Assembly: GCA_004431415.1 (NCBI GenBank)
Contig: QPMI01000032.1
Span: forward strand, 1 to 64,000
Direction of reading: 5' to 3'
Length of the DNA stretch: 64,000 nucleotides
DNA from: Cyanophora paradoxa CCMP329
Taxonomy: Eukaryota > Plantae > Glaucophyta
Shown here: positions 1 to 64,000 of the stretch, one piece after another
Layout of the letters: each line of letters opens with the position of its first letter
Numbering within the stretch: the first letter of the stretch is position 1
Made by a program: the position numbers and the translations under genes
The notes under the pieces: generated by a model
What the model was told of the DNA's origin: nothing
Databases searched by the model: none
Seen by the model: only the letters and a program-made list of their open reading frames with translations

Positions 1-2802
1 GCGTGGGCGCCAGTCAAGCTGCTCGTGAGTCCACCGATCCCTCCAGCTCATTGATTATAACGTTGAACTTCGCTCGTGCTACATGCCCTGGTTCCGTTTC
101 TGGAGCAATAGATCTGGGCCTTCAATTTGAATCGATTTATATCTACACCGCTCACTCTTTTCCATTTTGCGCATTAGCGTTCAGCGAAGTGCCGTACGAG
201 CCCTCGACGTGCGCTGGCATCTGCGGTTGCTGCGACGGACAGAGCGGCCCCGACGACTCCGTCGCCTATTCTCTGATGTGCGTTTCCGCGCCAATCCCGG
301 AGTCCGATCGCGAGGCTCGCAATCGCCGCTGACTCTTTGCAATTGCCGTTTAATTTGCGCAGAACGACGAGGTGAACGATTTAGATTTTTGTTGCATTGA
401 AGATTTACACGCCAGCATAAATGCGCACCTAGATCTGCGCGTGCTTCGGCGCTGGCTGACTGATTGCTCGTGTGCACGTGCACATGGCTCCATTTACAGG
501 CAGTACAAGCTGCGGTTGAGGGATCTGGATGCTCGAAATATTTCTGCGTGGAGCGGGGCCAGATTCCGAGTGACTCTCGTATATAAAGGTGAGGTGCTGT
601 AGCGCTTACTCGCTGGAATTTACGTGCACGTGCTGCTGTTGCGATTAAACTTTAATTATATATATAACCATTTGACATTACGCGATTTCACACTAGATTT
701 AGTTGAGCATCAGTATCTTACAGTTGCAATGTTTTCGGAATTCGCTGCATCTGACGTCCGGGCCCGTTCAATGTAGAAAACGGCGCGCAAGTCATGCACG
801 CCATTCGCCCCGACCGGTCTTTCAACTACGGTCAGAAGCGCAAGATGGGCAAAGGCGGCATCTCGCGTGCGTTATTGTTTGAATCCCAGCCCAACCCGGT
901 ATATGTATTCTACACATGCTAATAGTTGACGCATCCCTTGCTCGCAATTGCAACAGCGCACTGCGTCAAAGCGGAGCGGCGCGACTCGTGCACAGAGTAT
1001 CCGGAGATCGACGAAGGCCCGGGGGCGGACCCTGGCCCCTTCCTCCTGTTCGACGTGGATGTGGCTGGGGGGGCGGCCGCGGGCATCTGCCCCGGGGCGC
1101 GCCGGCCGCAACCGAGCGTCTGCCGCTACCGCAACGCTCTGCAGGCGAGGGCTCTCTTATACAAATCAGAACGCCTCGAATATAGATAATATATAACATG
1201 CGAGCTTTCTGTCTTTATTTCTCATTGCGACATCGCCTTGTATCAAACAGGCGAGGGAGCTGGTCGTGGCTATGGGCCCCGATGGCGAGGCCCTGGAGTC
1301 GTTTGCGCTCGTCGCGTCCACGGTGCGTCCAGCCTTAAATTTGAACCGCTTCAATTTGAAGTAAAAGCTTAAGCGTGCTGACTACAATCTTAAATTCGGG
1401 TGTTTTTTCTTATACATACATTCTCAGTTCCGGCACGAGCGGCGCCCGTTCGTGCTGCGGGTGGAGCCTTTGGACGGGGCGCCCCGCCCGGTCGGCTGCA
1501 TGGAGGTCACCACCCGCGCGCACCGCCTCGCCGACGGCGCGCGAGCGAGCTCGGGCCCCGCCGCCACCGCCGCCACCGCCTCGAAACCTGCTCGTAAGCA
1601 GCTCCGATGAGTTTTTTTCGATTGAAATCCTCGCTGTATCCTCAAGATGTCCGACGGTCGCAGACGCATCCAAGGCGGCAAAGGCGTCCCGATCGACGAA
1701 GAAGCGGAGGCAGGAGTCGACTTCGACGCCGCGGGCGGGGCCGGCGGCCACGTCAGCGAAGAGGAGGCGGCGGGCGTCGGACGGCAGTTCGGGATCGATC
1801 GCCAGTTCGGGATCGATCGCCATGTCCGCCGCCGCCGCCGCCGGCGTGAGCGAGGGGACGACGTCACCCCCTGGTGCGCATCCTTGCTTCTGTTTGGTTG
1901 CTCGAATCTCTCCCTCGCTTGAGCTTCGATTCGTGCCGGCGGCAGACTTCGGATTCGTGCCGTCGCTTACGTCCTCGCGGTCGGCGAGCGTGACCGGAGA
2001 CGCGGGCGACGGGGGGGAGGAGGAGGACGAGGACGACTTCGAGATGGACGGCCCCGCGGCCGATTGCCACGGCAGCGTCGCCGCGGGGTTCGGACCCGGG
2101 CTGGCGCCCCATCCGCCCATCCTCTCTTGGTCCTGCCCCGGGCCCGCGGCGCGTCCGCCCCACTCCGCCGGGCTCATCCCACTGGACCCCCACGGTGCCC
2201 TCCACCCCGAGGGGCCCCTGCACCCCATCCCGGGCCCCTGCGAATGGGTTCCCATGTTCCGGTCGACCGCGGGCGCCGCCGCACCCCCCTTCGGCCTGCA
2301 GCTGGCCGCGCCGGTATCCCCCTTCTCCTCGGTACCCGTGTACTTGGGCCCGCAGCTGCAGGCCCTGGCGGCAGAAGCAGGCCCCGGCCCAGTCAGATGC
2401 GGCTGGTGGGGCGGCCCTGCGGCGGGCCCGGGCCCCCAGATGCAGCTGCAGGGGGCGTTCCTCCCGCCGCGGCGCGCCTACGCCGCGGCGCCCGTCGCGA
2501 TTGGCGCCCCGCTGGCCCCGCTCCCGGGCGCGCCCGAAATCTGCCAGGCGCGCCAGGTGGACATCTCCACCGCCATAGCCAAGCTCTCCCCACGCTCGGC
2601 CGTGCTACAGGCTGCGGCGGCGGCGGCGGCTGGCGCCGCGTCTCTGGCCATGGGCCGCGGAGCCGTCGCGGGCGCCGGCCTCGGCCTTCCGCCATCCTCG
2701 ATCGAGCTGCCTTCGCCCGCCGCCGTCGCGATCGCCGCCGCAGAAACCGACGCCAGCTCTGAATTCATCAATTACGCCGGCGCCCATATGCATGGCCGGT
2801 GA
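1..2802 (+). CDS. Multi-exon hypothetical protein, 5' end outside window or unresolved; possible Ig-fold DNA-binding transcription factor with basic NLS and Pro/Ala-rich C-terminus
   Basis: Coding-like exons separated by short GT-AG introns (e.g. QYKLRLRDLDARNISAWSGARFRVTLVYK ~500-590; ARELVVAMGPDGEALESFALVAST 1250-1322 joined to FRHERRPFVLRVEPL 1428-). The long last exon has KKRR/KRRRR, an acidic EEEDEDD run and a Pro-rich tail ending at TGA 2802. Confidence 0.5.
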
Positions 2803-3732
2803 TCTACCGGGCCGATTGGCCAACGTTCCAACCCGCTTTTATCCTCTCCCGCCGATCCTATTCTATATGTATCTATAACTTTTCCTACGCCTTCTAGAAA
2901 TAGGGATTTCGACGTCACTATTCAATATGCATCACGTTTTATTAGTGTACGGTTTGTAGTTCTTCCCTCGGTGAGTCCTACTTTCGCCCACAAGTTGTAT
3001 GTAGTGTAAATCCGTAGTTTGCAAATCAAGGTTCTATGACGCGAGATAAAAATCGATTAGTGTCTCCGTCTTTCGCCGCGTCGGACCAATATATATTTTA
3101 GATCTAGGAGCTGTACACATATCATACTGTGTACGTATGACTGTATTCAAGCTCAGCTGCAAGCGCGGCTGCAGTTTTAAGCGCTGACGAAACGTTCACG
3201 CGAGCCTTCGAACAGTCCCGCAGCTCTTGACCGATTGTAAATGGAAACTGCTATTTTAATTTCATAAGCATCCGATGATCGCTATCGTAGTTAGCATACT
3301 ATTATTCGGGTTCTTATTCGTTATTCTCTAGTATCATGTCGCGTAGTTTCCGCGACCGTCTATGTAGCGCTCTTGCCTAGTAGTCCGGCCGCCGGGCGGC
3401 TTCTGCCTATCCGTGCCCACAAAAGAGCTTATTCTAGCTCCAATAGTACCGTAGTGCACGTGTCAATCATCTGCATTTGTGAGTCGCTGTATATGCGCAA
3501 AATTAAACATTTGAATACTATGCGCATGCGGCATCTCTGTAAGCCATGAATAACCTGCAGCGCGCGAAACTTGGAACCCGACTTGCACTTTGGAGCCTCG
3601 CTATTCCCCGAGCCCGCTCGGGCCCCTGCGCCCCCGGGCCCTGGCTTTTATCCAAGTGATTTATGTGAAAGTGATTAATAGAATTACAAACCGCAGCAAG
3701 CAGGGCGCCGGCGCCGGCGGGGCGCGCTATAG

Positions 3733-6700
3733 CTATCGGGGCGGGGAGGAGGAGGGGGATCGAGAGGGACCAAAGCCGGGGCCCGGGACGCCGGGCCAGG
3801 GCAGGCTCTCCCCCGGGGTGGCGTGGAGGGGTACGCCCGCCGAGACGCCCACCACGACGCCCTCGCTCGTGCGGAGGGCGACGATGGCGCCCGCGCCCCC
3901 GCCCGCGCTCGCCCGCAGCGGCGCCGGTGGGCCCGAGCGCGGGCGCCCGGCCTTGACCGCCGGCGAACGCGCCTCGGCGGCCGCCGCCGCGCTGGCCGGC
4001 CGCTGCGGCGAGAGATGGGTACGGTAGCGCGGCTGGCTGTAGAGCACGCTGTGCCCCACCCGGGGGGCGTGCCGTCCGGGGGCCCGAGCCGGGTCCGGGC
4101 GACGAGGCCCGGATGGTCTCCCACGGCCCGCGCCGCACGTGACTCCGGTCGGCCCATGACTCCTCCTCCCACGCGTCCGGATCGCCGTCGTCCCAGCTCC
4201 ACGCCGGCCCGCGGGCCGCCGGTGGGCCGGCGGAGGGCGGAGGCGACGCGGCGCGGCCGGCGGCGTCAGAGGCGAACAGGACGGCGCCGAGGGGCTGGCT
4301 CCAGCCCTGCCCGGACCGGCGGCCGACCGCCGGTCCCCTCGGCCCAGGCCAGACGAGCCGGCCGAGCCAACGCGGGAGGGGCCGGCCCGGAGGCCGGGCG
4401 GGCGCCGGCCGACCGGGCGGAGGCGACGGTGGCGGCGGGCGAGGCGGGGCGCGGGGCGCCGGCGCCGGCGCCGGCGACGACGGCCGAGGCGGAGGCGGCG
4501 GCGGAGGTCGGGCGGCTCCCGAAGGACCGAGACGAGTGGGCGCTGGCCGGCGTGGCCGGTCGCCCGCCCGCGGCGGCGGCAGCGGCGGCGGCCGCGGCGG
4601 CGGAGGGCGGGCGGCTGGTGGTGCGCCCCGAGAGGGCGGCGAGGGCGGCGGCGGCGGGGGAGGCGGGCCGGGGCCCAGCGGCCGTCGCGAGGGCGAACGC
4701 CGCGGCGGCGGCGGCGGCGGCGGCGTCGGCGGCCGAGGGCGGGCGGTTGGAGAAGGCGGAGGTGTGGACGGTGGCGAGGTGCGGGCGGGGCGGGCCGGAG
4801 GGCACCTGCGGGTCCGCCGTGATGAAGCGGAAGAGGCGCGGGGCCCCTCGGGAAGGGGCCGCGACCCGTCGCTCCGGGTCGAGGCGGCGGAGCCGGGCCG
4901 CGGGCCCGGGCCAGGGCCCGGGGCGTGCCCGTGGCTGTAGTTCGCGACCCCCGAGGGCCCCGCGGTGGCCGGCGAGGGCGGCCGCGCCTGCAGCAGCGAC
5001 GAGCGCCGCCGCGCCGCCGCCGCTAGCGAGCCGGTCCCGGGGTACACGGCGTGGCTGAGCGAGGGGGCCGAGGCGGCGGGGGCGAGGGCCCGCGGGGGCG
5101 CGGAGGGCTGCGCGGGATGCGCGGGGTACGGGTGCGAGGGGAGGCGGTGCAGGGCGGCGGCGGAGGCGGAGGGGTACAGAGCGAGCCCGGGAGCCGAGAG
5201 GGCCCGCGAGAGGGAGCGCGGGTGGGTCGCCAGAGGCCTACGAATCGCGAGGCGGGAGTCAGCAGAGGGCCGGCTGGTTAGCAGGAGGGAAGGCACGCAC
5301 TGGGGGTCGGCGGGGGCGGCGAAGGGGGCGACTGTGGTATGGATGGCGGCGCGGGGCTGCGTGGCGGGGCCAGGCACGGGCGGCGGGCGCTCCGGCACGC
5401 GGTTCTTGGGGTGGGCGGGGTCCGAGGCGGGCGGGAGGCCGGCGATGGCCGCGCAGAGCCGCGCGGCGGCCGCCGCAGGGACGCGGAGGTGCGGGGCGCC
5501 GCCCTCGTTCCCCTCCTCCTCCTCCTCGGCCTTGGCAGGGGCGCGCGAGGCGGCGGAGACGCGCTCGTGGCGCCGGCGCTCGCGCTTGCGCCGCTGGGAG
5601 AGCTCGAGCGCGGCCGCCGCCTCGCCGAAGATGACAGCGAGCATGTCCTCGTCGAAGCGGAAGCGGGCGGCGGAGGTCAGAGCAGAGGCCCCGCGGGCGC
5701 TGCGGGCGGCCGAGGCGATGGCCGCCAGGGTGCGCTGCGACCCTATCTTGAGGGAGCGACGGATGGAGGGGCTGTTGCGGAGGGCCTCGAGGAGGAGCGG
5801 GGGCGGCTGGAAGCGGGCGCGCGGGCCGCGGGCGCTCTTGGGCGGAGAAGACTCGGAGGCCGAGACGGACGCCGCGTCGCGGTCGGACTCGGCCCCGCTT
5901 CGAACCACGACGACCTCCTCGGCGCGGGCGCGCCGCGGGCGGAACGAGACGCCGGTCGCGAAGCTGGCGGCGATGCGGGCGTCCAGGGGCCCGCCCGGCG
6001 GGAACCCGTCCGCCTCCTCCGCCTCGGCCGAGCCGTCCTCGGTCGAGATCGCCGTGCCGGCGGTGCCGGGCCGGGCGCCCCCCGCGTCCACGCTCTGCCT
6101 CGAGGCCGGGCGCGCCTCCGGCGTCCCGCCGCGCTGCTTGCCGCCCCGCCCCGGCCGAGGCACCTTCGGGTCCTGAGCCGCGCAAAGGAGCTTAGATTGG
6201 AGCGGGCGGGGCCACGCGGAGGCGGGGGCGGGGGCGGGCGGGCCTGGCGGGCGAGCGCGCTGACGGATCGCCAGACGGCGCGGGTCAGCTCTTCGAGGAG
6301 GGACAGGCGCAGGTTCTCGGCGCCGTCCGGGGATCCCCGCAGCGTGGCCCACGTCTCGACGGCGTGCGCGCGCGCCCCGCCCATCAGCTCGGGCATCGCG
6401 CGCTCCACGAATTGATCTTCGTCCTCGGGGAGGCGGTGCTGCCCGGGCAACGAGCGCGCCCCGGCCCGCGTCGCCGCCGTCGATGGCCAGCACTCCAGGC
6501 ACCGCTTCCGCAGCCGCTCCTTCTCCCGGTCCATCGCCGCCCAGTCCTGGTCATCCAAGACGCGGGTCGGGAGCCCCAGCTCGCGCGTCAGGTACCCTGC
6601 GCGCGGCTCAGCGCGGCGCTGAGCACGCGCATGCGCGCCAAGAGAGGGGCGGTGGACGCACACTCGAGCTCCTCCAGCGCCGCGAAGAGGAGCCGGACGC

Positions 6701-6902
6701 TTAGCGCGAAGTAGAGGCGGCACCGCGCCGTCGGGAAGGACATCTGAGTAGCGAACCAGGAGGCCGCCATCACCTTCCTGCGAGGGGCCCTGGTCAGCGC
6801 TCGGCGGGGGGCGCCGTGCAGCTTGCGAGGTCGGCGCAAGCGTATCAGGAGGGCAGCGCACGTGATGACGACCCCCCTCCATCGCTCTAGCGCGCCCGGC
6901 AT
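3733..6902 (-). CDS. Multi-exon hypothetical protein, mostly Ala/Pro/Ser/Arg low-complexity, with a small helical N-terminal region
   Basis: Long minus-strand open frames (3518-6502, 4266-4805, 5743-7038, 6588-6902) that join at plausible splice sites. Ordered segment GYLTRELGLPTRVLDDQDWAAMDREKERLRKRCLECWP...LSLLEELTRAVWRSV. Start and stop are uncertain. Confidence 0.5.
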
Positions 6903-7111
6903 CCACCGAGGGCGCCGGCTCGAAACAGCTTCCGAGCTGGGTACGGCAAATTATAAGCTTGGTCGCTGCACCACTCCAAACGCGCCGAGCCGACTCCTTC
7001 CGGCCTGCAGAAGCTAGCTGCCTGCTTCCTGGCACCATGCGTCCCCGGAGGCAAGGATAGCGAGCGAGCTAGACCAGCACAGCAGGCGGCGCACCGAGCA
7101 CCGTAGCTAAG

Positions 7112-10100
7112 ATGTCCACGTCTCGCTCAAGGCGCAGCGACACCTCGCAGGGCGGGGGCGAGGGTGGCGCCTACGTGAGCCGCGTCCGCGAGGTCCGCGC
7201 GGGCCCCGGCGCTTGCGGTGCTCGCAGAAGCCGCTGACGCCGCCCTGCAGCTCATCAGGGGCATCAGCGTGAAGTCCTACATCCCTGCAGTGCGGCTCCC
7301 TGCCCGCCAGGGCCGCTGCTGCGACCCTAACCCCTAAGGCCGCAGGCGCAGGCGCAGGCGGCGGCAGCGCAGAAGCTCAACCCGTCTGCGAGCGCTCCGG
7401 CTCTGGGAGACAAGCGAGCGTGCGCTCGCTCTCCTTTGGGAGCCTCATGCGCGCCCGGCCGACGCCCGCGGCCCCGCAGGCACGGCCGGCCGGCGAGCGC
7501 GCCGAATGCCACGGCTGCGGGGTCGCCCGCGTCGTTCGAGCGCTCGCTGCGGGGCGGCGATAGCGGTCGGGAGAAGGAGGAGCGGCAGCAGTGGAAGATC
7601 GAGCGGCTGGCGGAGCGGCAGCTCGTGATCTCGCGCCCGCACTCGGCGAGCCTGAACCCGCACTTCCACATGGGCCCGCACGCCGCCGCGCCCGAGCCCT
7701 CCTCGCCCCGCTCGCCCCTCTCCGGCTCCTCGCGCTCCCTCCGCCGTCCGCCCGCCCGCCCGCCCCTTCCCTCCTTTCCTCCTTTCCTTCTGAACGCCCG
7801 CCCCGCAGCGGCCTCGGGCGGCGGCGCCAGCTCGGCGGACCGCAGGGGGGCCCTGAGGAGGGGTACGGGGCCGGAGTCGACCCCGGGATCCGCCAAGCCA
7901 CCCCGGGGCCCGCCCCCGCTCGTCCCGGGGCCTCTCATGCTGGCCGCCGTACCCCCCTCCGCGGAGGTCGAGGTACCCGGGACGACCGCCGGGTCCATTA
8001 GAAGAAACCTGATACCCCTCCAGGAGGAGGACCGCGCCCGCGACGCCGCCAATGCCCTCGCCGCCCACGCCGCCGGTACCTCGTACCCCCCAACTCCTCC
8101 CCCCCCGTCGCCCCGAGAATCTCATACCCCCCCCTCCTCCTCAGACCTTCGGAGCGAGGCGGAGCTCTACAACGTCGCGTTCGACGAGGCGCTCGCCCTC
8201 GTGCGCCGTACCCCCCCCGGGGGGGGGGGGCGAGGGCCATCCAGCATGATGCATCCAGCTAGCCAGCCACTTGACTCCGCCCCCGGCGCAGGTGTGCGAG
8301 GCGTGCCAGGGGGCGGCGGCGGACCACCTGCGCTCGGCGTGGGGTCGCCTCGCGAACGTCGCCGCCAGCGCCGCCGCCGCCGTCGACGCCGCCTGCCGCC
8401 GCATGCGCCGCGAGGCCCAGCAGCGTGCGCCCCGTACCCCCCCTCCCTCCCCCTTTGAACCCCGCCTTCAACCCCCACCCCTGCGCTCTTCATCTTCTTC
8501 CTTCCTAAGCCTTCTTCCTTCCTTCCTCCTCCCCGCGCAGACGACTGGGAGATGGGGCGGAGCAAGGGCCAGGCGGCGGAGCTCTTCAAGAAGGGGCGCG
8601 AGTGCTCGCGGGAGCTCCTGCGCGCCCGCAACCACATTACGGAGCTCGAGTCGGAGCTCGCGACCATGCGCCTCGCCCAGGTTCGAATCCGGAGACGAAT
8701 GATTCCGCGCGGGATCGAATTCTTAATGCAGCGGAGCTACCGGGGGCCATATTTAGACGCCCTCTCGTCTATCTCTAGCTCTAGCGCGATCCAGCGAGCC
8801 CAGCTCTCTGTGGGCCTAGGCCTTCGGCGTGTCGCCTAGTTGCTTGTCGTCGCCCTCGCCCCGCTGATCTCTGCTCTTGCCCAACCTTGACGTCTTTAAC
8901 GGATCGAATTTAACCTTACGCGCCTACGGCCCTCGCCCCGCTGATCGCAGCTTTCGCCCCGCGCAGAAGAGCCGCGAGGCGGACCCGCTGGCGCCCCTGC
9001 CCTCCCCCACCGTGCGCCGGGTCGAATCTGGCCGGGCCCGAGCCGTCCGAGCCGTCCGAGTCGGCCGGACAGCTAGCCGGCCAGCTAGCTACAACCGAGC
9101 CGTCCGAGTCGGCCGGACAGCTAGCCGTCCGAGCGGGCCCGAGTCGGCCGGCCGGCCAGATAGCTAGCGGGGGCCCCGGCGCCGGACCGCCGGTCTAGAT
9201 CGCCCCCGGATCAAATCTAGGCCTAACCACCGCCCACGGCCGCCCGACCGCAGCTGCGCCTAGAGATATCGCTCTGGGGGAGGCCATCTAGGCTTAGGCC
9301 TAATCTCGCGTCCGCGGCCGCCTTCTAGATCGCCGGATTACATCTAAGCCTGTACTCTGGAATCTCGGTTCTAGGCCAATCTCGGATCGAATCAGATCGG
9401 ATCAAATTCAGACAATCTAGACCGCCGGATCACATCTAAGCCCCCATCCCCCTCGCGGCCGCCCGACCGCAGCTGCGCCTAGATCTGTCTACTAGTCCCG
9501 AGCCGCCCGACCACCGCCCGCCCTCTCACGGGCGCCCCGGGCGCGCAGCTGCGGGCGGCGAACGTGAGCCTGGCGCCGGGGCAAGACCCAGCCTCCCTCG
9601 ACTACGACGAGCGGGTGCCCCCGCCCGCCCCACCCCGCCCCGCCCCGCCCCGCCCCGCCCAGCCCCGCCCCGCCCCGCGCCGCCCCGCCCCCTCCGCTCG
9701 GCCGCCAGCCTAGACTAGACTCGGGCCTCGCCCCTCGTGATCTCCCTCTTCCTCCCTCGGCTTATCTCGGCGCGTGGCTCGCCTGAGGGGGCGGCCGGGC
9801 GCCTGAGGGGGCGGCGCGGCGGCCGCCGGCGGCGGCAGGAGCGGCTCGCCTAGATAGCAAAGCTAGCCCAGTAGGCCACGCTGAGCTTCGCCCCCTGAAG
9901 AAGCGGCCGCGGCGCCCTGCCCTCCGCCCGCCTCGCCCGCCTCGCGCGGCTGGCGCTGCCAGCCTCGGGCCGCGCCCCTCGTCCCCTTCCTCTTAGCTTG
10001 GCTTAGTTCGGCGCGGCCCATCGGACCTGACCCGCCGGCGGCAGGAGCGGCTCGCCCTCCTGAACCGGATCGAGGAGCTGGAGGGGGAGAACCGGCGGGC

Positions 10101-13100
10101 GCGCGACATCCTCCGCTCCTCCGCCCTCTCCATCATCGACCTCTCCGGTGCGAAGCTTAAGATCTCGGGCGATACAGAACCCAGAACTATAGAACTCCTT
10201 TTAAGAAGCGGTGGAAGACGGCAGCTATAGAAGACTGGAGTGATCTTTTCCGCCTCTATTTTGTCCTCTATTTTGTCTCCTAGAAGCTCAGCCTGGCAGC
10301 TCCGGGGCGCTCAAATGGGCGGCGTTGGGGGCACTCAGATGGTCCTTTGAAGAAGCCGGGGCGCTCAGATGAGCAGCTCTAAATCCCCCCTTTCCACTCC
10401 CCCCCCCCCCCCCCCCTACACATACACACACACACACACGCCCTCCCCTTCCCGCCTCCGCCTATCGCCTACACCCCCCTCCGCCTATCCTATCTCACCG
10501 CCGCGCGCCCCCACCCGCAGCGCTGGACGAGATGCTGGTGATGGACTACGCGGAGCTGCGGCGCGCCCTCAAGGCCGCCGAGGAGGCCCAGGCCCGCCAG
10601 CGGCGCCTGCTAGGGGGCGGCGCTGGCGCGGCCGTGCTCAGCACGCGGCGGAGCAGCAGAAGCAGGAAGGGCTCGGCGGCGGAGAGGGGGGGGGACGCGG
10701 CCCACGGGGCGCCGCCCAGCGCCGAGGACGACGAGGCGTTCAGGCTGCTGCTAGAGGGAGGAGGCAGCAAGATCAAGAAGGCCTCCTCCTCCGCCTCTGC
10801 GGCGGCGCGGGTGCCGCGGACCTCGAGCGAGCTGGCGGGGGCGGGCCCCTCGCCCCCGGCCACCTCCCGCTCCGTCCACGTCGACGACACGCGGGACGCC
10901 TCCAAGGCGAGCCCTCCAAGTCCAATGTCTTACCACCTTCTTAATCTAATCTTATCTAATCTTAATCTAATCGTACTCTCGGCTCCGACACCCGCGACGC
11001 CTCCAAGGCGGGCGTCATTCCGTCCCATCCCACTCGGCCTCCGCCCGTCCCGCTCACCCTCGTCCCGGGGCAGGAAATGGAGGCGGCGGTGCGGGCGGAG
11101 CAGCTGGCGAGGATCCAGGCCGCCCTCCCCGACCTCCGCCACGCCCAGGTCCGTCCCGGCCCGTTTCTTTGTTTGTTTGTTTGGAGGGCACGCGCCTCGT
11201 TAGTTAAATCTTCTTCTTCGATCCTAAGGAGATCCAAGAAGAGGGTTCTAAGACCTTACTAAGTGATGTAAGAAGTTCTTAGCGGATATAAGAACCTACA
11301 AGACGTCCGACAGGCCCAGGCGCGCCGGGGGCCCGGGGGGGGCTCAGGGGGGCCTCATGATCATGGCGCCGGGCTCGAGCGCAAAGGCGGCCTTCTAGAG
11401 TGGACGGCTAGCCTAGAAGAAGAAAAGGCGGATAGCCCCAGTCGGTCGGTTTAGAGGGCGCCGCGCTCAAGGGCCGGGGCGGGCAGCCTGGGAAAGAGTT
11501 CGCGCTAGCTCTAGATCCCACGGGAGCGGCGGGGGACGCCGCGCGCTCTTTCTTCTTCTTAGATCTTAAGATTCAAGAAGAAGGATCTGAGATCTAAGAA
11601 ATCCTTAGTGAATCTAAGACCCCCGCCCGCCCGCCCGCTGGCTTGCTTGCTTGCGATTGCTTGCTCTCCTCTGCCCATTTCCCTCACCTCGAAGCGATTT
11701 CCGCTTCTTTCCAGACCGCCTGTCTACCGCCTATCCGCCCGCCTGTCTATAGCCGCCAACTCACCTCCACCCCACAGGAGGAGCGGAAGCGGCGGGAGGC
11801 GCGGCGCCGGGCGCGGCGGGTGGCGCGGGGCGAGGACGAGGAGGGAGGGGGCGGGGCCGGCTCCTCGGGCTCCTCCTCGGGCGGGGAGGGGAGCGCGGAG
11901 GAGGGATCGCTCGTCCGCGTCGTCCGGGACAAGGTGACCGGTCGCCCCGGGGCTCCCCTCCCCACGCCTTAGAATTTCCCCACTCTAGCCGTGGGTCCCG
12001 TAGCCTCAGACCTACGCTACGGGTCCCGTAGAGGGAATTTCCTGTCTAGCTCTGACTCTCTCTGACTCTGACTCTGTCCGCGTCGTCGGGGACAAGGTCA
12101 CCGGGGCCCGGTGCGCGGCCCGCCCTCCCCGCCCTACCTCCCCAGCGGCGGGAGGAAGAAGATTGGCAACCTGCGCAAATCGCCACAGATCCCCCCTTCC
12201 CCCCTCCCCCCCCCAGCGCATCCCGCCCTCTTCTCCCGCTCGCCCGCCCTGGGCGGCCTCGGGCCTCGGGCCTCACTCGCCCCCCCCCCCCCCTCCACCC
12301 CCCCCCTCCCCCCCGCAGGACGGTGCAGCTGCTGGAGCGGCGGCGGCAGCAGCTCTTCGAGACCTCCTACACCGCCCTCCCCCGCGTGCGCCCCTGCCTC
12401 CGCCTCGACCACCGACCCCCTCCTCACCCCTCGGGCCAGGCGGCGGAGGGGAACGCGCTGGAGGAGCTGCTGCGGGAGGTCGAGGAGGGCGGGGAGCAGC
12501 GCGCCCAGGTCCGCCCAGAGGGGCGCGGGGCGGGGCAGACGGGGCAGAGGGGCCCAGCACCACTAGCCGCCCCCTAGCGGTTGGGCGGGGGAATGGAGCC
12601 AGCCAGCCCCTGGAGTCTAGCCGGCCTAGCCGTCCTTCCCGCGGGAGTGGGGGGCGGAAAGGGAGCCGCGGGGCCAGCTAGCGCCTGGGGCCTAGCCGTC
12701 CCAGCTGCGCCCCTGCCGGCCTAGCCGTCCATCCGCCCCTGCGCCGCTTCCCCAGCCCGCCTGATCCTCTCCCTCCGTCTTCGGCGCCCCGGCCCGCAGC
12801 TCCTGGCGGCTCTGGAGTCGCTCCTGCTCGAGCGCGAGGCGGCTCGGGGCTCCTCCTCCGGCGGCGCCGGGGCCCTGAGCCCCGCTGGCGCGGGGTCAGG
12901 GGCGGGGACCGGGACGGGGGCGGGCACCCCCGCGCACTTCTTCGGCGGCGCGGAGGACTGGGCGGCGGGCCCGCGCCGCCCCTCCTCCACGTCGGCGCAC
13001 GTACCCCCCCGCCGAGTCCGTCCTCTTTCGTTTTGCTTTCTTCCCTCCCGTCTCTTTACCGCCCCCCTCCCCCCCCCGCCCCCCCTCCCCCCCTTCAGGG

Positions 13101-16100
13101 CGAGCCGGAGCCTCGGGCGGGTCGGATGGTCTCCGCAGAGGTCCAGACGGCCGCCCTCGTGGTACCCCCGGCCCCTTCTTTCCCCCCCCCCGGTCCCTGT
13201 TCCGACTCGGGGGTACAGGCGCGGAACCGCTACGTGCAGACGGACGATGACCCCGAGCTCGAGCTGCCCCGCGTGCGTACCCCCCTCGCTTCTCCCTCCC
13301 CCCTGCTATCTGAACGTCCGCTCGGGCGGCACAGCTGCGGCGGGGCCCGCAGCTGGGGGCGCCGGCGCCCGGTACCCCCGGGGGCATCCCCTCCTTCAGC
13401 GCGGACGGCGACTCTTCCGGGGGGGTTCTCACCGAAGCCGCCCTGGAGAAGGCGGCGGCCGGGGAGGCGGCGGTCGCCGCCGCCGGTGGCGGCTCCAAGC
13501 CGGCCGAGCTGCCGAGAGCGCACTCGGGCGTCTCCGTGGCGCCCTCAGCGGTCGGGTCGCTGGCTCCCGCCAAGTCCGCGGCAAAGGCCAAGCGCGGCTC
13601 CGTCGCGTCGGCGCTGCAGGCCCCCGGCTCGGGGGGCGACCGCAAGAGCTCCGTCGCCGCCCGCCGCTCCCGCGTGCGTGCGAACGAAGCAGCGCATTCG
13701 GCGCAGCGTCCTCGGCTGCTTAGCTTCTTCGGCGCAGTGGTCGGAGGCGGGGGGCTCGCCCCTGGAGCGGAGCTTCGCGGAGGGCGGAGGCGGCGACGCG
13801 GTGACGTCACTGGACCTGAGTCTCAGCGCCGCCTCTTTGGGGCTGCTGGGCCCGGGCCCCGCCCCGGAGGCCTCCCCCCAGGCCCCCGCCTCCTCCCGCT
13901 CCCGCGCCCCCAGCGAGGGGAACAGCAACGCCCCCGGCACGCCCGGCGGCTCCCGCCCCGGGCCGGGCGCGGCGGGCCTCGGCCTCGGCCCGCCGCCGCC
14001 GCCTCGCTGCCGCCGGCGTGGCGCCCGCTGCTGGCCGAGTGGCGGGGCGCGCCGTCCCCCATGGATCGCCGCAACGTCCTCGCCCTCATCTCGGTGCCCT
14101 TTCTAACCCGTGAACTTAAGCTTCCGGATTAGTACAGTAAACGTCTTAGTAAACTAGGACCCTAGAACTCTTTCCTTCTTTTCTTCTTCTAGACTGCAAC
14201 TCATACATCTCTTTTTATGCCCTTTCTTCTTAAACATCCTTGAACATTTAATCCTCTAACTAACTTCCTCTTTTTCATTCTCAGGCGATCTACCGGCACC
14301 GGGAGGAGGCGATGGAGGCGCTCATGGCGATGTCCTCCACCGCCGCCTTCGCCCACGGCACCCTCTCCCACTCCGGTGCGCGTCTACCTTCTTCGCTTCC
14401 GAAGGAGAACAATAAGGAGAAGGAGCCTAGCAATTGCAAGTAGATCCTTCGCGTCGGGGTTCCACCACGCAGGGCGATGGAACGCTAACTAACGCCTCAC
14501 GAATGCCGAGCCTCACGCGCTCCCCCCCCCCCCCCCCCCCTCCCTCGCCAGGGCTGCACACGGCGCCGCCGCCGCCGCCCCTCCCCGACGTCGCCGTGGA
14601 CGCCCTGACCGCCAAATTCGGCTACCGCCACCGCTTCGCCCGGGTACGTCGTTGTTGTTGTTTCTCTCTTCAAGGCCTGCTTCTGCTCGCTGAGCTCCTT
14701 CTTCTTCTTCTTATTTCTCCCTTAGGGCCTGGCCGAGTTCGCGGCGGGGGTGCGCGCCAACACCGCCGAGAACCACCGCGTCCGCCTGTGCGCTCCCCTC
14801 TCCCACCCCTCCAATGCGAGCCGACGCGATGCGACCTGATCTCATCGTCCCTCCCTCCTCCTTCTCCCCTTCCTCCTCCTCCTTTCAATCTGCAAGGTTC
14901 GCTCGCTTCTGCTTCTGCCACCCCAATCTGATCTGATCCGATCTCGCCCCTCCTCCCCCTCAGGTTTGCGCGCTTCTGCGGGATGATGACGGAGTGGAGC
15001 GAGACGCAGGGCCCCCTCTCCTGCCACGCCCTCACCGTCTACCTCCAGGTCCGTCCGCTATTTTTAGCCGCTGGCGCGGCCCAGCATAGCGTAGCGTAGC
15101 GTAGCTTGGCCAGCACGTCCCAGCGACGCCTGGCCTGCCCTGGCCTAAGGGTGAGCTCTCTAACTAACCTCTCTCTCCCCGCAGGTGCACGGGGCGCTGC
15201 GGGCGGCGATGGCGCGGCGCGGGGCCGTGCCGCACGCGCCGGCCCCGGCCCTCGAGCTGCTCGTCCCCGCCGAGGCCCTTGAGGAGGCCCTCGCCGCCGC
15301 CCTCGAGTCCAGGGTCCGTTCGTGCGCGCTTAGGCGGCTCAGTTGTACGATTGCCGAAGCGAGATAAGATAGCCCTTCAAGACATGCATCCCGCCCCAGA
15401 GCCGAGCCTCATCTATCTTTGCCTCCCGATCCCTCTGTAACCCTCTCCTCGGCTCAGATGGGGGCGGGGAGCCTGGCGGCCGTCGTCTCTGCGGTCCGAG
15501 CGCACGCCCCCGCGGTACCGGGGGCGCCCCCGGGGTACGTCTGTCTGCGGTCCCCGCACCCCTTGCTTTCTACCTACCCAGCGCCCGGCCCGCTAGCTAG
15601 CTCTCCGCCCCTAGCTAGCTAGCTCGCCTAGCTAGCTCCCCTTACATCCCTTGCCTCCTACCTATACCCACCGGGGCCGGCCCACCGGGGCCGGCCAGGT
15701 ACGTCTACGCGGAGCCGAACATCGAGGGCGCCGTCGAGCAGTGGCAGCGCGAGCACGGTGCGCCCTCCCCCCTTCCTTCCCTTTCCTTCTCTAGGACTTC
15801 CGGCGCACCCTTCCCTTTTCCGTCAGAGCTGGGCCCAGAGCTGCGGTTGCGGTCCTGCCTGACACGGTCCCCAGAGCTGCCGGACACGGTCCTCATGAAG
15901 CTCCTCCGCGACTTCGACGACAGGCGCGCAGCCGTAACCCCCCACCCCCTCTGATCAGATCCGATCCGATCTGACCGGGTCCGCGCCGCGCAGCCGGACG
16001 GGGGCGATCTCGGCGGCGCAGTTCCTCGCCCTCTGCCGCCACCTCCACCCGGGCCTGCCCCCTGACGCCGTCCGCCCCTACCACCCCCCCCCCCCCCCCC

Positions 16101-18401
16101 CCCCCCCCCCAGCCGCCGCCCCCCGCCCCGCCCACGAAGAGGGAAAAGGGAAGAGGCTCTAGCGATTGAATTGGGCTCTAGCTATCTAGAGGCTATCCTC
16201 GCCGTGCGTGGAAGGGGAGCGGCTCCCGGCGGCCTTGACATCTAGGCTAGGCACTCGCCCACGGGACGATGTCGAAGCGAAGAGAAGGGAAGAGGCTCTA
16301 GCTATAGAGCTGTGGACATGCGCGACAGCCGTCCGCCCCCACCCGCTCTCAAGGAAAGAGAGGAGACCATCTAGAAACTAGAAGCGCGGCTTAAGGGCTC
16401 GCGCCCCTCCCGCGCAGGCGCTGCGGATGTACCGGCAGAGCAGATCTAATCTCTAGAGGCGCTGCAGAACTTTAGACTAATCACTAGATGTACTAGATGT
16501 ACCTGGTGATCGGAGACTAGATTCTTAGCTCGCGCTCCCCCCTCCCGCGCGTGCGCAGGCGCTGCGGATGTACCGGCACGCGACGGAGCAGGCGCCGGGG
16601 GCCCTACCCGGCGCCGACGCCCTCGTAGCCCCCGACCGGTCCGCCCCGCCCCGCCCACCTTCTCCCAGCTTCTCCTAGCCTCTCCCAGCCTTCACCCGGC
16701 CTTCTCGGAACTCAAGTTTGGGCTAAGAGGCTAGGGTCTTCTCTAGCTCCGCCGCGCCCCCGCCACGCTGCGCCCCAGCTCACTCCACTCGCTCGACCCT
16801 CGCTCACTCAGGTTCGTGCTGTACGCGCGGGTCGGGGGCCTCGCCTCGTCGCCCTCGTCGCCGGCTGCGGCGCGCGCGGCGGCCCCCGCCGACTTCGACC
16901 AGCTCGAGGTCGCCTGGCGCCGCTCGGGGGTGCGCGCGTTTGTTTCTGTCCCGCGTTTCCAGCCCCGCCCCTTGCACTTCCCTTTTCTCCCTTTATTCCG
17001 CGCTACGGTTACCCCCCCTCCGCCCTGCTCCCCGCTCCCTTCCATTCCATCCGCTCCCTTCTGGACCGCTTCTTTCTGGGACGGCCGCCCGCCGTACCCC
17101 CCGCCGCCCCCTTCCACTCGCTCCCCCCCCTCCATAGCTTCGCTTCTCAGCTTTGCGAGCGCGCTGTACCCCCCCCGCTCACCTTTTCCGACGCCCTTCC
17201 CCCTTAGGCGTGGGTCGAGCGCGCCCTGGAGACCCTCGACAAGTACCAGGCATGCGCACGCGTACCCCGCCCTCCCCCCCCCCCCCCTCTTACCCCGCCC
17301 CGGCAGCCGGCGGAGATCGACCTGTGGGGCGCGAAGGACGTGGGCAAGCCGGGGCCGGCCGACGTCGTCCGCCGCATGGGGCGCTCCCTCTCCACCGTGC
17401 GCTACGCCCCGAAAGCTAAAACATAGCTAAAGACATCAACATAAACATAGCTAAAACATAGCTAACATGGCTAACTAAAATGGCAAGCGAAGCGAGGCAA
17501 GCTAGTGGCCCCGAACTAGACTCAAAGAGCTGATATATATAGTAAACTAGAGCCAATAGGCGTCCTCAAAGTCCCCCGGCCCGGCCCTCGCCCCCCCTAT
17601 CGGCCTTCTAGCAAACCTGTCGAAACGACGGCCCCGCCCTAGCTACGCTTACTCGCTGTAACGTGGACCAAGCCTTGGCTGACGACACCCCCCCCCCCCC
17701 CCCCTCTTTCCCTCCCTCCCGGCGGCCGCGCAGCTGCTCTCGGCGCGCAACGACTTCGAGACGGCGCTCCTCTGCTTCCTCCAGCTCATGCGCACCCTCC
17801 GCGGCGCCGTGCGGACTTCCCCCTCACTCGGCTTAACTTCCGCTCCGCCTGAAGCCCCCCTTCTAAAATCTAGCGATGTCATAGATACAAACGCTCATGC
17901 GCACCCTCCGCGGTGCCGTGCGGACCTTTCCCTCACTCGGCTTAACTTCCGCTCCACCTGAAGCCCCCCTTCTAAAATCTAGCGATGTCATAGATACAAA
18001 CACTCATGCGCATCCTCCGCGGCGCCGTGCGGCCCCCCGCCCTCCCCTCCCCTCCCCTCCCCTCCCCTCACTCTCCGCTGAACTTCATCTCCCCTCTAAA
18101 TCTCGGAGCTCCCAAGCTTCCCCTCCCCAACTAAAATAGAAAACTAAACTAAGACCCTCTATAACCTCTCTATATAAACTTCCCCTTCCCCTCTAATATA
18201 AACTAAACTAAACTAAAGCCCCTCTATAAACTCTTGGAGCTCCCAAGCTTCCCCTCCCCAACTAAAATAGCCGCCGCGCAGCTCGCGGAGAAGGGCGCGG
18301 TGGACGCGGTGGACGCGGCGCTCGCGGGGGAGGGCCCCGCCGCGCCGGCGCCGGCGCCCGTCCCGGTCCTCCAGCTCGCCCCCTCCGGCTCCGGCTCGTA
18401 G
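7112..18401 (+). CDS. Large multi-exon coiled-coil protein with an axonemal dynein light chain (p28/AXDND1)-like segment and a C-terminal EF-hand-like motif; candidate ciliary protein
   Basis: ATG 7112 to TAG 18399-18401 across >25 exons. AELYNVAFDEALA/QVCEACQGAAADHLRSAW (~8160-8345) resembles the ELYSQCFDELIRQVTINCxERG motif. Coiled-coil exons (RELLRARNHITELESELATMR; ERLALLNRIEELEGENRR). Spliced LLRDFDDSRTGAISAAQFLALCRHL (15895-16050) is EF-hand-like. Confidence 0.55.
17785..18030 (+). repeat. ~110-bp tandem duplication (about 2.3 copies) spanning an exon end/donor site
   Basis: ctcatgcgcaccctccgcggcgccgtgcgg...tctaaaatctagcgatgtcatagatacaaac repeats at ~17785, ~17894 and partially ~18003. 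Differences are mostly CG>TG/CA. Confidence 0.85.
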
Positions 18402-18833
18402 CATTATCAATTGCAAGTCATGCGCATCAATATATGTGATTTCGCACACTCGAAATCGCTCGAGCTCGCGATCGTGATGCGTTCGTGGGGCTCCCGTGAT
18501 CGTGATGCTGGGGAAGGGGATCTAGATCTATATTTGTAGTGAATAGCGAGGCTCCCCGGTGCCAGTCCGGTGCATGAGCTCTCCGGATCATTTTTGATAT
18601 TAATAATTTGATATTATAACAGATACACAACAGATGTTGGACGCGCCGCGATTACGGCCGATGCGCGCTACAGCCGCGGCCGCGGCAACGTTAACGTCAG
18701 TCCAGGTTGTGACAGCAAGTGTCCCTACAGCTATGTACAATGCAGTCTACACTGTGAAATATGAACGAAAACACGATATAAAGCCTGACACCTCGTACGC
18801 GTGCGGCGTGTGTAGACCTCACTCTCTACTCGC

Positions 18834-20500
18834 CTACAGGCTTCTATATCTGATCTCTATGCCCTTGTCGAGGTAGTTGCACTCGTAGGTACCGCATTTC
18901 CCCATCCAGCGGAAGGAATACACGGAGACGAAGAGCTTGGAGCCGGTGCTCGTGTAGCGCGCGGCAGACCCCGAGGCGCTGTCGTAAATGTCGGAGACGG
19001 TACCCTCGAAGCCGATTTCCTTTATGAGGCTGGCGGAGCCGTCTTCGCCGTCGCGGAACTGGGCAGGATGCAAAGAAAGATGAGCGGGGGGTGCTTTCAA
19101 GGACTGGAAATCCACGCACCTGCATTCGAAGCCCGACGCGGTTCATTTCGCCTTTGAAAGACATGGCATCGGAAGCTGGATCCTGATAATACTGTGCGTA
19201 CGACAGATAAAACTCGATATTTCCCGTGCCATTTCCCGTGCCGACGTCCGCCGTGATGCGCCTGCGGCGAACGCAAAATCGGTGACAGAATCCAGATCTA
19301 ACAAGCTTAAGTCGACGTCGATCCGAATACTCACCAGTGCGTTGCCATGTTGGACGTGGCATTGAATGCAATCGCAGCCTCGGTCGCAGTCGCTGTGACT
19401 GCTGGCGGATTCACAACCGCGAAAGCTGCCTTGAAGCCAGTGAAAATCGGAATGCCGTAAGTGGCCTGCTGCTGATCTCCGACAGCGTTCCACCGCGGAC
19501 TTGTCTTGAAGCTGACGACGATACGGCTGGTCGGAGACACGAATTCCCGCCCGTAGTCGAGGTCAAACAGCCCATATTGCGTAGCGTTTGGTGAAGCCAG
19601 GAGCGAGGGCGGCGTCCCGGTCGTATTTGCGAAGTGCGCCGCGCTATCAAAGCTGTAAAGCTGCGCGCGGTCTTCAGAATTTGGGACACTTACAGGATAA
19701 TTAAGTAGGCATAAGCTCAGCGCACAGAAACAACATCCGGACAATCCCCCCAGGAGTCCTTGCATTGCAGGTGATTGGTTCCCCAATTGTATTCACTGCT
19801 GAAGACGTCCACCGTGGAGAAAGAAATTTTTATGAGGGACCCCGTCGGCGCATCCACCACCCTGCGCGAGCGGTCGTGTCGGTGCGTAAGCAGGGTTTAG
19901 TTATTTGATCTCCGCTTTATTTCGACTCCTCGTACCAGGTCGATTCCTTATTGAGGAGGTACCCGCTCGCGAAGGTGTAATCGAGTTCCTTGGTGGGGGC
20001 CGCGGAGGAGAGCGCGATAAGCTCGAAGCTCTTGACTCTGGCCGTGAACCCTTGAAGGTTCTTGTAGTTGTCCGAAGTGAAGCTTAGGAAGAGCTTGGAC
20101 TTGAGGACGCGGAGCGTCGTCTTCTCGGGTTGCCCCGACAGGAAGCCGCTGAGGCGCTTAATCTCGCCGCTGTCATCGGATATCTAGGTTCAAAGCGTTC
20201 GCCCGCGCCGGATTAGAGGATGGAAACGAAGGCACATCGCAGGATATTTCGCGTTCCCTCACCGAAACAAAATCTCTCCCATACTCCGTTGAGAACGTGG
20301 TGAACTCGAGCATGAGTCCATGCCCTGCTGGCGCGGTGATGGTCCTGCAAAATCGCTGGCGTCAGAATTGAAAAGCGCGCAGGGCAAGGCAGGTGCGCGA
20401 CCGCACCACTTCTCGTCGGCGTTAATCTTGTAGCGTGAGGCACCACTGCTGTCCTGGAAGTTCAGCCACGAGTTCGAGTTCACTTCCAGAAGAGTCGATC
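18834..20500 (-). other. Three tandem CUB-like domains at the receptor C-terminus
   Basis: A: YKINADEKW|TITAPAGHGLMLEFTTFSTEYGRDF..ISDDSGEIKRLSG..KLFLSFTSDNYKNLQGFTARV. B: VVDAPTGSLIKISFSTVDV..FVSPTSRIVVSFKTS..FTGFKAAF. C: ..YTSTGSKLFVSVYSF..KGIEIRY*. Confidence 0.8.
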
Positions 20501-23500
20501 CGTCCGAGGCCTTGGGCTGCGAATTCAAGCCCCCGCGTTAACGTTCGCAACACTCATGATCAAGGCTGCAGCGCGGACTAACCGTGGCAAACGAAGCCCA
20601 ATCAGCGCCGCTGGGTAGAGGGTGCGGCGCGATCCAGTCTTGGAAAGCGAGTGGCGTATTCACGTCCTTTGTGCCGACAAGGCGGAACGACTCGAGGTCG
20701 GGCAGTGGCGGGTCGGATTCGGCAAGCGACGTGGCTTCGGCCACGGTCTCGGGAGATTTTCCCGAGTCGCTTTGAACGAAGGCCCGGCACGAGTACTTCG
20801 TGAGAGGGGCGATGTTGGTAATGTTGGTCTCCGCGACGAGCAAGCTCGGCAGGACGCTCGACCTGCGTTCGTCGCTTCAACGGTCGCGACCGTCAGGGAA
20901 GAAGCTAGGGCGCATGCGCACCAGTACCGCCGCGACGCGCCGCAGTCCAGTGCGAGGTGAGGCTGGGCGGGGCTCGCGGTTGGGTACAGGTACGGCCGAC
21001 CCGTAATCCGCATCGGTTGCTCTACCGTTTGTGCGCTCTGTCCTTCCGCAGTGCACGTCACCGTGGCCGTCTTGGGTGCATCGTCGCCCGAGAACGTGTT
21101 GAAAACGAAGACTGTCAGTATTCTAGCTACGGACGTGCCGACGCGGATATTCTCCGGGACGATGCGGACGATAGGCGCCGAGGGAGCAACAGTCTGGCGC
21201 GGGGCATCCGGAGCCGCGTAGAGCGCTGCGGAGGTATCTTGCGCCTGGGATGTGAAGTTCGCGCACATCTTCGACTGAGCGCTGGATGCCGCCGTCCCGT
21301 TTCCGGTGCCGTAGACGCTCTCAAGCTCGGACGGAGAGAACGTGCGAGAAACGAGACCGCACGCCGCGCGGACGATTGTGTCTTGGGTTAGGTCCTGAGC
21401 ACGAAATAATGAGACAGGAAGGAGAATTCAAACTTACATAATATATTTTGCATCAATATTAATGTCGGAATGCGCATACCATGATGCGGAGGGCGAAGTT
21501 GCCGAGCATGTCCCGATACCGCAGCGCGACGTACCGCCTGCGGAACTCTGAATACTTTACGAAGCTTTAATTTCGAATAGCGGCGCAATGCAAAGGGCAC
21601 CCGTCGTCGCTGAGAATGGCCCTGGCCGGTAGAAGCTGGCCTTCGTCGACGTACCCGTCGTTTACGGGGATGCTGCGAGCGTTCTCAAAGGCTCGCGGGC
21701 CGTCCTCTAGATCCACGATGAGCAAGACCGTGAGAGACTTCCAGATCGCCAGGAAACGACCTACGCGCGTGTTTCAGTCACCGAAATTATCACCAAACGA
21801 AATTCAAGGAGACGAACCATTTTTAGAGGCCCGCGGGCCGTAGCGGCTGCGCTGCGCGAATCTGAACTGGATTGTTGGCGTTGGTTCGCGGTCGGGCAAG
21901 TAGTCGGGTTGCTCCGCCAGTGAGACGTTTACTGGGTCGAGATCCGACGACGCAAAGCCGCGCGCGGCTATCGCATCGACGACCCACAGCGTGCTCCCGT
22001 CCCTCGAGATGTAGAACGAGCAGTCGACTGCAGGTCTCGTCAGCTCGTTTGTGGCGCGCGCGATGCATGTGCATCACGCGGGGCGCACCAAACCCTGTGC
22101 TGCTCCTCGTGTTCTTTGCGAGGCGATGCTTGGCGTTCTGCGGCCATGGCCAGGGACGCTTGGCATTTCAAAGATGATGGGCGTATTAGAGAACGCGCGC
22201 ACCTTGAAATCGAAGTTGTAGTCCTCGTCCTGATCCTCCGTTTCGTCGTACTTGGCTTCCAAGCTGAGTTCAGGCGCCGCGAGATCTGTGAAAAATATAC
22301 AGGCACCTTGTCAGATCATCGAAAACGGAGCTAACGAGCTTTATATTGTGCTTGCCTGAGGTCTGCGGGAGATGCCGATAGACGTCGGGCTTCTCGACGC
22401 TGACCACCAAGATGGCGCGGCGGAGGTCGACGACCAGAAGGCCTGCAGTCTCCCAGAACGCCAGACGCCGACACGACCGAAGGCGCTCCTCCTTCAACGC
22501 TGCCTTCTTCGGCACGGGCACTATCGCCGACTGAGGAACGCCCCAGCTGCCGCTCTGCAGATGTGAATGAGCATCACAATGCATATATGACATCGATCGT
22601 ATCCATCGAATCGCGGACGCACGTCGTACTGAGCCACAGCCAGCATCACAACCTCTGCGGCCTCGGAGAAGCCCGAACGGCTGCCGGCCACGGAGCCATC
22701 CTTCGGACAGAAATGAGTTCCCGAAGGGCAGTTGGGCGCGAGGCCGATTGCCGTAAAGTTCTCGTTCTTCGGGATTTTCGTGACGAAGTGCTTCCAGGAT
22801 GGCTTCTCGTCGAAGATGATCGACATAGCACTGAAACAAAACGCGCAGCGTTTTCCGGCGCTGTCAAAGGCGGCAGCGTGTTGCACATCTTCGAAAAGAA
22901 GCAAGAGTCGGTCAGAACAAAGCGCAACTGGTGATCAAATATCGGCAGGCACCTGCCATCTGTACATGAATCGGGTTCGCATTGCCGCTGTGATCTCTCT
23001 TCCATTCTAGCAGGACTCTCGACGGGGTCCACAAAGGTTCGAAAGCGTCTCTCAAGCTCGGCTTTGCTTCAAAGATAGCGAAAGAATCCTTCGTTCCATC
23101 CGGGACCCGCGACTCCTACGCCACAGATTGTGAGTCAGAGATGACGGGCAGGGCTGACTAATCGCATGACTTGCCACGTACCTGGGAAAGTTTGTAGATG
23201 ACTCCGGCCATTGCAGCCCACTCGCCGGAGGCGTCGAAATCCATCGGCTTGTACGGCTCCGAAGGGGACGGGAAGAAGTTGGCCTGGTGCCCTCCAAGGA
23301 GCCCCGACGGGGCAGGTCGCGCGTAAGTCGAGTCTGGATACGTGGCGAACGTTTGCGGGTCGAAAGGCGTTGTTTCCCCGGCGAACGGCTCGAAAACGTG
23401 CGGCGCAGAAACGGTCGCGCCGGTCGACTCGATAGTCTTCGTGGACGCCGTCCATGGCCAGGGCTGGGCCGCGCTATCAGTCCGCCACGTCCTGCGCAGG

Positions 23501-26500
23501 TCGCGAAGCGATAAGAGACATTAACATTAACAGTCTAACAGATTCAGTATTTGACACACCAGCGGAGCGCGGGGGCAATTATGTTGGGGAACTGGCAGCC
23601 CCTTCCACTGGCACCCCTCAGCAGCGTCCCTCCGGTAGCGTTTAACGCCAAGAGATGTCCTGTTTTCGGGTGCTCGGCAAAGACTGCGCGTGGAGCGAAG
23701 GCGAGTGCGTGTGAGGGTTTCTGATTATATTATTCGGCATAAAGGTTTAGAATGCAATTCTGCAAAATCAGCGCACATCGGTACTTGTTGGAAGCGTCGT
23801 TGCAGTCTCGGCACTGGTCGCGGAACTCGAATACAGGCCGCCTGAATTTGGGGTGGGCAATCGCGACTTTGGGGAAACAACGCACAAGAAACTGACCCCA
23901 AAGTCGCGTCAAGAGTGTGCTGCATGGTTTGGATGCGGACAGGCTTGAGAATCTGGGTGGGCTGAAGCCGGTGGAGTTGATTCGAGTCCGGCCCGTCCAG
24001 TTCCCAGTAAGCTCCTATGCTCTGTCCGACGAGAAGGAAGTGGCAGTTGCCTCCGTTGGTGAGAAACAGGCCGCTGCGACGATCGACATTTTTAGTTGTT
24101 AACCCGCGTCATCATTCGAAGATGACCGATCACCTGTTTGGCCCAAGGTTGTTCTGAAGAGTGGAATCGTATCCTGCATCAAAGACGCTGAGTGTCTTGG
24201 AGTTCTCGTCGAAAATCGACTGCAGCACATTGCCATCGAAGAGAGCAGGGGACTGCACGCACAAGCTGTCAGAGTCAGACACAGAAAGGCAAATGCCAAA
24301 GAAAGCTTGCCTTGGTCTGGATCGTGATGCCCCCGCTGACCTTTCGAAGCCCTACCCGAGCGAAGTTTCCGCCCGAATCGGCAGCTATGAAATCCGACGA
24401 GTCAGAGGACCCGACGAGCGAGCGGATGTTGTCGCTCAGCGGCTTCAAAGTGATCTGAAGGCGCAGCGTCAGATCACGCTTTATATGCAGCTCTCCCACA
24501 ACAAAATTAAAAGACAGCACCTCGTGAATTCTTCGCAGGTCGCTCGACGGCCGAGTGTCGTGCACGGAAAACTCCCCGTTTGACTTTCCGACGGCCACCA
24601 GAGGTCCTCCCCCGAGCAGCAAGACCTGAGTATCCGAAGAGAAATCAAACTCATGAATGTGAGAATGATACCAGATAGACTCACCGACATGGCCTTTCTG
24701 CGCAGGTCGGATGCGGATCCCGTGTATGCAAAGCCGCACTCGAGATCCGCCACCTCCCTGCACGAATTCGAAGAAGCTCATGCACAGCTCATGCACACAT
24801 ATATGATGTGAAGGACACTAAATTAAAGCTAGCGAAAAGCTTCTCACCAGAAAGCAGAGTCGGCGTTAGCCTCTCCGTCTTTCAGAGGTTCCAGTGGAAT
24901 GAACACGAGCTGGTGCCGCACGCACGAGCCCGCCTCCGTCTGAGCGGACACGGATTTCCGTAGAGCCAGGGCTCCCAGCCCGCCAGCATCCGATTTGGAC
25001 TGCGCATGCGTGTCATAGGTTAGAGGGCAGTGTATGGTGCACGTGGCCGCTAAAACCTCCCATGGCACGGACCGTCCGCTTGTCCTGATCGTAATACATG
25101 AGGTCGATGAGCACAATGTCTGAACGAATTCGAAGGCGTCACAATGTCATGAAGCAAAATTAAATATTTACAGCTTATATAATTAAGGTTGCGCACCGGG
25201 ATCCGCCGCGTGAACGTTACCAGGCAAGTTTTCGCGGAACGCCGGGTTGTTGCTAAGGGAGAACTCGAAGGGGTAGACTCTGCGTTCGGCGGCGGTGGTG
25301 GCTGCTGCATTTGAACCCGATGCGGCTCCAGATTCGGATGCGGTGAAGTTTGTGCCGAAGATGCCGTACTCCTCTTGATACCAAAGCGTGCAGACCACAT
25401 CCTTCGAGATGCCGCAGCGTGTTTGTGCCGCGCTGATGCTCAACGTGTTGCACACAACCTCAATGTCGTTGCAGTCGACTTGACTGTCCCGGTCGGGGCA
25501 GTAGAAGTAAGAAATGTGCGGGCAGTAGGAAGCAGGTTGCGAGCAATAGTAGTCTTCGTAGTAGCAATTATAATCGAAGAACTGCAGAAGATTGCGTTTG
25601 TGGCCTTGACGCCGGGCCGCCCGGGCGATGCGTGGCGTTGGCTTGACGCTTGGTGTCCGATCGCGACGCCCTCGCAGCATCCCCCGCTTCCGAACCCCCG
25701 GAGAGGAGGTGGGGTACGGATCGGGCGAGCTCGTGGTGTACGGGTACGGGTCGGGCGAGGTGTACGGGTACGGGTCGGGCGAGGTGTACGGGTACGGGTC
25801 GGGGGACGTGTACGGGTACGACCCGTAGGGGTCGATGGCGGCGCTGAAAAGGTCGTTAAAGACCTTGGCGTCTTCGTCCGCCAGACCCTCGAGCGACACA
25901 GAATCAGGCACGAACAGCGTCTGCCCGAGCGGCTTCCAGGGCGTGAGAGACGCCAGGCTCCCCTCAGCCAGCTCGCCCTCCTCGTCCACACTGGGCCCGT
26001 CAAAGCCTCCAAGGACCAGGATCGACATAGAATAGTTCTGGTAGGTCTTCGTGCTGTTGAAGCGGCCCGGAAGAATCTTCTTCGGCGTGTACGTCGCGAA
26101 GAGGTGGTACGAGTGCGTGTCAAGAGTCGCCTCCTTTGTCGAGAAACCTTTTTTAGGTTTATTTCATTAGCGCTTAAGCTTATAATAACGTTTACTGTTT
26201 ATTTCATTAGCTTCGTTTGCGCACGCACCGTCCTGGCGGACGACGCCCACGACGGCGGAGCAGTCTCCCGCGACGCGGAGGTCGGACATGCCGAACGAAG
26301 CCTGCATCGCCGGGACAAGGTTGCGGTAGTACGACCCTTGGTCGGTCGTGCGGCGGTAGCCGTTCTCCGTGACTTTGACTCCGGATATGTCAAGGGAATA
26401 GTGCGTGTATGTCGCCTCGAGAGCAGCCGGGGAGACCGATGAGTCCGTCAGCGAAGCCACCGGGATGAAAAAGAAGCTGCCCTCGCCGGCCGCAACCAGG

Positions 26501-29500
26501 TACGTCTTGTTGGCATGAGTGCACGTGCCGTTCCCGGATGCGAATTGGAAGGCGGCGGGGTACGGGTACGATGCTTCGGCAAAGCTTGCGACGTGTTTAG
26601 GGCGGAGGCGGTAGGCAAACGGCCGCTCGAAGGATTGCGTCCCGAGCGCGAGCTCGGCCCCAGCGAAGGCGTCGGTCATCATTTCGGCAGTTTTCCACGA
26701 GCTCGGAGTAAACTGGCACAGCTCCGGACTGCTGGGAATGTAGCCTGCGCATGGCGGTTTTCCAAAACGCGAACGCCGCTGCATTCAGAAAGAATGCAAT
26801 CACATGCAAACGCACCCGCGTACGGAGCAGAGCTCTTGTCCTTGAAAGTGAGCTTGCCGTGGTGGATGCGAAGGGCGATGCGGGGAGCGAGGCGCGGCGT
26901 GTGCATCAGGTCTGGGTGCTTTGCCATGCAGTACGCCGTCTCAAGCTGCGGGCTCGCGGGGAAGAACCGCCAGGGCTCCAGCAAGTAAGCGGTCTCCCAA
27001 CCTGCGTGCGCGTTTCTCTCAGAGCTGATCTCTCAGATCAGAGAATCGCGCCGCGGCGGGAGATCGAAAGCGAACCCTTCCAGACGCCTTCGAGCTTGTA
27101 CTCTTCAGTGCCCCATGCGAATTGTGAGTAGTACGTCGTGGCATTGAGGCCGGGCACAAGCTCGTCCAGTGTCGAGCTGCGCATGCTGGCCTTCGTGGTG
27201 CTGTAGCTGTACGGAACAGACTCGGCGGCCAGCACGACGACTGTGTTGTTTCCTGCGCAGCCGCGGACGTCAAACCGCACTTGCTTTAATGCAAGTCTTC
27301 TTTATGAATGGAGAGGCGAATTCACACCAATGAAGACGTCGTGAATGTCGAGCAGGTAGTGATTAGAAACGGGATCCTGCCGTTCGAGGCATCCGCGCTG
27401 CTTTGGCTTCTCCTTGCTGTAGATGATAAGGACGCCCGTGACACGGGGCAGGCAGCCGAAGCCGTCGTCTTGGCACACTGGCGTCGAGCGTGTTATAATT
27501 AGAGTGCAAAGCGTGTTAGCGTGCAAGTCCTCTTACCTGGTTTCTCGAAGCCCATCCGCCTGTGCGCGCGGGTGAATAGTCGTCAACAAAGTTCAGAATG
27601 CAGGATTAATTTCGATCGAGATCATTTTGATCATGAGCTTGCTCTTCGGCGCACCGAACGTGGATGAAGACATCGCCGTAGTTGTCTACGAGGATGCGCA
27701 TCGAGGAGAGGTAGTGAGGCCAGAAGCTCGTCTTGTTGGGGCTTCCCGAGAGCGTGTCCTCGATAGTGTGCGACAGCTTCATGCTGCGGCCTTCGAAGAC
27801 TTGCGCCAGGAGCTTCATCTGAAAAACATAAAATGTAACTGACGTGACTACAATAGACCGCTGACCAAAACGCTGACCTGAAAGGTATCCTCTGGGCGAG
27901 ACGGGTTCCGGCGAGACGCAGCGGACGTTGTGGGCGCGACGATGCCAGCTGCGGCGATGACAGTGAACTGGTTGTTGGGCGAGCTCGACGTGAACGTCTG
28001 CAATCGCTGGTCAGATTCTCTTCTTCGAAAACAATATGCGTCTGCAGCAACTGCGCGCCTGGAAATCGAAGAACGAGCGGCTGTTCGCGAATTCCTTGAT
28101 TGAATAGTCGCTCGTCACTTCCTCGAAACCTCCGTCGGCACGCAGACCGCGCCGCCGGCGGGCCCCGGTGCGCGCTCCCCCCGTGTTGATGAACTGGGAG
28201 CTGTAGCTCTCAAGGATCGAGCGGAGGGTGTCCTCGGCGGCCGCGGCGACTTTGGCGGCGGCGGCCGTCATGTTGGTCCCGCTGCGGCTCGAACCGAGGG
28301 CCTCGAGAGCGTACAGAAGCGAGAGCTCTGGATCCTTGGCCGACACGGCTGCAGAGATGCTGCGCAGGATATGTTTATTTATAACAAGCGTGGGAGGGTA
28401 CGAGCTCACCTGGAGCGGTCCGTAGCAATTTTGGCTTGGATTTCCGCCTCTTTCTGAGCGGCGACGGCGAGCGCCTGCGCAATTTCGGCCCTTTGCTTTG
28501 CAGTGAGGGCCTGTTCTCGCGAAAGGATAGCCTCCAATTGAGCCTGTATCGCTTCGTTCTTAGCTAAGAGGGCCGCTTCGGCGTTGGCTGTCGCATTCTG
28601 CCAGACGGCATCAGTCTCTGCGTTTTCGTCTACAATGCACGCGCAAGCAAGGATACCTTCTCAGCTAGCTCAGCGGCTAGCTGTGCAGCCTTAGCTTCGG
28701 CCTCCTTCTGTCTAGCGAGCTGCAGCCAGAATGCGCGACCGTTAGATTGCAGAACACGGTGCGGGGGCACGTGCACGGTGCTCAAAGCCGCACCGCCGCA
28801 GATTCCTCTGCCTGCTTCTGCGAAGCTTCTGCCTGCTGCTTTGCGACAGAAGACTGAACTGGATCGAGACCTCAGTGAACGCAGCATAATCGAAATATAT
28901 TGGAACGCACCAGCCAGCACAATGGAGACGATGAGTGCAAAGGAAAGCACTGCACATGTGCACGAAAAATAAATCAGATCGATCGACATCGACGCTAGAT
29001 CTTGCGACGTGCGAATGACACCCCCGAACGCACGCGTGATGACGATGAGCGTGATGATGGATTTTATGCGCTTCTGTGCGTTTGCATCCTTGACGCTGTG
29101 CCTCACCAGGACCTGGCGCGGGCGAAACACATAAAAACCGCAGCTGCGAACAAATCACATATCATCGAAAACATGATGTCGCACAAAATGTTCCGCAGTC
29201 GGTTCCTGGTTTTTGGTTGCTTTCTCCTTGTCATCTGCCATTTTCTCATCCTACGCTCATCAAGTGAGCGAGATATAGATATATGGAGCGATTGAGATAT
29301 ATTTGTGGCGGCGCACTTTCGAGTTCCCTGCACCGGCGCCCCCCAGGTTTTTCAGTTTTTTGAGTTGAGCCGCTTTCTTCGATGCTGCGATCCAGCGCTG
29401 CGCAAGCGACGCCGGCAGAAGGTCCGGGAAGGTCAACCCACGGCTTCCCGCTTGCTCCGGGTCCGTCTTTTTCAGCCAATCGTGCGCCTCCTGTCAACGG

Positions 29501-32500
29501 TAAAGCAGAAGCCGCATCAATATTAATATTGGAATGTTGACAGTTTCATGTTCGCTCGCGGCGACGGGCCGGGAACGCTGGAGCGCACTTGAAGAGCGAA
29601 ACCCTTCAGCAAGAATGCACTTGCTTTCTTGCGCTTTTCCTTTTCTATCTGCGGGGGCACAGAAACTTTGTAATGCGGGGAAAATAATGAGGGTCCTGGC
29701 GAACCGTGCTGAGCATGGTATCGGCATCATCGAGGCTGGTCCACTTTCTCTCCGGGTCGATTCCGAGAGCTGGCAGTACGTATACAGACAGTGCCTCAGC
29801 AAGCTAAAGGCTAAAGCCTCCGAGTAGCGGCTCTAGCATTTCGCACCTTCCTTGTACTTGTCCACGCGGAGAGTCAGCTGCGTGTGCAGGCGGGTGCCTT
29901 CGACATCGAGCTAAGGAACGCCAGTCAATTGCAAGAAGCCGTCGCCTGCGGGGGCGATCGATGAGCGGGAGCAGTTACCTTGATCGCCTCGATCATGTTC
30001 TTGACAGATTCATTGAACCGATCGAGTTCGTATATCTCGAACTTCTTGTTCTGCGCCTGCTTGAGTTGGTCGAGTTTTTTGGAGTCAAGGTGAAGCAAGT
30101 CCACGAAGTCGATTTTCTGCCTGCTCGCGATCGGGCCAGAGTCGGACCGGGGCAGCAGAAACCGCGCGCTGGGCGCGCGTGAGCTGCGGAGCAGGCGTAC
30201 GGACCAGCGGTAGATCTCCTGCAGGGTCATCTTCTGTCGTCTGCCATATACAAGGCTCTTGATTAGAACGATCGAAGCACGAAGCACTGCGGATATGCAT
30301 ATGCTATAGTCGATCTTATATTGTGCCACACCGCCAAAAGCCCTCGGTCATGCTCTTCTTTTTGTTCTCATCCGGTTCTGCGTCGATCTCATCTTGTGAA
30401 GGCGGGAAGTCTGGCACCGTGACCATTTCCGACTTCAACGGATACTCGTACTGGATCTCTCCCCTCTCGTCTCGGATCGGGACTCCGTGCGCGTCTCTCT
30501 TTGGTTTCCAGTTACACTCGACAATGACCATTCGCTTCTGCTGCCTCTGAGCGTACTCGAACTCTGCGGCGCGGGCGTTAGCGGTGCGGATCCGGAGAAA
30601 CATTAACTCCACTAGTACTTATTACAAGGCTTTCGTCTCACCGTCGATACTGAAGAACCGAAGGAGAGGAGCGTCGTCGTTCGAATCAAGCTTTAAGTTC
30701 GAAACAGTTGGAATAATAAACGTACCAGTAGGGAGACGTGATCCACTCTGTTCACGAGAACGTATGTCAGCTAGCGCACAAATCATGGCCCGCGCGCGCT
30801 CAATGCAAGGGACTCGCCCTGAGTGAGTAGCACGAGAACTGTTGACGAGCCCTTGATCGCTGCGTAGGCGCGTATACGTACGTGCACGTGAGAAACGGTT
30901 TTTGATCGAAACAAAAACGCCAAGGCGGAAGCGGGCGCTTGCACCGGCCGCGATGGATTTGCCCCTGTGAGCGGGAATGTCAGCTCAGCAAAGCCGAGCT
31001 CGAGGCGCGCGAGCGGGAAGCCTCTAACTAAAACAAGGCGCACCATTGGACACCCTTGAGAATTCCTGACAGATGCGCGAAGAAAAGCGAGACCGTGCGA
31101 GACTAATTCAGCCTCGTGGATTCAAACCGCGATGCAAATTCAACAGCCGCACCGTTCTCGGTGTTTACATCGACCCAGAACTTGCCTACGCCGTTCTCCT
31201 TCAGGATCTTGCACAAAACATTCATCTCGCTGGTCTGCGCGCGCTTGTAGCTGTACACGCATCGGGACGCATCAGCAGTCGAGCTCAAGCGTTCTGATTT
31301 AAATTTAGAGTCGGTTCAGCAGAGCCTGCGTACGAGATCATCACATCATATGTGTTGATGGGCGTTCTGGCGTCGGGCTCGACAACCGAACTCCCGTAGG
31401 GCTGCGGTTCCACCCAAGCTTGAGTTTACACACGCGCACGAGCAGCAAGGATATATAAGGATATTGAAACATGTTTAAGTTATGTTCAGTTTTATAAGAG
31501 ATAGCAACCAATGCTTTTACTTCGAATTCGTTGTTTAAATAATCGCGTGCGCACCCGCATCTCTTTCACAAGCGATTCAAGCGTCAGGTAGTATTCCTCG
31601 CCTGCGCATCAAGCTTAAGCGAAGATGCATATGGCAAGAGATCTCGATTCGCATTCAAAGCAAGAGAATCGGAGTCGCTCGCCTTTAAGAGCCTTGAGGG
31701 GACGTGCGCTGATTTCTTTGAGCTTGCCCGCAACTTCGGCGGCCCAGGTGTGGCTGCCAGCCGCGGCACAGGCCTCCAAAGAAACCCCGGAGCCGATCAT
31801 AAGGGGAATCACTTTACGCGGGAGCAGCAGGGCGTGTTTAACCTCCCGAAGGCAGGCCCTGCCAGGAAGTTGGAGAAAACGCGGCTCTGCCAGGAGTTGC
31901 AGAAGCTGTCACTCACTGCGACTGGAAGAAGTCTGCATATGCATGCACTAATCGTCAGCGCAGCGATAGCGATCCACGCTCGGCGTTCTCTGACCTTTGC
32001 TGACGATGACGATGACGCACTCGGATCCCTCGATGGCCGCAGAAACTCGCTTCCGGCTGCCAGCATAGAATAACGATCGTCACCAGTGCGTATGCAGATG
32101 TACAGATCTAGAAAATCACTGCCAATGCGCACCGCGATATGTCTGTGATGTCTCCTTTGTCTTCGGCGCCCCTCCGATCGAACCAGAGCTGTGGAAAGAC
32201 GTCACTCGCACGTGGGTATGCACATCCGTCGCAGCTCGTGAAAATCGCAACAGCTTGCCCTCAGGCCATGCTTCTCCAAGTCGGATGTCAGGGTATCCAC
32301 ATGCTTGCGGTCGACTTCGACTCCGCGAGCGTAGCACACAAATCTGCACAGCCGAGTGCGCCCAGAACCTTCATCAGATGCGCAATAAGAGGTACCACGG
32401 TTCGGGCGGAGTCGTTTCGGCCGCACGCGTCGAGGAAGTCGACGGCGTGCTCGGGACGCGGGTCCGGCAAAGGCATATGGTCGTAGTCGACAAAGGCTTT

Positions 32501-33300
32501 CGATGCCATTCGGAACTGCGTGCACGTGTGTGCGAGCACACGTTAAAAAAGGCGCTGCCGGAAGGTTGCAGCGTTGCGACGCGGACCGGTTGGTGCTTGG
32601 CGGACGAGCGCGAACGCTCCACTGCCGGGGCTCCGTCAACCAAACCTCTCATTCCGAATTCGTTCGCTCCGTTCGGCGAGAAGGACACCGAAGGCGACTT
32701 CGGATTGCCAGCAAAAGCCTGATCATGAGCATGTACGCGAGGTGGGTCGGAGCCGGTCATGATCATCAGGATGCGATATGTAAATGCAGCTAGAGTTCGT
32801 TTGGAACTTTGAAGTGCAAATAGCTATAGTACTCGCACCGGCTCCGCATGCTTAGACGATCGCGAGTCCCGGAAACCCGACCGGCTCGAGTGAAGGCTGG
32901 GGCCAGATCTCTGCGCATGCGGTAACATAATATTAATGGTGTAATTAAACGCTGGCATATCAATCGACCCACATCAAAGGATTTGAACGCTACTCGCGCG
33001 CTTATCGCACGCGCACGCACCACCTGCACCCGAACGTCATCCGCTGACACCGGCCAAGGCGCGCTTGCCGGGTCCGCCGTCAGGTAAGCGGCCTGACTGG
33101 GATACGATGGCGAGGTGCCGTCCATCGCGTAGGCGTAGCGCTTCTGGTTCGGAGAAGCTATTTTCGAGCTACGGGCCGGGCTGCTGCCGCGATCGCGCGT
33201 GCGCGCGCTGGGACAGCCCGAACTAATCTGAGAGTGCTACACTGCGTGCGCGTGTCTGATCTGCAGCTGTCCAGCAAGCTTCTCGTTGTGCATATGCTGC
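18834..33300 (-). CDS. Giant type II membrane receptor: TIR-TIR / bacterial-type linker / TM / coiled coil / degenerate beta-propeller with Cys-rich inserts / FN3 / 3x CUB
   Basis: Manual splicing gives TIR1 and TIR2, then a continuous in-phase frame from the post-TIR2 linker through the TM (KRIKSIITLIVITLLSFALIVSIVLA), coiled coil and DPELSLLYALEA. Further ectodomain exons follow on the same strand to TAG at 18834-18836. The 5' start (33100-33800), the TIR1-TIR2 junctions and some mid-ectodomain junctions are unresolved. Confidence 0.75.
20700..21200 (-). other. Fibronectin type III-like domain
   Basis: APSAPIVRIV...TATVTCT...ETNITNIAPLTKYSCRAFVQSDSGKSP matches the FN3 'I.NL.P.T.Y...V.A....G.S' motif. 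Confidence 0.65.
25713..25825 (-). repeat. 24-bp coding tandem repeat (PDPYPYTS)x~4 in the receptor ectodomain
   Basis: ORF 25183-26028: YPYTSPDPYPYTSPDPYPYTSPDPYPYTTSSPDPYPTSSP. Confidence 0.9.
28910..29070 (-). other. Single transmembrane helix of the TIR receptor (N-in topology predicted)
   Basis: KRIKSIITLIVIT|LLSFALIVSIVLA|V across two introns. Basic residues lie on the N-terminal side (positive-inside rule) and an Ala/Gln/Glu coiled coil follows. Confidence 0.8.
30510..31270 (-). other. TIR domain 2 (TIR_2-like), includes 22-nt and 8-nt microexons
   Basis: CVYSYKRAQTSEMNVLCKILKENGVGKFWVDV...AYAAIKGSSTVLVLLTQ|EWITSPY|CID|EFEYAQRQQKRMVIVE. Microexons 30726-30747 and 30642-30649 have AG/GT flanks and restore SPYCIDEFEYA. 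Confidence 0.88.
31790..32345 (-). other. TIR domain 1 (TIR_2-like), five exons
   Basis: Spliced: FVCYARGVEVDRKHVDTLTSDLEKHGLR|LWFDRRGAEDKGDITDIS|RKRVSAAIEGSECVIVIVSK|DFFQSQ|ACLREVKHALLLPRKVIPLMI. Matches the TIR consensus FISY..D...L...L...G..VW.D...AI..S..VI.V.S..Y..S..C..E...A....K.VIP. Confidence 0.9.
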
Positions 33301-33948
33301 CCCACTTGCAAGCGCGAGCGGAGCTTGCACTTGAATATGCTGACTGCAGGCTGCAGCTGTATACGTGCGCTTCGCCTAAGTGCAATCGGTTTGAAACGTA
33401 CTAAGGACCGGACGCGGGGAGTCTGCAGTACAGGCAGTTTTACAGGCAATTTAGGCACTGCCGCCACACTGGACAGCGCGCGCCACGCGGCAGTACTGAA
33501 GGCGTACTTGCCGTGGAGTTAAATTGCTGAATTCGCCCAAAACGGGAATTGCCGTGGCGAGAAATGGACGAATCCAGAATTCTGCTCTATGGCGGGCTAG
33601 GAACATCCCTACCCCCCAAGCGATTGCCGTGGTCCCAAATTGCCGAGAGTCGGCCCGAGACCCTTCGCCGAGTCGAGCCGCGAGCCGGCTCGAGCACGCC
33701 GTTGTCCCGGTTAGTCGGCGCCGACTCGGCGGTTTTAGGTTGCGAAATTGGTGATTGAAATAATTAAATTCGTGTTGTCGACCGTCACAGCATTGCACTC
33801 ATGAATTGAGAAAAACGATCGGGCCCCGGGCCCCCGGCCCCCGGGAGCGCCGCCGGCGCCGCGCCGGTGTCAAACTCGCCGTCAAGTTGCCGTCAATAAA
33901 AGGTGGTAATTGAATCGCCGGCGATTCGCGAATCGCAAAAAGCAATCG

Positions 33949-33990
33949 CCACGTGACTCACGTCACGTCACGTCACCCGCATCTGACGTC
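33949..33990. promoter_or_regulatory. Cluster of ACGT-core (G-box/CRE-like) motifs upstream of the TIR receptor gene
   Basis: ccacgtgactcacgtcacgtcacgtcacccgcatctgacgtc: five ACGT cores in ~40 bp of non-coding DNA. Confidence 0.35.
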
Positions 33991-34340
33991 GAGACTGACG
34001 ATCGAGCCTCGGAGCGGCGGAGCCTCGGATCGAGAGATTCGCGAGATCACGCCGAGATGCCGCAGTGCCCCGATATGCCATATAATAATGCAGTATACTA
34101 TATGTACTAGTATCGATCCGATATCGATCATCGAATGATGATCGCCGCCCGGCCGGGCCGCCCAGGCCGCCGCGGCCCGCCGCCGGGCCGCCGGGCGAAC
34201 TTGCAACTTGGCAAGTTGGCCTGCCAGTGAAGCCTGAAGCCTGAACTTCCCCCACTGATTCACGCCCCTGAACTCATCAACTTGAAGGGCTGCATGGAAA
34301 GCTTACTTATCAAAGTTGAAAGCATATAAATATCGAAACC

Positions 34341-34584
34341 CGGTAAATATTGATGGTGCTGCATATTTATAGAACAAAACATTTTTCGGCAATCTACCTG
34401 GGTAACCTGGCCCAGTGGTAGCCGAGAATTCTCAGGGGTAGCGCTGTCTCCGCATACAAATTAAAGCCCTAGCCCCTAGGCGGCGGTAAATATTGATGGT
34501 GCTGCATATTTATAGAACAAAACGTTTTCGGCAATCTACCTGGCCCAGTGGTAGCCGAGAATTCTCAGGGGTAGCGCTGTCTCC
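34341..34584 (+). repeat. ~100-110-bp direct repeat, two copies (34341-34451, 34484-34584)
   Basis: cggtaaatattgatggtgctgcatatttatagaacaaaac...gagaattctcaggggtagcgctgtctcc occurs twice, with a ~9-bp indel. Confidence 0.9.
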
Positions 34585-36062
34585 AGAAAGTGGCAGTTTT
34601 GGCGAAGAACCAGTACTTATCATAGTATATTTCAGTTTTGGCGAAGTACTTATTATTTCCTTTATCGAAAAACAGCGTACTACTTAGTTGTACTCAGTGA
34701 CTGTTAGTCTGTCACACTGTGACAGTCTTGCAGTACTGTAAAACATGTAATATTCAGCGTAACGTTTATGGCAAAACCCGAGAAATGCGCCGAAATTCAG
34801 CAAGATCTAGACAGCCAGTCCGCCTATAGCTAGGCGGGGGGTACATTGACTCTTCTCCTGCAATACATCTGCGAAATTCTTGCAGATGCAAATATTCGGC
34901 GCCGCAGGGCTATGCGGCCGTGTCGGAGATTTCGTGTTTTACAGTAGCCTGTCAGTAGGCAGCTGATTCGACCGTTTCGTTTGCTGGCGTCGCCTGCAGC
35001 TGGCGACTCAGTGGCGAGTTACTTAGTGGCGACCGATTCGGTTTGCATGTGACAATGACGCTTGACGTGAGATACGTCACCGTGTCGGGCCGTGAATTGC
35101 ACGTGACGTTGAGCGTTACGGGAACTTACGGCCCATCTTACGGGCAACTTGCGGGCCGACTCACGGGCCGGAGTCACGGCCCGGAGTCACGGGGGCTCAG
35201 ACGTTTTTTTTATTTTCCGAAACTTCGGAAGTTCGAACTCGCGATAAGTTTGAACTTCAAGGCGCGCCGGCGCTCAGATCTAAATCTCGTTTTCAAAATT
35301 AATATTGAACTCGAACCGATCGCGATTCGCGAGCCCGCGGCGGCGGCGGCCGCGGCGCGCGTCGCCGGCGCCGACTCGGGCCGATTCGCCGAGTCGACGC
35401 CGACTCCCCGCCGGCGGGCCGCCGCCGTCCCCGGCGAGTCGATTCGCCGACCGCCGACCACAGTGCCCGGCGGCCGCCACGCTGCCGCGCCACATGTACA
35501 GCACAGTACAGGGGGCCACGCTGCCGCCACACTGCCCCGCCGCGCCCGGCCGGGCCGTGCATATGTAGTACCGTGTGGACGGTGTGGTCCGTGCCACGGT
35601 GTAACACTGAAGTAATGCGCGCACTTAAGTAATGCGGTCCCAAATGAATGCGTTTTCCGCTGGCTAAACGCATTAATTTAATGCCGCATTCGGACTCCGG
35701 GTCCGAACACGCAGTAATTACTGGCCCGTGGCGCATTAATTAAGTGTTATAATTACACGGTACGGGTACGGTACTACGGTAACCGTCGAACGTGTCGCAA
35801 TGTACACTTTGTACACTGCAGCCTGCGCATGCAAGAGGGCGTCGACTCGGCGAAGAGGCCTGCATCCGACGCGGAGCGCGAGCTCGAGGGACGGGACTCC
35901 GGGGAAGAGACGAAACGCTGACGCCCAAGGGACGCGAAGGCCCTACCCCCCCGAGAATTCTGGCGGCTGCAAATATTCGGCGCCGCGGGGCTACTAGTAT
36001 GCTGAATAGCGCCGAATATTAAGTGCTGACGGACATTTCATGTTTAACAGTATGTCGCCGAG

Positions 36063-36140
36063 TCGGTCCGGACTCCGGACTCGGACCGTCCGGTCACTCC
36101 GGAGTCCGGAGTCCGGACCGGAGTCCGGAGTCCGGACCGT
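36063..36140. repeat. Inverted/tandem array of TCCGGA-based 7-mers able to form a hairpin
   Basis: cggtccggactccggactc ... gagtccggagtccggaccg are reverse complements. Confidence 0.75.
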
Positions 36141-36483
36141 GCGGCCGTGCCGCGGTGACTGCCGCAGTTCACAGTACTAGCAACTTCACACACACGTACT
36201 ACGGAATTCAGCTGCAGGCCGGTCGACCGTCGACGTCAGGTTCAACGGTTGCAGCTGCATGCAGTGTTGCACTGCGGCACGCAGCTGCAGTGAGAGCCAG
36301 TGGCGACCGTTAGCAAGCTTTAAGATTAAGCGCAATAGTCAGCTATAGTTGATCGTTAGCCGCTTTAAGATTCAGCGCAAGCTGTAGCTGCAACACGCGT
36401 ACGTGCACAGCTGCAGTACAGCTGCTAAAGCTGATTCGTCAATCAAAGCGCTAGCGTGCCGTGGCGAGCAGACGGCGTGCGTA

Positions 36484-39400
36484 ATGTCGGCACAGGCTGC
36501 CGATCGGCGTTATTCACTCCTTACGCATGAATGGATGCATAACGTGCGCTTATGATTCATTATATATACGTCGAAGCTCATGATCATGCATGAAATTAAA
36601 ACGATGATACGCGTGTACGTGTGCAGCTTGTCGACCGCAAGTTCCGCCACGTGCGTTTGAATGTGTTCCGGGCGGAGCTGTATCTGCTCGCCTTCCGCTC
36701 CCGCAAGGTGCATTAATATTGATGTTGCTCAAGATCGGAGGGAGCTCGAGCTCCGCAGCCACATGCCCCCTGTTGAACGCTCGAGCTCTCAGCTGTACTG
36801 GAACCTGATATGGCACCTCGCGTTTTGTACGCTGTTCTTCGCGCTCATTCTCATCTTCCTCCCCACCGATACGGCGAACGAGGTGAGGTAGCTACAGGAT
36901 CTCAGCTGGATATATATGGAACTCTGCATACATATGCATGCTCACGCTTGCTCGCGCAGCACGCGTCGCAGCTGGCGGGAGAGGGCGCACTCTTCAACAT
37001 CATTCAACTTGGAAGCGACCCGGAAGCCTTCCTAGCTGTCTCTCAGGTGCGCATGCCGCGTTGCTGATCTTTAGCGCTAATTATAACTTTCGCGATTCAT
37101 GATCATGATCATTGACATCGATTCTCGTACTCGCACTCGCTTTCTGCAGCATGAAGATTTCTACAACTGGATCAAAAGGCGGTTGCTGCCCCTTCTGGAG
37201 CCGGACAGTACCCTTTCGGGATACATGTGCGCGTGCAATCGTCATCGAAAAACGTTGTCAAGGATCGCTTGTAAACATAAAGTCGCAGGCGGCCGGTGGG
37301 GCTCATTCGGATCCGTCAGGTTTGCAATACAAATTCGATGCTAATCATAAGAACATGTAGCTTACTATCATGCACATGATCACGATATAAAAAAATGCAG
37401 GTGCGGGTGAAGCCGAAAAGCGACTGCAACTCCAATCCAATCACTCTGGTATCCTCCGTCTTCTACCCCGATGCGTGCGCGATGCATGTGCATATGCAAA
37501 TGGTTGCCATCGATATGCATCTTGCCATCACCGAGTCGATATACATCTTCATACATATGGTGAACACGCGGTACCGCGCAGGCTGTGCTTCCCCCCATAC
37601 GATCCGAACAACCTAGATGAGCGGGCTCCAATCACTGGAGTTTTAACAGGCCAGATATACCAGTGGGAGGTGAGACTCCAGAAAGCCAGATTCTAAAACC
37701 GTCAACGTTGGCCCATAATCACGTCGTCTCCTGCAGCCGGAGCGGGCGTCGCTGTTCGGCTCCTACACCTACTGGAGCTCCTGGCCGTCCTACGGCAATG
37801 GCGGCTACGGCGTCAACCTCGACCCGCGCAACCACTCCGAGACGCTCCGAAAGGCACCAGTCTCCCCATGGCCACGGGTACCGCGTCGCTTCTGCTGACT
37901 TTAACGTTGAATTCGATTCCAGATCGAAGAGCTCGAGAGGGACAGGTTCCTTGACGGTGCGTGCTCTTTAATTTCTTTTAGATTGCGAGCTCGCAATTCG
38001 CAAGCCGACGGACTGCGACCGCCAACGCCCAGAGTCCACGCGTGCCGTTGCGCTTCACATGGCTTTGTACAATCGGCACACCCGCGTTTACGTGGTCGTC
38101 GACGTCGGTGCGGATACTTCCCGCAGCATTTCTATCTATAGGTCTAGGTCATGGGCATTGCAACGTTGAGGGGAATTGTACATGCTGCTGATGTTCATGT
38201 ACCGCGCAGGAGTTGAAAGTTCCGCTCCAGGTGCGATGGCTTCAATCCGCCCATCTGTACATGTGTTCCCGTCCGGGATTTCGAAGAAACCTCACCTGTT
38301 CCGCAACAGGACTCTTCGTGACTTACTACCGCGTCCGTCCAATGCGGCTGCAGCTGCTGGAAGACAGAGTATGGATCGGCTTTAGGAAACTTGCGTATCC
38401 CTCATCATCACGATCGCAATCGGCAGGCTCTCTTCGGATTCTGCATCCTCTTTATCATCGGAATCTCGTACTTTGGTTCGCGACCGCCGTCACAGTTCAA
38501 AGCGAGATTTGCGTGCTCTAAATTCTAATTTGTTCGCCCTGGACAGCCTTGGGCGAGGTCTGGGAGCTTGCCAAGTCGCTTCACGACAACAAGGGTCGAA
38601 GCTACTGCAAGGACCCCTGGAACTGGGTCGAAGTGAGAGAAACCGAGATTACCGCTCCTTTACTTTAAATTAGTATCCCTTATCCAAATCTGACCGTGGC
38701 CGGTGCCTTTCAGATCTCGATTCTAACGATCTTTGTCGTCGTCGTTTGCTACTGTGCTGACTTCATCGTACGTCGCGTTAACAAAATCTTTTCATCGCTC
38801 TGATTGCGACGTCGACGTCGTCATCAGCACGAGAGCCGACGCATTCGCGATGCCCTCGCGGCGGATGCAGTGAACTCCTATATCGATTTCCAGCAAGCGC
38901 GGCGCATTTCGGAGGTACTTCTGTAGCTATATATCATCTTGCACGCCGGATAATGCGGATCAAACGTCGCGATCGCACCTGCACCTTGCACAATTCACCA
39001 CACACGCTAACAATTACGATTTGAGCAGATCCTTACGGACCTTGTTGGCCTGAACATCCTCCTCCTCATCCTTCGTAGCTTCAAATTTCTTCGGCTCAAC
39101 TCAAAGCTCTCAATCGTGTGGTGCGCCAGCACTCCTGCAGCTGATCGGGTTTTCAGACATATCTCCTGTCAGCGCTTCCGCGGTCTGCGGAAACTGTCTT
39201 GCGATTAATATTCGCATCTGCAGGACGACCCTGAGCCTTGCAAAGTTCGATCTGCTCTCTTTCATCTCGGTCGCGATCATCATATTTGCAGCCTATGCCT
39301 TCATGGTTGGCAACCCCGAGGATTTACGTATATTTTGCTATCGCTGACGTCGATGGCTTCATCGCGAGCAGGGATACGTCGTTTTCGGCTACCAGGTTAC

Positions 39401-42400
39401 CCGGGTTCGCTACATTTGCGCACAATGAACTCGAATTTTGAAACAATCTCAAGATCGATCGCTTGGTTTTTAATTTCACCACAGTTCCGGAACTTCACCG
39501 CCTCTTTCGCCGCTCTGTTCCGCTTCATTACGGGGTTCGTGGACATAAGACCTCTTGCACAATCGCCTGATGGCAGCCGCCAGCGATTCGGATTACGAAG
39601 CGATCCAGGCGTCAAGCCCGTTCACGGTGCGCGATTCCCTAGCCTAGCCTCCGCATTGAAAGTGGAGCTGAAACGCATGAACGCAATATTCCAGGGCTAC
39701 ATTTTCTACACCACGTGCGTGGATTCGGCTAGCGCTGTCTAGATCTATCTCGTGTGCATTCTTGTTTACTAAACCTGTCTCAGATTCGTTCTCTTCGTCG
39801 CCTTGGTGCTGATCAACATTTTCATCGCCATCGTGGTGAGCTGGCTTTGATCTCCACTAGTCTAGGTATTGTTGTGTTGCTTGCGGCTACTGACAATGAA
39901 ACTCTTCAGAACAAATACTACGAGTCGGCACTAGACGCGGAAGAGATCATCGACAATCAAGAGAAGGAACTTCTGTGAGCGCCTCATGATCAAAACCCTG
40001 TCGATAGCTAGCTAGAGCTTCTCTCTGCACTTTTCTTTAGCGCGCACCAACATCGCCATTTGCAGAGGTCCAAATCGCATGCATGACTTCCAGCGGCTAT
40101 TGTTTCCGCCGTTCGGGGAGCAATTCAAGTGCTTTGCAAAGCGCATTGAAAAGCAAACGGCTGAGGCATCCGCATCCGGAAATCAACTCGGCCGAAAATC
40201 GTCGCAGGCATCCGTCGAGACTCCGAAATACATATACGTAAGCGCCATGTTATTTCGAGAAGAGTAACTTCGAGCCGATTCCATAAGAAGATTTGGATCG
40301 AAAAGCGCGAACACAAAGTCGTCGTCAAAAGCGAAAAAAAAAGTGATGGCGAAAAGAAGAGCGATGGCGAAAAGAAAAGTGATGGCGAAAAGAAACTCGA
40401 TTGCAAGTGCAAGCAGATGTGCGAAAGCCATCCTGAATTCACGCTGAAGTGCGCAAGCTACGCTCTATTCGTCACAATTTCAACACCAGAGCTCGTCCTG
40501 AACTCGCGATGTCGACAGAGGCTCGGATGGTTCTCGGCGTTTCCTTCTTCGCAACATTGAAGAGGTGATCGATATTAGTGGAATTTAAACCCCCCGGATT
40601 TGCTGATCGAAATGGCATACATTACAATGATGGCGGATAATCGAAAACAGGATGACGAGCTTATTCTGGAGGTGGCATGATTTGATCCTCTCTGCAATGC
40701 CGTCCGCGTCAAACAATAACCGATGCTTGCTTGCTTTCAGAGCTCAAGATATTCCTCCGACGCAAAGGATGGAGCTCGAGGAAGGATCGCGTGCAAAATA
40801 ATACAGGTCTGCCTCCAGATCGGGCGCGATCTTTCTGCGACGTCGACGCGCACAAGCTTAAGAGATCACGCTGAAGCTCGATGTGCTGACTGCCCTTAAA
40901 TTTCTTCCACACAGATTGCAAGCAACGAATGCGGGCGGTTCATCAAACTGGAAAACACCCACGAATCATCCCTCGGGGTATGCATTGTGTTCCTGCTTGA
41001 ATGCTTTTATTGGACCCGACTGTTTGAGCAGCCCCACGCATTTATAAACATCCGGATGCCGGTTTTCCAGGCGTGGTTCAGGGTGCGCGCGACACGCACA
41101 CTATGCAGAATGCATTTATCAAGCAAGCGCGCGAGCAGGTGATCTCTAAAATGCTGATGCCGACCCGATCCCGGTATTCAAGGTTCGCAATCGGAGCTTG
41201 CTTGCTTTCTGCTTCTTTATCTACAGGCGCCGGCGTGACAAGAACAACAGGGCGCGGAAACTGCTGCGGACAATCCGGGATCCCACGACAGGCAAAACCG
41301 CTGAAGATACATCACGATGGTCGTGGGAGAAATGGTTCGAAGCTGCCAGTGTGCATTCTTCGAGTTCAGATTTAATCCGAACTGATAGGTGGGATCGGTG
41401 GTTCTACCAAGGTATTCTCGACGAGGACGAGGTGAGGCTCTGGATCTTTGTTCTCGCGAGGTCAAGGCGAACTTGCTAGATGTGAACGTTTACCAAACGC
41501 ATGCGCACCCAGATCGAAGAGACGATTGAGACTCTGGCGCGAGAAGCCCGAGACGCCCGGAAAAAGTACATGCCCGACGAGGTAGGCTCAAAGGCTCAAT
41601 TGAAGACAGCAGATTCTCACCCGTACGCGTTCGCGATCGTGTGTGGCCAGAATTTCTTGCGGACGTTTAGGATCGAAGACGTGCTTCAACAGCTATACCG
41701 CGTGCGTTGAAGCTGCGCTCTATAATAAAAAAGAAGACTCAAGCTTGATCTGCTTGATCTGATGCGCAGCTGGATGAAAGCCTCAAAAAGGAGGACGAAG
41801 AGAAGACAAGCGGCCAAGTGCGTCGGCTGATCGAAATCGCAGTGAACCTGGATTTGTGCGTGCACATATGTACTTTGCTACGACATTCATGATCGATTTA
41901 GACTGATATACATATCGCCGTGCTCGGTGCCGGTACCGGTGCAGCTTGTTGAAGGAACTCCGCGATTGCGCCGAGCACGCTCACGACCACAAAAACCTTT
42001 GCGACGACAAGCACACACACAAGCATCACGCACACGAGAACGGCCACGCTCATGATCACCACCCCCATCCTGCGCACGAGGAGAAGCAAAAGACACCCGA
42101 AGAGGAAAAGAAGGAGCAGGAGGAGCTCGAGAAAAAGCAGAAAAAGGAACGGGAGGAGCGCATTGCACGAGTCAACACACTGTACCGGAAGGTGACCCGC
42201 CACCAAATTTAATTTTCCGAAATTTATGCTCGAAGCGCTAAGAGGGCGTCTACCAGAGCATTGCGGAAGCGGAAAGTCTGCAAAATGGGCTCGTGCAGCT
42301 CCGCCTGTCCCAGCTCCATATGCCGGCACGTGCACGTTATCTTTACCTGCGTCTCGAGCTCACTTTTAACCAATCGACCGCATCCACAGGTGAATCGAGG

Positions 42401-44565
42401 CACCGTCCGTCTTGACGAGTGAGCCACGCGACGCAAGCTTAAGGATACTTGCTTCGGGGCTCAGTTGGCGTGCATACAGGCTTTTCAAACAGATCCGATG
42501 GGACTTGTCGAGGGTCTACGGGCCGGGCTTCGACTCTGATGCGGACATCAGACGGGTTAGTTGCTCTGCGCTCGCCCTGTTCTAGCGCTCGATATTTAAA
42601 CACGCATTGCAGGGAGCACTATTCCACTTCTGTTCGTTCCCTGAGGACTGCTTCGAACACGTGGTCCGTTCATCCGAGGACTTCGAATTCCTTGTTCTCG
42701 GACGTCCGTCCTCCTTCAGCTGGTCACGCTCGCGATCGTCTCCAGAACATGCAGGAGGAGATTGATTGGTATCATCCGCACAGCTTCGATGTGTCCGAGT
42801 TTGAAGATACAGACAGGTGCTTCGCAACCGCTGGCCATGGGCATGCCATGCAAACCATAGATTGAAAACTTCATATGCATATCAAAAGTCTTGTCTCATG
42901 ATCCGCTGACCACATACGGGTGGAACACTCGATCAGAGACCCTCAGTTTCAGCTGAACCACATTATCGAAATCATCGGGTACGGAGAATATTAATTATAA
43001 TCAATAACGATCAAAGCTCTTGTAGTTGCTGGTCCTTGAAAGCTCACCCTCGGACAGCCTCATCGTTCACGATGTCTGGGCGAAGCCCAAGATCGACGAC
43101 GGATACAAGTACGCTGAAATACGAAACGATGACAAGACAAATCGGGTGCGATGCGTTCATTCTATTCCCAAACTGCGCATTGACGTACGCATACTACGAA
43201 TACCTGGCGACAGGCGACTCTTCGGCACCCGCAACTGAAGCCTTACGATGTCCTTTCTGAGTCAGAGAAGGCGTACGACAAAAGTGCCCCTCTGAAAGCG
43301 AAGCCCTACAATGTGGGTGGCTTTATCTGACGTCCCGACGTCGCAGACATGGCGATCGGAAGCCTGCGCCTGATTTCGGCCCTTGGGTGCGCTTTGCAGT
43401 GGATGCATATGCAAGTTGAAGTTTCTCAAAGACATCAATCTGACGTCGCCGGTCCCCGCGAACGGCAGCTACTCAATTATCTGGCCCCACGATCCAGCAC
43501 TCGTTCCGATTCCAAATTACAAGACCGCTCAGGAGAGGCTCAGGGTTCTGAAGAAAGACAATGGCGCCCCGTGCGTTAACGTTCTTTTTTCCCCCGAAGT
43601 TCGCGCTTCGAATTCTAGACCTGAAAATTAATATGCGCATCACCTACAGCTACAGCTACATCACCGACTGTAGCTGCCCGATTACTCCTGGATTAAGCAA
43701 GGACGCGTACTACTTGAAAGACGTACGCAAATCTAGACGTCTCGCGATCAGCTCGCTGTAAATCAAAACCTCGAGCCTGATCATGAGAATTTCGCTCTCG
43801 ACAGCTGCCGTCCCAGAACCATGGCCAGGGGGCCCCGGAACAATTCGACATTGAACTGAAGGAGCTGGTTGAGTTGATGGCGGAGGCGACTCACGACATC
43901 TGGGCTAAGAGCCGCCGCGCCGAGGGGCTGGTCTACGGCGAAACGAACTCCTCAAAAACTTCGTAGTAAGTGCCTTCGGCATACCTACTCTTAGAGAGCA
44001 CTGCGCATGCATGTGCTCACGATCACTGCTTGCGTGCACCTTCCTCGATTAGTCTTCTGAAGCCGTGTGAGTACTTTCGAATTCGATCATAAGTAATGCA
44101 GTTATCACATACGCATTTAATGATCAATGAACGTTCGCAGACGGGCTCATGACTGACGAGGAGAGAAAATCTGATCGCGCTACTGTTCGTGCACTTTTGT
44201 GGCATGAATTTGCGTTCGTGGAAAGCACACTTAGATGCGTGTACGTGCAACTGCAGGTGGAGTCGACCCTGAGGACCATCAAGGCTCTGGGCTACGAGAT
44301 CAAGCTGAACAGGGACGTAAAAGCAGTCTTCGGCGTCACGCGCCGCGATTTCAACCCGTGCGACCCGCCCCTCAGAGGTCTAAAGCATCCGACGGTCACG
44401 ATCGCGTTCAAACCAGCCATCGCGCGCGCGCAGACTCAACTGGAAGGCCAAGCCCAAGAAGGCGGCGCACCCGCCGCCGCCCGCGGCGATGGAGGACCGG
44501 CCACGGCTCCAGCAGCCGCTTCCGGTCACGGACCCGAACCACGTGACGCTCCAAGTCGATCGTGA
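36484..44565 (+). CDS. Polycystin-2/TRPP-like cation channel with C-terminal tandem RyR repeats (PKDRR-like)
   Basis: S1 LIWHLAFCTLFFALILIFLP. TOP-domain motifs DFYNWI, VRVKPKSDC, SYGNGGYGVNL, LERDRFLD..TRAVALHMALYN. S4-S5 LLLILRSFKFLRLNSKLSIVWTTL. Pore FRNFTASFAALFRFITG. S6 FVALVLINIFIAIV|NKYY. Two RyR repeats follow. The exact start and 3' end are approximate. Confidence 0.88.
40335..40396 (+). repeat. 18-bp coding repeat (KKSDGE)x3 in the channel cytoplasmic tail
   Basis: aaaagtgatggcgaaaagaagagcgatggcgaaaagaaaagtgatggcgaaaagaaa. Confidence 0.75.
42935..44305 (+). other. Two RyR repeat domains
   Basis: Repeat 1: LNHIIEII..LIVHDVWAKPKIDDGYKYAEIRNDD..RHPQLKPYDVLSESEKAYD..MAIGSLRLISALG. Repeat 2: LKELVELMAEATHDIWAKSRRAEGLVYGETNS..LMTDEERKSDRAT|VESTLRTIKALGYEI. 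Confidence 0.9.
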
Positions 44566-45519
44566 ACCCGCGCGGTCGGCTGGGCCGTACGTTCGGTCAG
44601 CCATCACCAACATGCCGGCGAAAGTAAACATGTAGGTGTACGTCCAAGCTTAGGCGGTGCCACGTAGAATCATGCACGTATATGTATGTAGATGCACGTG
44701 CACGCACATGCTGCGAATGCCGCCGCGCCCGCAGTGCGGAAGGACCAACAAGCGCGAATCAAGATCCCAGCTGTGAAACGAGTTTGGCCAGAGGGGGAGG
44801 TTGGGGGGAGGCGTCCTCTCCGCCTTAACGTTGTCGTTTAGGTTAAGAAAGGAAGGGGCGGGGACCTGAAAAGGGCGCTGGGAGGGAGGGGATCCGGAGG
44901 GGATGGGGGGTGGGGGGCGCCCATCGACCCAGGCTCGGAAAGAAAGGGCAGATGGGGGAGGGGAAGGTTGGGGAGGGGGGGGGGGGGGGGAAGGGGCGGG
45001 GACAACGGAGTAGAGGAGGTAGCGGGATGCGCCCTTCGCCCCCACCCCCGGCCCGCCTCGTGCTCTACCTCGTCCTCGTCCTCGTCGTCCCGCCGGAGCG
45101 ACGGCGATATATGTGCGGAATATAATAGAGATTCGAATAATATAATAGTGATATGCGGAATAGTGTAGCTCCACACGCGGCCGTACACATAACAGATCCC
45201 ACATTCGAATTCAGCCGAGTAAGGCTCGTGCTCATGACTGTCGGTCACATGCAGCTGCAGACACATCATGCCATGATAGGAAGACATCGATCAGGGCTAA
45301 TTATAAGCTATTCGAATTCAATGATCATGACAGTCGTGATCGTACGCCTCTTCCTGCGACACTTGAGCTCCGGATCCGAATGTTGATCTTGATTCGATCC
45401 TATGAGCGATATCAAGCTATTGCTATAGCTATCTTCGAGATTGTACGCGTCGTCGTCCGGATGCAGATTTATTCTTAGACCGCGGCTGCAGCTGCAGCTT
45501 TGTCCAAGTTTATTCACTC

Positions 45520-48500
45520 ACTTTGCCGGAACGCGGCTCGCACCATTCGCCAGAGCTCACATGCCCGCGCTGCAGTTGCGAGGTGAGGCAGAGAGCGAGA
45601 AACTAAACGGAGCGCAGGGTTCGACGAACCTTTTCCGACGCGACGCAAGATGGGCGGGGCGAACGCCTCGACCCAGGCGCGCAGGGCGGGCACCGGCAGC
45701 GCCAGCAGCTGGCACCGCTCCTCCACCGCCAGCGTGTGCGCTGCGCGGGGTACAAAGATACGTAAGCGGCGGCCTCGGATGGGGCCACGATTTGGCCATA
45801 TACATGGACGGGCCGCACTGGCGAGTGTGGCTCCGTTCTTGACGAGGATGGCCTGCATGGGGTTCGGAGAGCCATCGATGCGAATATTAATCCAACGCGC
45901 AATGTGCCACAGCATCCAAGCATGAGCGCGCACCTCGGTGTTGAAAGAATCATGAATCACCGGGGCCGAGGGGCATCACGTCGGCGGGGGCTTGGTTCCC
46001 AGCAAGCGATTCGCGCCATTTCCACGAACGCTTGCGGTCCAGATCGTTGAGAGCGGCTGGCACCTGTATCGTGGTATCATATTGCACTGACGTGGATCGC
46101 AGAAACCTGGCCGTAGCCATAGTCTCTTCTCGCTCCCGTGTTCGCGTCACGCGCGCACGCCCCGTCCGCTCGATGCTTTGGCGCCGGCCGCGCTCCCTTC
46201 GTAGGGCAAGTTTGAGGGCAGATGGATCGAGCGACGCCCGCCGATTGCCAGATCGGCATACTCGTGCTGGGGGAGCCGGTTGCTCGAACGGCCTGCTAGA
46301 GAGAAGATTTGTGCAGGAAAAATCGGCAGCTGATGTCGAACATGGCCAAATTAACTTGCGTGTGGCCATGCTCACCTCCGGCGGCGCAGGCTCGAGGCGC
46401 TGCCGGAGAGGACGAAGTAGACAGTGCCGCAGGGCTCCCCCTCCTCCACAACGAAGCTGCCCCGCTCCACCGTCACGATCAGTGAGTGCCTGGCATAGCG
46501 GCGCGCGCGAGCTCGAGGCATCAGCGCTCATCGGACGACGACGCGGCGCGAACACGGGTTCGAGCCCGCACGGCCGTGGCGCGCACGCGAGGAGCCCGTC
46601 GAAGGCCGAGTCGGGGAGGGCGGCGCCGTGCTCGTCAAAGAGCGGCAGCGCCCTCAGCTGCCCCACCGTCGCGTGCGCCTCCTGCCGAGGCGCCGTTCAG
46701 AGAATTAAATATGGCTGGCCGTGGCGCAGTGTGCCATTATTTCGAATATTTGATAGCAGCGCTAGCTGCATCAGCCTGCATGCACAGTCCGCTCCGGAGC
46801 GAATCCGCCGCCTCATCATCTAGAAAGCGCCGAGAGTGCACGTACCTCGGCCTCGGCCGCGCTCTGCGCGATGCGGTACAGCTTCCGGTAGAGGCCGCCG
46901 CGCCGCGCCAGCAGCTCCGCGTGCCGCCCTTGCAGAGTTGGCAGAGTTGGCAGAGTCGGCAGAGTCGGCAGCGCCGCGGCGCACGGCCGCGCGCACCGGT
47001 CTCGGCGACGCGGCCGCTGCCGAGGACGACAACGAGGTCCGCCTGCACGTGCGCGTGGCTCGCCCGATCACGAGCTCGAGCTCGAGGCCGTCGCAAGCAG
47101 CGCAGGGACATGATCGTGCTCGAGTGCCGAGGAGTCGCGTTAGGGCGCGCGCGCACCGTTTCGCAGCTTGTCAGACGGTGCGTAATCTGGATCACAGTCC
47201 GGCCTTTCGCAAACTGAGGGCAGAGGTAAAAAGGCCAGAAAGACACAGAGACGGGAAGCTATTTTATAGCACTTGCCTCCGCGATGGTCTCGTTGACGAC
47301 TCGCTCCGTCGCAGCATCTGGGAGACCCCCGGTCCGACGTACCGAATAATACGTACCGACGAGGCCGGGCGCGTCACTCGCCCAGGGCGGACGTCACTTC
47401 GTCGAGTAGCAAGACCGACGTCGACGCGTTTGCAACCAAAGCCCGCGCTGCGCCCTTCGACTCAGAATCTTGATATATATCGACGAACCGGACGCCGGAA
47501 ATTTGAATTGCAAGGCAAGCGCATCCGGACCGAGGGCAATGCGCTGGCGCTGGCCTCCGGAGAGCTCCTTCGACGCTATCACCGTCAGATACCCCTGTCG
47601 AGAGGTGTTCCATTAATATTGGTCGAGTCTGAATATATGCTGGGACACGAAGCTTGCAACTGCAAGGCGCACCTGCGGCAGGCCGAGGATTGTCTGGTGC
47701 ATGTGGACCGCTTTCGCGGCCTCGATGACCTGCGCAGAAGGGGACGATCTAATAGGGAGCAGTCGAAATGTGCCGCGGCGCAGCGCTAGCGGCGCACGTC
47801 CTCCTCCGTCGCAAGCGCGTTGCCGACGCGAATGTTGGCGAGGACCGTGTCCGCAAAGATGTGCGGCGACTGCGAGACGACGGCGAGCTGCGGGGGCGCG
47901 ATATCGATATCGATCTGAGTGGAGAGCCGGCGTACGCGCGCAATGCATATGGCAGGCTGTGCCGCGGGCACCTTTCTGCGCCAGGTGTGGATGGGCTCGG
48001 ACGCATCGCTGACGCGCTCCGCCCCCGCGAAGAGGGCTCCGTGCAGCAGCGGGACCGAGCGGCAGAGGACCGAGAGGAGGGTGCTCTTGCCGCACCCCGA
48101 AGGCCTGCGCATGCATATGCCCGCGGGCCGGGCCGCGCGTCCGACGGTCAGTCTGTGTACAGCGCATGGCCACGAATACTGCGCTGGAAGACTCGCCCGA
48201 CGACGCAAATTTTCTTGCCGTGTGGGATCGTGAGCGAAAGGCCCTGCGCACGAACTCGAAGCGGTCACGTATCGGTATCTCGAGGCGGAATTCAAAATTC
48301 ATTAGAGTAGGCCACCGTACGCGCGAGCAAATTAAAGCTAAGTACCATACCTTCAGCGCGTAGCTGTCCGCGGCGGGGTGATGCTTCACCCAGGCGTTCT
48401 CGACGCGGAAAGCCTGCGGGCCGGGGCCAGCGAGAAGGATGGGAGGGATCCGATGGGAGGTTAGAATTAATGATACCAAGATGTGGATGAACCCAAATTT

Positions 48501-51500
48501 CTGTTACCTCGGCGCCGCCGGAGGAAACTTTTGAAACGCGCGCGGCTGCAGCTGCTTACGGAGCGAGCGGCGATTCGGCTTTCAGGCGACCATGGAGCCG
48601 AACGGCGCGCTCGGATCAAATCAAAACATCAAAAGCCGGACCCGTGTACTTCTCGAATTCGAAGCGCCTGGCGAGGGAAGCCGGGGCACCAGGACCGGTA
48701 CCCTCTCCATCGCGATCGGGCTCCTGCACAGTCTGCTTATCAATCATTAAGGTTATTAAGTATGTCTTACTATATGCTTATTATATTACATGTCCGGGAT
48801 TGTTATCATTTAAGGTCCGCGTGCCTCGAAATGTAGAGGCTCTCGAGTTCGCGGTCGGTAGGTCTGCGCCGCTTCATCGCGATCATTGATATCGTGATCA
48901 CGTGGCCCATTTGATTTGGAGCTCCGCCCCTCTGCAGCTGTCGACGTCTCGTCCGGAAACTGCGCACAGCCATCACAAAATATAAACGCATTGAAGCGCC
49001 CGCGTTCACGAGTACGACGTCGACAGCGAATTTCGAGAGCACTCGCCTCGAGGAAGCGACGGATGTTATTCACCGACGCCGACGCGCTCAGCAGATCCGC
49101 TGCAAAAATATTCAATGGACCGGGGCCGGAGCTGGAAATTCTCACAGAAAGCGCTAGCTTCGATCTCAGCTCGATAACCGAGGGGCGCTCACGGATGTAG
49201 GAAGAGAGCTCTGCGATGACGTCGTGCACAGTCCACGCGAGCGACAACCTTCGAGAAAGGTGCACGTGAGTGGAGGCCGAAAGGAAAGGAAGGCTTGAAT
49301 TAACGGGCGGGTACATACAAAGAGAGGACGTCCCCGGCGGTGATGGCGCCGCGAGGCACGAGCACTACGCCCGTCGCGAGAATCCCGGCCTGCAGGAGGA
49401 CGTTCCCGCCTGCGGGCGCGGGCGCATGGCGCCGCGGCGCTCACTGAGTCAAGCGAAACGAAGAATTGCGAGTCCGAACTCGAACGACCCGTGAAATTAA
49501 ATTCAATTGAGTACCGACGATGACGTCGTACAGGCACTCGCCGTAGACGAAGGCCCGAAGCGAGGCGCGACGGTACTCCCCCGCGAGGCTCCCGAATGCG
49601 GCGTTGGCGGCGCCTTGGTGCTGGTACTCCCGAACTGTCGCCTGCGAGGAAACGACCGATCCCTTAATAAGGGCGGACCCTTATAATATCGCCAACCACC
49701 GCGTGCTAAGGGCGGACCCTTATAATAGCGTGCTAAGGGCGGACCCATATAATATCGCCAGCCACCGCGGATATCGCGGATATCGCCAGTGCTAATTTAA
49801 GGGCAGCGCGGATATCGATCCATGAGTAGCCACCTGGCCCTGCAGGCACTCCTGCACGTGCGTCGTCATATCGCCGAGTCGCTCCTGCGCGTGCAGACAG
49901 GTGAGACCGCATTTGAAAGGAGGTTATAGTTCCGCGGCGGGCACCCGCTTCTCATCCGCAAAGCGCTCGCTATTGCGCTGCGGAAGACCACGCAATTAGC
50001 ATCGTACAAGTAATTTGCAGGCAGATCGTGAAGAGCGCACTACAATTGCACTCGCCGTCTCACCAAAGAAGATGAGAAACTGAACCAGCATGACCGCGGC
50101 AGTGATCCTGTTTGGATTTGAATTTAAATTTCCTGGGAACGAGCGCCGCGGCGCAGTATACGTAGGGCACGAGGCGCGTATACGTACGGGGCATTGATGG
50201 AGAAGGACACGGCGAGGGCGATCGAGGCTCCGAGTACGCACATCATGCAGCCGAGGGCGTTTTTCATGCCAATCTCGAGCCGCTGCATATCGGTCGCGAA
50301 GAGTCCCAGCGAAAAGCCGTCCGAAAAACTGGCCATAGACGCCCATTGCAAATTTTAAAGCCCGCTCGACAGAAGCGTCGGCGCTGCACGTGCAGCGCTT
50401 GCGTTCACGCACGTCGTGAAGTAGCAGGACGGCATCGCGTTGAGGTGGCGCATGAGGCGCGTGTAAATATTGTCTGAGACCCGCGTGACGATCTGCTTGG
50501 CGTAATCAGAGCGCGGCCGCGGACGATCCCAAGTTTGGATTTGAATTTAAATTTCCTGGGAACGAGCGCCGCGGCGCAGTATACGTAGGGCACGAGGCGC
50601 GTATACGTACGGGGCATTGATGGAGAAGGACACGGCGAGGGCGATCGAGGCTCCGAGTACGCACATCATGCAGCCGAGGGCGTTTTTCATGCCAATCTCG
50701 AGCCGCTGCATATCGGTCGCGAAGAGTCCCAGCGAAAAGCCGTCCGAAAAACTGGCCATAGACGCCCATTGCAAATTTTAAAGCCCGCTCGACAGAAGCG
50801 TCGGCGCTGCACGTGCAGCGCTTGCGTTCACGCACGTCGTGAAGTAGCAGGACGGCATCGCGTTGAGGTGGCGCATGAGGCGCGTGTAAATATTGTCTGA
50901 GACCCGCGTGACGATCTGCTTGGCGTAATCAGAGCGCGGCCGCGGACGATCCCAAGTTTGGATTTGAATTTAAATTTCCTGGGAACGAGCGCCGCGGCGC
51001 AGTATACGTAGGGCACGAGGCGCGTATACGTACGGGGCATTGATGGAGAAGGACACGGCGAGGGCGATCGAGGCTCCGAGTACGCACATCATGCAGCCGA
51101 GGGCGTTTTTCATGCCAATCTCGAGCCGCTGCATATCGGTCGCGAAGAGTCCCAGCGAAAAGCCGTCCGAAAAACTGGCCATAGACGCCCATTGCAAATT
51201 TTAAAGCCCGCTCGACAGAAGCGTCGGCGCTGCACGTGCAGCGCTTGCGTTCACGCACGTCGTGAAGTAGCAGGACGGCATCGCGTTGAGGTGGCGCATG
51301 AGGCGCGTGTAAATATTGTCTGAGACCCGCGTGACGATCTGCTTGGCGTAATCAGAGCGCGGCCGCGGACGATCCCAGTTGCAAGTTCGGGGCTCGTTCA
51401 TATGATCGCACTTGGTGCCAGGCGTAGCATACGATGCCACGCCCGATGGGATACAAGCACGCGCAGGCGGCGATGAAGGCCAGCACGTGCGCGCGGGGCG

Positions 51501-51845
51501 GGCTAGGGCTTTGGCCGGCGCCGGCGGCCGCCTCGCCCCCGCCGTCCAGCAGCGCGTCCACCATCCAATTTAGCATCGCCTGCAGCGCGAATCACTGAGT
51601 CGGCTGCGGCTGCACGCGCCGCGTTTAATTTGGTGCGACGTGGCCATGGCACAATAGTAAATTAAATGCGGAATTAATTAATCGATGAGGGTCTGGTTTA
51701 CAGAATTCACAATGTGTGCCATGGGCGCCGGCACGGACCCGGGCAACATGCGTGAGGGTCGACCCGCCACACAGGACGGCGAACATCAGCGGCTGCTGAG
51801 AGAGTAGAAGCCGGAAGATGAACACAAGCGAGAGGAAGAGGCCTG
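45520..51845 (-). CDS. ABCB-type half transporter (TMD-NBD) with C-terminal cyclic-nucleotide-binding domain; possibly a disrupted allele or pseudogene
   Basis: TMD exons (RLMRHLNAMPSCYFTTFSDG..FATDMQRLE; THVQECLQGQATVREY; GAITAGD). NBD: GLSLTIPHGKKICVVGPSGCGKST, VVSQSPHIFADTVLANI, LSGGQRQRIALARAL, LLLDEVTSAL, QITHRL, GRHAELLARRGGLYRKLY. A cNMP domain follows. The start codon was not found and exons may continue to ~44700. Confidence 0.85.
45620..46670 (-). other. Cyclic-nucleotide-binding (CAP/cNMP)-like domain with a long internal insertion
   Basis: LRALPLFD..AFDGLLA|HSLIVTVERGSFVVEEGEPCGTVYFVLSG ... VMPLGPGDS[F]NTE|AIL ... RAAHTLAVEERCQLLALPVPALRAWVEAF. Confidence 0.7.
46931..46972 (+). 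repeat. Intronic 9-bp tandem repeat (gcagagt[t/c]g)x4
   Basis: gcagagttggcagagttggcagagtcggcagagtcggcag. Confidence 0.85.
49663..49805 (+). repeat. Intronic short repeats (taagggcggacccttataata x3 and derivatives)
   Basis: Three near-identical 21-mers plus duplicated cgcggatat inside an ABC-gene intron. Confidence 0.8.
50110..51377. repeat. Apparently exact 423-bp tandem triplication covering two ABC TMD exons
   Basis: Units start at 50110, 50533 and 50956. The ORF track shows identical peptides offset by 423. Confidence 0.95.
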
Positions 51846-52265
51846 AAGTCGACGGAGTCGCGTCGTGATCAGCGCTAGCGGGTCCGGGCCGCCGGGCGGC
51901 GTGCGAATTCGAACGGCGTGATCAAGCGAATAATACTAAGTTATAACTTATTACTTAAGACGCAAGCGGACACTTTCGAAAAAAATCGGGTTAACACGGC
52001 CGGCTGAGCTTGCAGTCTCGATTCAGTTCCCCGTTTTGTCGCACCCAATATGAACCCTCATGTGCGAACACGTCGAGTGTCGACATCGATATCGGCGTAG
52101 ACCCGACTCACCCCGACAGCTGCCGCAGCCACTAGCTGCTGCAGCTGCATGCCAGCTGCAGCCTGCAGGCCTAGGTGGCATACTAAGTTATAACTTATTA
52201 CTTATGACGCAAGCGCACACACGTAAAAAAACACGAGTAGTACGCAACAGCCGAGCCAAAACGCG

Positions 52266-52823
52266 ACGGAGCCCCTATTCAAACTCCCGACCTCATACTC
52301 AATTGGCACTTTGAGTACGGACCAGTAGTAGAAGACCGCTGTCGCCGCCTGGCGGCGACTGCCAGTGGGCTGCCATGTGAACGCGCACCGCACGCGCGTG
52401 ACTGCGCAATGCGCATGCGTTGGCCAACGCACTTGACTTGAGCTTGCGCTGGCAGCCTGGCACTGCCAGGCTGGGCTGGCAGAGGCTGGCACAACGTTAA
52501 CCAGCCAGCCTGGCAGCATGCCAGCTGCAGGCTGCGCAGCTGCCTACCAGTGCCTAGCCCGGCCACGGAAGGCCGCACAGCGGCCCGTAGTAGGCGGCTG
52601 TAGGCTGTAGCTATAGCCTATAGAGGCCCCGTACTAGCCTAGTATACGTACCAGTAGGCTGGCAGTAGCGTACTACGGTACTACGGAGTCTACGGTACGC
52701 AACGGAGCCCCTATTCAAACTCCCGACCTCATACTCAATTGGCACTTTGAGTTCGGACCAGTAGTAAAACACCGCTGTCACCGCCTGGCGGCGCCTGCCA
52801 GTGGGCTGCCACGTGAACGCGCA
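52266..52823 (+). repeat. Dispersed ~120-bp direct repeat (52266-52388, 52702-52823), probable transposon remnant; a separate ~40-bp repeat lies at ~51935 and ~52181
   Basis: acggagcccctattcaaactcccgacctcatactcaattggcactttgagt..ggaccagtagta..gtgaacgcgca occurs twice. tactaagttataacttattactta.gacgcaagcg also occurs twice. Confidence 0.8.
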
Positions 52824-54131
52824 TGCGCAGCGCATGCGCAGCTGATCATGAGCTAGCAGTGAGCGCACGCATGCCCACACTGTGCACGTGACAACCGGCC
52901 GGCGGGCCGGCGGCGGCCGCACAGCCGGCGCCCACGCGCGCCCGCCGCCCGCCGCCCAGCCGGCGCGCTGGCACCGGGCGACGCGGCCGCGCGCGCCGGC
53001 AGCGGCGCCGCCCGGGCGCCGGCGCTGACCAGCTGGCGGCTGGCCAGCTGAATCCGTCCGATCGGTCGTTGCCAAGTTGAAATCGATCGCGACGCGATGC
53101 GGTACGAATCGGTCCAATATCCCGATGACGTTCATTGTTATCATCGGAAGTTGCTCCCGGAGTCCGGTACCAGGTACCGGAATTGCGACTTCGAAGAAGT
53201 TCCCAACAGTTAAGCTGGCCAGTGGTGTCACGTGCACACTGCACACTGTCACTGGTGTGCACGTGCACGGAAAGTCCTAGTGGCGGACAGTGCCGGACAC
53301 TGGCGGTCACTGCAGCTGGTGGATAACCGAAAGTAACGGAAGGTGGCGGATAACGTTAACGGAAAGTAACGGAAAGTAACGGAAACGCGCACCGGAGTAA
53401 TTACTGGTATAAGCTGTAGCCTGTAGGCTGTAGCCTGTAGGCTGCAGCTGCATTCATGCATGCAGGCGTACTACCGCGGGCGTAGTACGGGCTGTACAGC
53501 AGCTACAGCTTGCAGCTGTCGTTGGCTGAACAACCGCGTACACACATGTACAGGCACTGGGTACGGTGCTGCAACTGCGCATGCTGCACCGGACCTTCTA
53601 GATCTGTGCACGTGAACGGGCTGCGCATGCTGCTAGTAATCTAGTTTTCGAGCGAAGCGCCCGATTCCCTGAATTCGAAGTAGCGCGGCTGTAGCAATTT
53701 GAAGACGATGCTGATCCGATGATCATGAGCCCTAGGATCGTGATTATTCTTTTGCCACGAGAGTGTCTAGATCTGGCAGACTGCCACGATAGTGACGATA
53801 TATATCGATGACGAGGCCGGCGCCGGCGCCCAACATGTGCACGTGCACGTGCAGTTATTAATTATAATCATGCTCCGCTGAGAGCGCATGCGCAAATTAA
53901 AGCACCGTGGCACCTGCCCACCAGAGACAGCAGTGCGAATTTCGCGATTACAATTCATGGTGCCGCGGCGCGATTCACGTTCACACAAAGACTTCACACA
54001 CAGTCTGTGTGTGACACAGAGACTAGCCGCTGAGCTATAGCACTGGAGAAGCCCTGCGATTCACGTACGCGTTCGCGAAATTGCGAGATTTGCGATTCAT
54101 TGATATTGCAGATTATACAAGTTCAATAAAT

Positions 54132-54165
54132 GGGGGGGTGCGGGGGGGCTTGCCCCCCTGCTTGT
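54132..54165 (+). mobile_element. Helitron-like 3' terminal hairpin (copy 1)
   Basis: gggggggtgc-ggggggg-cttg-cccccc-tg-cttg|t: GC-rich stem-loop followed a few nt later by CTTG|T. Confidence 0.45.
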
Positions 54166-54349
54166 ATTGGTGCCGCACCGCGAGGGGGCACGCAGTAGTC
54201 GGACCAGGCGCCCGCCAACGAGGAAACGAGTGTCTTGCCCGAGCTCGAGCGGCGATCGCGACAGTCATCCTCGAGCTCGGCGCCAGCTTCCGCGCAAATG
54301 CGCTCGATTTTCGCTCTCAGGCTTCGGTGTGCATTCGGGTTCCTGGGTC

Positions 54350-56245
54350 GTCGGATCCGGAACGGTTAGTGGCAGATTGCAAATGAAACCGGATCCGGAG
54401 TGGCTTTTCATTAGAAAGAATATTCACGGACCGGCCGCGCGTACGGCTGGCGGCAGTGAGAAGCGTCGCGGCCGCCGCTCCGAAGGGCACGTCCGTCAGG
54501 GCCGCCCACTGCGAGGCTCCTGCGCACGGGACGAGGGCGCTGAGCGCCACCGCCTTGCGAGAATATTTTAATCGTCGATCGGCGAGGGGGCCTGCACCCT
54601 CGAGCAGGGCGCGGAGGAGCCTTGGCGGGTCGCCCTCCGCGCGCATCAGATCGTGCATCTCCGCCCGCATCCGCTCCCTGCGGCGGCGTGAGGGGACTGC
54701 CGGGGTTGGCGGGCGGGGCGCGCTCGAGCTCGAGCTCGCCACTAGTACTGGTACGCGGGCTGCCCCTCGCAGGCGAGGGAGGCGAGGCAGCCCTCCAGCG
54801 CCCACTCCCGCGCCCGCCACCACTCCGCGTCCCCCGCCCGCTCCCGCAGTCTGCGCCCATTAATACTAATGATGAATTCCCTAATCATAACAGCCATTTA
54901 TATTGGTTAATTCATGATAAAAGCCGCTTAGATTAATCGATTTTCGCAGCCTGGAAACTTGAAGATAAAACGTTGACCCGAATTCGAGGAGCTGGGTCCG
55001 GGGGCCGGGACTGGCCGTGGGGCGGACGCACGCGTCGGGGCCGAAGAGGGTGAGGGCGACGAGGAGGCGGGCGGCGCGGTCGCGCTCCGCCCCGGCGTCC
55101 CCCGCGGCGCCGAGCACGAGCGCGAGGCCACCCACGCCCCCGCGCCCCTCGACCAGCACCGCGGGGCCGCACGCCGCCGCCCCGCCCGCGCCGCCCACTC
55201 CGCCGTCCCGTCCGGAGCGCCCGCCGCCGCCCGCTGCGACCCGCCCGTCAGCAGCCGCGGGCGGGCCCGGACGGGCGAAAAGGCGTTCGAATTCGGCGAG
55301 GCACGCACCGCGCGCGAGATGGTCAGCTCAGCGGCGCCGGCAGCTGAGCCTTCCGCCGGCCCCGCAGCCGCCGGCCCGTCTCCAGTCGCGGGCAGAGGGC
55401 GAGGACAATGCGGACGCGCAGCGGGTCCCCGAGGCGCCGAGCGGGCCGCGGCGGAGGTGGCGAGCGCCCGCAGGTCCGCGGCGAGCGCGTCGTTGCTCGC
55501 CGCGCCCTCGCGATCGCCGCCGGCGCCGCCCTCCTCGAGCCCTTCGAATTCCAGCGCCGCCGCCCTCCGCGCCTCTAGCTCACGCGACTCCCGGGCCACG
55601 CTGCGGTCCCAGCGGCGCGGTCGGAGCGGTCGGCGCGGCGTTAATAATTTTGATTGTTGAATATAATTAGTAACGATTTTTTTTGCGCATGCGCATGCGC
55701 AATTCGCGCAAGCTTAAGGAGGCGCGGCGCACCTGGTAACGTGCACGGGACCGAGAACGAGGGGCCCTTGCAATTGAGCGCCAGGACGTCGCTTCGAATT
55801 CGGGGTTAACTTTAACGTTGCAATTGCCGCGTGCGCTGGCCGCGGCGCCGGCGCCGCGTCCGGCTGCGGTTGTGCATAAGCATGCGGGCGCGCCGCAGCC
55901 GGTAGGAGAGGTGCGGTCGGCAGCTCTGTCGCTGCAGGGACTCGCCGCTCTTTTAAGCCCGCGGCCGCACGGCCGCGGCTGTTAACGTTGCAATGGCAAT
56001 CGATATCCGCGCCCCTGCAGCTGCTGGTCATGGCTTCCTGCGGCTGATCATGAAGGCAATCGGCGCCTACGGCCGCGGCCCCATGGCCCGTCGCATCGCC
56101 CGGCGCCGGCCGCGGTTGCGGCTGCAGCGCCCATATGCATCCTCCCGCGATCGAGCTTCAGGCTTGCCCGCACGCGCACGGCCGCGGGAGGCTCGTCGGG
56201 AGTCTCTTGCTGCGGCGCTCCCGCGTCGCGCGCCGGCGCCATTCC
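54350..56245 (-). CDS. Multi-exon hypothetical Ala/Gly-rich protein
   Basis: Coding-like exons ARESRELEARRAAALEFEGLEE..LAADLRALA; GLALVLGAAGDAGAERDRAARLLVALTLFGPD; ERMRAEMHDLMRAEGDPPRLLRALLE; AVALSALVPCAGASQWAALTDVPF, flanked by plausible splice sites. Confidence 0.45.
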
Positions 56246-57473
56246 GAGTTCGCGTGCAGCCACTCCGCCGACCACAATATTTATAATTAATCGTCGCTGT
56301 CGGCGTCCAGCTATCGCTTCGCAGGACGCGCGACTGTGGTGCCAGCAGCCTGCAGGCTGTCGCGCTGCTTGCTGGCTGTCCGACGCGTGCCCGCGGTCCT
56401 TTCAACGCGTACGTCGACGCGTTTGGCGCTGGTCTAGGCACTGATCATGAGGCACAGCGCGCGCGCTGCGCATGCATTGCAGCGCATGCGAGTCCGCGAC
56501 GCAACGAACGCGTCTACGTACACTAGGCACTGAAGCAGGCACTGCTAGCTATACCGGGGTAGGCAGCAGTCTTCAAGGCGGCCAGGCTAGCTACCAGGCT
56601 AGAACTTCCTAGCAGTTGAACCTCGGCTGCGGGCCTGCGGCCTAGCGCTCGATCTCGATTCTAGATCTGCCGAACCTCAACGCCCCCCGGGCCCGCGACT
56701 GCACGCGTACGTCCGACGGACCGGCGACGGTCCGACGCCGGACCGACGGTCGTAGGCTCGTAGGCTGTCGTAGCGCTTCCCGGTCCAGAATCCGATGATC
56801 CCGCCGGAGTCCCGGCGCCGCGCGCGGCGCGCGCTTCGAGAACTCCAAGATAACCGCCGAATCTGTGTACCCTGCAGTACCGCGTACCTTCCGGTACAGA
56901 AAAACTAAAAAGGAGAAAAACGATCATGTGAAGAAAAAACCAATTCATCGCGATTCGCGAAGAACCAACGACCGTCCAACGTTCAAAATTTTCTCCGGTA
57001 ACTGTATAACTAGTTTATAATACTAGCTGTTCACTTCACTACCGGCCCAGGCTGGGAATTTGAAACTCGGTCACCGGAGGCTGCCACTGGTAAGTTTTGA
57101 ACACATTAGGACCAGTCCGAAGTACGGCTGGTGCGAGCCTAAAGGGAAAGAAAAAAGCAAAATTCTGCCAGCAATTTGGCTGACCAGTGCTGTAATTGCC
57201 TCTCTGATATATTGAGTCATAAAAAAATGCAGTCTTCCAGCCCGCATAGTACTGGGCCTCCATGTACCCGTGCTTGGTTATGTATATATATAAGTCCGAA
57301 CACAGCCAAAACATCGCTGGGGTACGTCAAAGCATTTGAGTTGAAATCGCTTACTACGGCGAGTCGAGTCCAAACGCCCCAGCCTAAAACTCGGGTGACT
57401 TGGTGATTGGTTATTAAAACCTGTAGCTAGACCACCAATACCTGCGCTCGCAATTCCGATTGGCCAGCTAGCA

Positions 57474-57514
57474 GGGGGGGGGGGTGCGGGGGGGGCGGAG
57501 CCCCCCCTGCTTGT
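57474..57514 (+). mobile_element. Helitron-like 3' terminal hairpin (copy 2)
   Basis: gggggggggggtgc-gggggggg-cggag-ccccccc-tg-cttg|t: same layout as 54132, different loop. Confidence 0.45.
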
Positions 57515-57595
57515 TGTCACTGCCGGGCGCCCCCGGGCCCTGGGGCCCGGCCGGGCGGGCCCCCGGGCCCCGGGGGAGCCTGACCTGGAGCCTGC

Positions 57596-57660
57596 GCTGC
57601 AGGCTGCAGGCTGCAGGCTGCAGGCTGCAGGCTGCAGGCTGCAGGCTGCAAGCTGCAGCT
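57596..57660. repeat. (gctgcag)n 7-bp microsatellite, ~9 units
   Basis: gctgcaggctgcaggctgcag... Confidence 0.9.
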
Positions 57661-58074
57661 AGCGCTGCTGCCTGCAGCTGCAGTTGATCATGATCATGAT
57701 CGCGCGAATTCGAAGGCGTCTCCGTCCGACCGGCTCCACATGATTCGAATTCTTTCGAATTCGGAAATCCTAATTAATAAAAAACAGCTGTAAATATGCT
57801 GGAGTGTGTGCGATTACTTATGGTGAATATACTCATCATCAAGCCCCATCGTTCGCTGCTATAATTCAAGAGGGCTCATACGGCTTGAGCTTTTGGCGTA
57901 GCTAGACAGCGCGTGTGCGATTCGAGCAATACAAACAGTGCTGCATCGTATATATATCATGCAAAGCCCGAGCAGAATTAGAAGAATAAGTGCATCGAGG
58001 GCCCTCATGATCAGTAGTCGGGGACGGCGTCGTCGTCCCGGGGCGCGTCCTGCGGCCCCCGAGTCAGAAAGTGG

Positions 58075-58440
58075 GAGAGGAGGGGGCGGGGGCGGGCCCC
58101 CGGCCCGGGCCAGTATTTAGACAGCAAAGCCAGTGCGAGCCTAGCTAGGGGCGTCTCTCTAGATCTCTAGCCGTCCTTTAGATCTCTTCTAAAGATCTCA
58201 AGGACGGCTAACGTTCTTGATTAGACATAGAGAGCCAGGCAGCTAATGATCCCAAGGACGGCTTAGGTTTCTTTATTATTATAAGGAGGTGGCTGGAGCC
58301 AGGCAGATCGCGCGCACCGGAGGGGGCGGGGCGGGCCCCCGGCCCGGGCCAGTATTCTTTAGATCCTTTAGATCTTTAGCCGTCCTTTAGATATCTTCTA
58401 AAGATCTCAAGGAAGGCTAACGTTCTTAATTAGAGAGCGC
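58075..58440. repeat. Degenerate direct repeat of ~110-150 bp (58075-58235 vs 58320-58440)
   Basis: gggcccccggcccgggccagtatt..tagccgtcctttagat.tcttctaaagatctcaagga.ggctaacgttctt.attaga occurs twice. Confidence 0.75.
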
Positions 58441-61400
58441 ACCGGCCCCGCGAAGCCGGCGTGGTGATCGCCCTCCTCGCCCTCCCCGCCGTGGGCGCCC
58501 TCGGCGCCCTCGCCCTCCCCGTGGCCGAACACGCCCAGCTCGGCGTCCAGGCCGCCCGTCAGCTCCTCCAGCGTCTCCGGCCGGTACAGCTTCCCCTGCG
58601 CGGGGCTAGGCTTAGCCGAGACACAAGAGCCAGTAGGGGAGTGGCAGACGGAGGGAAGAAGGGGGGGGCGAGGGGGGGACGGGAGGGGGGGGGAGGGGAA
58701 GGAAGGGGCGGACGTGTGGGGTGGGGTGGAGGGGTGGGGGTGGGGTGGAGGGGTGGGGAGCAGGTGGGGAGCAGGTGGGGAGGCGTGGTGCCGGGAAGAA
58801 AGAACGGCAGACGAGGAAGGAGGGGGGAAGGAGAGGGGAGTAAAAGGGGGGGAGGAAAGAGGGGGGGGGGGGGGGCGACGCACGGAGTAGGGGAGGTAGC
58901 GGGGCGCGGCCTTGACACCCGCCTCGTCCCCCCCTTCGTCGTCGTCGTCCTCGCCGTCGTCCTCGCCGCCGTCGCCAGGGCTGCAGGAGCGGAGAAGCCC
59001 GGTTGGCGGTTTGGTTCGAAGAGCGAGAAGGGAGGCGGGGGGCGCGGAGCGCGCGGGCCGAGGCCGCTTTAGTTAGTTTAAGTTAGTTTTTAGTTAGTTA
59101 GTTAGTTAGTTAGTTAGACTTGGAGCGAGCGAGCGAGGAAGGCAGCGGGGAGGGATGCGCAGAGGCGCGCGCGCACGGTCCGTACCCGGCGCGCGGGGCG
59201 GCGCCCCAGCGCTCGGGGGCGGCCGGCCGGGGGGCGCTCTTCCCCCCCTCCCCCTCCTCCCCCCCGTCCTCCTCCTCCTCGTCGTCGGCCACTTCCTCGT
59301 TCCCCTCCTCGAAGCGGGGGCCGGGGCCGGATCTGGGGTCGGGTCGAGGCCGAGGAGGCGGCCCCCGGGCGGTCAGCGCCGGGAGGCCGTGGACGCTTCG
59401 GTCCGTGGATGCGGGCGGGCGGGCGGGCGCACGGTGCGGTTCGAGCGCGCGCGACGGCGTAGAGGGCCGCGCGGGAGGGCTCGTCGGCCACGTCCTCGAG
59501 CTCGTTCCCGTCCTCCTCGACGCGAGGGCCGGGCCTGAGGCAGGGTCAATAACATTCAAAAACCACAGAGAAGAGGGAGGCTTTTTAAAGTGGAAATGTT
59601 CCTCTTTCGCTTGAGGAAAGAGAGGAAGCGAAAGAGGGAAGCTCGGAAGAGCATAGGACGCACGGAGCGACTTTGGCGCGCGGCGGGGGCGCGCCCCAGC
59701 GCAGGGGGGCGGATGGGCGGCTGGAGGGGCGGTTCTGTTCCTCGCCGCCCGCGTCCTCGTTCCCGTCCCCCTCGGGGCCAGGATCAGATCTGAGGCCCGG
59801 CCGGCGCTCCAGCTCAGGGCGAGAACGGCGGCCGAAGGCCGGGCCGGGCCTCAGATCTAGATGACAGCCGAAGTACTGTCCATCTAGAGGGACGCACGGT
59901 GCGATCTCGGCGCGCGGCTCCGCCGCGCTCCAGCGCACGGGGACGGCCGGGCGGCTGGAGGGGGTGTACTCGCCCTCGTCGTCGGCGTCCTCGTTCTCGT
60001 CCCCGGAGCGAAGGGGCGGCGGGGGGGGAGGAGGAGGGGGGGTACGGGGAAGAGGAGGAACGGGGCGCCGGCGCGGAGCCGTCGCCCCAGTCCAGGTCCG
60101 CCTCGTCGTTTCCCGTACCCGCGCCCGTTCCCTGGGGGGTACGCGTCCGTGAGGTTCGGAGGCGAGAACGGCGGCAGGGCGCAGCGCTAGAGTCCCGATG
60201 AGCGCGCGGCCTGGTGCGGCGGCCCTCTATCTATTTAGCCGCTCTAGCTGACGAGGTTCAAAGTAGGGGGGGAAAGTGGGGGGGGGGGGGGGGGGGGGGG
60301 GGGCCGACTAAGCTTTTCAAGAAGGTGCTCTCTAGCTTTTTAAGAAGGTGCTTCAAGAAGATTTCTTTCTAAGAAGCCGACTCTCTAAGATTTCTTTCTT
60401 TCTTTCTAATGGAGAAGCTCGGCGGCGCGAGAGATATACAAGAGGGCGGTTCCCTCCGACTAAGCCGCCCCGCGGCAAGATGGAAGAATCTAGAGATCCG
60501 ATCGAGAAATCGAGAGGGAGATCTCAAGTCTTTCTAGAAAGCGGCGGCGGCGCATGCACGCGCACCTCGGCAGTACCGTCACGGTCGACGGCGGCCCCCG
60601 CTCCTAAGCTTTCTAAGCTTTCTAAGCTTTCTAAGAAGGTGCTCTCTAGCTTTCTAAGAAGGTGCTTCAAGAAGATTTCTTTCTAAGAAGCCGACTCTTT
60701 CCTCACCTCGGCAGTGACGTCACGGTCGACGGCAGCCCCCGCCGCGTTGTACTTCTCCACAATCGTCCGCACGTCTGGGGCCGAGCTCACCTCAGCGTAC
60801 GTCCAAGCTCAGCTTTAGGGAAGCTTTAGAGCGAAAGCTTAGAAATGACGAGCGAAAAGCTTTAGAGATGACTAGTTCGAGCTCTAGAGCTTTAGATCTC
60901 AGGCCGATCTCAGCGTACGCCAAAGCTTTAGGGCGGGTTCGGCAGCCCGAGGTGGGCTTGAGCTCGCCCGGGCTCGAGCGAAAGCTTTGGATTAGACTAG
61001 CTAGAAGTTAGGCTTTAGATTAGGCCTTAGAGCTCAAGCTTAAGCGTAAGCTTCAGAGTAGATTAGCTTAAGGCAAGCGGGGTCGGCTCGGCTCGGCGCA
61101 CATCCGGGGAGGTGGTCGTCGTCGGGGGGTAGGCGCGCGCCCCCGAGGACCGCCACGCCGGGGCGGTCCGCCAGGAGCAGGGCCGCCTGCGAACGAAGTT
61201 CGTTGGCCGGAGGGGGGGAGGGGGAGGAAGAGGGGGGTACGGACCACGCGGTCCTGGCCGTCCCCGAAGACCGGCGCCTCGTTGAGGGGGTACGCCGCGA
61301 AGAACTTCGGGGCCGGGGCGGGCGCCGCGGGCGTCGCGGGCGCCGCGGGCGTCGCGGGTGTCGCGGGCGTCGCGGGCGGGTTGAAGGGGCTCGCGGGCGC

Positions 61401-62095
61401 CGCCGGCTTGGACGCTACGAAGTCCATCACGGCCTTGGGAAGGAGCGCGGCCTCCTTGGCCGGCTGGGGCGGCGCCGGCGCGGCCGGCTTCGACGGGGGC
61501 GGGGGAGGCGGGGGCGGGGCGGGGCGGCAGCGGGGCGGGGGGCGGCGGCGGCGGCGGGGGCGGGGAAGGGAGGAGCTTGGGCGGGGGCGGGGGCGGGGGC
61601 GGCGGGGGCGGCGGCGGCGGGGCGACCGTCGGCGGGGCGATCGAGAGCGGCCCCTTGGCCGGCGCTTGATCCACGCGCGCGGCGGCGAAGCGGTAGCCCC
61701 CGAAGAACGGGGCGGGCTCGACTACCGCGAGAACCGCGTCGGCCTGCGGCGCGGCATCCGAATCAGTGGAGGAGGCGAGACGGATTCCGAGAGCGAGCCC
61801 TACGCACCAGGCGTGCAGACGCCGGAATGAAGTCGTATGCAGAAGCCGCCGCAAGCGTCCCGCCGCTCTGAGACGCCGCGTCGGCCTCCGCCCGCTCGTA
61901 GGAGAAGTCCTGCGTGGGCGCGTGGCGGTCGGTCGCCCGGCGCGCGCTGCGGGCGTGCGGGCGAAGAGAACGCACGCCGGTGGATAGGCTGGCGGTGCTG
62001 GAGCCGAACCGCACGTCGAAAGCGGGCCGGTCCCCTGTCGCCCGGGCGATGACGCCGGCCCGCGCCGCCCCGAAGTTCCCGTCGTCTCTTTGCAT
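58300..62095 (-). CDS. Multi-exon hypothetical protein with poly-Pro/PAT repeats and internally duplicated acidic exons
   Basis: Exons AVLAVVEPAPFFGGYRF..PPPPP; DFVASKPAAPASPFNPPATPATPATP..FFAAYPLNEAPVFG; three related acidic exons ending RPxxPxRWxA; GKLYRPETLEELTGGLDAELG. Boundaries are uncertain. Confidence 0.5.
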
Positions 62096-62549
62096 GTGAA
62101 TGACTACCGATATCTGTCCTCTACAGCTCTTTCGGCCTCTGGCTGGATGTCAAGGTTGGCCGCTGACTTGCAGGGTCCGCGCGGCGGCGGGACGCTGAAA
62201 GAGGCAAACTCGACTCAAGAAAGTGCTCCCAGCCGGAGCAGAGCGACTTGGGCGAGCGAGGCCGACGCCCGCTGGTCGAAGGCCGCTTTGATCAGCGTCG
62301 CACATGTAGCCCCCCGCGGCTCGCCCCCCTCCCCATTGAACTCTCGCCTCGACGAGCTGGGGTCAAGCGACCAAAGGACCACGCCCAGCTCGGTTTAGCA
62401 AGTCTGCTGCAAGCGCTAGCGCGCACAGCCGACCGGAGCGCGGACGTCAGGTGACCGCCAGGTGACCGCGATTCTTCTCCTCTACGCTTTATGACCATCA
62501 CCCCACCATCTGACACGTTTGACACGTGACAGTGTGGCGGCCCGCTTCG

Positions 62550-64000
62550 ATGCCGCCGAAGAAAGATTCCGGTTGCGGGTGCGGCCCAGGCTCGAGGTGC
62601 ATCCGCTGCCCGTGCAGGAGCGAGGACGAGCTTTGCAGCACGTCCAGATGCGGCTGCGATCCATCGAAGTGTGAGAACAGGCGATCCGGCCCCAGGCCCC
62701 CAGCCGCAGCTTCTGGTTGCGAGTGCGGCCCGAGCTCGAAGTGCATCCGCTGCCCGTGCGGGGTGGGCGGTGTCCCTTGCAGCGAAGCCGTGTGCAGTTG
62801 TAGGTCTTCCATGTGCGAGAACAGGCGGTCCAGCTTCATGCCGTCCTCGAGAGCTGCAGCAGCTGCAGCTGGGTGCGAGTGCGGCCCGAGCTCGAAGTGC
62901 ATCCGCTGCCCGTGCGGGGTGGGCGGTGTCCCTTGCAGCGAAGCCGCTTGCAGCTGTAAGTCTTCCATGTGCGAGAACAGGCGGTCCAGCTTCATGCCGT
63001 CCTCGAGAGCTGCAGCAGCTGCAGCTGGGTGCGAGTGCGGCCCGAGCTCGAAGTGCATCCGCTGCCCGTGCGGGGTCGGAGGGGTTCCTTGCAGCGAAGC
63101 CGCGTGCAGCTGTAGGTCTTACATGTGCGAGAACCGACGCGCAGCCGCAGCCTCCAGCAGCTCGAGCTCGAGCTCCAGACCGGGCGCTGCCGCCGCGTCG
63201 CGCGCTCCTCCCGCGGCCGCCGGGCCCTCTCCAGGTGATCTCCGCTCAGGTTCTTTGGCCTGCGGCGCTCTCAGCCTTTGAACTTCGTTCGCACCAGGGG
63301 CGCCCGCGGCCGGAGCGCCGGCGCGGCGGATGCACACGCGAGCCGTGAAGGCACTCCCCTCGTTCCCCCGCAGTGCGGCGCTGAGCGACGCGGCGAGCGA
63401 GCTGCGGGAGGAGCTGTACGTGAACGTGTCGGGCAAGCGGGACGTGGTGCTCGCGTACCGGGGTAGAGACCTCTACACGGGGAGCGCGAGCGTACCCTCC
63501 CCGCACGTCGACCACATTGTCGAAACGCAGGCACGTACCCCCCCCCACCCCCGGCACCCTCCTGACACCCCTCTAATCCCTACCGCCCTTTCCGCTTCTC
63601 CCCCCCCCCCCTACCCCTTCCCGCTTCTCCCCTCACCCCCCACTTCTCGTCACCCTTCTACCCCCCCCCTTCCACCCCCCCCCTTCCACCCCCCCCCCCC
63701 CGGCCCACCCCACACACACATCCTACCCTTCTCAAACCCTCCCTGCCTCCCCCATCCCCCACCCACCTCCCACCCCACCCCACCCCCACCCCGCTCCCCG
63801 CCCCCGCCCCCGCCCCCGCCCCCCGCCCCCGCCCCCCGCCCCCGCCCCCGCCCTCCGCCCCCCACCCCCCGCCCCGCGCCCCCTGCCCCCTGCCCGCCCC
63901 CCGCGTCCTCCAACAGCTCGTTTCAGGTCCTGGCGCACGCGATGGCGCGGGCGAGGGTACGCCCCTCGGACCCGGGGGTACGCGACCTCCGGGGGGCGGT
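62550..64000 (+). CDS. 4x CXC (tesmin/KIF4-like 9-Cys) domain protein fused to an HNH-nuclease-like domain; runs off window end
   Basis: ATG 62550. Four C-x-C-x5-C-x2-C-x-C-x6-C-x4-C-x-C-x4-C-x-N units. A phase-1 intron (~63235-63297) joins in frame to ..VLAYRGRDLYTGSASVPSPHVDHIVETQ (to 63530). A GC-AG intron then leads to VLAHAMARAR (63927-). Confidence 0.75.
62718..63140 (+). repeat. 156-bp (52-aa) coding tandem repeat, ~2.7 near-identical copies, plus a diverged copy at 62574
   Basis: tgcgagtgcggcccgagctcgaagtgcatccgctgcccgtgc at 62718, 62874 and 63030. Confidence 0.95.

Follow-up and report, generated by a model that had tools for sequence, protein, structure and literature searches.

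The present study describes a gene of Cyanophora paradoxa, a glaucophyte and the source of the 64-kb stretch of DNA analyzed here (the window), which probably encodes a single-pass type II receptor that descends from a bacterial protein of the order TIR, linker, transmembrane (TM) helix, coiled coil, and WD40, belongs to a family of at least six loci in this species, and would signal through an NAD-derived messenger. A hand-built model of 66 coding exons on the minus strand (18834..33125) runs from an ATG at 33125 to a stop at 18834 and is open over 3,167 codons (3,168 if the first donor is swapped for a slightly better one), giving a protein of about 3,167 aa whose parts follow in the order TIR-TIR, helical linker, TM, coiled coil, a propeller-like ectodomain of about 1,700 aa, FN3, and three CUB-type repeats. 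No description of a TIR-TIR-TM-ectodomain architecture was found in the literature, as an earlier note on this DNA had supposed, and the Cyanophora genome paper mentions neither TIR nor receptors.

The 65 introns of the model are 50–153 nt long (median 71), with GT (59) or GC (6) donors and CAG (58), TAG (5), or AAG (2) acceptors, and retention would break the frame for 62 of them. Leave-one-out splice scores were 6.8 bits for donors and 5.9 bits for acceptors, compared with -1.1 and 0.3 for other GT and AG sites. An open reading chain is by itself weak evidence for a gene model, and the real check is collinearity with paralogs. Database searches took their queries from single exons or from database proteins such as P0001 and P0004, and the joined spliced model served for frame, hydropathy, composition, and motif positions only. 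The paralog P0004 is predicted as a single protein of 2,350 aa with two TIR_2 domains, and exons 4–59, taken singly, fell mostly in order on it, many with abutting boundaries. Because P0004 is one protein and is collinear over these exons, the TIR part and the ectodomain are encoded by a single gene, which agrees with the in-phase frame from TIR through TM to ectodomain that the earlier note had followed. Exons 4–37 also lay in order on P0009, except for micro-exons, exon 18, and the TM and stalk exons (absent from the P0009 model), exon 1 matched the N-terminus of P0007, and 27500–33400 is covered by one DNA contig with zero differences. There were no homologs in other eukaryotes among the candidates listed, within the length windows searched; a match to P0003 (Homalodisca) was a repeat artefact.

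The protein begins with a low-complexity N-terminus, predicted to be cytosolic and without a signal peptide (exons 1–4, 32432..33125), that ends in the family motif PLPDPRP. It is followed by TIR1 (exons 4–10, 31557..32431), with the catalytic-position Glu codon at 31845-31843 (SQACLRE), and by TIR2 (exons 11–20, 29979..31347), where the Glu codon (SPYCIDE) is split between an 8-nt micro-exon (30642..30649, read 30649-30642), encoding C-I-D and the first base of that codon, and the next exon. Both domains and both glutamates are as first rebuilt from small exons. Pfam scans of single exons gave almost nothing (TIR_2 E 0.15, CUB E 0.064), and the catalytic-position Glu, in helix alpha-C, was aligned to WCLDEL of RPP1 via P0004. 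TIR2 is the better conserved of the two, at 74–76% between paralogs, which have YCIDEF or YCLDEF at the catalytic site. TIR1 identity between paralogs is only 37%, with its Glu kept in P0004, P0007, P0008, P0009, and P0011, and all well-modelled copies retain both catalytic glutamates. The supplementary tables that were searched for TIRs with measured activity do not include those of Cyanophora.

From TIR2 to the membrane runs a helical linker (29059..29910) homologous to the bacterial one, with insertions and the motifs HTxL..R, LLxG..L..A..WL, and PT. The TM helix (exons 26–27, 28911..29058; KD19 3.05) is the only hydrophobic segment in the protein, at about aa 674, with four K/R before it and two after. 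Beyond it come a putative coiled-coil-type stalk rich in Ala, Gln, Glu, and Lys (exons 28–30, 28410..28858), judged from composition and its bacterial counterpart; a helical motif, DPELSLL (28200..28359), common to bacterial TIR-WD40 proteins; and a polybasic convertase-like site, RRRRGLR (28140..28160), conserved in position in five of five Cyanophora copies and absent in 17 bacterial ones. RRxL-type motifs are linked to furin/S1P cleavage, and a literature search for such cleavage in algae returned nothing. The basic residues N-terminal to the TM form a positive-inside pattern, the CUB, FN3, and convertase sites are all C-terminal to it, and 20 of the 21 sequons follow it, a bias not seen in P0004. 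These features are signs of a type II (N-in) orientation for this one TM, as had been proposed, and of a C-terminal part of extracellular type.

The large ectodomain (21480..28139) carries many N-glycosylation sequons and is probably a diverged and expanded beta-propeller. Exon 39 (25197..26147) is an insertion specific to this copy; in it are a tandem repeat of YPYTSPDP (25712-25820), a Cys-rich module, and two more polybasic sites (25582-25692). The propeller-closing helical motif AC..SR.F...EL...C (21263..21394) is homologous to the bacterial C-terminal AC..anRnLT..EW..Y...C, with the W lost. Over most of the ectodomain neither Pfam WD40 nor a blade HMM matched, apart from a PD40 hint and a single hit of the blade HMM, and a low-confidence ectodomain model matched propellers, both AlphaFold models being low-confidence. 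Support for the propeller fold of the earlier note is confined to its last blades. FN3 (exons 58–59, 20724..21184) is found in all copies that include the region and is indicated by Pfam hints in paralogs and a fold match, while CUB1 (20019..20483) scored 43 bits with Pfam CUB (cut-off 21.4) and matched cubilin and MASP. CUB2 (19406..20003; insertions, z 10 to CUB1) and CUB3 (18837..19393; z 4.9 to CUB1, ESM Atlas CUB clusters at 0.91) have the intron phases of CUB1 and score below the Pfam family cut-off, so that, of the FN3 and three CUBs first read, FN3 and CUB1 hold as such and the other two as divergent, CUB-like repeats. A single-sequence CUB model was discarded (pLDDT 33). The full-length paralogs P0004 and P0007 both end after FN3, and on this comparison the CUBs are a private addition of the 18834–33125 copy. 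No LRR or Ig domain was matched in P0001, P0004, or P0007, and there was no NTPase family (NB-ARC/NACHT) in the full-length paralogs, the linker leading straight to the TM.

The earlier note had called this protein an inverted Toll-like receptor, a name that does not hold by descent, for the scaffold matches a bacterial TIR-TM-WD40 family instead. Cyanophora-only and bacteria-only profiles aligned (hhalign) over the linker, TM, and stalk at 97% probability (E 1.7e-10), and over the last two blades and closing motif, a region outside the search profile, at 95% (E 2.2e-8); three other ectodomain segments aligned weakly with the bacterial proteins. Bacterial motif HMMs for the linker, DP, and closing motifs had their top match in the expected exon among 1,999 window peptides, each being weak alone. 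A TM followed the linker in 173 of 177 bacterial relatives, none of the 177 had two TIRs, and the TIR Glu was invariant in all 98 that were aligned. As judged from these comparisons the Cyanophora receptor is a eukaryotised bacterial TIR-TM-WD40 sensor with no TLR descent, and they suggest that the second TIR, the conserved convertase-like site, FN3, and, in one copy, the CUBs are eukaryotic additions. The bacterial family is widespread (Chloroflexota, Cyanobacteriota, Actinomycetota, and others), bears interchangeable outer domains (WD40, FGE-sulfatase/C-type-lectin fold, SH3) on a common chassis, and its annotations say no more than “TIR domain-containing” or “WD40 repeat protein”; no functional study of it was found in the literature. 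In a tree, the Cyanophora TIRs fell without support on branches of 4–6 changes per column outside both cyanobacterial clades, so that the tree speaks neither for nor against a plastid (cyanobacterial) origin and leaves the donor lineage unplaced. A tblastn search of plasmids with the DP motif and the closing motif returned nothing real, an ESM Atlas search with the DP exon was blank, and a Cupriavidus match to a motif query was a chance match in the opposite frame. Of 79 bacterial loci, 7, spread over five phyla, had a gene for a SLATT effector immediately upstream, accompanied in 4 cases by an LSDAT (TRPM-type) SLOG gene, and these neighbours suggest nucleotide signalling; about 90% of the loci had no linked SLATT/SLOG within 3.5 kb, and the 64-kb window encodes no SLOG gene or linked effector. 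A PKD-RyR channel gene lies head-to-head with the receptor gene, an adjacency at one locus only.

In the mechanism that we propose, the bacterial protein would have been adapted to a eukaryotic host by gaining introns, a second TIR through duplication, a site for cleavage in the secretory pathway, glycans, FN3, and, in one copy, the CUBs. TIR1-TIR2 would face the cytosol, the stalk would dimerise, and a protease of the furin/S1P type may cut the ectodomain immediately past the DP helix, leaving it attached. A macromolecule outside, possibly on a microbial surface, a virus, or a neighbouring cell, would bind the variable propeller/FN3/CUB part and cause the stalks to move or cluster, and the conserved linker would then permit assembly of the TIR pairs into an NAD-cleaving complex, with TIR2 as the putative main catalytic unit. 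Plant TIR-NLR tetramers have four TIRs, and two chains of the present receptor would supply an equal number. An effector distinct from the receptor would read the product, most likely a second messenger of ADP-ribose type, cyclic or linear. We infer that the receptor sits in the plasma membrane, clusters when a ligand binds, and cleaves NAD.

An alternative explanation, which we consider unlikely, is that the TIR pair is itself the executioner, draining NAD+ and killing or arresting the cell as SARM1 or TirC would, with no separate reader of a messenger. Two Glu-bearing TIRs per chain suit a potent enzyme, a linked effector gene is absent beside most bacterial relatives, silence in standard cultures would fit a dangerous gene, and the bacteria-derived TM-TIR of Dictyostelium, TirC, is an NADase and toxic (PMC13142454). 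However, the upstream SLATT/SLOG partners of the bacterial relatives point to a messenger, and most of the eukaryotic TIRs that have been tested made cADPR without depletion of NAD+.

It is more doubtful still that the architecture is real for the family and the full chain of the 18834–33125 copy is not made, this copy being silent, decaying, or split, either by failure of intron 38 or with the CUB tail or last third (g8297) as a separate transcript. The single transcript expected from the earlier reading found no support in two RNA-type runs, in which no control gene was placed either, and 17 listed runs had next to none of the words of the gene. Intron 38 (26228-26148) is the weakest junction of the model, with a weak AAG acceptor (AAAAAAG) at 26148, and the lack of CUBs in P0004 and P0007 could also indicate a separate tail. 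The published annotation splits the locus, its model tig00000139_g8297.t1 covering the last third alone and agreeing with ours except at the exon 52/53 junction, and AUGUSTUS called a gene start inside exon 51. Yet the residues that precede this published Met match a blade of the paralogs, so that the Met is internal, and FN3 and the CUBs are already in one chain in the published model. Exon 39 matches paralogs at either end, and the absence of stops across 65 regular introns and a GC3 of 0.66–0.80 in all parts of the gene, compared with 0.51 in introns, likewise argue against a split or decaying copy. Marginally less probable again is that the TIRs are non-enzymatic scaffolds, as in canonical TLR signalling, that recruit other Cyanophora TIR proteins, or that the protein is mainly an adhesion or cell-wall sensor, CUB and FN3 being common adhesion modules: TLR2 and IL-1R9/10 keep the Glu and are inactive (bioRxiv 10.64898/2026.04.20.719644), such that Glu is no proof of activity, but in every well-modelled Cyanophora copy both TIRs retain this residue and the sequence around it despite the divergence of TIR1, and the best solved matches to TIR2 are the enzymes RPP1 TIR and Cat1. 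Nor do TLR TIRs as a class lack NADase activity, an outdated view taken in the earlier note, given that the TIRs of TLR4 and of some invertebrate TLRs produce cADPR (same preprint).

Returning to the proposed messenger-making receptor, its closest counterparts are the bacterial TIR_2-TM-WD40 proteins, which share with it, in the same order, the TIR with Glu, linker, TM, coiled coil, DP motif, propeller end, and AC..R..T..EW closing motif. Unlike these, it has two TIRs rather than one, an ectodomain about twice as long or more in which WD40 repeats are barely recognisable, and an added convertase site, glycans, FN3, CUB, and 65 introns. With animal TLR/IL-1R it shares the coupling of an ectodomain to a cytosolic TIR in a single-pass receptor; those have an N-terminal LRR or Ig part, TM, and one C-terminal TIR (PMC7075850), whereas the Cyanophora order is reversed, with two TIRs, no signal peptide, LRR, or Ig, and bacterial ancestry. 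Dictyostelium TirC, of the TirBCD family, is likewise a bacteria-derived TIR domesticated in a protist, an NADase with a possible TM helix, but it is small, with the hydrophobic helix N-terminal to one TIR, TIR-STING-like descent, and no large ectodomain (PMC13142454). Plant TIR-NLR/TNP and red-algal TIR-NBARC-WD40 proteins, also from Archaeplastida, have an N-terminal catalytic TIR and a C-terminal repeat sensor, and TIR2 matches the RPP1 TIR around the catalytic helix; they are soluble and have a STAND NTPase, whereas in the Cyanophora receptors no NTPase was detected and a TM lies between TIR and sensor. In Thoeris, including SLOG types and type VII, where SLATT effectors read TIR-made cADPR, the TIR is the signal generator, and bacterial relatives of the Cyanophora scaffold lie downstream of SLATT and LSDAT-SLOG genes. 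ThsB of Thoeris is a cytosolic phage sensor, in contrast to a membrane receptor with an outer sensor, for which no effector was identified in Cyanophora.

Tentatively, and with somewhat less than even confidence, we suggest that glaucophytes use a kind of surface immune receptor undescribed in eukaryotes. It would be bacteria-derived, proteolytically matured, and of type II; an outside ligand would directly lead its pre-paired TIRs to make a messenger of ADP-ribose type, which may gate the PKD-RyR channel encoded head-to-head with it, and its ancestor may have been an undescribed Thoeris-like SLOG-SLATT-TIR-TM-WD40 system whose sensor was extracytoplasmic. Surface TIR receptors are known from animals (TLR/IL-1R), and the TIR enzymes of plants are intracellular. 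With this family of reverse-topology TIR-TIR receptors, multi-copy and rich in introns, the smallest lineage of Archaeplastida would have arrived at a TIR surface receptor independently, starting from a bacterial part and not from LRR or Ig modules. The family would also complement TirC as an old, fully domesticated case of an immune-type gene of bacterial origin in a protist, and it would bring into view bacterial proteins that are common yet unstudied and for which the SLOG/SLATT neighbours predict signalling by nucleotides. The Cyanophora receptors may allow a clean test of whether a ligand outside the cell can activate a TIR enzyme on the far side of the membrane, and of the role of a built-in TIR pair.

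Reading the minus strand of the window in three frames yielded a receptor gene of 66 exons and 3,167 open codons, running from an ATG at 33125 to a stop at 18834 and encoding two TIR domains, a linker, a transmembrane helix, a stalk and an ectodomain ending in an FN3 domain and three CUB-type repeats. All its introns are short, with little spread in length (median 71 nt; 59 GT and 6 GC donors), retention would break the frame for 62 of the 65, splice sites score far higher than other GT/AG sites, and GC3 is 0.66–0.80 in every part of the coding sequence versus an intron GC of 0.51. The single poor acceptor in the gene is that of intron 38 (26148–26228), an A-run plus AG accompanied by a duplicated 15-nt stretch, possibly a homopolymer error or a regulated splice point; for intron 1 an alternative in-frame donor scores better. 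A single DNA contig, perhaps from the source sample, spans 27500–33400, a stretch outside which intron 38 lies, with zero differences. Both TIR motifs claimed in the earlier note, SQACLRE and SPYCIDE, are present in the spliced model, the reading of the TIR2 glutamate depending on an 8-nt micro-exon. Repeats flank the gene: a direct repeat about 110 nt in length, near-identical and seen by eye, upstream of the start (34363–34587) and a 109-nt tandem repeat (2.4 copies, 91%) in G-rich low-complexity DNA downstream of the stop (17784–18044).

That the TIR part and the ectodomain form a single gene is argued mainly by exon collinearity, a comparison of one prediction with another: most of exons 4–59, aligned singly, are ordered along the paralog P0004 (tig00020848_g14611; 2,350 aa, predicted as a single protein with two TIR_2 domains), with ends often abutting. 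A search using exon 58 gave a 1,003-aa protein of 100% identity, tig00000139_g8297.t1, along with paralogs, all from EukProt Cyanophora paradoxa; among the matches listed there was no homolog from any other eukaryote. The published tig00000139_g8297.t1 covers the last third of the receptor only, its start methionine falling inside exon 51, and the residues upstream of that methionine match a paralog. More copies occur on tig00020904, 00000955, 00001181, 00000523 and 00000630, some of which could be alleles, or two halves of the same locus. In the model of the paralog P0007 (tig00020904_g15278.t1), ~550 ectodomain residues are repeated almost exactly, which could reflect tandem duplication in the recent past or else an artefact of the assembly or the model.

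The receptor has one hydrophobic helix only (aa ~671–692), with basic residues more numerous before than after it and no signal peptide. Of the 21 sequons, 20 lie after the helix, as do 36 of the 43 cysteines; the sequon bias toward this side is absent in P0004. In all five Cyanophora copies covering the region, and in none of 17 bacterial relatives, the DP helix (DPELSLL motif) is followed by a polybasic RRxL-type motif, which in the receptor we take to be a furin/S1P-type site. Because WD40 repeats are mostly unrecognisable between the bacterial-homology anchors of the ectodomain, the propeller there is putative. The predicted model is of low confidence (mean pLDDT 45), the FN3 strands being its best part, and a fold search with it returned FN3 domains (TM 0.75 by target) and propellers. 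CUB1 (20003–20483) is above the Pfam cut-off and matches cubilin/MASP; CUB2 (19406–20003) and CUB3 (18837–19393) are below it, with similarity to CUB1 at z of 10 and 5, and CUB3 retrieves CUB clusters in Atlas. In each of the three, on the minus strand, a phase-2 intron interrupts the conserved Trp codon and another, of phase 0, lies downstream, and these shared phases point to tandem duplication of an exon block. P0004 and P0007 contain no CUB and end after FN3.

Outside Cyanophora the first match was to a TIR-WD40 protein from a bacterium, with DPELSLL and the linker motifs in common, and a profile search then yielded about 100 such relatives; a genome scan found at least 79 bacterial loci, chiefly in Chloroflexota and Cyanobacteriota. 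Since the first search profile included a bacterial sequence, Cyanophora-only and bacteria-only profiles were compared separately, and these matched over the non-TIR linker-TM-stalk (97%, E 1.7e-10) and, in a region outside the original profile, over the last two blades and closing AC..R..E motif (95%, E 2.2e-8). Bacterial motif HMMs for linker, DP helix and closing motif, each weak, ranked the expected exon first of 1,999 window peptides. A transmembrane helix follows the linker in 173 of 177 bacterial relatives, and two TIRs occur in none of the 177. Cyanophora sits on very long branches of the tree with no supported sister; the simplest reading of the distribution is transfer from bacteria to the alga, with the plastid ancestor among the possible donors. 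In P0040, P0070, P0073, P0079, P0086, P0095 and P0099 the bacterial TIR-linker-TM chassis bears FGE-sulfatase (C-type-lectin fold) or SH3 instead of WD40, making its outer heads swappable sensors.

Directly upstream of the bacterial chassis is a DUF4231/SLATT gene in 7 of the 79 loci listed, from five phyla, and four of the seven also have an LSDAT SLOG gene. These LSDAT-SLOG/DUF4231-SLATT/TIR-linker-TM-(WD40) operons were recorded at L038:1960–3406, L080:2098–3392, L062:1468–3355 and L005:1271–2408, and in L003, L007 and L015 upstream of the TIR gene. Those of their SLOG and SLATT proteins that were compared with PADLOC had no match there, and the operons are a candidate for a Thoeris-like system, undescribed as yet, whose sensor would be an outer one. 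In type VII Thoeris, SLATT effectors read cADPR made by TIR (10.64898/2025.12.03.692087), and the majority of eukaryotic TIRs assayed produced cADPR and did not deplete NAD+ (10.64898/2026.04.20.719644). Because of these neighbours and both reports, we favor a messenger-making receptor, which is probable by a modest degree. The stalk would dimerise it, the ectodomain would be cleaved at the putative convertase site and bind ligand, four TIRs could assemble, and their product would be the messenger. Direct NAD+ depletion by the receptor TIRs is unlikely given those eukaryotic products. That this copy is silent or split is quite improbable. In favor of it, two RNA-type runs, of unstated strain and lacking a control, had no reads on the gene, and its sequence words were next to absent from each of 17 listed RNA-type runs; against it stands an open frame collinear with P0004. 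A scaffold-only role is about as doubtful: the Glu of TIR1 is kept in 6/6 copies at just 37% identity between paralogs (74–76% for TIR2), and TIR2 aligns to Cat1 and to the RPP1 TIR, its Glu lining up with that of the latter. A Glu at the catalytic position is no guarantee of activity. Head-to-head with the receptor, 3.4 kb from its ATG, is a many-exon polycystin-2-like channel gene (36484–44565, plus strand) with C-terminal RyR repeat(s), RyR being above the Pfam cut-off at 43805–43963 and the PKD part recognised by eye; from adjacency at one locus it is tempting to see this channel as the effector.

The receptor would act like a surface TIR receptor of reversed build, and in membership tests it falls outside both TLR/IL-1R and NLR; the view in the earlier note that TLR TIRs lack NADase activity is out of date. 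The nearest precedent is Dictyostelium TirC, a domesticated bacterial TM-TIR that, unlike the Cyanophora receptor, has no ectodomain (PMC13142454). TIR receptors and bacterial TIR-WD40 proteins are already known as kinds. The literature, with subscription sources covered in part, and supplements of recent TIR surveys mention neither this family nor Cyanophora TIRs, in keeping with the suggestion that the architecture was undescribed, and the family is real and multi-copy, and apparently new to description. Cyanophora gene models are BRAKER/AUGUSTUS predictions (PMC6704402). In the published model of the closest paralog, P0009 (tig00001181_g7418.t1), neither the TM exons nor the TIR2 Glu is present, and the model of another, P0011, is truncated; these defects are probably AUGUSTUS errors at micro-exons, and such errors may conceal the receptor family from proteome surveys.

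Follow-up and report, generated by a model that had tools for sequence, protein, structure and literature searches.

We find that a gene on the minus strand of the window, the 64,000-nucleotide stretch of Cyanophora paradoxa DNA analyzed here, carries a frame of TIR domain, linker, transmembrane helix, stalk and cap that our profile comparisons show to be homologous to a bacterial receptor family. It is fairly probable that the encoded protein is a type II single-pass receptor and that its frame, with a propeller at the end, descends from this family.

The earlier note on this DNA described an intron-filled gene, which agrees with a 28-exon model on the minus strand (32509-28059) with a stop-free reading frame over 793 codons and 27 introns of 50-153 nt, all GT/GC-AG. 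The motifs it quoted are present in the frame of this model, on the minus strand and where it had placed them. Exons were joined only for the reading-frame check, position counts and sequon counts, and all comparisons were run exon by exon. Exon 1 (32427-32509) has an inferred start codon at 32509 and no signal peptide recognizable by eye. Downstream, a rough dynamic-programme model adds about 39 exons and an ectodomain of about 2,100 aa (18834-28059, stop at 18836-18834), giving a predicted protein of about 2,900 aa from a gene with about 66 introns; an exact database look-up of an ectodomain ORF returned no record. Bacterial contamination was ruled out by the 27 canonical introns. Intron size and GC are in line with the figures for Cyanophora, where bacterial genes containing 13 and 27 introns are on record (PMC6704402), and transfer with heavy intron gain is ordinary for such a genome.

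The match to the bacterial family was established with profiles built solely from bacterial proteins and scored over all six frames of the window, about 127,900 positions: a main profile of 111 diverse TIR+linker units and a separate tail profile for the post-stalk site. With block edges set by hand and exon borders already known, the main profile ranked the sites at 30017, 29910, 29621 and 29490 first and the one at 29421 second, while the tail profile ranked the site at 28334 first (19.2 bits; runner-up 14.5). A first profile, from proteins picked without reference to any expected motif, placed the same five sites at ranks 2, 7, 1, 1 and 1. The five unit blocks are collinear within 1.5 kb, compared to at most three blocks in 150 column-permuted controls. 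A motif-by-motif match to bacterial TIR proteins had been proposed, to be given up if the linker failed to align to bacterial TIR-WD40 proteins; the blocks do align, and six of them are collinear at ranks 1-2. Over 57 chosen columns, the linker shares on average 31% and at best 42% identity with bacterial units, and bacterial groups share 43% among themselves.

TIR1 (exons 2-7, 31555-32343) has no linker after it. In TIR2 (exons 8-17, 29979-31350), exon 15 holds a long insert and exon 17 encodes strand E and helix E; the TIR2 blocks took ranks 1-8 in the window with the bacterial profiles. Glu is present at the catalytic position of helix C in both domains, at 31845 in TIR1 and in a codon interrupted by the intron 30641-30564 in TIR2, as in 108/111 bacterial units; on this criterion for TIR NADases, both are putative NADases. 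The linker block is absent between TIR1 and TIR2 (best rank there 64), and a TIR without its own linker occurred in 0/156 multi-TIR bacterial proteins. The sole match in a plasmid search with a 24-aa piece of TIR1 was a TIR-linker-transmembrane-stalk-WD40 protein (E 0.4, weak alone), and Pfam, NCBIfam and PADLOC, scanned exon by exon, gave just hints of TIR_2 (E 0.09) and CUB (E 0.07). The first quoted motif (30120-29979) had been read as an element following the TIR; when aligned, however, solved TIR domains cover model residues 1-127/134, which places this motif within TIR2 itself, as strand E and helix E. Helix E directly adjoins linker helix 1, and beyond profile position 135 there is no match to any solved TIR protein from eukaryotes or bacteria.

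The bacterial linker consists of three helices with invariant His, Trp, Leu and Trp and a near-invariant I..S. When aligned to these units, the algal linker keeps the His, the Leu-Leu, the second Trp and the I..S, with Tyr replacing the first Trp. Helix 1 (29847-29910; rank 1, rank 7 with the earlier profile) has the His at 29889 and is followed by an insertion of about 28 residues (29625-29769, exon 19 and the start of exon 20), the spacing from His to LL being 48 here versus 20 in bacteria. The LLxG motif and helix 2 (29467-29621) contain one intron and the invariant Trp at 29478, and both halves rank first. Helix 3 (P..L...I..S, 29370-29421) ranks first with the first profile and second with the 111-unit profile. 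The earlier placement of a P..FI..S motif at 29208/29109 was not sustained, as the ranks there are 16 and 465 and the better match is at 29421 in the exon 29490-29317; the weaker, intron-split P.T...S-like motif (29089-29208) may be a decayed second copy of P..L...I..S.

The single transmembrane helix (aa 566-587, 28912-29061) is 22 residues long, with an 84-nt intron inside, basic residues on its N-terminal side and mean hydropathies of 2.6 and 2.8 in its halves. The stalk (exons 25-27, 28410-28858, about 105 aa) is rich in Ala, Gln, Glu and Lys, coiled-coil-like by composition only, and bacterial relatives carry a stalk at the same position. It is followed by a helical cap (28206-28359), whose DPEL motif at 28334 is the window's best match (10.8 bits; block rank 1) and which in bacterial relatives stands before the propeller. 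ESM features of the cap, a tblastn of the linker and cap exons against plasmids and a search for the motif pattern in viral contigs all returned nothing.

Members of the bacterial family consist of a TIR, the three-helix linker, a transmembrane helix, a stalk and a variable sensor (WD40, CHASE2, dCache, FGE or LRR) that is interchangeable between members. The family is diverse, occurring in six phyla, and large, with >1,000 matches in one search; cyanobacteria are the richest carriers (58/121 matches) and also account for most of the named matches in another search. Its proteins are annotated merely as TIR domain-containing or WD40 repeat proteins, and we found no functional characterization in the literature. 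The linker has no Pfam family and no solved structure, and its comparison with solved structures by sequence and shape gave no clear match (best Z 6.4). It is a marker of a large bacterial family with swappable sensors.

A bacterial origin of the frame is likely from these comparisons, and it is the likeliest origin given the deep diversity of the family in six bacterial phyla and the linker shape search, in which 10/10 family sets were bacterial clusters (among Atlas clusters of at least 50 members). We propose an old horizontal transfer from a bacterium, after which the gene would have gained introns, a linkerless second TIR, insertions in loops and a far longer ectodomain. It is unlikely that the frame instead belongs to an old eukaryotic family, having entered eukaryotes early or being present in several protist lineages, and came to this genome by vertical descent or from another eukaryote. 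The strong divergence and full intronization of the gene would fit such a history, as would the six entirely eukaryotic and uncharacterized TIR clades (PMC13142454). Our exon-level searches are too insensitive for distant eukaryotic relatives: a big profile library (exon 16-17 stretch), a word search (exon 28) and a metagenome scan (exon 21) were blank or gave a chance SusC match, and these blanks carry little weight against eukaryotic relatives since even the best known bacterial relatives are matched by these exons at only 2-13 bits. However, there was no eukaryotic cluster of at least 50 members among the nearest linker shapes, none of the solved eukaryotic TIRs has the linker, and we found no paper on it.

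The frame homology agrees with the bacterial chassis suggested in the earlier note, but its endosymbiotic variant, gene transfer from the cyanobacterial plastid ancestor, is quite improbable. The DNA probably comes from a primary-plastid alga, and cyanobacteria, besides being the richest carriers, hold two of the top three linker scores. Even so, cyanobacteria do not exceed Actinomycetota or Chloroflexota in mean or best score, either for the linker or for the TIR. The cap fits Actinomycetota best (z 4.4, mean 1.26), fits Proteobacteria also better than cyanobacteria, which come last (mean -0.06), and was missed or ranked low by cyanobacteria-dominated tail profiles.

In a receptor of bacterial descent, as we favor here, the TIRs would face the cytosol and the sensor the outside, opposite to the arrangement in a Toll-like receptor. 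CHASE2 and dCache are known extracytoplasmic sensors, and their position after the units in bacterial members supports this topology; sequons number 1 in aa 1-565 versus 17 downstream. About 3.7 kb after the cap lie propeller-like blades that do not score as canonical WD40 (24311-24625; ESM features 0.97, 10/10 named matches in one clan). The WD-like strands reported at 24370-24625 are propeller-like in these features, but a WD40 HMM built on bacterial family members found nothing significant there and Pfam WD40 was also negative. Of a proposed eukaryotic FN3/CUB extension, a CUB-like piece was weakly detected (19936-20169, PF00431, E 0.073), and FN3 was not detected by Pfam; Pfam gave no LRR match. 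CUB and FN3 are not confined to eukaryotes. The ectodomain would bind a ligand or pathogen surface, the stalk and transmembrane helix would then cluster receptors, the linker would hold the TIRs in register, and these, once assembled, would cleave NAD+, signalling or killing the cell, by analogy with SARM1, TIR-STING and amoebal TirC.

It is very unlikely that the same origin led to a silent locus, or to a hydrophobic helix that does not span the membrane, and hence to no surface-receptor role. RNA contigs from four probable RNA runs gave none spanning the gene and one 34-nt chance match only, although contigs of such small runs lose rare transcripts, and the 28 exons are open in frame with canonical splice sites. 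The strong hydrophobicity of the helix, the basic residues ahead of it and the CUB-like and Cys-rich parts beyond it also argue against this. Chance or convergence, in which unrelated helices, a transmembrane segment and an Ala-rich coil merely happen to follow an ordinary TIR, is scarcely credible and largely refuted: the blocks are short (12-19 bits each, none significant by itself), their edges were hand-picked and the cap is Ala/Leu-rich, but the in-order chain exceeds anything from shuffled profiles, the linker retains the invariant His, Leu and second Trp, and two differently collected profiles agree.

More tentatively, we suggest that a whole bacterial transmembrane TIR receptor was adopted by a eukaryote and gave rise there to a family of surface immune receptors that have the reverse topology, cleave NAD+ and carry swapped ectodomains. 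If true, Toll-like surface sensing would have arisen independently in a glaucophyte lineage for which we found no description of receptor immunity in the literature, and the gene would point to a bacterial receptor class not yet studied, defined by an unnamed three-helix linker.

Proteins of the type of Chondrinema litorale WP_284689213.1 resemble the algal gene in having a TIR with Glu, a three-helix linker, a transmembrane helix, a stalk, a helical cap and a propeller (propeller-like blades in the alga) in identical order, and tandem TIRs, two in the algal gene, are common among bacterial TIR_2-linker-transmembrane-sensor proteins. The algal gene differs in its introns, length and CUB-like tail, in the TIR1 without linker, in the insertions in TIR2 and linker and in that no canonical WD40 repeat scores. 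A kinship with TIR/nSTAND-WD40 proteins had also been suggested, and the linker shape does recur in a caspase-nSTAND1-pentapeptide cluster (TM 0.73). However, a STAND NTPase is absent from the nearest family; a simple P-loop pattern found none in the 121 bacterial matches. Unlike nSTAND1 (PF20703) proteins, the algal gene has no NTPase match in Pfam or NCBIfam, and the stretch from TIR2 helix E (aa 393) to the linker His (aa 413) leaves no room for one.

As in Toll-like and IL-1 receptors, one transmembrane helix would link an extracellular sensor and a cytosolic TIR. Those receptors are type I, with a C-terminal scaffold TIR and an LRR or Ig ectodomain, whereas the algal TIRs are N-terminal, retain the catalytic-position Glu and are predicted to have the reverse topology. 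Dictyostelium TirBCD and SARM1 are eukaryotic TIR NADases of bacterial descent and exemplify the domestication of a bacterial TIR in a eukaryote, as proposed here; TirC is a membrane-tethered NADase (PMC13142454). In those known transfers the TIR domain alone was retained and the regulatory parts are new, while in Cyanophora the linker, transmembrane helix, stalk and cap appear to have been carried over as well.

The motif series that the earlier note had likened, motif by motif, to bacterial TIR-WD40 proteins is real and beyond chance. In exon-by-exon scoring among ~127,900 six-frame window positions, the sites at 30017, 29910, 29621, 29490 and 29421 ranked 2, 7, 1, 1 and 1 with a first profile, made from bacterial proteins picked without use of the note's motifs, and 1, 1, 1, 1 and 2 with a diverse profile of 111 bacterial TIR+linker units. 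The five blocks chain in order; column-shuffled profiles reach at most three (150 trials). The cap site at 28334 ranked 1 with a tail profile built from non-cyanobacterial propeller proteins picked by taxon. Three of the four invariant linker residues are kept, the first Trp being replaced by Tyr. Two placements had to be shifted: the first quoted motif is present but belongs to strand E and helix E of the TIR domain rather than to the linker, and the third linker helix exists but lies at 29421, the site originally proposed being weaker (ranks 16 and 465).

The gene runs on the minus strand from ~32509 down to a stop at 18836-18834. Our hand-built model of exons 1-28 comprises 793 stop-free codons and 27 introns (24 GT-AG and 3 GC-AG) of 50-153 nt, median 76. 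Such short, densely placed introns and the high GC agree with Cyanophora paradoxa, whose genome has a mean intron of 86 bp and a GC content of 67.6% (PMC6704402). A rough extension by dynamic programming gives ~2,900 aa and some 67 exons for the full gene. The model places TIR1 from aa 29, TIR2 from aa 193, the linker at aa 406-505, the transmembrane helix at aa 566-587, the stalk to aa 692 and the cap at aa 702, followed C-terminally by the ectodomain. None of the RNA runs searched contains this stretch, which does not prove the gene silent. The divergently placed gene at 36484-44565 (+) gave no Pfam match in the eight ORF pieces scanned. Elsewhere in the window are an ABC transporter ATPase fragment at 47789-48295 (-) (PF00005, E 0.0011), a tandem repeat of three near-identical ORF copies ~423-510 nt apart at 49996-51258, and one ORF with tandem Cys-rich repeats at 62526-63281 (+).

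One hydrophobic helix forms the transmembrane segment, and basic residues flank it N-terminally. We infer that the TIRs are cytosolic and the sensor outside, because bacterial members carry extracytoplasmic CHASE2 and dCache domains, with modest support from the sequon distribution. The catalytic-position Glu is kept in both TIRs and in 108/111 bacterial units. Ligand would cluster the receptors via the stalk, and the assembled TIRs may then cleave NAD+, by analogy with SARM1, TIR-STING and TirC (PMC13142454).

The bacterial family was gathered independently of the note's motifs, starting from a 24-aa TIR1 piece whose one weak plasmid match (E 0.4) was Chondrinema litorale WP_284689213.1. This protein combines three TIR+linker units with a transmembrane helix, a stalk and WD40 repeats. 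A search with its third unit returned 1,050 proteins; within the best 120, those that carried names came from cyanobacteria, Beggiatoaceae, Bacteroidota and Gemmatimonadetes. A linker DNA pattern run on GTDB genomes added 120 loci (matches: cyanobacterial 58, proteobacterial 27, actinobacterial 14, Chloroflexota 11, others 11). Save for a few cut or broken frames, these have a TIR ahead of the linker, and a P-loop pattern occurs in none of them; the DNA pattern itself favours the TIR type. The transmembrane helix usually lies 60-100 aa past the linker His. WD40 repeats occur in 50 of the 82 complete proteins, and the remaining sensors include CHASE2, dCache, FGE or LRR (these and WD40 are seen in collected proteins and loci P0003, P0028, P0029, P0041, L002, L022, L080 and L111). 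Sensors that look TPR-like by eye occur there too, and two Beggiatoaceae proteins (P0001, P0005) carry at least six TIR+linker units in tandem.

AlphaFold on the bacterial alignment gave a TIR followed by three helices (pLDDT 97). The linker had no match in Pfam and no clear one among solved structures; its nearest predicted shapes were bacterial clusters throughout, namely TIR-WD40, TIR-FGE and one caspase-nSTAND1. The last lends some support to the proposed link to nSTAND1 tails, but the NTPase is absent from the receptor gene. The bacterial TIR-linker frame marks a receptor class that has no name and a linker that no Pfam model covers, and our literature search found no paper on the bacterial family or any eukaryotic member.

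The homology of the receptor frame to this family is real. The note's suggestion of an endosymbiotic source found no support: linker identity to bacterial linkers averages 31% (best 42%), the best scores favour no phylum (unclassified 119, cyanobacteria 118, Chloroflexota 109, Actinomycetota 108), and the cap is a closer match to Actinomycetota and Proteobacteria than to cyanobacteria. Bacterial ancestry is therefore likely, through an event that looks old, and the data do not point to a plastid donor. In a tree of the bacterial units alone, phyla clustered without being monophyletic; Bacteroidota units fell among the cyanobacterial ones. No eukaryotic relative turned up in the searches, but since the same exons reach just 2-13 bits against known relatives, these blanks rule out close relatives only. 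The gene (18834-33000) lies in a stretch of 53-60% GC, most of 2000-17000 being 65-80%; this is no sign of recent transfer because the lower GC runs on to ~54000. An old horizontal acquisition of the whole frame is probable. Bacteria-to-eukaryote TIR transfer has precedents, and Cyanophora is on record as having genes of bacterial origin that carry 13 or 27 introns (PMC6704402).

The ectodomain was said to retain WD-like strands and to have gained FN3/CUB modules. Propeller features are present at 24370-24625, but a family WD40 search found no canonical repeats; a CUB-like piece was detected at E 0.073, but no FN3 by Pfam. A long ectodomain exon holds a short Pro/Tyr/Thr/Ser/Asp tandem repeat of ~4 copies at 25700-25830 (-); after it come a basic stretch that looks like a protease cleavage region and a segment rich in Cys and Tyr. 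Compared with the bacterial family, the receptor has 28 aa inserted within the linker, TIR2 also contains a long insert, the segment leading to the transmembrane helix is longer and the ectodomain is several times larger, and whereas a linker follows TIR1 in 156/156 bacterial multi-TIR proteins checked, its own TIR1 stands without one.
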